A stretch of 64,000 bases of DNA, taken from contig NW_027362764.1 in NCBI RefSeq assembly GCF_046119375.1, positions 49,910,001 to 49,974,000 of the forward strand, given 5' to 3'. The translations under genes were made by a program, and so were the position numbers. Every line of letters begins with the position of its first letter. Position 1 is the first letter of the stretch. Under the pieces are notes generated by a model that worked only from the letters and a program-made list of their open reading frames with translations, ran no database searches and was not told where the DNA came from. Below, one piece after another: positions 1 through 64,000 of this stretch. Source of the DNA: Phyllobates terribilis (taxonomy: Eukaryota).

Positions 1-245
1 TTTCCCTACCATCTATAAAGTTGTTCTCCATTTCTGTTCCTCCATTCTATAAAATTCCTTGCAGTAAGTGACATCAGGGAGGGGCCTAGAGCTAATTAGG
101 ACCTTTCCAGGTAACCTCCAGCCTCCTCTCCTGCACCGATCATTGTCAGGCAGGAGAGGGAGACTTGTGCAGCTCTCTTCCTGCACTTGTCTCTCTCTCC
201 CGGCTCCACCTCTCTGTCCAACTTGCTTTCTTTATTGCAGTCCCT

Positions 246-2791
246 ATGGCTGATATGGCTGTAGTTCTGTAAAAAGCATAATTAATGTCAATTGGTGAGA
301 ATGGGGATAATGAACGGAAGGTCACAGAAGGAGCGATAAACTATTTACTATACAAGATGCAGTTTTCTGGGAATGGGACGTCTACTATAAATGTGCAGAA
401 CTCTGCATGCCGCTTTTTTTACTTTGTTTTATGAATTCAATTATAAAAATACTGCAAATAACAAAACCTCCTGCATTTGTTCTATATTATGTGTCCAACA
501 GTGAGATAGAGGAGGGAGAAGAGATTATAGAGCGTGTAACATCAGAGAGAGGAGAGGAAAATGGCGGAAAAGAGAACATCGGACTGTAAGTAGAGAGACA
601 GTGACATATACTGATATTATAGATTGTAGATGATTGTAGATATTTGATAGTAAATTAGGAATGACTTGTTATAATGATTACAACAGTGGTCATTTATGAG
701 AGCGTTACTACATATAGTCTATGTTATGTGTCCAGTAGTGAGGAAGAGGAAGGAGAAATGTACATGGCTCACATAATAACAGTGAGAGGAGAGGAGGATG
801 GAAGCGGAGATAGCTTCGGACTGTAAGTAGAGAGATAGTGACATATACAGATATTATGGGATGTATACGATCGTAGATGCTTATTAGTAACTGATGAATG
901 ACTGATTATATCGGGGTAGGGATGGGGGAACATATAAAACATGGCTGCCCATACACTCGTCTGTAGTTCTACCTCTGTAAAGGGCTGAATGAATGTTATT
1001 TGGGGAGAAATAGGGGAATGAACCCACTCCAACACTCCCCATAAAAGAGCGATTACAACAGTGGTCATTTATGAGAGCGTTACTACATATAGTCTATGTT
1101 ATGTGTCCTGTAGTGAGGAAGAGGAGGGAGAGGAAGAAATGGATGGAATAGAGTTGGAGAGTAGAGAAGAAGACCACAGCGCAGAGACCACCAGCCTGTA
1201 AGTACAGAGACAGTGACATATACGGATATTATAGGCTGCATATGGTTTAGTAGCTGATGAATGACTTGTTATCACTTAGACTGAGGAGGATACAAAACAT
1301 GTTTGTACATATTGGGGGGTTATTGACTTGGGGGTCCCCTACACCAGGGTTATAGTAAGAACAATTTTCTGAGCTCCTGGTCTTGTCTGATTAGCGATGC
1401 CGCTTCAATGTGGCCATCATCTCCTCTACCTTCAACCTTGGTAGTCACAGTGGCCATCAGCAAAACCATTTCCAGTGCCCCATGGCCACTTTGGAAAGGC
1501 AAGAAAACGTGGATTTCTTTGGAATAAGACATCGGATCGCAGATATCAAGGTGTCATTTTATTCAACTTCCAGTGACCTACATGCCCATATAGACGGCTT
1601 AGGAGGGACGATCCTACTGACAGATTCTCTTTTAGTCATTGGAGTGACAGTATTTAGGACACACACTAGATGATATTTTCTGATATTTTCTAAGTTTCTC
1701 TGTTTCTAATAAAAACTTCATTTTTGTTACAGGCCAAAAGTAAAGACAGCGTGGGCCGACACTGAGCCAATGCCGTAAGTAATAAGAGCGATCATGGCGG
1801 CATTTACTCCAATGAGACCTTGGACTTTTGAACGATGACGTCATATAGTGACATAAGCGCCGCACATTACACAGGACAATATCACTGTGTATATCCTCAT
1901 AGACTGATCAGGATGATAATGTGAACTGTCTGTATCTCAATTAGTTTGTTTGGATTTTTTTTAAGATGCAAACGTAAATGGTGGATACCAAAATGCTTCA
2001 AAAGATCGAGCAGGAGCCATGTCAAATACATGTAGGTACTTTACCCTCTTCCCACAAATGGACGCGCCCATATGTCCTAATTGCTGTCTTCTAGATGCAA
2101 AACTATTCAATGATTCATCCTGGCAGAAGATCAGTCACCATGAATGTGAAAGTGATATTTATACTAGGAGCTAATAATTAGTAATGACATCTATCCATAT
2201 ATCTACATCATGTAGAAATGTATAGGAGAGACTTTATGTTTATTGTCTGTGTCCTATTGGGACTAGGATTTGTTCCCGATAATTATTTTACAAGGTATTT
2301 ATTTGTGATCATTTCTTCTATTTCTTCAGCAGCAGAAAAGATAAAGATGAAAAAGCACAACGTCCACCAAAGTAAGTAAAAGCTTCCCCCATTATAGTAT
2401 GTGAAGTGTTGTTACACTGAGGCTCATAATATTGTGTCTTCCCTTTATATCTTTATACTATATTGTATATTTTAATGGAAGAAACCAATATTTAAATGTC
2501 TATCTATATATGTCCAGGCTTGGACTGGCCCACAGGAGAACAGGAGAATCCTCCGGTAGGCCGCCCCTGTGAAGAAGTTATTTTTGCATGTAGCTGAATA
2601 GTGGGCCTCAAGAATCACAGTTACTGGTGGGCCGTTGCCCATAATGGGAGAAAAGCATTTCCCGACTTCTAAACTCACCGACCCTCCCGTCCTTTCTTCT
2701 CCATTCTAAACACTATTGAACAATGTTTCGGCTTCCTCTTAGGCTCCTCAGAGCTTTCTTATGCTGCTTCAGCAGTACAGCGGCAGAGTAA
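246..2791 (+). CDS. Spliced host gene of unknown function, acidic low-complexity protein. Predicted coding exons: 246-268, 502-585, 739-822, 1114-1197, possibly 1395-1508, 1733-1774, 2330-2371, 2743-2791
   Basis: Pyrimidine-tract AG acceptors and GT donors (mostly GTAAGT) bound each exon; every junction is phase 2 and the joined frame is open: MADMAVVL-EIEEGEEIIERV...-EEEEGEMYMAH...-EEEEGEEEMDG...-PKVKTAWADTEPMP-SRKDKDEKAQRPPK-LLRAFLCCFSSTAAE*. Upstream donor GTAAGT at 64 may end a 5'UTR exon. The 1395 exon has only a weak donor. No family recognised. Confidence 0.6.
502..1197 (+). repeat. Three tandemly duplicated 84-nt exons (502-585, 739-822, 1114-1197) with duplicated intron flanks
   Basis: Each exon is T+27 codons+CT, followed by GTAAGTA(G/C)AGAGA(C/T)AGTGACATATAC; the block ACAACAGTGGTCATTTATGAGAGCGTTACTACATATAGTCTATGTTATGTGTCC precedes copies 2 and 3. 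Confidence 0.8.
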
Positions 2792-2809
2792 AAAAAAAAA
2801 AAGGTAAGG

Positions 2810-3060
2810 TTTTTTTTCAAATAATTTTTTATTGAATGATTTTAAGATTGACAAAAAATCTATTCAGTATGATCTTAAGTTTTCAATAATTATTATATAA
2901 ACAGTCGGGTGGTGACAAATGAGTTTTTTTCTTATGAAAAAACGGGCAATCATACACTGATGAAGGCGGGTAGGTTGGAGTATAAGAGGGGAGGTAGGAG
3001 GATGATGTCACAGTCAAGTTGTGATATTCAGTATGTGGTATGACCAGACTTCATTGCCCT
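2810..3060 (-). mobile_element. Probable non-LTR (LINE-like) 3' end fragment
   Basis: T-run plus TTTATT (AATAAA and poly-A on minus); similar to 12790-12870. Family assignment uncertain. Confidence 0.3.
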
Positions 3061-4189
3061 CAGTCCTGCCAGCTGCTGTAAGTTTTCCTTTCTGGCCGAT
3101 ACACTGGCACACTACCGGTGGTGCACATGTGCAGGGCAGGAGGACAGGGTGTATCCCCGGCTGTATCTAGAGCAGCGGCTGTTGTGGTCGTGTGATCAGA
3201 CTCCCTTCCGCGTATCACTTCACGTGGATTGAGACTCCGGTCGCATGTTCTGACGTTACACGGTTCATGACTTATTCAGAGAGTTGCGCCTGATCCCAAA
3301 CTCTAATCATAGCATGCGCCAATCAAGTCTGCTCTATTAGCCAGTTTGTGCCGAAACAAGCACCAGGGTTGGTGTCACGTCAGGGGTAGGATAGTCCATG
3401 AGTATATACATATACTGTATATTTAGAGGTGTCCAACTGCCTATTTCTCCATGGTATTTCTATCATACTCTATGTCCAGTTTCTTGTCTATACTTGTCTA
3501 TAGGCTCAGCTCTTTTGATATGCACTTGGAACATGTTGTTACCTTATTATTCTGGACCCCTATACCACCATTATGTAATGCGTTGCCTCCTGCTGTGTTT
3601 CATCATCCACTTCATGACTCACGTTTTAATTTATGATCTACTAAATTATTATTTTTTTTACACCAAGTGCCACCACTTAAGAACGGCAAGTGACCCCCTT
3701 ATGTACATCCCGACCACCTGAAGGCCGCCTTTGTTCAGGAGAAGTGGAGTCGCAGGCACGGAGCATTTTTGACCCACATTAAGAATGTGTCATAGTTGGG
3801 CTGGGACTGCCAGCTGCTTCCTCCAATACTTGTCCCTGCAGGGGAGTCTGGCGCACCATTGACTGCACCAACCCATGGAAGCTCTGCAGAAGAAGCAGAC
3901 AGGTTGTTGAGGCCATGACAGCAATTCTTCAGAAGTTTGGCTGTCAGGTTGAAAACCACTTCTGAAGGAAGAAAGGCAGAAAAGGTGGCACAGACACGGA
4001 GGAGCAGGGATCAAACCAATGAAGAAGTTGTCCAGGTACAGACACCCCTTTCAACCAGTGCTAGCTTTTTATCTCCTTAACAGATGGCCAGATGAAAAAC
4101 CTACTGCTCAATGATCCCATGATCATTGGGCAGAAGATTAATGTGCCCCCCCAGCAATATCTTTGACATAGGTCATGACTTTGATGCAA

Positions 4190-5720
4190 TCAAAGCCTGT
4201 TGCTACGCATTATTGCCGATATTTACAGAAAATCTACGGCTACCAATTCACTGCTCCATGCAAAATCCTCCCATTTGTCTTCCACTATAAGGGGGATTCC
4301 CATCGGCCAGTTCCTTAAGGCTAAGAGGATCTGCACAGAGGAACACAATTTTGAAAATCAGGCCACTAATCTAGTACAACGTTTCCTTGATAGGAGCTAT
4401 AGTCGGAGACAAATTAGACGATGATATATGAAAGCCAAGGGGACACCAAGAGAACAATTAGTCTATAATATGCCAAAAAAAGATTCCTGCAAAGAATGAT
4501 AATGCAGTACGCTTCATATCCACACCCCGCAAACAATGCGATGAACTTACATCAATTATGAAAAAGCATTGGAAGGTTTTATTTACAGATCCCATATTGT
4601 CTAAAACTCTCCCGATAGCCCCATCAATGGTGGCAAAGAGATGTAGGAACCTTAGGGACATATTTGTCCACAGTTTTTACGATCCAGCTCGTAATAACAA
4701 AAAACCTTCCAGTAATACCATCCTTAATGGTTTCTTCCCTTGTGGCCTCTGTAAGGCCTGTTGGAATCTAATTAAGGCCAAAGATTTACAGAACTTCAAT
4801 GGTACAAAAACGTTTGCGATACGTAGACATCTAAACTGCAGCTCTAAAGGAGTTATTCACTACGCCGAATGTCATTGGCAGAAGCTCTACTTTGGCCTTA
4901 CCACCAGAGAACTGAAAATACAGGTAAGGGAGCATGTGTGGGACATCAAAAAAGCAAGTAATATTGATGACCCCACTGTACTTAAGACTATTCCGCATCA
5001 TTTTAAGTTATACCATAATTGTAGCCCTAAAGGTCTTAAAGTTAGATCTATCGACCAGATTGATTTGGGTCAAAGGGGAGGGGATTTTGGAAAAGTATTA
5101 GCCCAGTTCGAAAGCCGATGGATCTTTCGACTGCACTTTAAGCCCACAGGGCCTTAACGAGACCCCCGGCTTTGGATCAATGTTGTAATGTTTATTTAAT
5201 GCTAGTTAGGTTTCATGTGTTCTTAGGTGACTATTTTTATTGGTGTTTGCTTTTATCTCCTGGTGATTAATGCCATATTTTAACCTTCCCACTAGTGATG
5301 AGCGAGTATGTTCTGTTAACCCTTTCGGCGCACTTGCTCAGGCGAACGATGAGTATCTTCAGCGTTCTCAGGTGTTATGCTTCAGTCTCTCTGAAACAGC
5401 TTTAATACATGTGAGGAATGTCTGTTTCTTAAGCATTCCTCACATGTATTAAATCTGTCAAACAGTCGCAAATCATGGACACAGAGAGAATGAAACATAA
5501 CACCCAAGCACGCTGAAGATGCTCGGTGTTCGCCTGAGCATGCTCGCCGAAAGGGTTGACAGAGCATACTCGCTCATCACTACTTCCCACATCTTTTTCA
5601 TTTAGTTTTCTGTTTTTTGGCACCAAGTAATCCGAGTACTTGTATTTTCATTAATATCATTGTATCTTTTGACTTCAGAGCGGAGCACCTTTATCCTCAA
5701 CTCTGCCATTTACTTACCCT
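4190..5720 (+). mobile_element. Penelope-like retroelement 3' fragment (RT thumb plus GIY-YIG endonuclease), disrupted
   Basis: ORF 4200-4424 SHLSSTIRGIPIGQFLKAKRICT (PLE thumb motif); ORF 4558-5157 has FPCGLCKAC, LNCSSKGVIHYAEC...LYFGLTTRELKIQVREH (GIY-YIG) and FESRWIFRL; stop codon and frameshifts between the ORFs. Confidence 0.85.
5293..5582. mobile_element. hAT-type MITE (290 bp)
   Basis: TIRs TAGTGATGAGCGAGTATG...CATACTCGCTCATCACTA; perfect 8-bp TSD CTTCCCAC (5285-5292, 5583-5590). Confidence 0.9.
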
Positions 5721-6003
5721 TATTTTGGGTTCCCATGGGAGAGTTCGCTGTAACATGGATGGCAATATTGGCTGAAAAGAAGAAGCAATGAAGACTGCAT
5801 TTCCAGAATTACCTGAGGTTTAGCTCCTGCGAGAGTATTTGTAGGACATCGTTGGCAACACTGTTTGCAAAAAGGAAAAGAAGAAGATGAGATTCCTGAA
5901 ACCACATGAAATGGACTATTTTCCCCCCACATCCTGTCCTCCACTTACCTGTATCCTGGGTTCCCCTCTGGACAGGTTGTTAAGGCACGAATAGCAATTT
6001 CTC
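5718..6003 (-). pseudogene. Pair of paralogous minus-strand micro-exons (5949-6003, 55 nt; 5718-5771, 54 nt) with a possible decayed third copy (~5813-5864)
   Basis: Both have pyrimidine-tract CAG acceptors and GTAAGT donors; peptides EIAIRALTTCPEGTQDT (after removing one G) and NIAIHVTANSPMGTQNK align with third-position differences. Confidence 0.35.
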
Positions 6004-6289
6004 CTGCAAATAAGATAAAAGAAAAAGACTCTTTTCTAAGATATGTGAAGATTTTGGGTGACCTCCAATAATAGACAGGATTGTGATGAGACTTGGCGGT
6101 AACCTGTTTAAGATCTATATATTGGTTTTCGTTATATCTTATAGATGTCTCCCCCTTTTTTGCAATGTGTAGTAAAGGCTTGGGACAATTATAGGGTTGC
6201 AGCCGATAGGCACCCATTTATTAGGATTTGGATTGTTGTTGCTGGCTATACTATAGAGGTGTTTCTCTCCCAATGGTTTGGGGGCTTGC

Positions 6290-6600
6290 AGCATTGTAAC
6301 TGACAGGCATTATTTAGTAATCTCTGTGTTGCACACCATTCACTGCCAAAAATAGCACCAACACCGGTGGACCCCACAGAGTCGGTGAACGTCTGCAATT
6401 CAGAGTTGGAGACTTCAGCTGACTGACAACAAGTGCGACTATTAAAATTGAGGAGAAAGTGTTTCCAAACATTCAAATCCTTTTTCATTGAACTGGTAAC
6501 CATAATACGGTGCTCGGACATGGATATTCCCCTGGTAGCCAAAGACACCCGCCGGGAAAATACTCTACCCATGGGCATTACTCGGCACTTATGGGGACTG
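6290..6600 (-). mobile_element. DIRS/Ngaro-type tyrosine-recombinase retrotransposon fragment (RT end/RNase H)
   Basis: ORF 6246-6605: CRVMPMGRVFSRRVSLATRG...DLNVWKHFLLNFNSRTC...FTDSVGSTGVGAIFGSEWC, matching the recalled DIRS RT/RH pattern (FTDA(A/S)G..GFGA.FG..W). Confidence 0.75.
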
Positions 6601-7739
6601 AACATGCACGCGATGCCCCGCTACAGTCAATCCCGCAGCTGTTCCAAATTTGCCCTGGTACAATATCACGTCAGTTGATTTGAATGCTGACCGCCCCTTC
6701 TAGGATTACGCCTATCCTTGGCACTGTTCCTTTCTGCTCCTATGCATTAAGCAACCAGATTGGATAGATCACACTATATATACACTGGCCCCTTAGAGTA
6801 CTGACACAGCCCCGGAAGAAGCGTGATGCAAAACGGCGTACGGGTTCTGAGAGGTGAAGCTATACACTTGCGTCTTGTCCCTGACATACCACACAAATAC
6901 AATTAATTTACTACTACCCCTAAATGATCCCTTGTTTGTATGTTATTGTGATGGAAGTATATGTAAGCAGAGCTGTACTCATTTAGGTACTCTGTTAGGA
7001 TGTATTGGTAGATAGGAGCTTAATGACCACCAAAGTATACAGGCCCTTTACTTTATATTATCTTTATCTTTGGCTGGTAGTAATTAGCATTTGGATATTT
7101 ATCATTCTGGTAATACGTACCCCACCATGCACTGTTGGCACTTTATGGATATTTCCATCTATATACTACCAATTTTTTGAATTGTCCATTGTTCGGCTCT
7201 GTTCTAGCTCCTAGTCATACCTGTTAGGATCTTTATTTATGTAGTAATTTTATATTGATGCAACGCAGCTTTACATTGCACCTCTCTGCATTGGAGGTTT
7301 CTTGTCCCCACTCGCTTCTTTCTTTACTGTTTTTTTTAAATTAGCATTTATCAAATAAAATTGATTTTACTGATCTAGAGTCTCTGTCATCCAGTAGTAT
7401 AGATCATGCTGCATAGGATTAAGTGGATACCATGATCTATTAAATAGGCATAATTAGAGCCAGAAATACTAGTCAATATGAACTAGTACACTCCGCCAAG
7501 AAGTGACCAGTAGAGTCAAAGGTAAGATTTACCACTCAGGACCATTCACATTGGAGCTTGATGAAAAATTGTATTAAGAATATTTTGGCCAATTGTCCTC
7601 CAGATTCTTTTCTACAGAAGTTTTTATCTTCTTAACCGACTTTCACAGCATGATGAACACGGAATTTAAGAGATCTATTTGTTAGAAGCCATTATAAGAC
7701 AAAAAACAACCCTCTGGTCCTCAATAGGTCTGCATTCCC

Positions 7740-8239
7740 TGTGGAAGAGTTGTGGCCTGCTTGAGTATCGAGGACGCCACTGATTTGGCTGATTCCACTG
7801 GCAATAAAAGCGATCATGTTACTCAGACTATTACCTGCACCACCCAAGCAGTGATTTACTGTTCCACCTACACATGCCCCAAAATATCTGTGGGACTCAC
7901 TACCCAGGAAATAAAAGTGAGAGTGAGGGAACACGTCAGGGATATCCTAGCAGCAAAGTTTGAAAAGGATCTGGATCATTTATGAATAAGGATAAGGGAA
8001 TAGTTGAAGTTCTGATTCTGGTACCCGACCAAACTTTAGTCCAAAGTTTGATTCGAGTACCAGAACTTTATCCAAACTAGAACCTGATTGAAATCAATGT
8101 GGACCTGAACTTTGTAGCTGGAAAATTCTCTCTCTTGGACAAGACCGTGTTCATAGTTTAGCGCCGGACACTAAGTGTCCGGTACGAAACCTGAACTTTC
8201 CAGTTTCTGTTCTCTATTTATGAACCATTCTCAGACATG
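7740..8239 (+). mobile_element. Second Penelope-like GIY-YIG fragment, split by a MITE and truncated by a piggyBac-type insertion
   Basis: ORF 7752-7985 ITCTTQAVIYCSTYTCPKISVGLTTQEIKVRVREHVRDI...DLDHL; after the MITE it resumes with ACCATTCTCAGACAT (TI.RH, cf. LKTIPHHF in the first copy). Confidence 0.75.
7987..8216. mobile_element. Degenerate hAT-type MITE
   Basis: 8-bp TSD TTTATGAA (7979-7986, 8217-8224); decayed TAG...CTA termini and internal GAAC/GTTC repeats. Confidence 0.7.
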
Positions 8240-9440
8240 TTAACCCCTTTACCCCCGAGGGTGGTTTGCACGTTTATGACCAGGACAATTTTTACAATTC
8301 TGACCACTGTCACTTTATGAGGTAATACCTCTGGAACGCTTCAGTGGATCCCCCTGATTCTGAGACTGTTTTTTCATGACATATTGTACTTCATGATAGT
8401 GCTAACATTTCTTCAATATGACTTGCGTTTATTTGTGAAAAAAAAATGAAAATTTTGAATATTTTTGCAATTTTCAAAATTTTCATTTTTATGCCCTTAA
8501 ATCAGAGAGATGTGTCACACAAAATAGTTAATAAATAACATTTCCCACGTGTCTACTTTACATCAGCACAGTTTTGGAACCAATTTTTTTTTGTAAGGAA
8601 TTTATAAGGGTTAAAAGTTGAGCAGCGATTTCTAATTTTTCCAACAAAAAATTGGTTGGACTACAGGTCAGTCTAATAGATCTGACAACCTCTACCTGCC
8701 CCTGAAGGATCGCCTTCAGTAGCACTGTACCTTCAAGGACTCCTATATCCATTATATATACGGTACTATTTACTATATATCTCCTGCATTTTATTGCACC
8801 TAAAGATACCCCCAGCAAGCTCTGGCAGATTCTCACACCCACTGTGGCATTTTTTCCTTGTCCCTTACACTTCTTTCCCCTAGCCCCCACTGGGCCAATC
8901 TTCAAAAAAATTCCCAGACCGATACACCAGGAGTGAATACATCCACCTGGCAGTCCACCTGATACTCCAGGTAACGGCTGCTTGTACACCCCCCATAAAC
9001 CAAGTGTACCTTAAATCATTCTAGGATAATACTATTGTGCCAACGAACTAACTTCCAGAGACCCCAAGCAAGTCCCCAACCAGGATCCACACAAACCCCA
9101 CCTAGGGTTAATAGAAGATAAACAATACCCGCACCCTTCCACAGGTACGTCCCTGTCCTTCTAACTTCTTTTAAACTTACCCTAGCATGTAATTCATATT
9201 AACTTCATTCTTCCTCTCTTCTCTTAATAGGATCCACCTTAATCTACATCCAGGTCTGAACAATACCCCAGGACCCTTTGTGCCTTATTTTTAGCATTTT
9301 ATCTACTATACGCATGTAGATATTTTTAATTGTATCTTTTATCTAAAAATAAAACTTTATTATTTTACTCCTCCACTGTCTATGCTCTTCAATTAGATCA
9401 GCGCTAATTTTATTATTATTTTTTATTGTATTTTCTAATA

Positions 9441-9442
<2 letters not shown>

Positions 9443-9501
<59 letters not shown>
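9443..9501. repeat. (AT)n microsatellite
   Basis: About 29 perfect AT units. Confidence 0.97.
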
Positions 9502-9504
<3 letters not shown>

Positions 9505-10538
9505 TATATATAGATTTTTTTTTCAATTCACCTTGAATTTATTATCTTCTAATTAAAATTTAGGGACCACATCACATTTGAAGTGACTTTGAGGGGCCTT
9601 TATAACAGAAAATACCCAAAAGTGACACCATTCTAAAAACTGCACCCCTCAAGGTGCTCAAAACCACATTCAAAAAGTTAATTAACCCTTCAGGTGCTTC
9701 ACAGGAATTTTTGGAATGTGGAAGAAAAAAATGAACATTTAACTTTTTTCACAAAAATGTTACTTTAGACCCCAATTTTTTTTTATTTTTGCCAGGGTAT
9801 CAGGAAAAAATGGACCACAAAATTTGTTGTGCAATTCCTCCTGAACACGCTGATACTCCATATGTGGGGAAAAAACACTGTTTGGGTGCACGGCAGGGCT
9901 CGGAAGAGAAGGAGTGCCATTTGACTTTTTGAACGTAAAATTTGCTTGAATAATTAGCGGACACCATGTTGCGTTTGGGGAGCCCCTAGGATGTGCCTAA
10001 ACAGTGGAAACCCCCCACAAGTGACACCATTTTGGAAACTAGACCCAGCAGGGAACTTATCTAGGTGTGTGGTGAGCACTTTGAACCCCCAGGTGCTTCA
10101 CAGAAGTTTAGAACATTGAGAAGTAAAAATAAAATTTTCACATTTTTCCAACAAAAATGTTTTTCAGCCTTCAATTTAGCATTTTCATAAGGATAACAGG
10201 AGAAATTGCCCCATGCAATTTGTTGTACAATTTCTTCTGAGCACGCAGATGCCCCATATGTGGGGGAAAACCACTGTTTGGGTGCACTGCAGGGTTCGGA
10301 AGAGAAGGAGCGCCATTTGACTTTTTGAATGTAAAATTTGGTTGAATAATTAGCGGACGCCATGTTGCTTTTGGAGAGCCCCTGATGTGTCTAAACAGTG
10401 GAAATCCCCCACAAGTGACACCATTTTGGAAACTAGATCCCTCAAGGGTTTTATCAAGGGGTATAGTGAACATTTTGAACCCAGAGGCACGACACAGAAT
10501 TTGATAACATTAGGTCATCATATTGAATAAGTTGTCAT

Positions 10539-10851
10539 TAGTCTTGAGCGCAAGTGCTCGCTACTTGAGTTTGCATCGGGTACTCAGGTATGCACCATGT
10601 ATCACGGGTGCTCGATTGACATGCTCGAGTCCCCGCCCGGCATGTTTCATGGTTATTAGACACCCAAAAAAAAACATGTGGGGATCGCTCATGCATGGCA
10701 GGCAATCCCCGCAAGTTTTTTTTTGGCTGTATAGCAGCTGCACAACATATGGGGTGGAGACTCGAGCATGTCACTCGAGCACCCACGATACTTGGTGCAT
10801 ACCCGAGCACCCGATGCAAACTTAAGTAGTGAGCACTTGCGCTCAACACTA
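10539..10851. mobile_element. hAT-type palindromic MITE (313 bp) nested in the piggyBac-type element
   Basis: Termini TAGTCTTGAGCGCAAGTGCTC...GAGCACTTGCGCTCAACACTA; arms over 100 bp; TSD GTTGTCAT/GTTGCCAT (1 mismatch). Confidence 0.88.
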
Positions 10852-10924
10852 GTTGCCATATCGTTGTCATTCTTTTTCTTTACTTTTGAAAAAATCCCAA
10901 CCCCAATGCAACCCCAACCTTAAT

Positions 10925-11297
10925 ACAACTCCAATCCTAACCCTAGCACAAACCCAACTCTAACCTTAGCCCAACCCTAACCCTAGCCCAACCCTAACCC
11001 CACCCTAACCCTAGCCCAACCCTAACCCTAACCCTAGCCCAACCCTAACCCTACCCTAACCCAACCCTAACCCTAGCCCAACACTAACCCTAGCCCAACA
11101 CTAACCCAACCCTAACCCTAGCCCAACCCTAACCCTAGCCCAACCCTAACCCTAACCCAACCCTAGCTTAACCCTAACCCTAGCCCAATCCTAGCCCAAC
11201 CCTAACCATAGCCCATCCCTAACCCTAACCCAACCCTTACCCTAGCCCAACCTTAACCCTAACCCTAGCCCAACCCTAACCCTAGCACAAACCTAGA
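10925..11297 (+). repeat. Telomere-like repeat tract (CCCTAA interspersed with CCCTAG/CCCAA variants)
   Basis: Repeated AACCCTAACCCTAGCCC; reverse complement is TTAGGG-like. Confidence 0.9.
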
Positions 11298-13599
11298 GTT
11301 TATTTTTTACGCCGTTCCTCGTGCAGTATAATTGATTAGACGACTTTATTATTTGGGTCGGTGTGATTACAGCGATACCAGATTCATATCGTTTTTTTAT
11401 GATTGACAGCTGTCACACACTAAAAGACGCTTTTTTTGGTAAAGACTAGTTTTTGCATTGCCATATTTTGAGAGCTATAATTTTTCCATATTGTGGCCGA
11501 CAGAGTCATGTAATGGCTTGTTTTTTGCGGGACAAGTTGACGTTTCTATTGGTGCCATTTTCAGGCATGTGACATTTTTTGATCGCTTTCTATTCCGATT
11601 TTTGGGTGGCAGAATAAACAAAAACCAACAATTCTGTAATTTTTTATTTTAATGCTGTTCTGCGTGTGGCAAAATTGATAAGGCAATGTTATTCTTTGGG
11701 TCAGTACGTTTACAGCGGTACCCCATTTATATCCCTTTTTTTATTGCTTTATTCTGAGAGCTATAACTTTTTTATTTTTCGGCTGATGGAGCTGTATGGC
11801 GGCTTGTTTTTTTCAGGACAAGATGACGTTTTCAGTGGTGCCAATTTTATTTGCATTCGTCTTTTTGATCGCGTTTTATTGCATTTTTTGTTTGGCGGTA
11901 TGATGATAAAGCATCGTTTTTTGCTTCGGTTTTTTTTTGTTTGTTTTTTTACCGTGTTTTTTAAAGGGGTTAACCAGTGGGATATTTTTATAGGTTAGGT
12001 TTTTCCGGATGCAGCGATACCACATATGTGTACTTTTATTGTTTTTTTTTTTTTTTCACAATAATATTTATTTTTGGGTACAGTATATTTTTATCTTTTT
12101 GGATTATTTTTCCCATTTTTTTTATTTATTTTTTTTTTTTTCACTTTCTCACACTTTTCTAAGTTTTACACATTCTCCCACTATGGGACTTTCATTTTTT
12201 ACATTCTGATCGCCTGTATAGCACAGGAACGCAGGAGCATCCCTGTGCTATACAGGCAGTCACTGCTGCAGAGGGACCGCTCCCTGCACATGGTACCGGG
12301 TGTCAGCTGTGACAATCAGCTGACACCCTGCGGCGATCGCACAGCACCGCTTATGTGCGGGCGCAATCACCATTTGAAGTAATAGTACGTCATCGGCCCA
12401 ATAGGCCCAGGGCACCATGACGAGTATTACCACAAATGTTAGAAAGGGGTTAAACAGTACCATCAGTGTAATCCATCCATTCTACATGTGAGAGACATTC
12501 ACTAGATTCGTCCAGGTATTAGAGGGGGCAACATTAATAGCCTCCGCACATAGTGAGCGAGCAAATGGTTCTGGCTCCCAAACTAGGCAACCTCATCAAT
12601 GAGACCCTTAGTTTTGCTCCTTTCCTCTGATTATTCGTTCTCAATAGGTCGCACCTATGTTCCTTTACTTTCTGCTAATTTATTGTAGAATTTTTGTTTT
12701 GTCTACAGTTTTTATACTTCAGCAAAGAGATGGTTGTCCTGACCTGAGAATCCCCTCCAAGTTGATGGCTGATACAAAGCAACCTCTTATACAGCGATGG
12801 AGGCGGGGTAGGTAAGTGTATAGGACGGGAGATGGAGGGATTACATCACAGTCAAGGTGCAATATTCAATACCAGCTTTATTACCTAGGTCCTTCAAACT
12901 CAGGTTTAAGTCACATGTGATAGTTGGTATAATCTAGCTTCAATGCTTGAGCTCCACATCTAGGACTTCAGCCAGGGTTGCCAAAAACTGAAAAACGTAT
13001 TGTGGTGTCTGTTTGACCAATGATATAATTCTTTAAGACTACAAATGGGAGTGAGAATGAGACTAAAGACAATTTCCAGAAATTTCAACGGAAAGTTGAA
13101 TTTAAAGAAAACCTTTCAACAAATTTTTCATGTTAAGCTGGACACGGGATAATACATTTTTTTTTTGTTTTTTTTTAATATCTCATCATCGTCGCAGAAA
13201 TTTACCAATCAATTATTTGGCACCTAATGAGTTCACTTTAGTTAAGTCCAAGTGGGTGTTATTAGATAGTCTTCACTGGGGCGTGTACTTCTGCCTTCTT
13301 TATGATACTGACCAATCATAAGAAGGCAGCAACATAGAAATGCACAAGAACCTGTGATGAGATCATCAGATTCACATGACCTTTGTCCACATGCAGGGCC
13401 GGCTCCAGGTTTTTGTGGGCCCCGGGCGAAAGAGTCTCTGTGGGCCCCTTTAACACATACCACGCTTCATGATGCACAGATACAGCAGAGAAATATATAT
13501 ATATATAGTACAATGCAAAGATTTCACTTCTTACATTACATGAGTGATATCTATTGTAAATTCCACAATAGCTCAGAAACCGGTGAATCGCTCCATACA

Positions 13600-14350
13600 G
13601 AATAATAGCCCTCATAAAATGCTCCATACAGGATACTGGCCCCCATATTACGATCTGTACAGGATACTGGCCCCCTTATAATGCTCCATACAGAATACTG
13701 GCCCCCAAATAATGCTCCATGCAGGATACTGACCTCCATATTACGCTCTGTACAGAACACTGGCCCCCTTATAATGCTCCACACAGAATACTGAGCCCCA
13801 AATAATTCTCCATGCAGAATACTGACCTCCATGTTACGCTCTGTACAGGATACTGGCTCCCTTATAATGCTCCATACAGAATACTGACCCCCAAATAATT
13901 CTCCATGCAGAATACTGGCCTCCATATTACGCTCTGTACAGGATACTGGCTCCCTTATAATGCTCCATACAGAATACTGTCCCAAAAATAATGCCCCATG
14001 TAGGATACTGGCCCCCATATTACTCTCTGTACAGGATACTGGCCCCCTTATAATTCTCCATACAGAATACTGGCCCCAAAATAATGCTCCATGCAGAATA
14101 CTGGCCCCCATATTATGCTCTGTACAGGATACTGGCCCCCTTTTAATGCTCCATATAGAATACTGGCCCCCAAATAATGCTCAATGAAGGATACTGACCC
14201 CCATATTGCGCTCTGTACAAAATACTGGCCCCCTTATAATGCTCCATACAGAATACTGGCCCCCAAATAATTCTCCATGCAGGATACTGGCCCCCATATT
14301 AAGCTCTGCACAGGATACTGGCCCCCTTATAATGCCCCATACAGAATACT
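13600..14350. repeat. Minisatellite, ~93-bp unit made of three ~31-bp subrepeats
   Basis: TAATGCTCCATACAGAATACTGGCCCCC-like subunits; 31-aa periodicity in the spurious ORFs. Confidence 0.9.
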
Positions 14351-15335
14351 GGCCCCAAAATAATGCCCCATGCAGGCTGTTCCCCCCACATAATGCCCCA
14401 TGCAGTCTGTTCCCCCACATAATGCCCCATGCAGGCTGTTCCCCCCACATAATGCCCCATGCAGGCTGTTCCCCCCCACATAATGCCCCATGCAGGATGT
14501 CACCTCTCCCTTCCCTTATAATGCCCCATGCAGGATGTCACCCCCTTATAATGCCCCATGCAAGATGTCACCCCCCTTATAATGCCCCATGCAGGATGTC
14601 ACCCCCACATAATGCCCCATGCAGGATGTCACCACCTTATAATGCCCCATGCAGTATGTCACCCCCCTTATAATGCACCATGCAGGATGTCACCCCCACA
14701 TAATGCCCCATGCAGGATGTCACCCCCTTATAATGCCCCATGCAGGATGTCACCCCCACATAATGCCCCATGCAGGATGTCACCCCCCTTATAATGCCCC
14801 ATGCAGGATGTAACCCCCCCTTATAATGCCCCATGTAGGCTGTTCCCCCCCACATAATGTCCGAGCAGGATGTCACCCCCCTTATAATTCCCCATGCAGG
14901 ATGTCACCCCCCCTTATAATGCCCCATGCAGGATGTTGCCCCTCATATAATGCCCCATGCAGGATGTCACCCCTCATATAATGCCCCATGCAGGATGTCA
15001 CCCCCTCTTTTAATGCCCCATGCAGGATGTCACCTCCCCCCCCATATAATGCCCCATGCAGGATGTCACCTCTCCCCCCTCATATAATGCCTCATGCAGG
15101 ATGTCACCTCTCCCCCCCATATAATGCCCCATGCAGGATGTCACCCCCTCTTATAATGCCCCATGCAGGATGTCACCCCCCCATATAATGCCCCATGCAG
15201 GATTTCACCTCTCCCCCCCATATAATGCTCCATGCAGGATGTCACCCCCTCTTATAATGCCCCATGCAGGATGTCACCCCCCCTTATAATGCCCCATGCA
15301 GGATGTCATCTCTCCCCCCTTTATAATGCCCCACA
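14351..15335. repeat. Minisatellite, ~30-33-bp unit TAATGCCCCATGCAGGATGTCACCCCCC(TTA)
   Basis: About 30 tandem copies visible. Confidence 0.92.
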
Positions 15336-15909
15336 CCTCCATATATTAAAAAACAAAAAATCAAATACTCACCTCACTTCTCACCTGCTGCCGCTGCTCC
15401 GGACTCCTCCCCGTCGCCGTCATCTTCCCGCTCTGCGCTGTGACGGCTCAGGAGAGGGCGCGGTGTAAAGATGTCACCGCACCCTCAGACCTGAGACGTC
15501 ACAGTGCAGCAGCCGCGGAAGAGACCGGAGCTGCTGCGGAGGCACGAGGAGAGGTAAGTATTGTGCCGGCTGCTGGGGCCCTGAGCAAGCGGGGCGAGCG
15601 GGCGCTGGCACAGCACCGCTCATGGGTCCCATAGCGCGCAGGGGTTCCCAACAGTGAGTGGGCCTCTCCTCCTGCTCAGGGCCCCGGCACTTGCCCGGGT
15701 GCTGACGCCGGCCCTTTCCACATGCCCGGCCAATCAGATTGTGCAGCTTAAATAATCATTAACTCCAGTTAATATTTCCAGGACTTCAATGCTGTGTAAT
15801 TTATCTTTAGTGCTTATTTAGGCTGCACACTCTAGCTGGCAGGGCATGTGCACAAAGGTCATGTGGCCCTGATGACATCATCACATTTACTTCTGAATCT
15901 CCATGCTGG

Positions 15910-17186
15910 TGTGGCGCCCCTTCGGGTTCAGTCGCCACAGAGGTACTGCATCTCACCCAGAGGTGTGGTACCCCACTCTCAGGTAAGGATAGAGTACTGC
16001 CCGGGACCCACCCACCTGCATCCAACACTGCACCATTCCAGACCAGCAGGCAGGGCAAGATGCACGTGCACAGTGCTGAGCCCTGTCCCTTGTTGGGGGG
16101 GAACCTAGAGAGGGGGAACCATGTAGTGGGTGTGGGTGGAGGAAGCAGTTAAGGGGAGCACCGTCAGTAGAGGTATAAGAAGGGGAACCATCTTGTAGGA
16201 GACAGTTCAGTCTGAGGAGAGAGGCAGAAGAGAGAGAGAGTGTTGGGAGCACGTCTGCTCAGGAGGAGAGGAGGAAGGAGCGGGCCTAGACTGAGAGGCC
16301 CAGGACAGACTGAGAGGAGAGGACGGGAGCAGAGGGAAGGCTCCAGAGAGACAGAGGGGATCCCAGGGGCACGGGAAGTGCAGGAAGCCACCCATGCGCC
16401 CGAATCTACATGGACGTGGAGGGATCAGGCCGCAGAGGGGACCGGCCCCTAACTAGTGGAGAACAACCAGGCTCAGCTAGAAACCAGAGGCTACTGTACT
16501 TTCAGGGTGCAGCTGCTCACTACCGCAATTATATCGCCGAAAAGGTGACCGCATAGGGTCCAGGGGATTGCACGTCGCCCGTCAAGATCCGAGGTTACCG
16601 GCTTGGGACACTGATTGTGAGGCGCAGGGCAGGTGGGTGAGAGCCAGCGCAGGAAGACGACCGAGGAAGGCACATAGAACGGGGTCCCATTAAGTGCTCC
16701 TGAAATACCTGAGAGATTGCTGAACACCTTCCTTGGTAAACACAGGACGGCGTGGGAGGTTACACTGGCGCTGGCAACCTGGAGTCTGAACAACTGTGAG
16801 TAAACCTTGAAGACAGCACCCCACTGTGTCCTAGAATTATTGCTGCGCCATCACCAGCCCTGCACTACACCGCACCAACAACATCCACCTCATAACAGCA
16901 CCATATCACCATATCCTTCCCTGGAGCTAAGCTCTGCCTGTGGAGAGCTGACCCAACTCTGCTGCGTCACCATCAGCTCCAGAGGATCTACACTGCAGCG
17001 GCGGCTCCCATATAGCCGCATACCAGAGGTGGCGTCACGAACATTATCTATAAAAACTTTAATCCCCTTTTACTTTTCCCTTTTTATTGACTGCCCTGGA
17101 TCACAGACCGGGTCACTGCCACGGTGACATCCCCCAGCATCGACCGGCCCGGCTACCGAGTACCCCACGGCCCAGGGGGCGCGTCA
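15910..17186 (+). mobile_element. Solo LTR (TGTGGCGCCCC...GGGGGCGCGTCA), Gypsy-type family shared with 28891 and 30175
   Basis: 5' ~480 bp and 3' end match the LTRs at 28891 and 30175-31243; TATA-like GGTATAAGAA near 16172; no matching TSD. Confidence 0.85.
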
Positions 17187-18903
17187 TAAACACAGCATGG
17201 ACAGAAAGTGGAGCACACGAAACGTATAGGTCTAGAGAATCCCAAGACACAGGTGTGTCTCAATCAGCCTTAAATAGGTTTAAGGAGATGTTGTCATTGA
17301 TCCACACCAAGCAACCTGCAAACCTCGACGTGGCAAACAACAGAGGGCAGAAGAAGGGAGTGAAGCCCAGGATACCCGGGACAGGAGTGTAACATGCAGG
17401 CGCAAACGTTGCAAACGGCAGCCGATGAACTGAATGGTGGTGTGATTCTCTTCCAAAGATGGACACTATCTTGGTATTCAGGGCTAGACTCCCCCATTCC
17501 TTTACTCCATAATGCTTTCACTCCCTGGTGAGTTGTATAATCCAGCATTATACAAGGTCCTCATTCATTTAACATAGGAGTAGCATCACAGAGATCTGCA
17601 TCTCTGTTTCATCCACTAGCATAATGGCAACCAATACTGCACCTCCTTCCTTGGATATGTGCTGGAAATTAGGTCCCATGGATTCAGGCTTCTTGTAACA
17701 GCATCTACATCTAATGACTGAACTTCTCTGCAGCATTCCTGAACTGTAGTCTATTTATTAACTAAACTATACCCACTTACTAGAACTTTTTAGTAAGGAT
17801 GTGCATTTCCTCATGGAGAAGGCATTTCCAGCCGAGGTAAATACTAAATACAATATTTAGAATAGCTTGGATTAACCATTTAGGGCAAATAAGGACTCAT
17901 TTAGGGACTGATTAATACCTATTTTAAAGTTAATCCTATATTATGGTAATTCTGGTGCCATTGGTGAGGCAAATCCTGGACTGACGTCATTTTGTGGTTC
18001 AGATTCGTCATAGGAACAGTCAAAATGAAAGCAGTGTTTGCTCAGAAATGAAGGACACAGGTGTGTAATGCTTTCTCTACTATGAAACTGCAGAAAAAAA
18101 ATGCTAATATTCATTCTTGTTTCTTCTATAATGTAGAAGTATTTACAATATTGTTATCCCAGAGATCAATTCATGAACTGTCCATGAAATGAAAGGTTGT
18201 ACGTAAAGGCTGTAAGATAAATGAAGGGTATTACACTCTGCAATGTGAAAATGCTGCTTTCAATGGGCCGCTAACTTTTACAAACCAGATTCATTACAAG
18301 ATACAGGTTTGTTCGTAACTGATGAAATCTGAAGGCATTTGCCATCTTCTGTGGTCGTGAATTTCATTCTGCCTATTGTATATCTGAAAAGCTGTGTGGC
18401 TACAAATGTCACCACCATTACGGTCCTTGCACAATCTGACCCATTCTTTTCCCAGGCTACTGTACTCCTTATGTCATTTAGGACCTAAGAAGAAATGAAG
18501 TGATTACCGCAGTGAGATGTGTCTGCGCTCATAATAAATGAAGAAGAAAATGAAGCACTTTAACGGTGGCCGCTAAACAATGTACGGAGCTGTGGTTATC
18601 TGCCCGCCCCTGCTGATCTTAGATTGATAACCTCTCCTATGGATAGGTCATCATCATCAACAGGGGTGGATTAAGAGTAGCAAGGCCCCCCCACACACAC
18701 ACACACACCTGATGTATCACATGACTTCTCACATGATCCCCCTTTGATAGATCATGTGATAGTTCATGTGAAATTAATTCTGCACAATATTAATATATTA
18801 ATGATAATTTTTTTTTTTATATTAATTGTATGACTTAATATTGAGCACAATTAAGTATGCTGACACCCCCCTATGTATGTAGGGTCTCATACTGTATAAT
18901 ATG

Positions 18904-19928
18904 TGTGTCACCCTACCTGGATGCCACAAGTGTAATTAAAGCTGTGTCTGAGAGCAAGGGGGAGGTTCTCTGGTCAGGGGAACATTAGCATGCAATGCCT
19001 CCTGTCTCAGGCCAGTAGGGGGAGCAGGCTGCCCCTATAAAAGCTGGAACTGGGGACAGGGTTAGGGAGAACTGGATTGCCTGTCTCAGCTTTGAGATGT
19101 GTCCCAGAGCAGAGCAGGGACAGAAAGTTGATTGCACCTAAGAGGAAGTGAGAGAGCCACCAGCCAGAGACAAGAGGCGAAGCAAGCCTGTCTTGGCAGA
19201 GAAAAGACTTAATTTTACCAGACTTTGGTGTCTGAGGCTGGAAGGATTCCACATCCCCCAGCAGAGAATCAGTTCGCAAGGGACTGTACTTTCCTTGGCC
19301 TAAGAAGCCTGAAGGCCCTGCCACAACCGAAGGGACCAGTAAAGCCGTACCAGGCTGGGAGCAGAAAGGAACCCACGTCGCAGGCCATACAGGCGAGAAA
19401 GCACGGAAAGCTCGGAAACGTGGGCTGTTACTCTATAAGGAGGAGATAGCCAGAAGGAGCGCAGAAAGCACGGTAGGCCTACACCCTCACCCTGACCAGG
19501 GCCAATTTCCCCGTTGCTCTCAGACATCCAGGTCCCCTCCTAGCTGGGACTGTTTGTGGGTCAGTTTTCCGTTTAGTAAAGACCCTGAACTGCAACCTGT
19601 TGTCTGTGTGCTCCTTGCTCCTCCAGCACTATCAGCACTGGGACTCTCACTACCATCACTCCCACCATCCACTATACTGCCCTGGGGCCGCACTCTTCCC
19701 GTGGGGAGTCACATCACCTCAGCTGCACCCATCATCAGCCCCAGCGGACTGCCTTGCAGCGGCGGTTCCTAATAACCGCAAATCCACGGGTGGCGTAGTC
19801 GGACATAATCAATATAACGGACTACCACTGGCCTGACCACCCTGAGCCACGGAACCGGGTTGCCACTACTACTCCCATCATTCCCTATTGCCCGGATCCG
19901 AGTGCCCCACGGCCCAGGGGGCGAGTCA
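18904..19928 (+). repeat. 5' LTR (1025 bp)
   Basis: TGTGTCACCC...GGGGGCGAGTCA; TATAAAA at 19036-19042; roughly 98% identical to the 3' LTR by eye. Confidence 0.95.
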
Positions 19929-19932
19929 GCTT

Positions 19933-19950
19933 TGGCGTAGTCGGCAGGAT
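19933..19950 (+). promoter_or_regulatory. Primer-binding site complementary to the tRNA-Ser (AGA/TGA) 3' end
   Basis: TGGCGTAGTCGGCAGGAT is the reverse complement of ATCCTGCCGACTACG-CCA, the recalled vertebrate tRNA-Ser 3' end; 4 nt from the LTR. Confidence 0.9.
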
Positions 19951-20356
19951 TTCGTGCCCGCAACCACCGGGTACTGCGTGCCTGAAAAAGACTGTTGTAA
20001 ACTTACCAGTGGCGAAGTTTCCCGCCGTCCGGAGTCTTTTCCCGCCATCCGGAGCCGATTCCCGCCATTAGACGCCATCTTGGACCGTTTCCCGCCGTCT
20101 TCTGCCGTCTTCCCGCCATCGGACGCCATCTTCAGGACGCCGCGCGGGAAGAAGAGGGGCGTGGACGTCAAAACCGCGCGAGATCCGAAGCTCCGCCCCA
20201 CGCACCGACGCTGCGCAAGGTCCTGGAAGGGAGAGAGAGCGACGCTGACGTCATCGGAGTGCGACGCCAGGTCCTCGTCCAGAGCAGCAGCGGAGCCGCA
20301 GCCTACAGAAGAGGATCGTCGGAAGGTAGGCCACGCTTCACTAGGGGGGGAGGAAG

Positions 20357-21349
20357 ATGTCGGACACAGAGGCGCCCACTACCACCAACGCAGCTGCAGC
20401 AGCGGTGATGCCCTTTTCCTTGCCCTACATCCCTGGAGCGGCCTGGCTGCCCAAATACTCAGGGGAGCCCCATGCCCTAACTGACTTCAAGGAAAGACTG
20501 TATAGTTTGTTCCAAGTTTACCCCCTGACAGAGGAACAGAAGGTCAGCATATTGACAGGGCAGTTAACTGGCGCAGCCCAAAGGGAGGTAAAATCATGGC
20601 CCATTGAGGAGAAAGGGACTGTGAAGGGTATTCTAGCCCGGCTGCGGGGTACCTTTGATACACGTACCTCCGCTGAGATTAAAATGAGGTTCTACGGATG
20701 TAAGCAGCGGGCACAGGACAGCATCAGAGACTATGCCTTAAATTTACAGGAAGCCTTGAGGGCTATTCAACAAACTGACGCTGGCAGTGTGCAGGAAACC
20801 GATAAGCTGCTAACAGAACAATTCATAGAGGGTCTGCTGTCCAGCGCCCACAGGGCCCAGCTACGCCTCATGTTCTTCCAGAACCCCGACCTGACCTTTG
20901 CCCAATTTAAGGACAGGGCCATAAGGGTGCTCCGTGAATCTGCAACCAGTGGCGCTATAAACCCCCGGCGCCCTGCTATCACTTACCACCAGGAGGCGGC
21001 GCCCTCCTCTATGGACTCCGTGGAGGCTGATGCACAGGCCCTGAACCAAGCCCCGTCGAAAGGCCTGCACCACCAAGTCCTGGAGCTGACCAGGAGCGTC
21101 GCGGCGTTGACCAGGACCGTCCAGGCGTTGCAAGTGGACCCGTCAAGACCCATCAAGCTGGCTTCAAGTCCGGAGGATGTCCCGTGGCGTCGACAGAGGA
21201 GGATCCCGTCATTCCGAGGGAGGCCCACAGACCGCTACGCAGAGGATGGACAGCCCATTTGCCGTCGATGCAACCAGCCCGGACACATTTCCAGGTACTG
21301 TAATTTAAACGGGTCCAACCTGGGGCAGAGGGCCGACCCCCAGGCATAA
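20357..21349 (+). CDS. gag: Gag (Ty3/PNMA-like capsid plus CCHC zinc knuckle), 330 aa
   Basis: Intact ORF; Q...ESIRDYALNLQE-type motif, LLTEQFIEGL, and CRRCNQPGHISRYC. Confidence 0.92.
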   Translation: MSDTEAPTTTNAAAAAVMPFSLPYIPGAAWLPKYSGEPHALTDFKERLYSLFQVYPLTEEQKVSILTGQLTGAAQREVKSWPIEEKGTVKGILARLRGTFDTRTSAEIKMRFYGCKQRAQDSIRDYALNLQEALRAIQQTDAGSVQETDKLLTEQFIEGLLSSAHRAQLRLMFFQNPDLTFAQFKDRAIRVLRESATSGAINPRRPAITYHQEAAPSSMDSVEADAQALNQAPSKGLHHQVLELTRSVAALTRTVQALQVDPSRPIKLASSPEDVPWRRQRRIPSFRGRPTDRYAEDGQPICRRCNQPGHISRYCNLNGSNLGQRADPQA

Positions 21350-21363
21350 GATCACCAGGCCCT
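21304..21363 (+). promoter_or_regulatory. -1 ribosomal frameshift signal (slippery heptamer plus predicted pseudoknot)
   Basis: T TTA AAC at 21304-21310 in the gag frame; the pol frame (-1) opens at 21304; stem CCTGGGG/CCCCAGG, with loop AGGGCC complementary to downstream GGCCCT. Confidence 0.75.
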
Positions 21364-24300
21364 TATAATTGGCGTGATAAGTACATTGGGGGGCGCCCGG
21401 TTTTACCCGTGGTGCTGGACGGTATCCCCATGAGCGCCTTGCTGGATACTGGGTCGCAAGTAACCACAATCCCTTATGTACTTTTTAAGCAGTATTGGAC
21501 TGATGCTGATATCACACGGTATCCAGACAGTAACTTGAGCATCATCGCCAGTAATGGCTTACCCGTGCCGCAGATGGGGTTCAAGGAGATGACCATTAAA
21601 ATTGGTAAAGTTGAACTGCCGGCACAGTGAGTGATTATTGTGGACATTGACCGTCATGAAAGTCACCCTAAAATAACTGTGGGTACTAACATCATTGAAA
21701 ATTGTCTTTCAGAAGTAATTGTAATTCTACAACAGGTGGCGGTGAATGCTAGTTCCAGCCAAAAGAGAGTCCTCAACAAGGAGATAAAAGCCCTGATGAG
21801 ACGGCAGCAGGTAGAACTGTCTGGTGGTGAGATCGGTAGCGTAAGACTCAGTGATCCATTCCCCATTTCCATGCCTCCCAAAAGTGAAATGATGATCTGG
21901 TGTCGGACTGCAATCGGGTTGAGAGGTAGAGACTACCAAGCCATGGTAGAACCCGTGTACTCAGACAGCAGGCCCACCATTTTGACAGCCCGGGGGGTGG
22001 TTGATGTCCGTCATGGGAGGGTGCCCGTCCGCATCCTCAACATTGGGGAGAGGGAAGTACACTTACCCAGGTACGCTACACTCGCCAAACTGTTTGTCGT
22101 CGAACACCAAGCTATCAGGGCCGTGGAACCCTTGCCTCCATCTCCACAGGCGGAGGGTAATGGCTCCCAGAAAAAAAAGGAGGACTGGTGCCAGAAACTC
22201 CACGTGGGTGCTGACTCCACTCCCCTGCACCAAAAACAAGGAGTCTACCGGGTGGTACAGGAGTACGAGAGAGTCTTTAGTAAGCACCCGCTAGACTTCG
22301 GCAGAGTAAAGGGGATAGAACACCACATCCCCACCGGGAGCCACCCACCAATAAAAGAGAGGCACAGACCTGTACCCCCTGCACATTATCAGAAAGCCAA
22401 GGGTATGCTAAGGGAGATGAAAGAAGCTGGGGTCATTAGAGACAGCTGTAGCCCCTGGACAGCCCCTTTGGTTCTGGTCAAAAAGAAAGACGGCACCATG
22501 AGAATGTGCGTGGACTATAGACAAATCAACCGTATCACCCACAAAGACGCATATCCGCTGCCTAGAATAGAGGAGTCTTTAGCCGCACTAAAATCTGCTA
22601 ACTTCTTTTCTACTTTGGACCTTACTAGCGGGTACTGGCAGGTTCCTGTGGCAGAGGCTGACAAGGAGAAGACCGCCTTCACCACCCCGATGGGACTGAG
22701 TGAGTTCAACTGTATGCCTTTCGGGCTCTGCAACGCACCAGGGACCTTCCAGCGGCTGATGGAATGCTGTCTAGGGCACCGAAACTTCGAGACGGTCCTC
22801 CTTTACCTGGACGACGTGATCGTCTATTCGAAAACCTACGAGGACCACCTAAAGCACCTGGCCGAGGTGTTCGAAGCCCTGGCAGGCTATGGCCTGAAGG
22901 TAAAACCATCGAAGTGTCACCTGCTGAAACCAAAGGTCCAGTACCTAGGGCACGTGGTAAGCGCGGAAGGAGTGGCCCCCGACCCTGACAAGGTCACGGC
23001 AATCAAGAGCTGGCCAAGCCCCTCGAGCATCAAAGAGGTGAGACAGTTTCTCGGGTTGGTAGGCTACTACCGAAGGTTCATCCCCGGGTTCACTAAGATG
23101 GCAGCTCCTATGCAGGACCTCCTGATCGGACAGTCCAAGTCCAGAAGTCAAAAGCCACCCTTCAAGTGGGATAAACCGGAAGAGGAGTCCTTCCGCCAGC
23201 TAAAGTTGGCCCTCACTGGGGATGAGATCCTGGCCTACCCTGATTACGGCCAGCCTTTCATTCTCCACACAGATGCCAGTAATGTGGGACTGGGAGCCGT
23301 ACTGTCCCAAAACCAACAGGGCAGAGAACGGGTGATCGCATACGCCAGCCGGAAGCTGAGGCCCACCGAGAGGAACCCGGAGAATTACAGCTCCTTCAAG
23401 CTAGAATTCTTGGCGGTGGTGTGGGCCGTGACGGAACGCTTCAAGCATTACCTGGCCTCCGCAAAGTTCACCGTGTACACGGACAACAACCCGTTGACAC
23501 ACCTGGACAATGCAAGACTGGGTGCCCTGGAACAGCGGTGGATGGCCCGTCTCTCCAACTATGACTTCGTGATCAAGTACCGGGCAGGCAAAACCAACGC
23601 CAACGCGGACGCCCTATCAAGGATGCCTCACTTACCTGAAGGTGACGAAGACCCAGAAGAGCTGGAAGAGGTAGAACTACCCGCGTTTCACCGGTATGGA
23701 GCCGCTCAACACTCTCACCGCGTGAAGGAGGAGGATCTAACAACTGTGATGATGAATCCCCTACCTCACCACAGCTGGGCCGAAACCCAAGATAGTGACC
23801 CTGCTGTCCGCCTGGTGAAAGATCTGCTGACCCGGGAAGACGTCCGCCTAGATCCAGATGCCCCAGAGGAAGCCAAGCAGCTATGGAAGGAGAAGAGTAA
23901 GCTGTTCCTCTACGAAGGCAAGTTGTGCAGAAGGATTGTCAACCACCGGACGCACGAGCTGACCTGGCAAGTCGTGGTCCCAAGGCGAGATGCAGCTATG
24001 GTCCTGGGAGCTTACCATGACAGAGCGGGACACTTCGGTTGGAAGAAACTGGAGTTCCTACTAAGAGGAAGGTTCTTTTGGGTCGGCATGAGAGGAGCTG
24101 TGGAAAAATGGTGCAGAGACTGTGGCCCTTGTCACCTAAGGAGGAAGGACCGTACCAGCCAGAAGACACCCTTGAGGCCCATCGTCACCACGCAGCCTCT
24201 TGAGCTGGTAGCTCTGGACCATGTCAAATTGGCTCCCAGCCGGTCAGGATACATCTATGCCCTGACAATCGTGGACCACTATTCCCGTTTTCTAGTGGTG

Positions 24301-25473
24301 GTCCCGGTAAAGGGCTTGACAGCCCAAACAGCGGCCAGAGCCTTCCAGCAATATTTCTGCCGTCCACACGGGTATCCGGAACAGGTCCTGACAGACCAGG
24401 GTCCAGCGTTCGAGGCTGAAATCTTCCAGGAGTTCTGTAACCTCTATGGCTGTAAGAAGATTCGGACAACGCCTTACCACCCCCAAACCAACGGGATGTG
24501 TGAGAAGATGAACAATATAGTCATTGATCTCCTGAAGACGTTGCCCCTGGAGGAACGCAGCCTGTGGCCAGAAAAACTGCCGGACCTGGTAGACATGTAC
24601 AACAATATCCCGGTGAACGCTACAAACTGCACCCCGGCTTACCTGATGCGAGCTAGACCGGGTAAGCTGCCCGTAGACCTGGAGATGGGAGTCCTAATAC
24701 CTGAGGACACCTCCCCGGATGCGGACTGGGATACGGAAAGGCAACTGCAGTACAAGAAGGTACAGGAGAGTGTGGAGAAGAGCCTGGCCCAGGTGAGAGA
24801 GAAGCAAGAAAGACTCTTCAATCAACACGCCCCTGCTAGTCCCCTAGAACCTGGTGAGCAAGTCCTAAAGCGGAAGAGAAGGCTACATAAGTTGGACGAC
24901 CAGTGGGAAAGGGAACCCTACACCGTACTGCAGTCTGACCATGACAACCCAAAGGTGTGCGTAATCACCAAGGATGGAGGAGAAACCACTAGTGTCGTCT
25001 CCAGAGACCACCTCAAAAGGTGCCCCGAGCAACTCCGTAGTGCAGAAGAGGATCAGAGTGACCTTGAACCCGCAGAGGACAAGGAAGAAATGATCAGCAC
25101 CATTCTCGGAGAGTTCCCTCAGTCCTGGACTCGCATAAATGATGCCATAGTGGTACCTGTCCTGCATTTCCTGCAACCGGCACAGCAACAACCAACATCA
25201 GAGCCGGAAGGTGAAGAGGAGCAAGCGGTTCCAGAGGCAGAAGAGCCTGTACCAGCAGCCCAGGAGAGTCAACCCTCTGCTGACAGTGAGCCTGCCATGC
25301 CTGCGGTAAGCCAAAGAACCCGCAGACAGCTGCCTGCCCTACCTGTACACCCAGCTGGTAGCTGTACCCCTAACGCTAGTGGGGAGAGCCAGGTTGGTCC
25401 ACCACCAGACAGTGGGTTAAGGAGGTCAACCAGGAGCACAAAGGGACAGATACCCGCTCGCTGGAGAATATAG
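21304..25473 (+). pseudogene. pol: Pol (protease-RT-RNase H-integrase) with a single in-frame TGA at 21628-21630
   Basis: LLDTGSQ protease, YLDD RT, LHTDAS RNase H, H..GHFG..C..C zinc finger and LDH/LTDQG/E catalytic integrase; otherwise open for ~1390 codons. Confidence 0.93.
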
Positions 25474-25850
25474 AGTGTACTAAATTGTAAATAACCTTGT
25501 TGCCAAATGTTAAAATGTTTGCCAAAGTTACCTGCATGTTTATTAATAGTGTGTTTCAGTTTCTTGCAGCTACCGTAAGGACTCACAGGTTATGGACTTT
25601 TTATAACCGGGACCTTGTATGGACTGCGTTCGGAGCTTAACCCAGGAATGAACTAAGACTGTAAAGGACTTGGGGTAGGACAGACCCCCACCTGGTTAAG
25701 GCTCCCCGTTGTGTTGGTGATATGGACACCCGGTCACAGGCCACACTGTGACCTTAAGAACTCAATTTGTGCGTCGTCTGTCTATTAATGTTTTATTGTT
25801 ATGCATATTGTCTTTGTTTACTGTTTAGTCCCGGAGTACTAAATTTCACT

Positions 25851-25859
25851 AGGGGGGAA
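25851..25859 (+). promoter_or_regulatory. Polypurine tract
   Basis: AGGGGGGAA immediately before the 3' LTR TG. Confidence 0.85.
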
Positions 25860-26894
25860 TGTGTCACCCTACCTGGATGCCACAAGTGTAATTAAAGCTG
25901 TGTCTGAGAGCAAGGGGGAGGTTCTCTGGTCAGGGGAACATTAGCATGCAATGCCTCCTGTCTCAGGCCAGTAGGGGGAGCAGGCTACCCCTATAAAAGC
26001 TGGTACTGGGGACAGGGTTAGGGAGAACTGGATTGCCTGTCTCAGCTTTGAGACGTGTCCCAGAGTGGAGCAGGGACAGAAAGTTGATTGCACCTAAAAG
26101 TAAGTGTGGCAGTAGGAGAGAGCCACCAGCCAGAGACAAGAGGCGAAGAGAGCCTGTCTTGGCAGAGAAAAGACTTAATTTTACCAGACTTTGGTGTCTG
26201 AGGCTGGAAGGATTCCACATCCCCCAGCAGAGAACCAGTTCGCAAGGGACTGTACTTTCCTTGGCCTAAGAAGCCTGGAGGCCCTGCCACAACCGAAGGG
26301 ACCAGTAAAGCCGTACCAGGCTGGGAGCAGAAAGGAACCCACGTCGCAGGCCATACAGGCGAGAAAGCACGAAAAGCTCGGAAACGTGGGCTGTTACTCT
26401 ATAAGGAGGAGATAGCCAGAAGGAGCGCAGAAAGCACGGTAGGCCTACACCCTCACCCTGACCAGGGCCAATTTCCCCGTTGCTCTCAGACATCCAGGTC
26501 CCCTCCTAGCTGGGACTGTTTGTGGGTCAGTTTTCCGTTTAGTAAAGACCCTGAACTGCAACCTGTTGTCTGTGTGCTCCTTGCTCCTCCAGCACTATCA
26601 GCACTGGGACTCTCACTGCCATCACTCCCGCCATCCACTATACTGCCCTGGGGCCGCACTCTTCCCGTGGGGAGTCACATCACCTCAGCTGCACCCATCA
26701 TCAGCCCCAGCGGACTGGCTTGCAGCGGCGGTTCCTAATAACCGCAAATCCACGGGTGGCGTAGTCGGACATAATCAATATAACGGACTACCACTGGCCT
26801 GACCACCCTGAGCCACGGAACCGGGTTGCCACTACTACTCCCATCGTTCCCTATTGCCCGGATCCGAGTGCCCCACGGCCCAGGGGGCGAGTCA
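25860..26894 (+). repeat. 3' LTR (1035 bp)
   Basis: Direct repeat of 18904-19928 with a small insertion near 26100. Confidence 0.95.
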
Positions 26895-27211
26895 TATGAG
26901 CTTTCACATAATCCTCCTATACACAGCAGGAGGCCGCACGGCACCCCCCCCAGTTACAGCCGGGGGCTGCACGGCGCCCCCCCAGATACAGCCGGAGGCC
27001 GCACGGCGCCCCCCCAGATACAGCCGGGGGCCGCACGGCGCCCCCCCCCAGATACAGCAGAGCAGATTCCATCTTCCGACTCCCGGGCCCTCCTGTCACA
27101 CATTATAATGAGGTCAAACCGGCCACAGGCCCCTGGGAGCCCTGGGCTCCATGGCAGCCCTGGGCCCCGGGCGGTAGCCCGGATTGACCTCATTATAATC
27201 CGCCTATGAGG

Positions 27212-27500
27212 CAGAGAGAGAGAGCACAGGGTAGGCAGGGAGAGAGAGCACAGGGTAGGCAGGGAGAGAGAGCACAGGGGAGGCAGGGAGAGAGAGCACA
27301 GGGGAGGCAGGGAGAGAGAGCACAGGGTAGGCAGGGAGAGAGAGCACAGGGTAGGCAGGGAGAGAGAGCACAGGGGAGGCAGCGAGAGAGGGCACAGGGG
27401 AGGCAGGGGGAGAGAGCACAGGGGAGGCAGAGAGAGCACAGGGGAGGCAGGGAGAGAGAGCACAGGGTAGGCAGGGAGAAAGAGCACAGGGGAGGCAGGG
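27212..27500. repeat. Purine-rich 24-bp minisatellite GGAGAGAGAGCACAGGG(G/T)AGGCAG
   Basis: About 12 tandem copies. Confidence 0.92.
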
Positions 27501-27599
27501 AGAAGGGGCCATGCTGGGAGCAGCCGCTCTGCTGGAGCTACAGGCCGGAGCTGGTGGGCAGAGCCTCATCTCCTGCACCTACAGACACTGAGGCATCAT

Positions 27600-28120
27600 C
27601 CCGCCGCTTCCAGCATCTGCCGGTGAACCGATCAGCTGACTGTCAGCTGACCGGCTCGTACATAAACTCATGGGTCGGTATACCGATCAACTGACTAGAC
27701 CGATCAGCTGATTTACAAGCCGGTCAGCTGACAGTCAGCTGATCGGTTTACCGGCAGATGCTGGAAGTGGCGGGACCGAACCGGACGCCTCTCCCATCCA
27801 TCGGATAGGTGAGTATCCATAGTTTCTCCTGCACCTCTGTAAAAAAGCGCTGGAATTACGCAGTGTGTGAACACCGCTGCGCAATTCCATCGCTTATAAT
27901 GGGCACAATATGTGAGAAAGCGCAGGCCGCGGTGCGTAAAGAATTGACATGTCAATTCTTTACGCAGCTGCGCTTTCGCGCTGTGTAAAATCACACAGTG
28001 TCTGAACGGCAAAGTGAATTTCCCATTCACTTTTCTGGCAGACACAAGGCACATTGCGTATTTTGAAAAAGCGCACGCAAAAAAGCGCGCAAAAATACGC
28101 AATGTGTCAACGCAGCCTAA
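27600..28120. mobile_element. Partial PIF/Harbinger-like MITE with central palindrome
   Basis: ~57-bp inverted arms (27601-27657 and ~27718-27775); right end TGTGTCAACGCAGCC-TAA; left end not found. Confidence 0.5.
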
Positions 28121-29338
28121 GTGTGTTGTCCAGAATTAGAGAAACATGCCCGCATTCTTCCCCCAACGCCGGACCACTAATTAATTGTTGTATTGCAGCT
28201 TAGTTTCTTCCACATAAATAATATTTATCCTACGGTTCGAGACTTCATAGTTAGTGCAGCTCTGGATCAGTACAGGGAAAATAATGTAATGTATGTACAA
28301 TGTACACAGTGATTGCACCAGCAGAATAGTGAGTGCAGCTCTGGAGTATAATACACGATGTAACTCAGGATCAGTACAGGATCAGTAATGTAATGTATGT
28401 ATGTACACAGTGACTGCACCAGCAGAATAGTGAGTGCCGCTCTGGAGTATAATACAGGATGTAACTCAGGATCAGTACAGGGTCAGTAATGTAATGTATG
28501 CAGACAGTGACTGCACCAGCAGAATAGTGAGTGCAGCTCTGGAGTACAATACAAGAAGTAACTCAGGATCCGTAGAGGATCAGTAATGTAATGTATGTAC
28601 ACAGAGACTGCACAAGCAGAATAGTGAGTGCAGCTCTGGAGTATAATACAGGAGGTAACTCAGGATCAGTACAGGATAAGTAATGTAATGTATGTACACA
28701 GTGACTGCACCAGCAGAATAGTGAGTGCAGCTCTGGAGTATAGTACAGGAGGTAAATCAGGATCAGTAATGTAATGTATGTACACAGTGACTGCACCAGC
28801 AGAATAGAGAGTGCAGCACTGAAGTATAATACTGGATGTAACTCAGAATCAGTACAGGATCAGTAATGTAATGTATGTACACAGTGACTGTGTGGCGCCC
28901 CTGAGGGTTCAGTCGCCACAGAGGTACTGCACCTCACCCAGAGGTGTGGTGTCTCCTTCTCTCAGGTAAGGAGGGAGTGCTGCCCGGAACCCCAACACCT
29001 GCATCCACCACTACACTGCTCCAGGCCGGCTGGAAGGGCAAGATGAAATGTGTTTTCCTGCTGAGCCCTGTCTCTGGCTGGAGTGGGGGGAACCCAGAGG
29101 TAGGGGGAACCAGTAGTGGGTGAGGGTGGAGGAAGGAGTTTAGGGGAGCACTATAGAGTGAGATATAAAAAGGGAAGCCATCTTAGGGTGGCAGAACAGA
29201 AGAGAGTGTCAGTCAGACAGGGAGCAGAGTCTCTTTAGGAGCTCTGCTCCACAAGTAGTGCCCAGTCCTAGAGGCCCAGGTGGGGAGGAGCAGAGGAGTA
29301 GGCTCCATTCTAAGAAGGGATCCTAGGGGGTACGGCGA

Positions 29339-29653
29339 GTGCTGGACGGCGAGGAAGGACTCGTGGTGAAGTTTGACCTGAAGGCTGGGTGGGGCTTTAT
29401 CAGAGATCCTAACTTTTCAAGGGACATTTTCGTAAACCGGCGGGATGTGGAGCCCGAGCTGGAACAGGGCCATCCCGACCGGAATCTATACCCTGGTCAC
29501 CGAGTCACCTATACACGTCACCACGGGGAGCGCGGTTGGTACGCCCTGCAAGTGTACCCCGTCATCGAGGACGCACCCCCGCAGGACATACCGTATGACC
29601 CGGCTGGGTCAGGTAAAAATCAGCAGTACCCCAGGCGGGGACCCCATTACTAA
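29339..29653 (+). CDS. Cold-shock-domain (OB-fold) ORF, 5'-truncated, inside the LTR element
   Basis: EGLVVKFDLKAGWGFIRD...DIFVNRRDV...RNLYPGHRVTYTRHHGERGWYALQV fits the CSD pattern G.V..F....GWGFI (RNP1), D(I/V)FV(H) (RNP2), L..G..V.(F/Y), G.(K/R)G..A..V. The native start was lost at the deletion junction. Confidence 0.75.
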   Translation: MLDGEEGLVVKFDLKAGWGFIRDPNFSRDIFVNRRDVEPELEQGHPDRNLYPGHRVTYTRHHGERGWYALQVYPVIEDAPPQDIPYDPAGSGKNQQYPRRGPHY

Positions 29654-30174
29654 GCGCAGTAGTTGGGACTAACTGTAAATAGTCACCCGTAAGGGTACCA
29701 CCAGTTGTTTTATGTGTGCCTAATTACCCGTAAGGGTATACAGACTCCAGGCTGGGGACTGTGAACAGCCAAAGACTGACCTTGTAAATAGTTCTGCACT
29801 TCTTAAAGTGCACCCTATTGGTTTTATATTGGCAACCATGACCTCAGAAGAAAAACCCGTTTGGCGTGGCGGAAGACGTGGTCCAACTCCAGGATCGCCT
29901 ATGCCCTGCCGCCACGCCCAGGGCCTACGTTGAGGGTTTGCGGACGGGTCCCTCATGCTGCTACTGTTATACCCTGTTACAGAAATGTTATTAAAAAGTG
30001 CTCTTATAATGTTTGATAAGTATACCCTGTAACGTTAAAGTGAAGTGCCTCCCATAAAGGGAAGAAATGTTTTATTATCTTATATGTGATGCATCTAAAA
30101 ATTTGCATGTCTGTAATGTACCTTGTTTTACTCTGTTCCAGCCGGCGGACGTGCTTTGTTTTACCAGGGGCGAG

Positions 30175-31243
30175 TGTGGCGCCCCTGAGGGTTCAGTCGC
30201 CACAGAAGTACTGCACCTCACCCAGAGGTGTGGTGTCCCCTTCTCTCAGGTAAGGAGGGAGTGCTGCCCGGAACCCCAACACCTGCATCCAACACTACAC
30301 TGCTCCAGGCCGGCTGGAAGGGCAAGATGCAATGTGTTTTCCTGCTGAGCCCTGTCCCTGGCTGGAGTGGGGGGATCCCAGAGGTAGGGGGAAACAGTAG
30401 TGGGTGAGGGTGGAGGAAGCAGTTTAGGGGAGCACTATAGAGTGAGATATAAAAAGGGAAGCCATCTTAGGGTGGCAGAACAGAAGAGAGTGTCAGTCAG
30501 ACAGGGAGCAGAGTCTCTTTAGGAGCTCTGCTCCACAAGTAGGGCCCAGTCCTAGAGGCCCAGGAGGGGAGCAGAGGAGTAGGCTCCGATCTACAGAAGG
30601 GATCCTAGGGGGTACGGCGAGTGCAGGACGGCACCCGTACACCCCGCATCTGTCGGAAGACAGAGGGATCGTAGGCCGCAAGAAGGGGACCTGCCCCTGG
30701 TCCAGCCGTGCTACTCTACGTCTCGGCTGGGAAAACCGGAGGCTTCTGGCTTCTATAGTCAGTTGCTGAAGCCCCATTCTGATCCCCGTAAGGGTCAAGC
30801 AGGTCCGGGAACTCCGACGAGACAGGAGGGACTTGAGAGCACCCGAGCGGGATTGAGAGTGGGAAGCTCAGGGCAGGAGGGAGAAAGACCCAGCGAGAAG
30901 ATGGTCTAGTTAGGAACACAAGAAAGTGGGGTTCTGTCAGGTACTCCTGATCTGCCTGAGGAAGTGCTGAACCCTTGCCTGGTGAACGCAGTGCGACGTG
31001 GGAGGCCGACAACTGTACAGTGCACCAGTGGAACTGTCATAAGAACTGTGAGTGAAAACTCGGATGACTGCACCGCACTGCCTCCGTCCCTTCTTTCATC
31101 TGCACCATCTCTCCCTCACGGCACTACAACGCCCAGCGCAACCTTCAACCTGGGTCATGGACCGGGCCAGCCATCGTGATATCCCCCATACCAGCATCCA
31201 GAGGCCCAGCTGCCGAGTACCCCACGGCCCAGGGGGTGCGTCA
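30175..31243 (+). repeat. 3' LTR (1069 bp)
   Basis: TGTGGCGCCCC...GGGGGTGCGTCA; TATAAAAA near 30448; preceded by PPT. Confidence 0.9.
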
Positions 31244-34200
31244 ACTGCACCAGCAGAATAGTGAGTGCAGCTCCGGGGTATAATACAGGATGTAACTCAG
31301 GATCAGTACAGGATCAGTAATGTAATGTATGTACACAGTGACTGCACCAGCAGAATAGTGAGTGCAGCTCTGGAGTATAATACATGATGTAACACAGGAT
31401 AAGTAATGTAATATATGTACACAGTGACTGCACCAGCAGAATAGTGAGTGCAGCTCTGGAGTATAATACAGGATGTAGCTCTGGATCAGTACAGGATCAG
31501 TAATGTAATGTATGTATACAATGACTGCACCAGCAGAATAGTGAGTGCAGCTCTGGAGTATAATACAGGATGTAACTCAGGATCAGTACAGGATAAGTAA
31601 TGTAATCTATGTACACAATGACTGCACCAGCAGAATAGTGAGTGCAGCTCTGGGGTATAATACAGGATGTAACTCAGGATCAGTACAGGATAAGTAATGT
31701 AATGTATGTACACAGTGACTGCACCAGCAGAATAGTGAGTGCAGCTCTGGAGTATAATACAGGATGTAACTCAGGATCAGTAATGTAATGTATGTACACA
31801 GTGACTTCACCAGCAGAATAGTGAGTGCAGCTCTGGAGAAAATACAGGATGTAACTCAAGATAAGTAATGAGGGGATTTGCTGTGATATAATTGTTTAGA
31901 ATATAATGCTGCTGGGTGCATTATCTATTCTTGCAGTCCTTACTTTTGGGAACTGAAGACGAGTAATTTGATCTGACCCATTGATGAATCTCTCTGATAT
32001 ATGTATAAGGAAATAAATCATATTATAGATATTGAGTTTAGTATTAGATATATTATTAGATTATTATTGTATTTAAATAAAAACAAAAGTGGCCACATCC
32101 CATCACGTTTGGAAAGTTGCTATAAACACTTCATTACCAATATTCTCAGTGTGGTAATTTTAAAGGGCACAAAGTTTCCAAACAGTTTTAGGAATGCCTC
32201 TCATCTTGCCGATGTCATTGACCCTCCGGACTGTCCTCGAGATGTTTTTGAGCCTCATTATAATTCACTGTTTGGTAACAAAGTAATAAAAAATAGTTAC
32301 AACAGCATCAACCGCGGCACGCAGCGTTCACGGGGCTGCACTAAAAATTATATTTCCTAACAGGTGTTATACTCATTTTCAATTCAGGTTCACGGGACCC
32401 CCAGTCATTTTTTTCTGTCCCTCAGCAGGATTTCATTACCTGCCTGTGATCAAACCACGGAGACAGCGCTGCTCTCTATAAAATCAATTTATCCTTTATG
32501 TGCGTCTTCCAGCCAGACAGAAGCTTAATACCGAAGTCCTGAAAATTACAGCCTTCCACCCGTCTGCCTGGTAAAAAAAGACCCAGATTTCTTCTCTTTA
32601 TGAAACGGCAGGCGAGGAGCACTCTGAAATCACAATTTGATAAAATTACAGGATTGTCGGCTGCAGACAAGGTTGTGATTATCCTCTATGACTTGGGTGG
32701 CAGATCTGCTTTTTTATACACTGTAATGTTACAATTTTCTATTTTCTGGCTGCAGATAAAAAAATATTGAATATTGGGACGATGGGTCCACCACTTATGT
32801 TCTTCATATACCTTGCTGCTCTGGGATGGTAATTTTTTGGCATTTCACTATGGTTTAATAAGCACCACTCCCCTTTAAACATTTGTATATCCTTGTGTTA
32901 TATGTAAGTTCAGAGCAACTTCAGTTACAATAATATAGGAATTATTATGCCTAATACAGTGTAACACCCAAAGGCACTTAACGTTGATTTATTAAAATTA
33001 CTATAATGTCACCCCCTATTAATAAAAATGTATAATTCTACCCCCTTTGGATGGGAGTACAGGTACTACAATGCTACTTCCTATGTAATGGACTGTAACT
33101 ACTATATTACTGCCCCTATGTACAAGAATAAAACTACTATAATACTGCCTCCTATGTACAAGAATATAACTATTATAATACTGTCCGTGTTCAAGAATAT
33201 AACTACTATAATACTGCCCCTATGAACAAGAATATAACTACTATAATACTGCCCCCTATGTACAAGAATATAACTACTATAATACGGCTCCTATGTACCA
33301 GAATATAACTACTATAATACTGCCCCTATGTACAAGAATATAACTACTATAATACTGCCCCTATATACAAGAATATAACTACTATAATACTGCCCCCTAT
33401 GTACAAGAATATAACTACTATAATACTGCCTCCTATGTACAAGAATATAACTACTATAATACTGCCCCTATGTACAAGAATTTAACTACTATAATACTGC
33501 CCCTATGTACAAGAATATAACTACTATAATACTGTCCGTGTTCAAGAATATAACTACTATAATACTGCCCCTATGTACAAGAATATAACTACTATAATAC
33601 TGCTTCTATGTACAAGAATATAACTGCTATAATACTGCTCCTATGTACAAGAATATAACTACTATAATACTGCCCCTATGTACAAGAATTTAACTACTAT
33701 AATACTGCTTCTATGTACGAGAATATAACTACTATAATACTGCCCCCTATGTACAAGAATATAACTACTATAATACTGCCCCTATGTACAAGAATATAAC
33801 TACTATAATACTGCCTTTATGTACAAGAATACAACTACTATAATACTGCTCCTATGTACAGGAATATAACTACTATAATACTGCCCCCTATGTACAAGAA
33901 TATAACTACTATAATACTGCTCCTATGTACAAGAATATAACTGCTATAATACTACTCCTATGTACAAGAATATAACTGCTGTAATACTGTTCTTTTGTAC
34001 AAGAATATAACTGCTATAATACTGCTCTTTTGTACAAGAATATAACTGCTATAATACTGCTACTATGTACAAAAATATAACTACTATAATACTGCCCCCT
34101 ATGTACAGGAATATAACTACTATAATACTGCTCCTATGTACAAGAATATAACTACTATAATTCTGCCCCCTATGTGCAAGAGTATAATTACTATAATACT

Positions 34201-36264
34201 GCTCCCGATGTACAAGAATATAACTACTATAATACTGCTCCTATGTATAAGAATATAACTACTATAACACTGCCCCTTATGTACAACAATATAACTACTA
34301 TAATACTGCCTCTATGTACAAGAATATAACTACTATAATACTGCTCCCATGTACAAGAATATAACTACTATAATACTGTCCCTATGTACAAGAATATAAC
34401 TACTATAATACTGCTCCTGTGAAGAAGAATATAACTACTATAAAACTGCCCCTATGTACAAGAATATAACTACTATAATACTGCTCCCATGTACAAGAAT
34501 ATAATTACTATAATACTGCCCCTATGTACAAGAATATAACTACTATAATACTGCTCCTATGTACAAGAATATAACTATTATAATACTGCCCCTATGTACA
34601 AGAATATAGCTACTATAATACTGTCCATGTGTTCAAGAATATAACTACTATAATACTGCCCCTATGTACAAGAATATAAATACAATAATACTGCTCCTAT
34701 GTAGAAGAATATAACTACTATAATACTGCTCTTATGTAGAAGAATATAACTACTATAATACTGTCCCTATGTACAAGAATATAACTACTATAATACTGCT
34801 CCTCTGTACAAGAATATAACTACTATAATACTGCTCCTCTGTACAAGAATATAACTACTATAATACTGCCCCTATGTACAAGAATATAACTACTATAATA
34901 CTGCCACTATGTACAAGAATATAACTACTATAATACTGCCACTATGTACAAGAACATAACTACTATAATACTGCTCCCTATGTACAAGAATGTAACTACT
35001 ATAATACTGCCCCTATGTACAAGAATATAACTACTATAATACTGCCCCTATGTACAAGAATATAACTACTATAATACTGCCACTATGTACAAGAATATAA
35101 CTACTATAATACTACTCCCTATGTACAAGAATATAACTACTATAATACTGCCTCTATGTACAAGAATATAACTACTATAATACTGCTCCTATGTACAAGA
35201 ATATAACTACTATAATACTGCTCCTATGTACAAGAATATAACTAGTATAATACTGCTCCTATGTACAAGAATATAACTACTATAATACTGCTCCTATGTA
35301 GAAGAATATAACTATTATAATACTTCTCCTATGTAGAAGAATATAACTACTATAATACTGCCCCCTATTTACAGGAATATAACTACTATATTACTGCTCC
35401 TATGTACAAGAATATAACTACTATAATACTGCCCCTATGTATAAGAATATAACTACTATAGTACTGCTCCTATGTAGAAGAATATAACTACTATAATACT
35501 GCCCCTATGTATAAGAATATAACTACTATAATACTGCTCCTATGTACAAGAATATAGCTACTATAATACTGCCCCTATGTATAAGAATATAACTACTATA
35601 ATACTGCTCCTGTGTACAAGAATATAACTACTATAATACTGCCCCTATGTATAAGAATATAACTACTATAATACTGCTCCTATATGCAAGAATATAACTA
35701 TCATAATACTGCCCCTATGTATAAGAATATAACTACTATAATACTGCTCCTATGTACAAGAATATAACTACTATAATACTGCCCCTATGTATAAGAATAT
35801 AACTACTATAATACTGTCCCTATGTACAAGAATATAACTACTATAATACTGCTCCTATGTACAAGAATATAACTACTATAATACTGCCCCCTATTTACAG
35901 GAATATAGCTACTATATTACTGCTCCTATGTACAAGAATATAACTACTATAATACTGCCCCTATGTACAAGAATATAACTACTATAGTACTGCTCCTATG
36001 TAGAAGAATATAACTACTATAATACTGCCCCCTATTTACAGGAATATAACTACTATATTACTGCTCCTATGTACAAGAATATAACTACTATAATACTGCC
36101 CCTATGTATAAGAATATAACTACTATAGTACTGCTCCTATGTACAAGAATATAACTACTATAATACTGCTCCTCTGTACAAGAATATAACTGCTATAATA
36201 CTGCTCCTCTGTACAAGAATATAACTACTATAATACTGCCCCCTATGTACAAGAATATAGCTAC

Positions 36265-38097
36265 TGTAATGCACACGCCCGGACTGACTGGCGTGTGCGT
36301 GTTTATGTAGTGATTCCACTGTGCCATGAACCGGAGAGTTCCTGGAGGGGCGTAACTAAGTATCTGCCCGATCCGACCAAGGTCGCACGACGGCATACGA
36401 CGCCAGTGCACCAGGGAGGAACCGAGCAGAGGAACCAGGGTCTACTCCAGGTCAGACTCCGGACACGGCTGTTGACCCACACCGGGGAATACTGGAACAG
36501 GCAGACTAGAGCGCAGGCTGGGTAGGGTCCAGTACAGACTGGGAGACAAATTCGAAACCGCAGACGCGGCGGACAGAGCTGAGCAAAGCGAAAACCGCAG
36601 ACGCGGCGGACAGAGCTGAGCAAAGCGAAAACCGCAGACGCGGCGGACAGAGCTGAGCAAAGCGAAAACCGCAGACGCGGCGGACAGAGCTGAGCAAAGC
36701 GAAAACCGCAGACGCGGCGGACAGAGCTGAGCAAAGCGAAAACCGCAGACGCGGCGGACAGAGCTGAGCAAAGCGAAAACCGCAGACGCGGCGGACAGAG
36801 CTGAGCAAAGCGAAAACCGCAGACGCGGCGGACAGAGCTGAGCAAAGCGAAAACCGCAGACGCGGCGGACAGAGCTGAGCAAAGCGAAAACCGCAGACGC
36901 GGCGGACAGAGCTGAGCAAAGCGAAAACCGCAGACGCGGCGGACAGAGCTGAGCAAAGCGAAAACCGCAGACGCGGCGGACAGAGCTGAGCAAAGCGAAA
37001 ACCGCAGACACGGCGGACAGAGCTGAGCAAAGCGAAAACCGCAGACGCGGCGGACAGAGCTGAGGAAAGCGAGAACCGCAGACGCGGCGGACAGAGCTGA
37101 GCAAAGCGAAAACCGCAGACGCGGCGGACAGAGCTGAGCAAAGCGAAAACCGCAGACGCGGTGGGAACAGGGCTCTGTTCGCACGGAACAGACTAGAAGG
37201 GAAAGGCAGAACCAGATACCCACAGGGTACTTGCAGAGAAGTAGCGAGTGGACCACAAACTCACAAACGGAAGTACAGTGACAACGAGCAGTAGTTAGGT
37301 ACGAGTTCAGACTCTGCAGAAAAAGGAAAGGAACGGACATAGAGAAAAAACAGGTAAAAGATAGGAGAGAGTTCAGACTGGAACTGAGTGTACGGAGGAG
37401 ACCGACACTGCAGCGGGATACAGGAGCGGGTCTGGGAATACGGCCCCCAGAGAGGCGGGACGAACAGGCAAGGAGCGTGTTCAGACTGGCCTGGAAATAC
37501 AGCCTCCAGGATAGGCAGACAAGAGAACACAGACAGGACTCAGTTCAGACACGGGAACTGATACCGCAAGGCAGGAGACATAGACAGGACTCAGTTCAGA
37601 TACGGGAACTGATACCGCAAGGCAGGAGACAAAGACAGGACTCAGTACAGACACGGGAACTGATACCGCAAGGCAGGAGACATAGACAGGACTCAGCTCA
37701 GACAGGGGAACTGATACCGCAAGGCAGGAGACATAGACAGGACTCAGTTCAGACACGGGAACTGATACCGCAAGGCAGGAGACAAAGAACGGGACCTGGC
37801 ACCTTCAGAGTGCAAGCACACACTGAATGAAACACTATGCTCAGGCATGGGTTAATTGGGGCAGCTGGTTTAAATACCAGGTGACAGACAGCAATAGGCT
37901 GAGGACGCACAAGGGGTGTGCCTGCAGCAGGTACAAAAAGCAGGAAGTGATCGGGCGCCGCCCTTAAGCAGCAGACACAGAAGCAAACAGACAGCATGGA
38001 GGGAAGCCAGAGAGACACCCTGGACTGGAGATCAAGTGCGCGCTCTTGCACAGTGGGAAATGGACCACTATGCAAGGACGCCGCCAGGTATGTTACA
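36265..38097 (-). repeat. 3' LTR (1833 bp) containing a 37-bp tandem array (~36556-37160) and a 51-bp array (~37530-37785)
   Basis: Direct repeat of 40515-42384; unit AAAACCGCAGACGCGGCGGACAGAGCTGAGCAAAGCG. Confidence 0.95.
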
Positions 38098-40370
38098 GTA
38101 CCCCCCCCCCCCTTACGCCCCCTCTTCTTCAAGCCTGCCAGAATGTTCCGCAGGGAATTCGAGGGCCAATCCTTTACTTCAAGGAGATCACTTCCACTGT
38201 CCACTGGAGAAACTGGTCTCATCTGGGTAGCTAGGATGCTACCTCCTATCCAGCCATCCTCAGCAACAGACGAAACAGGTGGAGTACCAGGAACAGCACA
38301 CAGGGAAGTCTCTCTCCACTTATTATCAGGTAGCACCCCAGAGGGTTCAGGAGACAACTGGAAGTCCTCCGCCGGGTTGGAGGAGTGCAGAGACTCGGGG
38401 GTAACCTCTGCTTCGGGGTACATCTTGTCAAACTCACAGGATGAAATGGGCGAGGTATCAGGTACAAGGTGTAGAAAAGTCCCTGTTACCTTGTTATCTG
38501 GTGGTACCCAGGAGGATTCAGAAAACAACTGGGGGTCCTCCGCCGGGTCGGAATAGTGCAGAGACTCGGGGGTAACCTCTGCTTCGGAGTACACTAGGTC
38601 GGACTCGCTGGATGAAGCGGGCGAGGTATCAGGTACCGAATATAGAAGAGTACCTGTCCATTCGTTATCAGGTAGCACCCCGAAGGGTTCAGGAGACAAC
38701 TGGAGGTCTTCCGCCTGGTCGGAGGGGTGTAGAGACTCGGGGATAACCTCTGCTTCGAGGTACATCTTGTCAAATTCACAGGAAGAAATAGACGGGTTAT
38801 CAGGTACAGGGTGAGAAAAAGTCACTGTCTCTTTGTTATCTGGTGGTACCCCGGAGGAGTCAGGAAACAACTGGAGGTCCTCTGCCGGGTCAGAAGACTG
38901 CAGAGGCTCGGGGAAAACATCTGCTTCAGAGTACACTAGGTCGGACTCACTGGACGAAGCAGGCAAGGTATCGGGTACCGAGTATTGGAAAGTCTCTGTC
39001 CATTCACCACCAGGTGGCACCCCGAAGGGTTCTGGAGACAACTGGAGGTCCTCCGCCTGGTCAGAGGGGTGTAGAGACTCATGGGTAACCTCTGCTTCAG
39101 AGTACACTAGGTCGGACTCACTGGACGAAGCAAGCAAGGTATCAGATCCAGGATATAGGAAAGTCTCTGTCCATTCACCACCAGGTGGCACCCCGAAGGG
39201 TTCTAGAGACAACTGGAGGTCCTCCGCCTGGTCGGAGGGGTGTAGAGACTCGGGAGTAACCTCTGCTTCGGAGTACACTAGGTGGGAGTCACTGGACGAA
39301 GCGAGCAAGGTATCAGGTACAGAGTATAGGAGAGTCTCTGTCCTTTCGCTACCAGGTAGCACCCCGAAGGGCTCAGGAGACAACTGGAAGTCCTCCGCCA
39401 GGTCAGAGGGGTGAAGAGACTCATGGGTAACCTCTGCTTCAGAGTACACTAGGTTGGACTCACTGGATGAAGCAGCCGAGATATCAGGTACTGAGTATAG
39501 GAAAGCCTCTGTCCATTCGCTACCAGGTAGCACCCCGAAGGGTTCAGGAGACAACTGCAGATCCTCCGCCTGATCGGAGGGGTGTAGAGACTCAGGGGTA
39601 ACCTCTGCTTCGGAGAACACTAGGTTGGACTCACTGGACGAAGCGGGCGAGGTATCAGGTGCAGGGTATAGGGAAGTCTCTCTCCAATTGTCCTCAAGTG
39701 GTATCCCGGGGGATTCAAGAGGCTACAGGGGGTCCTCCAGTGTGAATTCTGGGTGGGCAGCAGTCTCTTCGGGCAGGAGAACTGGTGCACTACCCACGCA
39801 CATTACCCGTTGGGGCTTCTCCGGGATACAGGGAGATGAAGCTTCAGTAGGGACTTCAAGGTTGGGGTCAGGAGGTCTCAGGGAGGACAGACCCTGGCGT
39901 GACGGCTTGCCTCTACGTCTAGCACATCTGGACTGCCTCTTGAGGTTGGGAGAAGCATTCCGGAGAGTGTAGTCACCCTGTGAGGATTCTGGGTGGGCAG
40001 TAGTCTCATTGGGCTGGAGGACTATTGCGCTACCCACACACATTACCCATCGGGGCTGCTCCGGGATACTGGGAAGTGAAGCTTCAGCAGGAGCCTCCGG
40101 GTTAGGATCATCGAAGACCATTAGAAAGACCACCAGGAAGGCCATTATGTCCAGGACAATAGGATCCTGTGTTTCCCATAGGGGGTTGATCCATTCCAAG
40201 GCATCACCCGCTAGGTTAGACATAATGAATCCCACCTTAACTCGATCGGTGGGAAAACAAAGAGGGTAGAACTTGAAGTGTAGCATGCATTGCTCCACAA
40301 ATGCACGACTCTGTCTTGGATCCCCATAGTAACGTGGCGGATCCGCACGAACGAGAGCTGATAGATCCAT
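37749..40370 (-). pseudogene. Gag N-terminal domain fused in frame to ~8 acidic 57-aa repeats; one internal TAG at 39723-39725; reads into the 3' LTR
   Basis: PPRYYGDPRQSRAFVEQC..F..YP..FPTDRVKVGFIMSNLAGDALEWINPLWE...FDDP (RTL1/PEG10/LDOC1-like gag). ORFs 39723-40370 and 37749-39620 are in the same frame. Confidence 0.8.
38101..38114 (-). promoter_or_regulatory. Polypurine tract
   Basis: Minus strand AAGGGGGGGGGGGG-TAC then TGTAAC of the 3' LTR. Confidence 0.8.
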
Positions 40371-40502
40371 CTGGACGGGTGCATAATTCGCCTGGAACTC
40401 AGCCAGAGGAAAAAAAAAAAAAAAATTTATTTATTTTTAATGCACGTAGTCGCTGGAAAAAGTCTCAGAGAGCGAAGGCCGTGGGGCTCAACGGGAACCA
40501 TG

Positions 40503-40512
40503 GCCTGAGCAT
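40503..40512 (-). promoter_or_regulatory. Putative self-priming PBS (ATGCTCAGGC on minus)
   Basis: Lies 2 nt inside the 5' LTR edge; complementary to GCCTGAGCAT (42124-42133, minus), which sits ~30 nt downstream of TATTTAAA (42156-42163). Confidence 0.65.
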
Positions 40513-40514
40513 GC

Positions 40515-42384
40515 TGTAATGCACACGCCTGGACTGACTGGCGTGTGCGTGTTTATGTAGTGATTCCACTGTGCCATGAACCGGAGAGTGCCTGGAGGGG
40601 CGTAACTAAGTATCTGCCCGATCCGACCAAGGTCGCACGACGGCATACGACGCCAGTGCACCAGGGAGGAACCGAGCAGAGGAACCAGGGTCTACTCCAG
40701 GTCAGACTCCGGACACGGCTGTTGACCCACACCGGGGAATACTGGAACAGGCAGACTAGAGCGCAGGCTGGGTAGGGTCCAGTACAGACTGGGAGACAAA
40801 TTCGAAACCGCAGACGCGGTGGACAGGGCCGAGCAAAGCGAAAACCGCAGACGCGGCGGACAGAGCTGAGCAAAGCGAAAACCGCAGACGTGGCGGACAG
40901 AGCTGAGCAAAGCGAAAACCGCAGACGCGGCGGACAGAGCTGAGCAAAGCGAAAACCGCAGACGCGGCGGACAGAGCTGAGCAAAGCGAAAACCGCAGAC
41001 GCGGCGGACAGAGCTGAGCAAAGCGAAAACCGCAGACGCGGCGGACAGAGCTGAGCAAAGCGAAAACCGCAGACGCGGCGGACAGAGCTGAGCAAAGCGA
41101 AAACCGCAGACGCGGCGGACAGAGCTGAGCAAAGCGAAAACCGCAGACGCGGCGGACAGAGCTGAGCAAAGCGAAAACCGCAGACGCGGCGGACAGAGCT
41201 GAGCAAAGCGAAAACCGCAGACGCGGCGGACAGAGCTGAGCAAAGCGAAAACCGCAGACGCGGCGGACAGAGCTGAGCAAAGCGAAAACCGCAGACGCGG
41301 CGGACAGAGCTGAGCAAAGCGAAAACCGCAGACGCGGCGGACAGAGCTGAGCAAAGCGAGAACCGCAGACGCGGCGGACAGAGCTGAGCAAAGCGAAAAC
41401 CGCAGACGCGGCGGACAGAGCTGAGCAAAGCGAAAACCACAGACGCGGTGGGAACAGGGCTCTGTTCACACGGAACAGACTAGAAGGGAAAGGCAGAACC
41501 AGATACCCACAGGGTACTTGCAAAGAAGTAGCGAGTGGACCACAAACTCACAAACGGAAGTACAGTGACAATGAGCAGGAGTTAGGTACGAGTTCAGACT
41601 CTGCAGAAAAAGGAAAGGAACGGACATAGAGAAAAAACAGGTAAAAGATAGGAGAGAGTTCAGACTGGAACTGAGTGTACGGAGGAGACCGATACTGCAG
41701 CGGGATACAGGAGCGGGTCTGGGAATACGGCCCCCAGAGAGGCGGGACGAACAGGCAAGGAGCGTGTTCAGACTGACCTGGAAATACAGCCTCCAGGATA
41801 GGCAGACAAGAGAACACAGACAGGACTCAGTTCAGACACGGGAACTGATACCGCAAGGCAGGAGACATAGACAGGACTCAGTTCAGACACGGGAACTGAT
41901 ACTGCAAGGCAGGAGACAAAGACAGGACTCAGTTCAGACACGGGAACTGATACCGCAAGGCAGGAGACATAGACAGGACTCAGCTCAGACACGGGAACTG
42001 ATGCCGTAAGGCAGGAGACATAGACAGGACTCAGTTCAGACACGGGAACTGATACCGCAAGGCAGGAGACAAAGAACGGGACCTGGCACCTTCAGAGTGC
42101 AAGCACACACTGAATGAAACACTATGCTCAGGCATGGGTTAATTGGGGCAGCTGGTTTAAATACCAGGTGACAGACAGCAATAGGCTGAGGACGCACAAG
42201 GGGTGTGCCTGCAGCAGGTACAAAAAGCAGGAAGTGATCGGGCGCCGCCCTTAAGCAGCAGACACAGAAGCAAACAGACAGCATGGAGGGAAGCCAGAGA
42301 GACACCCTGGACTGGAGATCAAGTGCGTGCTCTTGCACAGTGGGAGATGGACCACTATGCAAGGACGCCGCCAGGTATGTTACA
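40515..42384 (-). repeat. 5' LTR (1870 bp)
   Basis: 37 bp (one repeat unit) longer than the 3' LTR; otherwise few substitutions. Confidence 0.95.
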
Positions 42385-45300
42385 GCTACTATAATACTGC
42401 CCCTATGTACAAGAACATAACTACTATAATACTGCTCCCTATGTACAAGAATGTAACTACTATAATACTGCTCCTATGTACAAGAATATAACTACTATAA
42501 TACTGCTCCTCTGTACAAGAATATAACTACTATAATACTGCCCCCTATGTACAAGAATATAACTACTATAATACTGCCCCTATGTACAAGAACATAACTA
42601 CTATAATACTGCTCCCTATGTACAAGAATATTACTACTATAATACTGCCCTCTATGTACAAGAATATAACTACTATAATACTGCCCCCTATGTACAAGAA
42701 TATAACTACTATAATACTGCCCCTATGTACAAGAATATAACTACTATAACACTGCCCCCTATATACAAGAATATAACTACTATAATACTGCCCCTATGTA
42801 CAAGAATATAACTACTATAATACTGCTCCTATGTACAAGAATATAACTACTATAACACTGCCCCCTATATACAAGAATATAACTACTATAATACTGCTCC
42901 TATGTACAAGAATATAACTACTATAATACTGCTCCTATGTACAAGAATATAACTACTATAATACTGCTCCTATGTACAAGAATATAACTACTATAATACT
43001 GCCCTCTATGTACAAGAATATAACTACTATAATACTGCCCCCTATGTACAAGAATATAACTACTATAATACTGCCCCTATGTACAAGAATATAACTACTA
43101 TAACACTGCCCCCTATATACAAGAATATAACTACTATAATACTGCCCCTATGTACAAGAATATAACTACTATAATACTGCCCCCTATGTACAAGAATATA
43201 ACTACTATAATACTGCCCCTATGTACAAGAATATAACTACTATAACACTGCCCCCTATATACAAGAATATAACTACTATAATACTGCCCCTATGTACAAG
43301 AATATAACTACTATAACACTGCCCCCTATATACAAGACTATAACTACTATAATACTGCCCCTATGTACAAGAATATAACTACTATAATACTGCCCCTATG
43401 TATAAGAATATAACTACTATAGTACTGCTCCTATGTACAAGAATATAACTACTATAATACTGCCCCTATGTATAAGAATATAACTACTATAATACTGCTC
43501 CTATGTACAAGAATATAACTACTATAATACTGCCCCTATGTATAAGAATATAACTACTATAATACTGCTCCTGTGTACAAGAATATAACTACTATAATAC
43601 TGCCCCTATGTATAAGAATATAACTACTATAATACTGCTCCTACGTACAAGAATATAACTATTATAATACTGCCCCTATGTATAAGAATATAACTACTAT
43701 AATACTGCTCCTATGTACAAGAATATAACTACTATAATACTGCCCCTATGTATAAGAATATAACTACTATAATACTGTCCCTATGTACAAGAATATAACT
43801 ACTATAATACTGCTCCTATGTAGAAGAATATAACTACTATAATACTGCCCCCTATTTACAGGAATATAGCTACTATATTACTGCTCCTATGTACAAGAAT
43901 ATAACTACTATAATACTGCCAATATGTACAAGAATATAACTACTATAGTACTGCTCCTATGTAGAAGAATATAACTACTATAATACTGCTCCTATGTAGA
44001 AGAATATAACCACTATAATACTGCCCCCTATTTACAGGAATATAACTACTATATTACTGCTCCTATGTACAAGAATATAACTACTATAATACTACTCCCT
44101 ATGTACAAGAATATAACTACTATAATACTGTCTCTATGTACAAGAATATAACTACTATAATACTGCTCCTATGTACAAGAATATAACTACTATAATACTG
44201 CCCCCTATGTACAAGAATATAACCACTATAATACTGCCCCCTATTTACAGGAATATAACTACTATATTACTGCTCCTATGTACAAGAATATAACTACTAT
44301 AATACTGCCCCTATGTATAAGAATATAACTACTATAGTACTGCTCCTATGTACAAGAATATAACTACTATAATACTGCTCCTCTGTACAAGAATATAACT
44401 ACTATAATACTGCTCCTCTGTACAAGAATATAACTACTATAATACTGCCCCCTGTGTACAAGAATATAACTACTATAATACTGCCCCCTGTGTACAAGAA
44501 TATAGCTACTATAATACTGCCCCTATGTACAAGAACATAACTGCTATAATACTGCTCCCTATGTACATGAATGTAACTACTATAATACTGCTCCTATGTA
44601 CAAGAATATAACTACTATAATACTGCTCCTCTGTACAAGAATATAACTACTATAATACTGCCCCCTATGTACAAGAATATAACTACTATAATACTGCCCC
44701 TATGTACAAGAATATAACTACTATAATACTGCCCCTATGTACAAGAACATAACTACTATAATACTGCTCCCTATGTACAAGAATGTAACATCTATAATAC
44801 TGTCCCTATGTACAAGAATATAACTACTATAATACTGCCCCTATGTACAAGAATATAACTACTATAATACTGCCACTATGTACAAGAATATAACTACTAT
44901 AATACTACACCCTATGTACAAGAATATAACTACTATAATACTGTCTCTATGTACAAGAATATAACTACTATAATACTGCTCCTATGTACAAGAATATAAC
45001 TACTATAATACTGCCCCCTATGTACAAGAATATAACTACTATAATACTGCCCCTATGTACAAGAATATAACTACTATAACACTGCCCCCTATATACAAGA
45101 ATATAACTACTATAATACTGCCCCTATGTACAAGAATATAACTACTATAATACTGCCCCTATGTATAAGAATATAACTACTATAGTACTGCTCCTATGTA
45201 CAAGAATATAACTACTATAATACTGCCTCTATGTATAAGAATATAACTACTATAATACTGCTCCTATGTACAAGAATATATCTACTATAATACTGCCCCT

Positions 45301-48300
45301 ATGTATAAGAATATAACTACTATAATACTGCCCCTATGTATAAGAATATAACTACTATAATACTGTCCCTATGTACAAGAATATAACTACTATAATTCTG
45401 CTCCTATGTAGAAGAATATAACTACTATAATACTGCCCCCTATTTACAGGAATATAGCTACTATATTACTGCTCCTATGTACAAGAAAATAACTACTATA
45501 ATACTGCCCCTATGTACAAGAATATAACTACTATAGTACTGCTCCTATGTAGAAGAATATAACTACTATAATACTGCTCCTATGTAGAAGAATATAACTA
45601 CTATAATACTGCCCCCTATTTACAGGAATATAACTACTATATTACTGCTCCTATGTACAAGAATATAACTACTATAATACTGCCCCTATGTATAAGAATA
45701 TAACTACTATAGTACTGCTCCTATGTACAAGAATATAACTACTATAATACTGCTCCTCTGTACAAGAATATAACTACTATAATACTGCTCCTCTGTACAA
45801 GAATATAACTACTATAATACTGCCCCCTATGTACAAGAATATAGCTACTATAATACTGCCCCTATGTACAAGAACATAACTACTATAATACTGCTCCCTA
45901 TGTACAAGAATATAACTACTATAATACTGCTCCTCTGTACAAGAATATAACTACTATAATACTGCCCCCTATGTACAAGAATATAACTACTATAATACTG
46001 CCCCTATGTACAAGAATATAACTACTATAATACTGCTCCTCTGTACAAGAATATAACTACTATAATACTGCCCCCTATGTACAAGAATATAACTACTATA
46101 ATACTGCCCCTATGTACAAGAATATAACTACTATAATACTGCCCCTATGTACAAGAACATAACTACTATAATACTGCTCCCTATGTACAAGAATATAACT
46201 ACTATAATACTGCTCCTCTGTACAAGAATATAACTACTATAATACTGCCCCCTATGTACAAGAATATAAATACTATAATACTGCCCCTATGTACAAGAAT
46301 ATAACTACTATAATACTGCCCCTATGTACAAGAACATAACTACTATAATACTGCTCCCTATGTACAAGTATGTAACTTCTATAATACTGCCCCTATGTAC
46401 AAGAATATAACTACTATAATACTGCTCCTATGTACAAGAATATAACTACTATAATACTGCTCCCATGTAGAAGAATATAACTACTATATTACTGCTCCTA
46501 TGTACAAGAATATAACTACTATAATACTGCCCTCTATGTACAAGAATATAACTACTATAATACTGCCCCCTATGTACAAGAATATAACTACTATAACACT
46601 GCCCCTATGTACAAGAATATAACTACTATAACACTGCCCCCTATATACAAGAATATAACTACTATAATACTGCCCCTATGTACAAGAATATAACTACTAT
46701 AATACTGCCCCCTATGTACAAGAATATAACTACTATAATACTGCTCCTATGTAGAAGAATATAACTACTATAATACTGCCCCCTATTTACAGGAATATAG
46801 CTACTATATTACTGCTCCTATGTACAAGAATATAACTACTATAATACTGCCCCTATGTACAAAAATATAACTACTATAGTACTGCTCCTATGTAGAAGAA
46901 TATAACTACTATAATACTGCTCCTATGTAGAAGAATATAACTACTATAATACTGCCCCTTATTTACAGGAATATAACTACTATATTACTGCTCCTATGTA
47001 CAAGAATATAACTACTATAATACTGCCCTCTATGTACAAGAATATAACTACTATATTACTGCCCCTATGTATAAGAATATAACTACTATAGTACTGCTCC
47101 TATGTACAAGAATATAACTACTATAATACTGCTCCTCTGTACAAGAATATAACTACTATAATACTGCTCCTCTGTACAAGAATATAACTACTATAATACT
47201 GCCCCCTATGTACAAGAATATAGCTACTATAATACTGCCCCTATGTAGAAGAACATAACTACTATAATACTGCTTCCTATGTACAAGAATGTAACTACTA
47301 TAATACTGCTCCTATGTACAAGAATATAACTACTATAATACTGCTCCTCTGTACAAGAATATAACTACTATAATACTGCCCCCTATGTACAAGAATATAA
47401 CTACTATAATACTGCCCCTATGTACAAGAATATAACTACTATAATACTGCCCCTATGTACAAGAACATAACTACTATAATACTGCTCCCTATGTACAAGA
47501 ATGTAACTTCTATAATACTGCCCCTATGTACAAGAATATAACTACTATAATACTGCCCCTATGTACAAGAATATAACTACTATAATACTGCCACTATGTA
47601 CAAGAATATAACTACTATAATACTACTCCCTATGTACAAGAATATAACTACTATAATACTGCTCCTATGTACAAGAATATAACTACTATAATACTGCTCC
47701 TATGTAGAAGAATATAACTACTATAATACTGCCCCTTATTTACAAGAATATAACTACTATATTACTGCTCCTATGTACAAGAATATAACTACTATAATAC
47801 TGCCCTCTATGTACAAGAATATAACTACTATAATACTGCCCCTATGTATAAGAATATAACTACTATAGTACTGCTCCTATGTACAAGAATATAACTACTA
47901 TAATACTGCTCCTCTGTACAAGAATATAACTACTATAATACTGCTCCTCTGTACAAGAATATAACTACTATAATACTGCCCCCTATGTACAAGAATATAG
48001 CTACTATAATACTGCCCCTATGTAGAAGAACATAACTACTATAATACTGCTCCCTATGTACAAGAATGTAACTACTATAATACTGCTCCTATGTACAAGA
48101 ATATAACTACTATAATACTGCTCCTCTGTACAAGAATATAACTACTATAATACTGCCCCCTATGTACAAGAATATAACTACTATAATACTGCCCCTATGT
48201 ACAAGAATATAACTACTATAATACTGCCCCTATGTACAAGAACATAACTACTATAATACTGCTCCCTATGTACAAGAATGTAACTTCTATAATACTGCCC

Positions 48301-51300
48301 CTATGTACAAGATTATAACTACTATAATACTGCCCCTATGTACAAGAATATAACTACTATAATACTGCCACTATGTACAAGAATATAACTACTATAATAC
48401 TACTCCCTATGTACAAGAATATAACTACTATAATACTGCTCCTATGTACAAGAATATAACTACTATAATACTGCCTTGTATGTACAAGAATATATCTACT
48501 CTAATACTGCTCCTATGTGCAAGAATATAACTACTATAATACTGTCTCTATGTACCAGAATATAACTACTATAATACTGCTCCTATGTACAAGAATATAA
48601 CTACTATAATACTGCCCTCTATGTACAAGAATATAACTACTATAATACTGCTCCTATGTACAAGAACATAACTACTATAATACTGCCCCTATGTACAAGA
48701 ATATAACTACTATAATACTGCCCCTATGTACAAGAATATAACTACTATAATACTGCCCCTATGTACAAGAATATAACTACTATAATACTGCTCCTATGTA
48801 CAAGAATATAACTACTATAATACTGCCTCTATGTACAAGAACATAACTACTATAATACTGCCCCTATGTACAAGAACATAACTACTATAATACTGCCCCC
48901 TATGTACAAGAATATAACTACTATAATACTGCCCCTATGTACAAGAATATAACTACTATAACACTGCCCCCTATATACAAGAATATAACTACTATAACAC
49001 TGCCCCCTATATACAAGAATATAACTACCATAATACTGCCCCTATGTACAAGAATATAACTACTATAATACTGCCCCTATGTACAGGAACATAACTACTA
49101 TAATACTGCTCCCTATGTACAAGTATGTAACTTCTATAATACTGCCCCTATGTACAAGAATATAACTACTATAATACTGCTCCTATGTACAAGAATATAA
49201 CTACTATAATACTGCTCCCATGTAGAAGAATATAACTACTATATTACTGCTCCTATGTACAAGAATATAACTACTATAATACTGCCCTCTATGTACAAGA
49301 ATATAACTACTATAATACTGCCCCCTATGTACAAGAATATAACTACTATAATACTGCCCCTATGTACAAGAATATAACTACTATAACACTGCCCCCTATA
49401 TACAAGAATATAATTACTATAATACTGCCCCTATGTACAAGAATATAACTACTATAATACTGCCCCCTATGTACAAGAATATAACTACTATAATACTGCT
49501 CCTATGTAGAAGAATATAACTACTATAATACTGCCCCCTATTTACAGGAATATAGCTACTATATTACTGCTCCTATGTACAAGAATATAACTACTATAAT
49601 ACTGCCCCTATGTACAAGAATATAACTACTATAGTACTGCTCCTATGTAGAAGAATATAACTACTATAATACTGCTCCTATGTAGAAGAATATAACTACT
49701 ATAATACTGCCCCTTATTTACAGGAATATAACTACTATATTACTGCTCCTATGTACAAGAAAATAACTACTATAATACTGCCCTCTATGTACAAGAATAT
49801 AACTACTATAATACTGCCCCTATGTATAAGAATATAACTACTATAGTACTGCTCCTATGTACAAGAATATAACTACTATAATACTGCTCCTCTGTACAAG
49901 AATATAACTACTATAATACTGCTCCTCTGTACAAGAATATAACTACTATAATACTGCCCCCTATGTACAAGAATATAGCTACTATAATACTGCCCCTATG
50001 TAGAAGAACATAACTACTATAATACTGCTCCCTATGTACAAGAATGTAACTACTATAATACTGCTCCTATGTACAAGAATATAACTACTATAATACTGCT
50101 CCTCTGTACAAGAATATAACTACTATAATACTGCCCCCTATGTACAAGAATATAACTACTATAATACTGCCCCTATGTACAAGAATATAACTACTATAAT
50201 ACTGCCCCTATGTACAAGAACATAACTACTATAATACCGCTCCCTATGTACAAGAATGTAACTTCTATAATACTGCCCCTATGTACAAGAATATAACTAC
50301 TATAATACTGCCCCTATGTACAAGAATATAACTACTATAATACTGCCACTATGTACAAGAATATAACTACTATAATACTACTCCCTATGTACAAGAATAT
50401 AACTACTATAATACTGCTCCTATGTACAAGAATATAACTACTATAATACTGCTCCTATGTAGAAGAATATAACTACTATAATACTGCCCCTTGTTTACAA
50501 GAATATAACTACTATATTACTGCTCCTATGTACAAGAATATAACTACTATAATACTGCCCTCTATGTACAAGAATATAACTACTATAATACTGCCCCTAT
50601 GTATAAGAATATAACTACTATAGTACTGCTCCTATGTACAAGAATATAACTACTATAATACTGCTCCTCTGTACAAGAATATAACTACTATAATACTGCT
50701 CCTCTGTAGAAGAATATAACTACTATAATACTGCCCCCTATGTACAAGAATATAGCTACTATAATACTGCCCCTATGTAGAAGAACATAACTACTATAAT
50801 ACTGCTCCCTATGTACAAGAATGTAACTACTATAATACTGCTCCTATGTACAAGAATATAACTACTATAATACTGCTCCTCTGTACAAGAATATAACTAC
50901 TATAATACTGCCCCCTATGTACAAGAATATAACTACTATAATACTGCCCCTATGTACAAGAATATAACTACTATAATACTGTCCCTATGTACAAGAACAT
51001 AACTACTATAATACTGCTCCCTATGTACAAGAATGTAACTTCTATAATACTGCCCCTATGTACAAGAATATAACTACTATAATACTGCCCCTATGTACAA
51101 GAATATAACTACTATAATACTGCCACTATGTACAAGAATATAACTACTATAATACTACTCCCTATGTACAAGAATATAACTACTATAATACTGCTCCTAT
51201 GTACAAGAATATAACTACTATAATACTGCCTTGTATGTACAAGAATATATCTACTCTAATACTGCTCCTATGTGCAAGAATATAACTACTATAATACTGT

Positions 51301-54300
51301 CTCTATGTACCAGAATATAACTACTATAATACTGCTCCTATGTACAAGAATATAACTACTATAATACTGCCCTCTATGTACAAGAATATAACTACTATAA
51401 TACTGCTCCTATGTACAAGAACATAACTACTATAATACTGCCCCTATGTACAAGAATATAACTACTATAATACTGCCCCTATGTACAAGAATATAACTAC
51501 TATAATACTGCCCCTATGTACAAGAATATAACTACTATAATACTGCTCCTATGTACAAGAATATAACTACTATAATACTGCCTCTATGTACAAGAACATA
51601 ACTACTATAATACTGCCCCTATGTACAAGAACATAACTACTATAATACTGCCCCCTATGTACAAGAATATAACTACTATAATACTGCTCCCTATGTACAA
51701 GAATATAACTACTATAATACTACTCCCTATGTACAAGAATATAACTACTATAATACTGCTCCTATGTACAAGAATATAACTACTATAATACTGCCTTGTA
51801 TGTACTAGAATATATCTACTCTAATACTGCTCCTATGTGCAAGAATATAACTACTATAATACTGTCTCTATGTACCAGAATATAACTACTATAATACTGC
51901 TCCTATGTACAAGAATATAACTACTATAACACTGCCCCCTATATACAAGAATATAACTACTATAACACTGCCCCCTATATACAAGAATATAACTACTATA
52001 ATACTGCCCCTATGTACAAGAATATAACTACTATAATACTGCCCCTATGTACAGGAACATAACTACTATAATACTGCTCCCTATGTACAAGTATGTAACT
52101 TCTATAATACTGCCCCTATGTACAAGAATATAACTACTATAATACTGCTCCTATGTACAAGAATATAACTACTATAATACTGCTCCCATGTAGAAGAATA
52201 TAACTACTATATTACTGCTCCTATGTACAAGAATATAACTACTATAATACTGCCCTCTATGTACAAGAATATAACTACTATAATACTGCCCCCTATGTAC
52301 AAGAATATAACTACTATAATACTGCCCCTATGTACAAGAATATAACTACTATAACACTGCCCCCTATATACAAGAATATAACTACTATAATACTGCCCCT
52401 ATGTACAAGAATATAACTACTATAATACTGCCCCCTATGTACAAGAATATAACTACTATAATACTGCTCCTATGTAGAAGAATATAACTACTATAATACT
52501 GCCCCCTATTTACAGGAATATAGCTACTATATTACTGCTCCTATGTACAAGAATATAACTACTATAATACTGCCCCTATGAACAAGAATATAACTACTAT
52601 AGTACTGCTCCTATGTAGAAGAATATAACTACTATAATACTGCTCCTATGTAGAAGAATATAACTACTATAATACTGCCCCTTATTTACAGGAATATAAC
52701 TACTATATTACTGCTCCTATGTACAAGAATATAACTACTATAATACTGCCCTCTATGTACAAGAATATAACTACTATAATACTGCCCCTATGTATAAGAA
52801 TATAACTACTATAGTACTGCTCCTATGTACAAGAATATAACTACTATAATACTGCTCCTCTGTACAAGAATATAACTACTATAATACTGCTCCTCTGTAC
52901 AAGAATATATCTACTATAATACTGCCCCCTATGTACAAGAATATAGCTACTATAATACTGCCCCTATGTAGAAGAACATAACTACTATAATACTGCTCCC
53001 TATGTACAAGAATGTAACTACTATAATACTGCTCCTATGTACAAGAATATAACTACTATAATACTGCTCCTCTGTACAAGAATATAACTACTATAATACT
53101 GCCCCCTATGTACAAGAATATAACTACTATAATACTGCCCCTATGTACAAGAATATAACTACTATAATACTGCCCCTATGTACAAGAACATAACTACTAT
53201 AATACTGCTCCCTATGTACAAGAATGTAACTTCTATAATACTGCCCCTATGTACAAGAATATAACTACTATAATACTGCCCCTATGTACAAGAATATAAC
53301 TACTATAATACTGCCACTATGTACAAGAATATAACTACTATAATACTACTCCCTATGTACAAGAATATAACTACTATAATACTGCTCCTATGTACAAGAA
53401 TATAACTACTATAATACTGCTCCTATGTAGAAGAATATAACTACTATAATACTGCCCCTTATTTACAAGAATATAACTACTATATTACTGCTCCTATGTA
53501 CAAGAATATAACTACTATAATACTGCCCTCTATGTACAAGAATATAACTACTATAATACTGCCCCTATGTATAAGAATATAACTACTATAGTACTGCTCC
53601 TATGTACAAGAATATAACTACTATAATACTGCTCCTCTGTACAAGAATATAACTACTATAATACTGCTCCTCTGTAGAAGAATATAACTACTATAATACT
53701 GCCCCCTATGTACAAGAATATAGCTACTATAATACTGCCCCTATGTAGAAGAACATAACTACTATAATACTGCTCCCTATGTACAAGAATGTAACTACTA
53801 TAATACTGCTCCTATGTACAAGAATATAACTACTATAATACTGCTCCTCTGTACAAGAATATAACTACTATAATACTGCCCCCTATGTACAAGAATATAA
53901 CTACTATAATACTGCCCCTATGTACAAGAATATAACTACTATAATACTGCCCCTATGTACAAGAACATAACTACTATAATACTGCTCCCTATGTACAAGA
54001 ATGTAACTTCTATAATACTGCCCCTATGTACAAGAATATAACTACTATAATACTGCCCCTATGTACAAGAATATAACTACTATAATACTGCCACTATGTA
54101 CAAGAATATAACTACTATAATACTACTCCCTATGTACAAGAATATAACTACTATAATACTGCTCCTATGTACAAGAATATAACTACTATAATACTGCTCC
54201 CTATGTACAAGAATATAACTACTATAATACTGCCTTGTATGTACAAGAATATATCTACTCTAATACTGCTCCTATGTGCAAGAATATAACTACTATAATA

Positions 54301-55699
54301 CTGCTCCTATGTACAAGAATATAACTACTATAATACTGCCCTCTATGTACAAGAATATAACTACTATAATACTGCTCCTATGTACAAGAATATAACTACT
54401 ATAATACTGTCCCTATGTACAAGAATATAACTACTATAATACTGCTCCTATGTACAAGAACATAACTACTATAATACTGCCCCTATGTACAAGAATATAA
54501 CTACTATAATACTGCCCCTATGTACAAGAATATAACTACTATAATACTGCCCCTATGTACAAGAATATAACTACTATAATACTGCTCCTATGTACAAGAA
54601 TATAACTACTATAATACTGCCTCTATGTACAAGAACATAACTACTATAATACTGCCCCTATGTACAAGAACATAACTACTATAATACTGCCCCCTATGTA
54701 CAAGAATATAACTACTATAATACTGCTCCCTATGTACAAGAATATAACTACTATAATACTGCCCCTATGTACAAGAACATAACTACTATAATACTGCCCC
54801 CTATGTACAAGAATATAACTACTATAATACTGCTCCCTATGTACAAGAATATAACTACTATAATACTGCCCCTATATACAAGAATATAACTACTATAACA
54901 CCGCCCCCTATATACAAAAATATAACTACTATGTGTGGCCAGAGTGAAGAATATATATGTAACATACAAATTTGTTTTACAAGGTCATTTTTTGGTGATG
55001 TAATCCCTTTATCTGTGCTTTCATCTTCCCTCATTGTTGTTTCACACTTGTTGCCAAAATTACAGCTTTCGCTTTAATATCGATATATTCCTACACCGGC
55101 GTTTCTATTATATGTTCGGTGTGACTGTTGAGTGTTACGTTCTTCCCATGAGTGAAACAAACATTTCTGCTTTATGCAGTTAAGAGCGGACCTTCACTCC
55201 AGTTTTCAGGGGTTAGGAGAAAAAATACAATATAGCAGCAAGGATCGGGTCCCTAATGTCCTTGAGATATAATAAACTGAGCTATATTGTATTCAACCTG
55301 GGTGAGGAGGGGTTAAATGTTCCAGGTTTTCAATATTTTACTATAGTGGTAATGCTGCGGGGGGGCTATAATTTACTTGGCCCCCTGTAAAGTGGTGTGA
55401 ACCTTGCATTGGAAGGTCTAGGTAAGCCTGAATGTGTATATCACCAGTAATGGCTGTCAGGGGAGTTGTGCTGCCGATACATAGAAAAGCGGTAATTGTG
55501 TTCTGCGCAGTGAATGTATTAAGGTGTCACATTAGTTGGGGGATGGGGGATTTTGCCTTAGGTGATTTATATATTAAAAATATGTATTGGTATAATGAGA
55601 AGATCGTTCTTTCTGCAATAAATATGGTCTAGCTGCATTTATACAGATTTATAAATCCCCGTTTCAACCTTATCCAGTTTTTTCCCTCTGACGCACATA

Positions 55700-56900
55700 T
55701 TGTATGAAGAAAAGTATTGGGACACACACCTTAATCGCTGAATTCCAATTTTTCATTCAGTCCCATTGCCCCCAGTGTATAACATCCAGCCCCATGTCCC
55801 TGGGTATATAACATCCGGCTCCATTGCCTCCGGTGTATAACATCCAGCTCCATTGCCCCTGGTGTATAACATCTGGCCCCTTTGCCCCTGGTGTATAACA
55901 TCCGGCCCCATTGCATCCGATGTATAACATCTGGCCACACTGCCCCTGGTGTATAACATACGGCCCCATTGACCCCTGGTGTATAACATCCGGCCCCATT
56001 GCCCCTGGTGTATAACATCTGGCCCCTTTGCCCCTGGTGTATAACATCCGGCCCCATTGACCCCGGTGTATAACATCCGGCCCCATTGCCCCTGGTGTAT
56101 AACATCCAGCCCCATTACCCCCGGTGTATAACATCCAGCCCCATTACCCCCGGTGTATAACATCCGGCCCCATTGCCCCCGGTGTATAACATCCGGCCCC
56201 ATTGCCCCTGGTGTATAACATCCAGCCCCATTACCCACGGTGTATAACATCCGGCCCCATTGCCCCCGGTGTATAACATCCGGCCCCATTGCCCCTGGTG
56301 TATAACATCCAGCCCCATTACCCCCGGTGTATAACATCCGGCCCCATTGACCCCGGTGTATAACATCCAGCCCCATTGCCCCTGGTGTATAACATCCAGC
56401 CCCATTACCCCCGGTGTATAACATCCGGCCCCATTACCCCCGGTGTATAACATCCGGCCCCATTGCCCCTGGTGTATAACATCCGGCCCCATTGACCCCC
56501 CGTGTAACATATGGCCCCATTGACCCCCGGTGTATAACATACGGCCCCATTGACCCCGGTGTATAACATACAGCCCCATTGCCCCTCGGTATATAACATC
56601 TGGCCCCATTGCCCCTCGGTATATAACTTCCGGCCCCCTTGCCCCCAGTGTATAACATACGGCCCAATGGCCCCCGGTGTATAGAATCCAGCCCCATTTC
56701 CCCCCCTGTACAACATCCAGCCCCTCACCCCCATTGTATAACATCCGGCCCCCCATCCATTCAGTTGGCCTTTACTAACATGTGACAGAACGACTGGTGG
56801 TGCAGAGGTCACTGTTACCCGTGCGATCCTGGAATAAGAGCCACCGATGTAACAAGTCTTTTGCAAAGGTCTGAGTTGTCTCAATTGAAGAAATAAGTAT
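55700..56900 (+). mobile_element. Degenerate Tc1-like element with an internal minisatellite expansion
   Basis: ATATTG...AAAAGTATTGGGACAC terminus-like motif, TTCATTCAGTCCCATTGCC before the array, and GCCTTTACTAACAT...GCCACCGATGTAACAAGTC after it, resembling recalled fish/amphibian Tc1 5' regions. Confidence 0.5.
55762..56755. repeat. ~29-30-bp minisatellite CCCCATTGCCCC(T/C)GGTGTATAACATCC(A/G)G
   Basis: About 33 tandem copies. Confidence 0.95.
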
Positions 56901-57381
56901 GAGTTCTTAGGGGCTGAGGAATTCTCATCTCTCCGCACCGAAGCGCAGCCGTGTGATGAGGTCACATTGCTTATGTCAATGCTGCACCACAGAGGAGACA
57001 AAGATGGTGGGAATGGAAGCACTCTGTGGAGCCGAAGATACAGGGGAAATCAATAGTGGCATGTGCACGGTATTAATTTGAGAGTGAATTATTGGGGACA
57101 GTATGTACAAGGAGAAAAGTGGGAGAGAAGTGCACAGTATGAAGAGAGTGCTAGGTGTGGGGGCAGTGTGAGGGCACAGTATGGAAAGGGGGCAGTGTGA
57201 GGAGAGGGCATAATACGGAGAGGGGGCAGTGTGAGGAGGGGTCACAGTATGGAGTATAGCATTATGAAGGTCAGTGTTAGGGCACAGTATGAAGAGGGAG
57301 CAACATGGGGAGGTGCAGTGTGACAACACAGTTTAAAGAGAAGGAACGGTGGGGAGAGAAAGTAGAGATAGGGACAACATA

Positions 57382-57622
57382 CAGTACAGACCAAAAGTTT
57401 GGACACAACTTCTCATTTAAAGATTTTTCTGTATTTTCATGACTTTGAAAATTGTACATTCACACTGAAGGCATCAAAACTATGAATTACCACATGTGGA
57501 ATTATATACTTAACAAAAAAGTGTGAAACAACTGAAAATATGTCTTATATTCTAGGTTCTTCAAAGTAGCCACCTTTTGCTTTGATGACTGCTTTGCACA
57601 CTCTTGGCATTCTCTTGATGAG
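57382..57622 (+). mobile_element. Tc1/mariner terminal fragment
   Basis: TA then CAGTACAGACCAAAAGTTTGGACACA..., a recalled amphibian Tc1 end; truncated at GATGAG. Confidence 0.75.
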
Positions 57623-58730
57623 GCTCGTGGAGGTGGAAGCTGTCCACAATCTTATGGTGGCAGCGACCGGGTATCCATACTTGATTCCCAGCCACCACTA
57701 TTTTTCCCGGTATCGTCTCCGCCTTCCACAAGCACGGGTCCCACAACATTACCCGTGCCCTCCGCAGTGCACTTACTGGGAAGGACCGCCTACCCACAAA
57801 CACATGGACAGGTGAATGTGGCCAGGGATGGTACGGAGCCAGTCCACAACTTTTTTTGCAGAGTTGTATTTAGATTGGTGAAAGGACTGGCATAGAGGGA
57901 AACCGTATCTACTTTGGGTGTAATTTCTCCCAGGAAGTCCTGTAATGCAGCTTGTTGCAGAAGCAATGACAGCCCGTCCAACATCAACTCGCAATTGTCA
58001 GTGGTGCTTTGACACACACATATCTTTCTTTGCGCATTTAATTTCATGACTACAGACTTGGGCAATGGCCTGATCTGCAATGCGGTTTGAGAAATAGCAT
58101 GCATAAGCACGTCCGATCCCCATTAAAAAAGCAGCCATAGAGTGTCTGGGAACCTTCCCCCACACTTTTCTTAGCCAGGACTGCTTCTCGGCAAGGTTAG
58201 ATGGTCCCACCAGAGAATCCTCTGGTGTGCCCTGGCTTCTACATCGAGAGAGTTCATGATAGCGCTAACTTTGCAGCTGCTAAGGGGCTCTTGAGCGGGG
58301 GAGAAAGGTGAGCCCTCAGAATCAAATCCTCTCGTGGGCACAATGTTTTTTAATCTGAAACAGCTTCTCAGGGGGAGTTGTATTTTATCACAGCCATATT
58401 CTTTAGCTCGGTGAAAGGACTGGCATAGAGGGAAACCGTATCTACCCCGGCTGTCATTTCTCCGTCACCAGGTTCCTCCCATTGTCACACACGACCATGC
58501 CTGGCTGTATGTTCAGCGGTGAGAGCCACAGATCAGGCTGCTGTGTTACAGCTTTCAACAACTCTGCAGCGCTGGGCGGTTTGTCAATTAAGCATTAAGC
58601 ATGTTTTCTTCAGCACAGCCTTTTGCCGCTTGGCCAAGGCAGTGCTGCAGTGCTGTCAGCTTGTGACTGATGTGGTCATTTCGGAGATGGAGGAGGATGC
58701 GCATGAGCTGAACAATGTGATTACATTGAG
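57623..58730 (-). mobile_element. Decayed hAT transposase-related fragments
   Basis: ~58467-58693 is a diverged copy of ~62310-62510 (DKP..A..L...L..WL.PLN.QPGMVVCDNG region); GGACTGGCATAGAGGGAAACCGTATCTAC occurs twice. Confidence 0.6.
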
Positions 58731-59189
58731 GTTAAATTGGTGACGCTGCTTTTTATACTAAAGAAAGATCCTATTGTTTTGATTTTTTCAACGTTATTTT
58801 TTAAGACAAATGCACTCACCAGGAATGTCATTTTAACATTTTACAATCTTATCTGGCAATGTGGTGTGTGACACATCATCAGACACATCCTGTTTTATTT
58901 ATGATAGACGGACTCTGAAATTCATAAAGCCTATTTTGTACAGGGCCGTCAGACGGCCCTTACTATTCTTAAAAGGCCAGCAGTCGGCCCTCGCTATTGT
59001 TAGAGAGCCATCAGCCGGCTATGCTTTGTTGTTCCCATTATTAACAAGTAGGTCTCCTATACTGTACAGTGACTTCAACGGCTGCCAAAAATTTGCACGC
59101 AACCCAATACTCCTTTGAAGAGACATAGAGGAGGGTCTCAGTAAAAAAAAATGTTCCCATTATAGTGGTAATGCCCATGCTGTGACTGC

Positions 59190-60420
59190 ATGGGCTGCCA
59201 AAATTTGGGAGAAACCCCACTAAGAATTTAAAGACACATAGAGCAGGGCCACAGTAACGACAAATTCCCATTAGAAAGGAGAGAGTCTGCTATACAGTTA
59301 TAGGGTATGCAGTGAGTCCAACGGCTGACCAATTTTAGGAAAAACCCCACTAAGAATTTAAAGACACATAGAGCAGGGCCACAGTAACAAGTACGACATG
59401 TTCCCATTAGAAAGGAGAGGGTCTGCTATACAGTTATTGTTATGATCTACAACAAGTACTAAGGAAAGAAGGGGAAAGCTTTCCCTTCAGTAAGACTAAG
59501 CTGAATCCCTACGATGTAGCGGGCTGCCTGTTCCTAGCGAACGGACCCGCCTTAGTCCTCGGCTAGTCTGAACGAAGACCTATAGAATAAAGGGAAGGGG
59601 TCCCTAAAAGAACTAAGGACTGGAACAAAAATGGGACACCTCCTAAACAGAGAAAGTTGTTGCCGAACACAAAAAGATAAACTGACAAAAAGGTACTAGA
59701 GGTCCCAGAAGGACCAAGTCAACTGACAGAGATAGGTACAGAAGCACCTGGCTAGAAAAACAGTCAAACAACACTGAAGTCCAGCAAAAAGGCGGAGCTG
59801 GAATGTAAAGGCAGATGGTCACGTGACCGCAAAACACAAGATAGAAAAAACAAACAGGAGGGTTCTAACAGTTATAGGGTATGCAGTGAGTACAACGGCT
59901 GACCAATTTTAGGAAAAATCTCACTAAGAATTTAAAGACACATAGAGCAGGGCCACAGTAACAAGTACGACATGTTCCCAATAGAAAGGAGAGAGTCTGC
60001 TATACAGTTATAGGGCATGCAGTGAGTCCAACGGCTGACCAAATTTAGGAAAAATCTCACTAAGAATTTAAAGACACATTGAGCAAGGCCACAGTAACAA
60101 GTACGACAAGTTCCCATTAGAAAGGAGATGGTCTGCTATACAGTTATAGGGTATGCAGTGAGTCCAACGGCTGACGAATTTTAGGAAAAGCCCCACTAAG
60201 AATTTAAAGACACATAGAGCAGGGCCACAGTAACAAGGTACGACATGTTCCCATTAGAAAGGAGAGGGTCTGCTATACAGTTATAGGATATGCAGTTAGT
60301 CGAACATCTGACCAATTTTAGGAAAAACCCCACTAAAAATTTAAAGACATATAGAGCAGGGCCACAGTAATGACAAATTCTCATTAGAAAGGAGAGGGTC
60401 TCCTATAGTGTTGGCCTATG
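59190..60420. repeat. ~131-137-bp tandem repeats, probably the subterminal region of the hAT element
   Basis: AAGAATTTAAAGACACATAGAGCAGGGCCACAGTAAC...TTCCCATTAGAAAGGAGAG repeated six times. Confidence 0.85.
59438..59870. mobile_element. Solo LTR (433 bp)
   Basis: TGTTA...TAACA termini; 5-bp TSD GTTAT (59433-59437, 59871-59875). Confidence 0.9.
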
Positions 60421-60821
60421 CAGTGAATGCAAGGGCTGCCAAAAATTGGGGGGCACTTCAATGCCCCTTGGAAGAGACTTAGAGGGCCTCATAAAAAAAT
60501 GTTCCCATTAGAAAGGAGCGGGTCTCCTATACTTGGAATTCCCATGCACTAAATGTATGGGCTGACAAACATTTACCCCTGGGGGGTATACATGAACATA
60601 TTGTATAATTTTTATTTTTTACTGGCACCATAAACACTCTTTAAAAAAATTGTGTGGGTGTTGCATCACGGACCACGGTCACCCTGGTGATATGGTGGTG
60701 GAGGATGAGGAGAAGGTGGAGGACAAGAGCAAATAGCCAAAATCAGGAGGCGTATACCCATGTGTGGATGTGATGAGGTGCATGGGAATACACCTCCCAA
60801 AAAAAGACACTGGATTTGAGT

Positions 60822-63800
60822 TTATGTTACGCTGCTATCATTCGGTGGTGTTGAGAGGTCTGGCCCAATGTAGCCCTTGTTCATTATTATAAGAGTCAGC
60901 CTGTCAGCATTTTCAGTTGACAGACGGATGCGCTTATCAGTTATAATTCCACCAGCGGCACTAAAATCCCGCTCTGATAAAACGCTAGCGGCAGGACAGC
61001 CCAGGACCTCCAAGTTGTAGAGAGCCAGTTCATTCCATGTATCCAGCTTGGATACCCAATAATTAAAAGGCACAGAGTAATCACGGAGGACGTTGGTTTG
61101 GTCGGCAAGGTCCTCTCTCAGCATCTTCCCAAACTTTGCACTCCTTGTGAGAGTACCCCGCACTTCAGGGCCTGTGCGATAGGAGGGTCTGAGAAAACTG
61201 TCCCAGAACTTTGAGTGTTCCCCTGCCTCTGCTGAATTGCATTTGTGTCTCTCTCACCTGTACTCCTTGGTTGTCCAACGAACTGTAACCCCTGCCGCCA
61301 GCGATTTCAGATAGGAATGTTTTAATAGTTCCGTAACAAGGGCCTTCTGGTACTGCCCCAATTTTGTACACCTGTCCGCCTCAGGAATAAGAGATATAAA
61401 GTTCTCCTTGTAGCGTGGGTCTAGAAGTGTCACCAACCAGTAATGACTGTCACTCAAAATTTTGAGGACGCGAGGGTCATGGGAAAGGCAGCATAACATA
61501 AACTCTGCCATGCGTGCCAGACTGCTAACAGGCAAGACTTCCATGTCCTCACCAAGAGGATGACTGACCATGCTCTCCTCCTCCTCCTCCTCTCTGTCCT
61601 CTGGCAATCCACGCTGAACAGACGGTATGACAGTTGTGCAGGTAGTACCATCTATAGCACATGAAACTAGCTCCTGTTCTTCCTCCTCCTCCTCTTCCTC
61701 ATTGTCCCCCAATCCACGTTGGGATGAGATGAGGCTGGGCTGTGTGTAATCACCCTGTATGGTTCCTTGCTCCATCTCATCGTGCTCCGCCTGCAATGCA
61801 TCCTCTTTGATTGTGAGCAGAGAGCATTTCAGAAGACAGAGAAGCAGTATGGTGACGCTAGTTATGGCGTCATCGCCGCTCACCATCTTGGTGGAGTCCT
61901 CAAAGTTTTGGAGGATGGTACATATGTCTGACATCCATGTCCACTCCTGAGGTCTTATGTGTGGAGTCTGAACTGAATACCGACGGCCTTGTTGATGCTG
62001 GTACTCAACAACTGCCCTCTTCTGCTCACAAATCCTTCCCAACATCTGCAGTGTAGAGTTCCAACGCGTGGGGACATCACATACCAGTCTATGAGCCGGA
62101 AGCTGCAAATGCTGCTGAAACACGGCAAGAGCGGTGGAAGCTGTAGCTGACTTTCTAAAATGGGCACACAGGCAGCGTACTTTAACAAGCAGATCCAGCA
62201 GCTCTGGGTAGGATTTGAGAAACCGCTGAACCACGAGGTTAAGCACATGGGCCAGGCATGGTATGTGTGTGAGCTCGCCTCGCCTCAGAGCCGCCACCAG
62301 GTTCCGGCCATTGTCACACACGACCATGCCTGGCTGTAGGTTCAGCGGTGTGAGCCACAGATCTGCCTGCTCTTTCAGAGCTGTCCACAACTCTTCAGCA
62401 TTATGCGGTTTGTCACCTAAGCATATTAGCTTTAGCACAGCCTGCTGCCCCTTGGCCGAGGCAGTGCTTCCAGCTTGTGACTGATGTGGTCATTTCGGAG
62501 ATGGAGGCTGGAGAGGAGGCTGAGGAGGATGAGGTGCAGGAGCTGTAGACCGTGGGGACAACCCTGATTGACCTAGGGCCCGCAATCCTCACAGTCGGGA
62601 GGACGTGTTCAGTCCCAAGGTCTGACTGGGTCCTGGTTCCACTATGTTAACCCAGTGTGCCGTCAGCGAGAAGTACCGACCCTGCCCACAAGCACTTGTC
62701 CACGTTTCCGTGGTTAGGTGGACTTTCCTGGTAACTGCATTGTTGAGGGCACGGCTAATGTTTTGTGACATGTGCTTGTGTAATGCAGGGACGGCACACC
62801 GGGAGAGATGGTGGCGGCTGGGGACCGAGTACCGAGGGATAGCCGCCGTCATCAGGTTGCGGAATGCTTCCGTCTCCACGAGCCTAAAAGGCAACATTTC
62901 GAGCGCAAGGGAATTTAGTAGTGTGGCCTGTGGGGCGTTGGCTTCGTATTTGTGCTTGCGTTCCAAGGACTGGGGTGTGGACAACTGAACGCTGCGCTGG
63001 GACAAGGACATGGACGTGCTTCCTGATGCTGCTACTTGAGAGTGTTCAACGACAGGTGCAGGGCAGGAGGCATCTTCGCATGTACCATGGACAGGGGATT
63101 GGCTTGCATGCACAACAGCGGAAGAAGCAATGGTGCCACCCGCAGACACTGTTCCTGGACCCTGGGGTTCGGCCCACAAAGTTGGGTGCTTTGCTGCCAT
63201 GTGCCTGATCATGCTGGTGGTGGTCAGGCTGGTCGTTTTGCCACCCCTGCTGATGCTGGTCTGGCAGGTGGTGCAAATGGCCTTTTTGGGTTATTGGCAG
63301 AGTCTTTAAAAAACAACCAGACTCGGGAAGACCTAATAGTTTTACTGGCAACTTCCTTCGTGTTGGTGTTACGGGGAACGGTTGCCTGCCTTCTTTCTGC
63401 GGCCACCTCACTGCTTCTTCCTGCCTGTTGGGGTGCTCTGCCTTCCTCCCCCTGTGTGCTGCTGTCCTCGCTCTGCATGTCCTCCTGGCAGGTTGGGTTA
63501 GTTACTATATCATCCACCACCTCGTCTTCCACTTCTGCACTCTGATCCTCCTCCTGACTTTCTGGCAATTGTATCTCATCATCGTCCACCTCTTGGGACA
63601 CTTTCCCACCGTTGCTTTCGTGTGACCGTGGCTACATGCGATATCCTCTTGCCCCGCTTCAAGTGGACCGGGCGAGAGGCCCGAATCTATAAATGGGAAA
63701 GTAAACAGCTCTTCGGAGTGTCCAAGTGTGGGATCAGTTGTCTCTGGGTACTCGGCATGGTGGGAGGAAGGAGGTTTAGGGTGAGGAATATGCGGTCCAG

Positions 63801-64000
63801 ACTCACAGCTACTGAGACTTGACTGTGTGGAAGACAAGGTGGTGGTGGTGGCTAAGTGACTGGAAGCATTATCTGCTATCCAACCAATAACCTTTTGACA
63901 CTGCTCTGTGTTCAATAGTGGTGTTCTGTGGTCCCCTAGGAATTGGGACAGGAAGGTCAGGCGAGAAGATGTGGGTGTTTGTTGTGGCACAATTTCAGCT
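60822..64000 (-). pseudogene. hAT (Ac/ZBED-like) transposase, frameshifted, extending past the window end
   Basis: BED finger (SRVWLFF...C..C...MIRHMAAKHP), VHLTTETW, VVCDNG, PCLAHVLNLVVQ, CDVPTRWNST, LLDPRYK and hATC YWVSKLDTW.EL...CPAASVLSERDFSAAG, spread over five ORFs in different frames. Confidence 0.93.

Follow-up and report, generated by a model that had tools for sequence, protein, structure and literature searches.

A pol-less sushi-type LTR element in Phyllobates terribilis and the retention of its long Gag-Pol-derived frame

Structure of the element and its long frame

The window, a stretch of 64,000 nt from Phyllobates terribilis contig NW_027362764.1 whose positions are used throughout, carries on its minus strand a pol-less, predicted self-priming LTR element of the sushi type, with TG...CA LTRs, a polypurine tract (PPT), a primer-binding site (PBS) and a 5-bp target duplication (Table 1). 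The two LTRs are 98.9% identical (20 mismatches over 1833 sites and one 37-bp indel), and a domain search of the element found no pol domain. Together with the DUF4939 match given below, this bears out the first-pass annotation of a pol-less sushi-like element with its cis signals and near-identical LTRs. The insertion site is a 35-bp minisatellite array. The self-primer and PBS form a duplex of at least 10 nt in 35 of 39 copies, and a PBS able to pair with the 5′ end of its own element's RNA, whose start is predicted, also occurs in the sister family B and in the autonomous copy L258. The predicted 5′ leader of ∼1.6 kb contains six more ATGs. Among the sequencing runs listed as containing the element none is of RNA; contigs of four plus four runs cover it in fragments with no joint listed at the T-run/AG site, and are uninformative either way on splicing and expression.

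Table 1. Features of the element in window positions
Feature	Position	Strand	Remarks
5′ LTR, TG...CA, 1870 bp	40515..42384	-	∼250 bp U3, then long R/U5 carrying 51-bp and 37-bp arrays
TATA-like box	42154..42165	-	∼30 nt ahead of predicted RNA start; from sequence
Predicted self-primer, 10 nt, at R start	42124..42133	-	complements the element's own PBS
PBS, 2 nt behind LTR	40503..40512	-	not of tRNA type
24-codon upstream ORF, opened by ancestral gag start codon	40427..40501	-	sequence, copy comparison
Variable T-run and downstream AG, candidate splice-acceptor-like site	40390..40426	-	36/40 copies
Long frame, 873 codons, one private stop	37749..40370	-	final 116 codons within 3′ LTR
Capsid N-lobe, DUF4939, five helices	40104..40370	-	domain match, fold model, dN/dS between families 0.25–0.4
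Eroded start of capsid C-lobe	39732..40110	-	duplication at 240-bp spacing; predicted disordered
TAG stop, codon 216	39723..39725	-	private to window copy
171-bp (57-aa) acidic Ser/Pro-rich array, ∼8 units, two subtypes	38302..39686	-	unit start likely from RNase H C-terminal end
Eroded integrase chromodomain	38131..38288	-	relic by DNA alignment
PPT	38101..38130	-	46 nt at 89% identity to autonomous relative L319
3′ LTR, 1833 bp	36265..38097	-	LTR comparison
5-bp target duplication	36260..36264	.	twin copy 42385–42389

The long frame had been put at ∼870 codons with a single TAG, which is confirmed. The stop had been read as plausibly derived from CAG; a sense codon occupies the site in all 39 sisters, and CAG is found in none. 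The end of the frame inside the 3′ LTR shifts with the G-run of the PPT: the frame extends as far as the LTR in 22 sisters, of which 10 end at LTR +2 and the others between +3 and +367. The description of ∼8 tandem 171-bp coding repeats free of frameshifts also proved correct (8.1 copies, 81% matches, no unit departing from 171 bp), although the array measures 1.39 kb and not the ∼1.5 kb first estimated. Its composition is acidic (D+E 20% versus K+R 1.6%), and some unit residues are invariant.

The Gag capsid that had been assigned to the frame could be recovered in its N-lobe (∼aa 11–89), which is the only recognizable capsid part. A profile search matches the N-terminus to DUF4939 (E 8e-7). 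Seven near-invariant capsid residues are retained, the structure model still shows a folded lobe, and its top fold matches are dArc1 (Z 7.7, rmsd 2.1, 68 aligned) and Ty3 CA-NTD (Z 7.4, rmsd 3.0, 73 aligned), with Z values that are middling for a helical domain. A phmmer search of the N-terminus against the PDB gave no match, and word-indexed protein searches with the N-terminal 215 aa (against longer proteins) and with a sister's 757-aa frame gave none, which by the nature of the method is weak evidence. A profile match to PEG10 (7LGA) was set aside for the N-lobe, as it falls at profile positions 143–232, probably the C-lobe of the homologues. The chromodomain relic scores 138–152 in DNA alignment versus at most 88 in 100 shuffles.

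Origin of the frame and history of its copies

The window copy belongs to family A, of which 39 sisters were compared; B and D are two older sister families. The 604-aa frame of family B is collinear with autonomous L258 (Gag 33%, E 2e-29; protease/RT tether 30%, E 6e-14; chromodomain 43%), and a single frame runs in family B through gag and pol, which occupy separate frames in the parent. Relics of the zinc knuckle, protease and RT tether, seen in sister families or autonomous relatives, were removed from family A by in-frame deletion. These alignments identify the long frame as the eroded Gag-Pol of an abundant autonomous clade, with all enzymes lost. The repeat unit likely has its source in the RNase H end, an origin that was favored only once family D had been found; other origins (RT motif A, the end of the integrase core, the GPF module) were considered, and whole-Pol scans reached significance at no site. 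The proposal that repeats had replaced pol does not hold, since the tail is a chromodomain relic and the unit is likely derived from pol rather than foreign. Single-ORF sushi families, found via DUF4939 plus Chromo, were discarded as parents because their N-lobes are only ∼40% identical and their PPT differs, and a PF03732 search returned nothing related. The autonomous partner that had been sought was not reached: the nearest autonomous copies are 46–54% identical in the N-lobe.

Family A copies are many, dispersed and 97–99% identical. Matching 5-bp duplications flank 27 of the 30 copies with both ends (two of the misses are one three-LTR tandem), and LTR divergence has a median of 0.9% (range 0.2–1.6%, n = 30). 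The element is one of many dispersed, recently mobile, non-autonomous copies. Families A, B and D lie ∼22–27% apart in DNA and all keep the frame, which is open from ATG to PPT in 23 of 39 sisters. The upstream ORF is fused to the long frame in 4/39 family A copies versus 14/19 family B copies. Units number one per frame in D, two to three in B and up to 12 in A, and copies carrying anywhere from 2 to 11 units have all transposed. Private changes in the head are neutral (74 N, 37 S, 10 stop) and old D copies are full of stops and frameshifts; judged by these changes, copies decay neutrally after insertion. The same eroded frame is present in Dendrobates tinctorius (XP_073442088.1, 35% over 299 aa) and Ranitomeya imitator (CAJ0964197.1). 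Literature searches gave no description of the P. terribilis family, which may be catalogued, as Repbase/Dfam and subscription papers fell outside the search.

Selection on the frame and on the protein

In 322 units from 52 copies, none of 154 shared changes creates a stop versus 6 of 115 private ones (P 0.006), and the other five frames of the units hold 4–13 shared stop states. No stop occurs among the fixed differences between A and B or between D and B (363 codons), and 453 lineage-level changes include 0 stops where 14–25 are expected. Indels between A and B are in frame in 4/4 cases within the ORF versus 2/15 in the noncoding LTR and leader (P 0.004). There are exceptions: in family B one CpG-type stop is found in 3 of 25 copies and another in 2, one stop in the units is common to 2 copies, and among old D copies stops recur in up to 5/17 and 3 of 4 small shared indels are out of frame. 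B fragments with a common stop were considered as a counterexample and rejected; 9 of 13 others share with L364 a ∼6.6-kb block that contains flank and 2 share 4.1–4.4 kb, so the stop-bearing fragments were copied as passengers. From these comparisons, frame retention across the lineage is real and selected.

The protein gives a different picture. In the N-lobe, dN/dS between A and B is 0.33–0.39 (P 0.003–0.01), and real copy pairs give 0.37 versus 0.90 for the next 50 codons; between D and B it is 0.25–0.32 versus 0.87–1.00 for the remaining 314 codons, where the N-lobe value draws on 49 codons and in part on a high dS. The contrast between N-lobe and rest is significant only when pooled (P 0.02; singly 0.07 and 0.44). 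Elsewhere dN/dS is 0.55–0.63 in the A–B tail, ∼0.5 in the window's commoner unit type and 1.15–1.34 for unit plus tail between B and D. Unit changes have an N/S of 1.7–2.7 when shared versus 2.7 when private (P 0.1–1.0). By these ratios, constraint at the protein level is confined to the N-lobe and is moderate there; the rest, repeats included, lies near neutrality (0.55–1.0). The first-pass annotation had read frame retention as function, and for the frame this stands: the window's stop is private, most sisters are open, and shared changes bring neither stops nor frameshifts. For the repeat peptide as a selected sequence it is unsupported, given the like N/S of shared and private changes, the variable unit number and the B–D ratio, an outcome that the first-pass annotation had itself named as refuting. 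A capsid passenger role is possible for the N-lobe only.

What may keep the frame open

We lean toward a reading in which this non-autonomous sushi-type element keeps its Gag-Pol ghost frame free of stops, likely because its RNA needs to be translated up to the 3′ LTR if a helper is to copy it. The RNA would be translated through the long frame, and the nascent N-lobe, by analogy, might dock on the helper's assembling capsid so that the element's own RNA is favored, a cis preference. The remaining frame, repeats included, would be sequence-indifferent filler whose job is to avoid a premature stop and RNA decay. Helper RT would then use the element's own 5′ end as the starting point for DNA synthesis, with helper integrase carrying out the insertion. 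We infer the need for translation in cis only from the way stops and frameshifts are kept out. A difficulty is that 35/39 family A copies no longer have the ancestral start codon coupled to the long frame. This is a break at the level of the lineage, and for the frame to be translated ribosomes would have to reinitiate or the RNA be spliced at the T-run/AG site. Even behind the natural stop as much as ∼1.8 kb of 3′ UTR remains, and no CU-rich protective element was found there (CU-hexamers 0.05 versus 0.04, no enrichment). More tentatively, the lineage may have survived at least three waves on a ghost polyprotein, with the docking lobe kept, ∼600 codons drifting stop-free and an RNase H scrap turned into a tunable array.

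It is unlikely that ribosome passage alone matters, through RNA surveillance, with the protein irrelevant and the N-lobe conserved by chance or through an RNA packaging signal that overlaps it. RNA decay set off by premature stops is described for retroviral gag (PMC2925335), dN/dS is close to 1 over the greater part of the frame although stops are absent, and the N-lobe contrast is modest. However, synonymous sites of the N-lobe are unconstrained (pS 0.25–0.36, at least as high as elsewhere) while its replacement sites are constrained on two branches, and the near-invariant residues and modeled fold persist. We regard as still less likely that the whole protein is a capsid passenger or decoy, with the acidic array a selected spacer or charge module. 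The growth in unit number from D through B to A, the acidic composition with its invariant residues and the lower ratios in the commoner unit type and A–B tail are in its favor; the indifference of shared versus private unit changes, transposition of copies with 2 to 11 units and a variable C-terminus are not.

That there is no selection at all, the family being young, derived from coding DNA and held in phase by whole-unit slippage, is highly improbable. The near identity of family A copies, the dN/dS near 1 over most regions and the fact that 171-bp changes in unit number preserve frame automatically would agree with it, but the frame is kept in three diverged families and two other frog genera, stops are missing against expectation and indels are biased to in-frame, which contradicts it unless the post-insertion mutation process strongly inflates private stops. 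The earlier suggestion that a host-domesticated or dominant-negative restriction gene is emerging here, comparable to RTL/PEG10/LDOC1, hardly merits belief: the DUF4939 domain family is in common, a lone capsid lobe can restrict elsewhere and Ty1 Drt2 is among the N-lobe fold matches, but the window copy is stopped at codon 216, copies are many and dispersed with LTRs kept and private changes and stops neutral, and old D copies are riddled with damage, so that the idea is largely refuted for the window locus.

The mammalian RTL/SIRH genes (PEG10, RTL1, LDOC1) are fixed host genes that have the sushi gag domain family in common with the frog family, which in contrast is mobile and multi-copy with LTRs, decays neutrally with stops and presents no fixed immobile locus under purifying selection. 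MaLR elements originate from class III ERVs and reportedly (Smit, in 1993) are non-autonomous LTR elements, abundant in vertebrates, in which a long ORF without a known use has been kept; unlike there, the parent clade of the frog element is still present, so its erosion can be traced domain by domain. Plant TR-GAGs are likewise described as non-autonomous LTR elements with a gag-derived ORF and no enzymes (PMC13570524), whereas the frog element, in a vertebrate host, keeps half a capsid and no whole Gag ORF: its C-lobe is eroded and predicted disordered, family A has lost the zinc knuckle by deletion, and eroded pol-derived filler makes up three quarters of the frame. With Tf1/sushi chromoviruses (V-clade) it shares TG...CA LTRs, a 5-bp duplication, the DUF4939 lobe, a chromodomain (here an eroded relic), a self-priming PBS (PMC6317226; predicted from sequence here) and a 3′ att motif that fits CNTNACA (PMC3601003); it differs in lacking the protease, RT, RNase H and integrase and in having a 5′ att motif off at one position and 1.8-kb LTRs with tandem arrays.

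For translation in cis, the closest parallel is mouse IAP IΔ1, whose gag-pol fusion is described as acting in cis (Saito et al. 2008, as cited in PMC6466679 and PMC7411935). It too is reported to be non-autonomous, dependent on helper Gag and Pol and very successful, with gag and pol joined in one frame by an internal deletion (PMC6466679, PMC7411935). IΔ1 is a young ERV deletion of intact sequence, whereas the frog element is of Ty3/gypsy lineage; its frame, worn down to 30–50% identity with the parent clade, carries a repeat array derived from pol, and its cis action is one that we infer.

Open frames in pol-less elements are often taken for domestication or a useful protein. Here a parent clade, three successive families and many copies separate a frame that is kept from a protein that is kept, and the two can part. 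Such frames have already been deposited as uncharacterized frog proteins, a warning for annotation. Should translation in cis prove to be the reason, what is reported for IAP IΔ1 would extend to Ty3/gypsy elements, and the role of RNA surveillance in retrotransposon success would become testable from sequence; the lineage would then preserve, on the scale of a genome, a natural record of how a parasitic RNA is selected for translation itself.

A pol-less element with one capsid lobe

The long frame of the window element was described in the first-pass annotation as a Gag capsid fused to repeats. A capsid is indeed present, but only as one lobe rather than an entire capsid, because the Pfam match, the structure model, and the structural matches cover the N-terminal half (N-lobe) only. 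DUF4939 (aa 11-82, E 8e-7) is the only Pfam match in the frame. An AlphaFold model of the first 169 aa of a sister copy 98% identical to the window copy, built on an alignment of three sequences, has five helices at aa 18-86; pLDDT is 82-91 across aa 21-80, and past ~aa 100 confidence is low. In structure it comes closest to the N-lobes of the dArc1, Ty3, and Arc capsids, with Z scores that are middling (7.0-7.7).

Features of the window (window coordinates)
Feature	Position	Strand	Remarks
Long frame, 873 codons	40370 to 37749	minus	one TAG, codon 216
LTRs of the element	40515-42384 and 36265-38097		20 mismatches in 1833 sites, plus one 37-bp unit
171-bp array	38302-39686		8.1 copies, 81% matches
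AATAAA-like hexamers	40426-40441	minus	directly after 5' LTR, ahead of T-run, in family A
35-bp minisatellite	33096-36270 and 42386-54932		~445 copies, interrupted by the family A element
Second gypsy-type element	20345-25473	plus	unbroken gag (334 aa) and pol (1280 aa) frames; unrelated to family A
231-aa frame	4462-5157	plus	by eye, resembles part of the GIY-YIG endonuclease found in Penelope-like elements

A first look through the 10.6-Gb genome gave 3511 candidates for the 5' internal region of family A (the window element and its sisters), a figure that is not a copy number; the 40 scored are 97-100% identical. The sample comprises the best 39 sisters, biased toward close copies, and 20 copies from a 3'-anchored search, 18 of them parsed. 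Target duplications match in 27 of the 30 copies having both ends, and median LTR divergence is 0.9% (n = 30); family A has therefore transposed recently, without pol. The 5-bp target duplication of the window copy puts its insertion site within the 35-bp minisatellite, the sole such case among 40 family A copies checked. Two fetched copies, L046 and L059, are one tandem of three LTRs and two elements with the middle LTR in common.

Family A copies carry from 2 to 11 full 171-bp units, and the final 116 codons of the window frame extend into the 3' LTR, where the terminus is not conserved. Codon 216 (39723), which the first-pass annotation proposed to compare across copies, is a sense codon in 39/39 sisters, so the TAG is private to the window copy; its proposed origin from CAG finds no match, with 0/39 sisters carrying that codon. 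The frame is open as far as the polypurine tract (PPT) in 23/39 best sisters and 9/18 copies of the 3'-anchored sample.

The primer-binding site (PBS) does not resemble a tRNA-type site. Over 10 nt it is complementary to a stretch of the element itself ~30 nt behind a TATA box, a pairing present in 35/39 family A copies; the Tf1/sushi group is described as self-priming in this way (PMC6317226). AATAAA is absent from the element's LTR; CATAAA lies instead ~40 nt from the LTR 3' end, near which the poly(A) signal of sushi LTRs is sited (PMC3601003), and R would thus be very long. The AATAAA-like hexamers behind the 5' LTR could cause early polyadenylation. The ancestral gag start, which follows the PBS, begins a uORF of 24 codons in family A and is joined to the long frame in only 4/39 copies, and a T-run and AG, which may be a splice acceptor, precede the second ATG in 36/40. 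A family A subfamily (L298-L312) has U3 in common but a different R/U5 right after the self-primer, a pattern that points to recombination near or at the start of the RNA; it also has in-frame deletions of 57 and 9 nt.

Older families and the autonomous clade

With a diverged LTR as lead, we found family B (28 copies fetched, 25 complete), with ~78% DNA identity to A and 93-96% within B. In 14/19 of its copies, as opposed to 4/39 in A, the ancestral gag start runs on into the long frame. The 604-aa frame is collinear with the autonomous clade, matching the clade copy L258, whose gag and pol occupy separate frames, at 33% over Gag, 30% over protease and RT tether, and 43% over the chromodomain. 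B has lost the DSG motif of the protease and the spacing of the zinc knuckle; in A, knuckle, protease, and tether are lost in frame, and a clear chromodomain relic follows the array. Among 1.84 billion representatives searched, this eroded frame recurs in two other frogs, Dendrobates tinctorius (35% over 299 aa) and, at 44%, Ranitomeya imitator, and the D. tinctorius sequence as query led to a still older P. terribilis family, D (73% to B, 75% among D copies, single unit). A 5'-truncated B fragment with a shared stop (L364-L375) lies inside a block of at least 6.6 kb copied to a dozen places at 92-99% identity.

The autonomous clade is abundant: all 150 matches listed are identical to the 65-aa query, within ~200 Mb of one contig. 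It appears to self-prime by a near-identical PBS, and one subfamily has the PPT and a 103-nt LTR segment (77-83%) in common with the non-autonomous element. This clade is the likely parent and helper of the non-autonomous families, although the two sides agree at only 46-54% in the N-lobe.

The 171-bp unit is likely derived from the RNase H end. The start of the D unit aligns without gaps to the parent-clade RNase H end at 33-47 of 78 nt (24-32 of 78 in other sushi families), and the B unit, compared with the linker between RNase H and integrase of the clade, reaches scores of 56-89 (shuffles 47 +/- 6). We grade this origin no higher because the profile match is weak (probability 14%, E 0.002) and whole-Pol scans gave nothing significant. 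Elsewhere in the assembly, the best 150 PF03732 and best 34 PF24626 matches all fall on unplaced contigs of small size that may represent foreign DNA.

Selection on the frame

Frame retention is very probably due to selection, which works during transposition and not on inserted copies; it purges stops and frameshifts throughout the frame, and amino acids matter mainly in the N-lobe. In the head region of 35 family A copies (four loci left out as duplicates and one for a gap in its head), private changes are nonsynonymous in 74 cases, synonymous in 37, and stops in 10, and shared changes 17, 7, and 0. Across the 322 units of 52 copies, the private counts are 79, 29, and 6, respectively; the 154 changes common to at least three copies include zero stops (P 0.006 vs private), and one stop occurs in two copies. 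Shared stop states number 4-13 in the five other reading frames. For shared unit changes the N/S ratio is 1.7-2.7, depending on how ties are broken, and no different from the 2.7 of private changes (P 0.1-1.0). The seven full units of the window copy, compared in pairs, have dN/dS of 0.53-0.77, varying with assumed transition bias.

Between families, fixed A-B differences give dN/dS of 0.33-0.39 for the 87 N-lobe codons (P 0.003-0.01), 0.59-0.66 for the following 79 codons, and 0.55-0.63 for the 92-codon tail, the latter two not significant. Real A-B copy pairs (35 A, 19 B) give 0.37 for codons 1-89 and 0.90 for codons 90-139, and D-B comparison, made with 17 D copies, shows no stop and gives 0.25-0.32 over 49 N-lobe codons and 0.87-1.00 over the other 314. 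The contrast between N-lobe and rest is significant only when pooled (P 0.02) and is partly due to high dS. Stops are absent from 453 lineage-level changes, where private rates predict 14-25. Indels between A and B keep the frame in 4/4 cases in the ORF and would do so in 2/15 in the leader and LTR (P 0.004). The shared indels of the B ORF have lengths divisible by three, save one 1-bp deletion in two copies, and private ones mostly shift the frame. A CpG-type stop occurs in 3/25 B copies. In family D, stops recur in up to 5/17 copies and 3/4 small shared indels are out of frame; decay of old copies together with alignment noise would produce this pattern, and it may also be real.

A possible cis mechanism

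We lean slightly toward a combined mechanism. Translation in cis would be the simplest account of frame retention; the nascent N-lobe would join the helper's capsid, so that the element's own RNA would be favored, and read-through as far as the 3' LTR would spare that RNA from premature-stop decay, which is documented for retroviral gag (PMC2925335). Counting against this account are the ancestral gag start, uncoupled from the long frame in most family A copies, the shared stops in B and D, and the out-of-frame indels of D; a protective CU-rich element behind the long frame's stop was also looked for and not found. We found no description of this frog family in the full-text literature searched, and sushi elements go unmentioned in passages from an anuran TE survey (PMC12822217). 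Among known systems the closest is IAP IΔ1 of the mouse, with a gag-pol fusion that works in cis (PMC6466679, PMC7411935). TR-GAG elements keep gag without enzymes (PMC13570524), whereas the window element keeps half a capsid. We class the window element as a non-autonomous derivative of the sushi group and not as a domesticated RTL gene.
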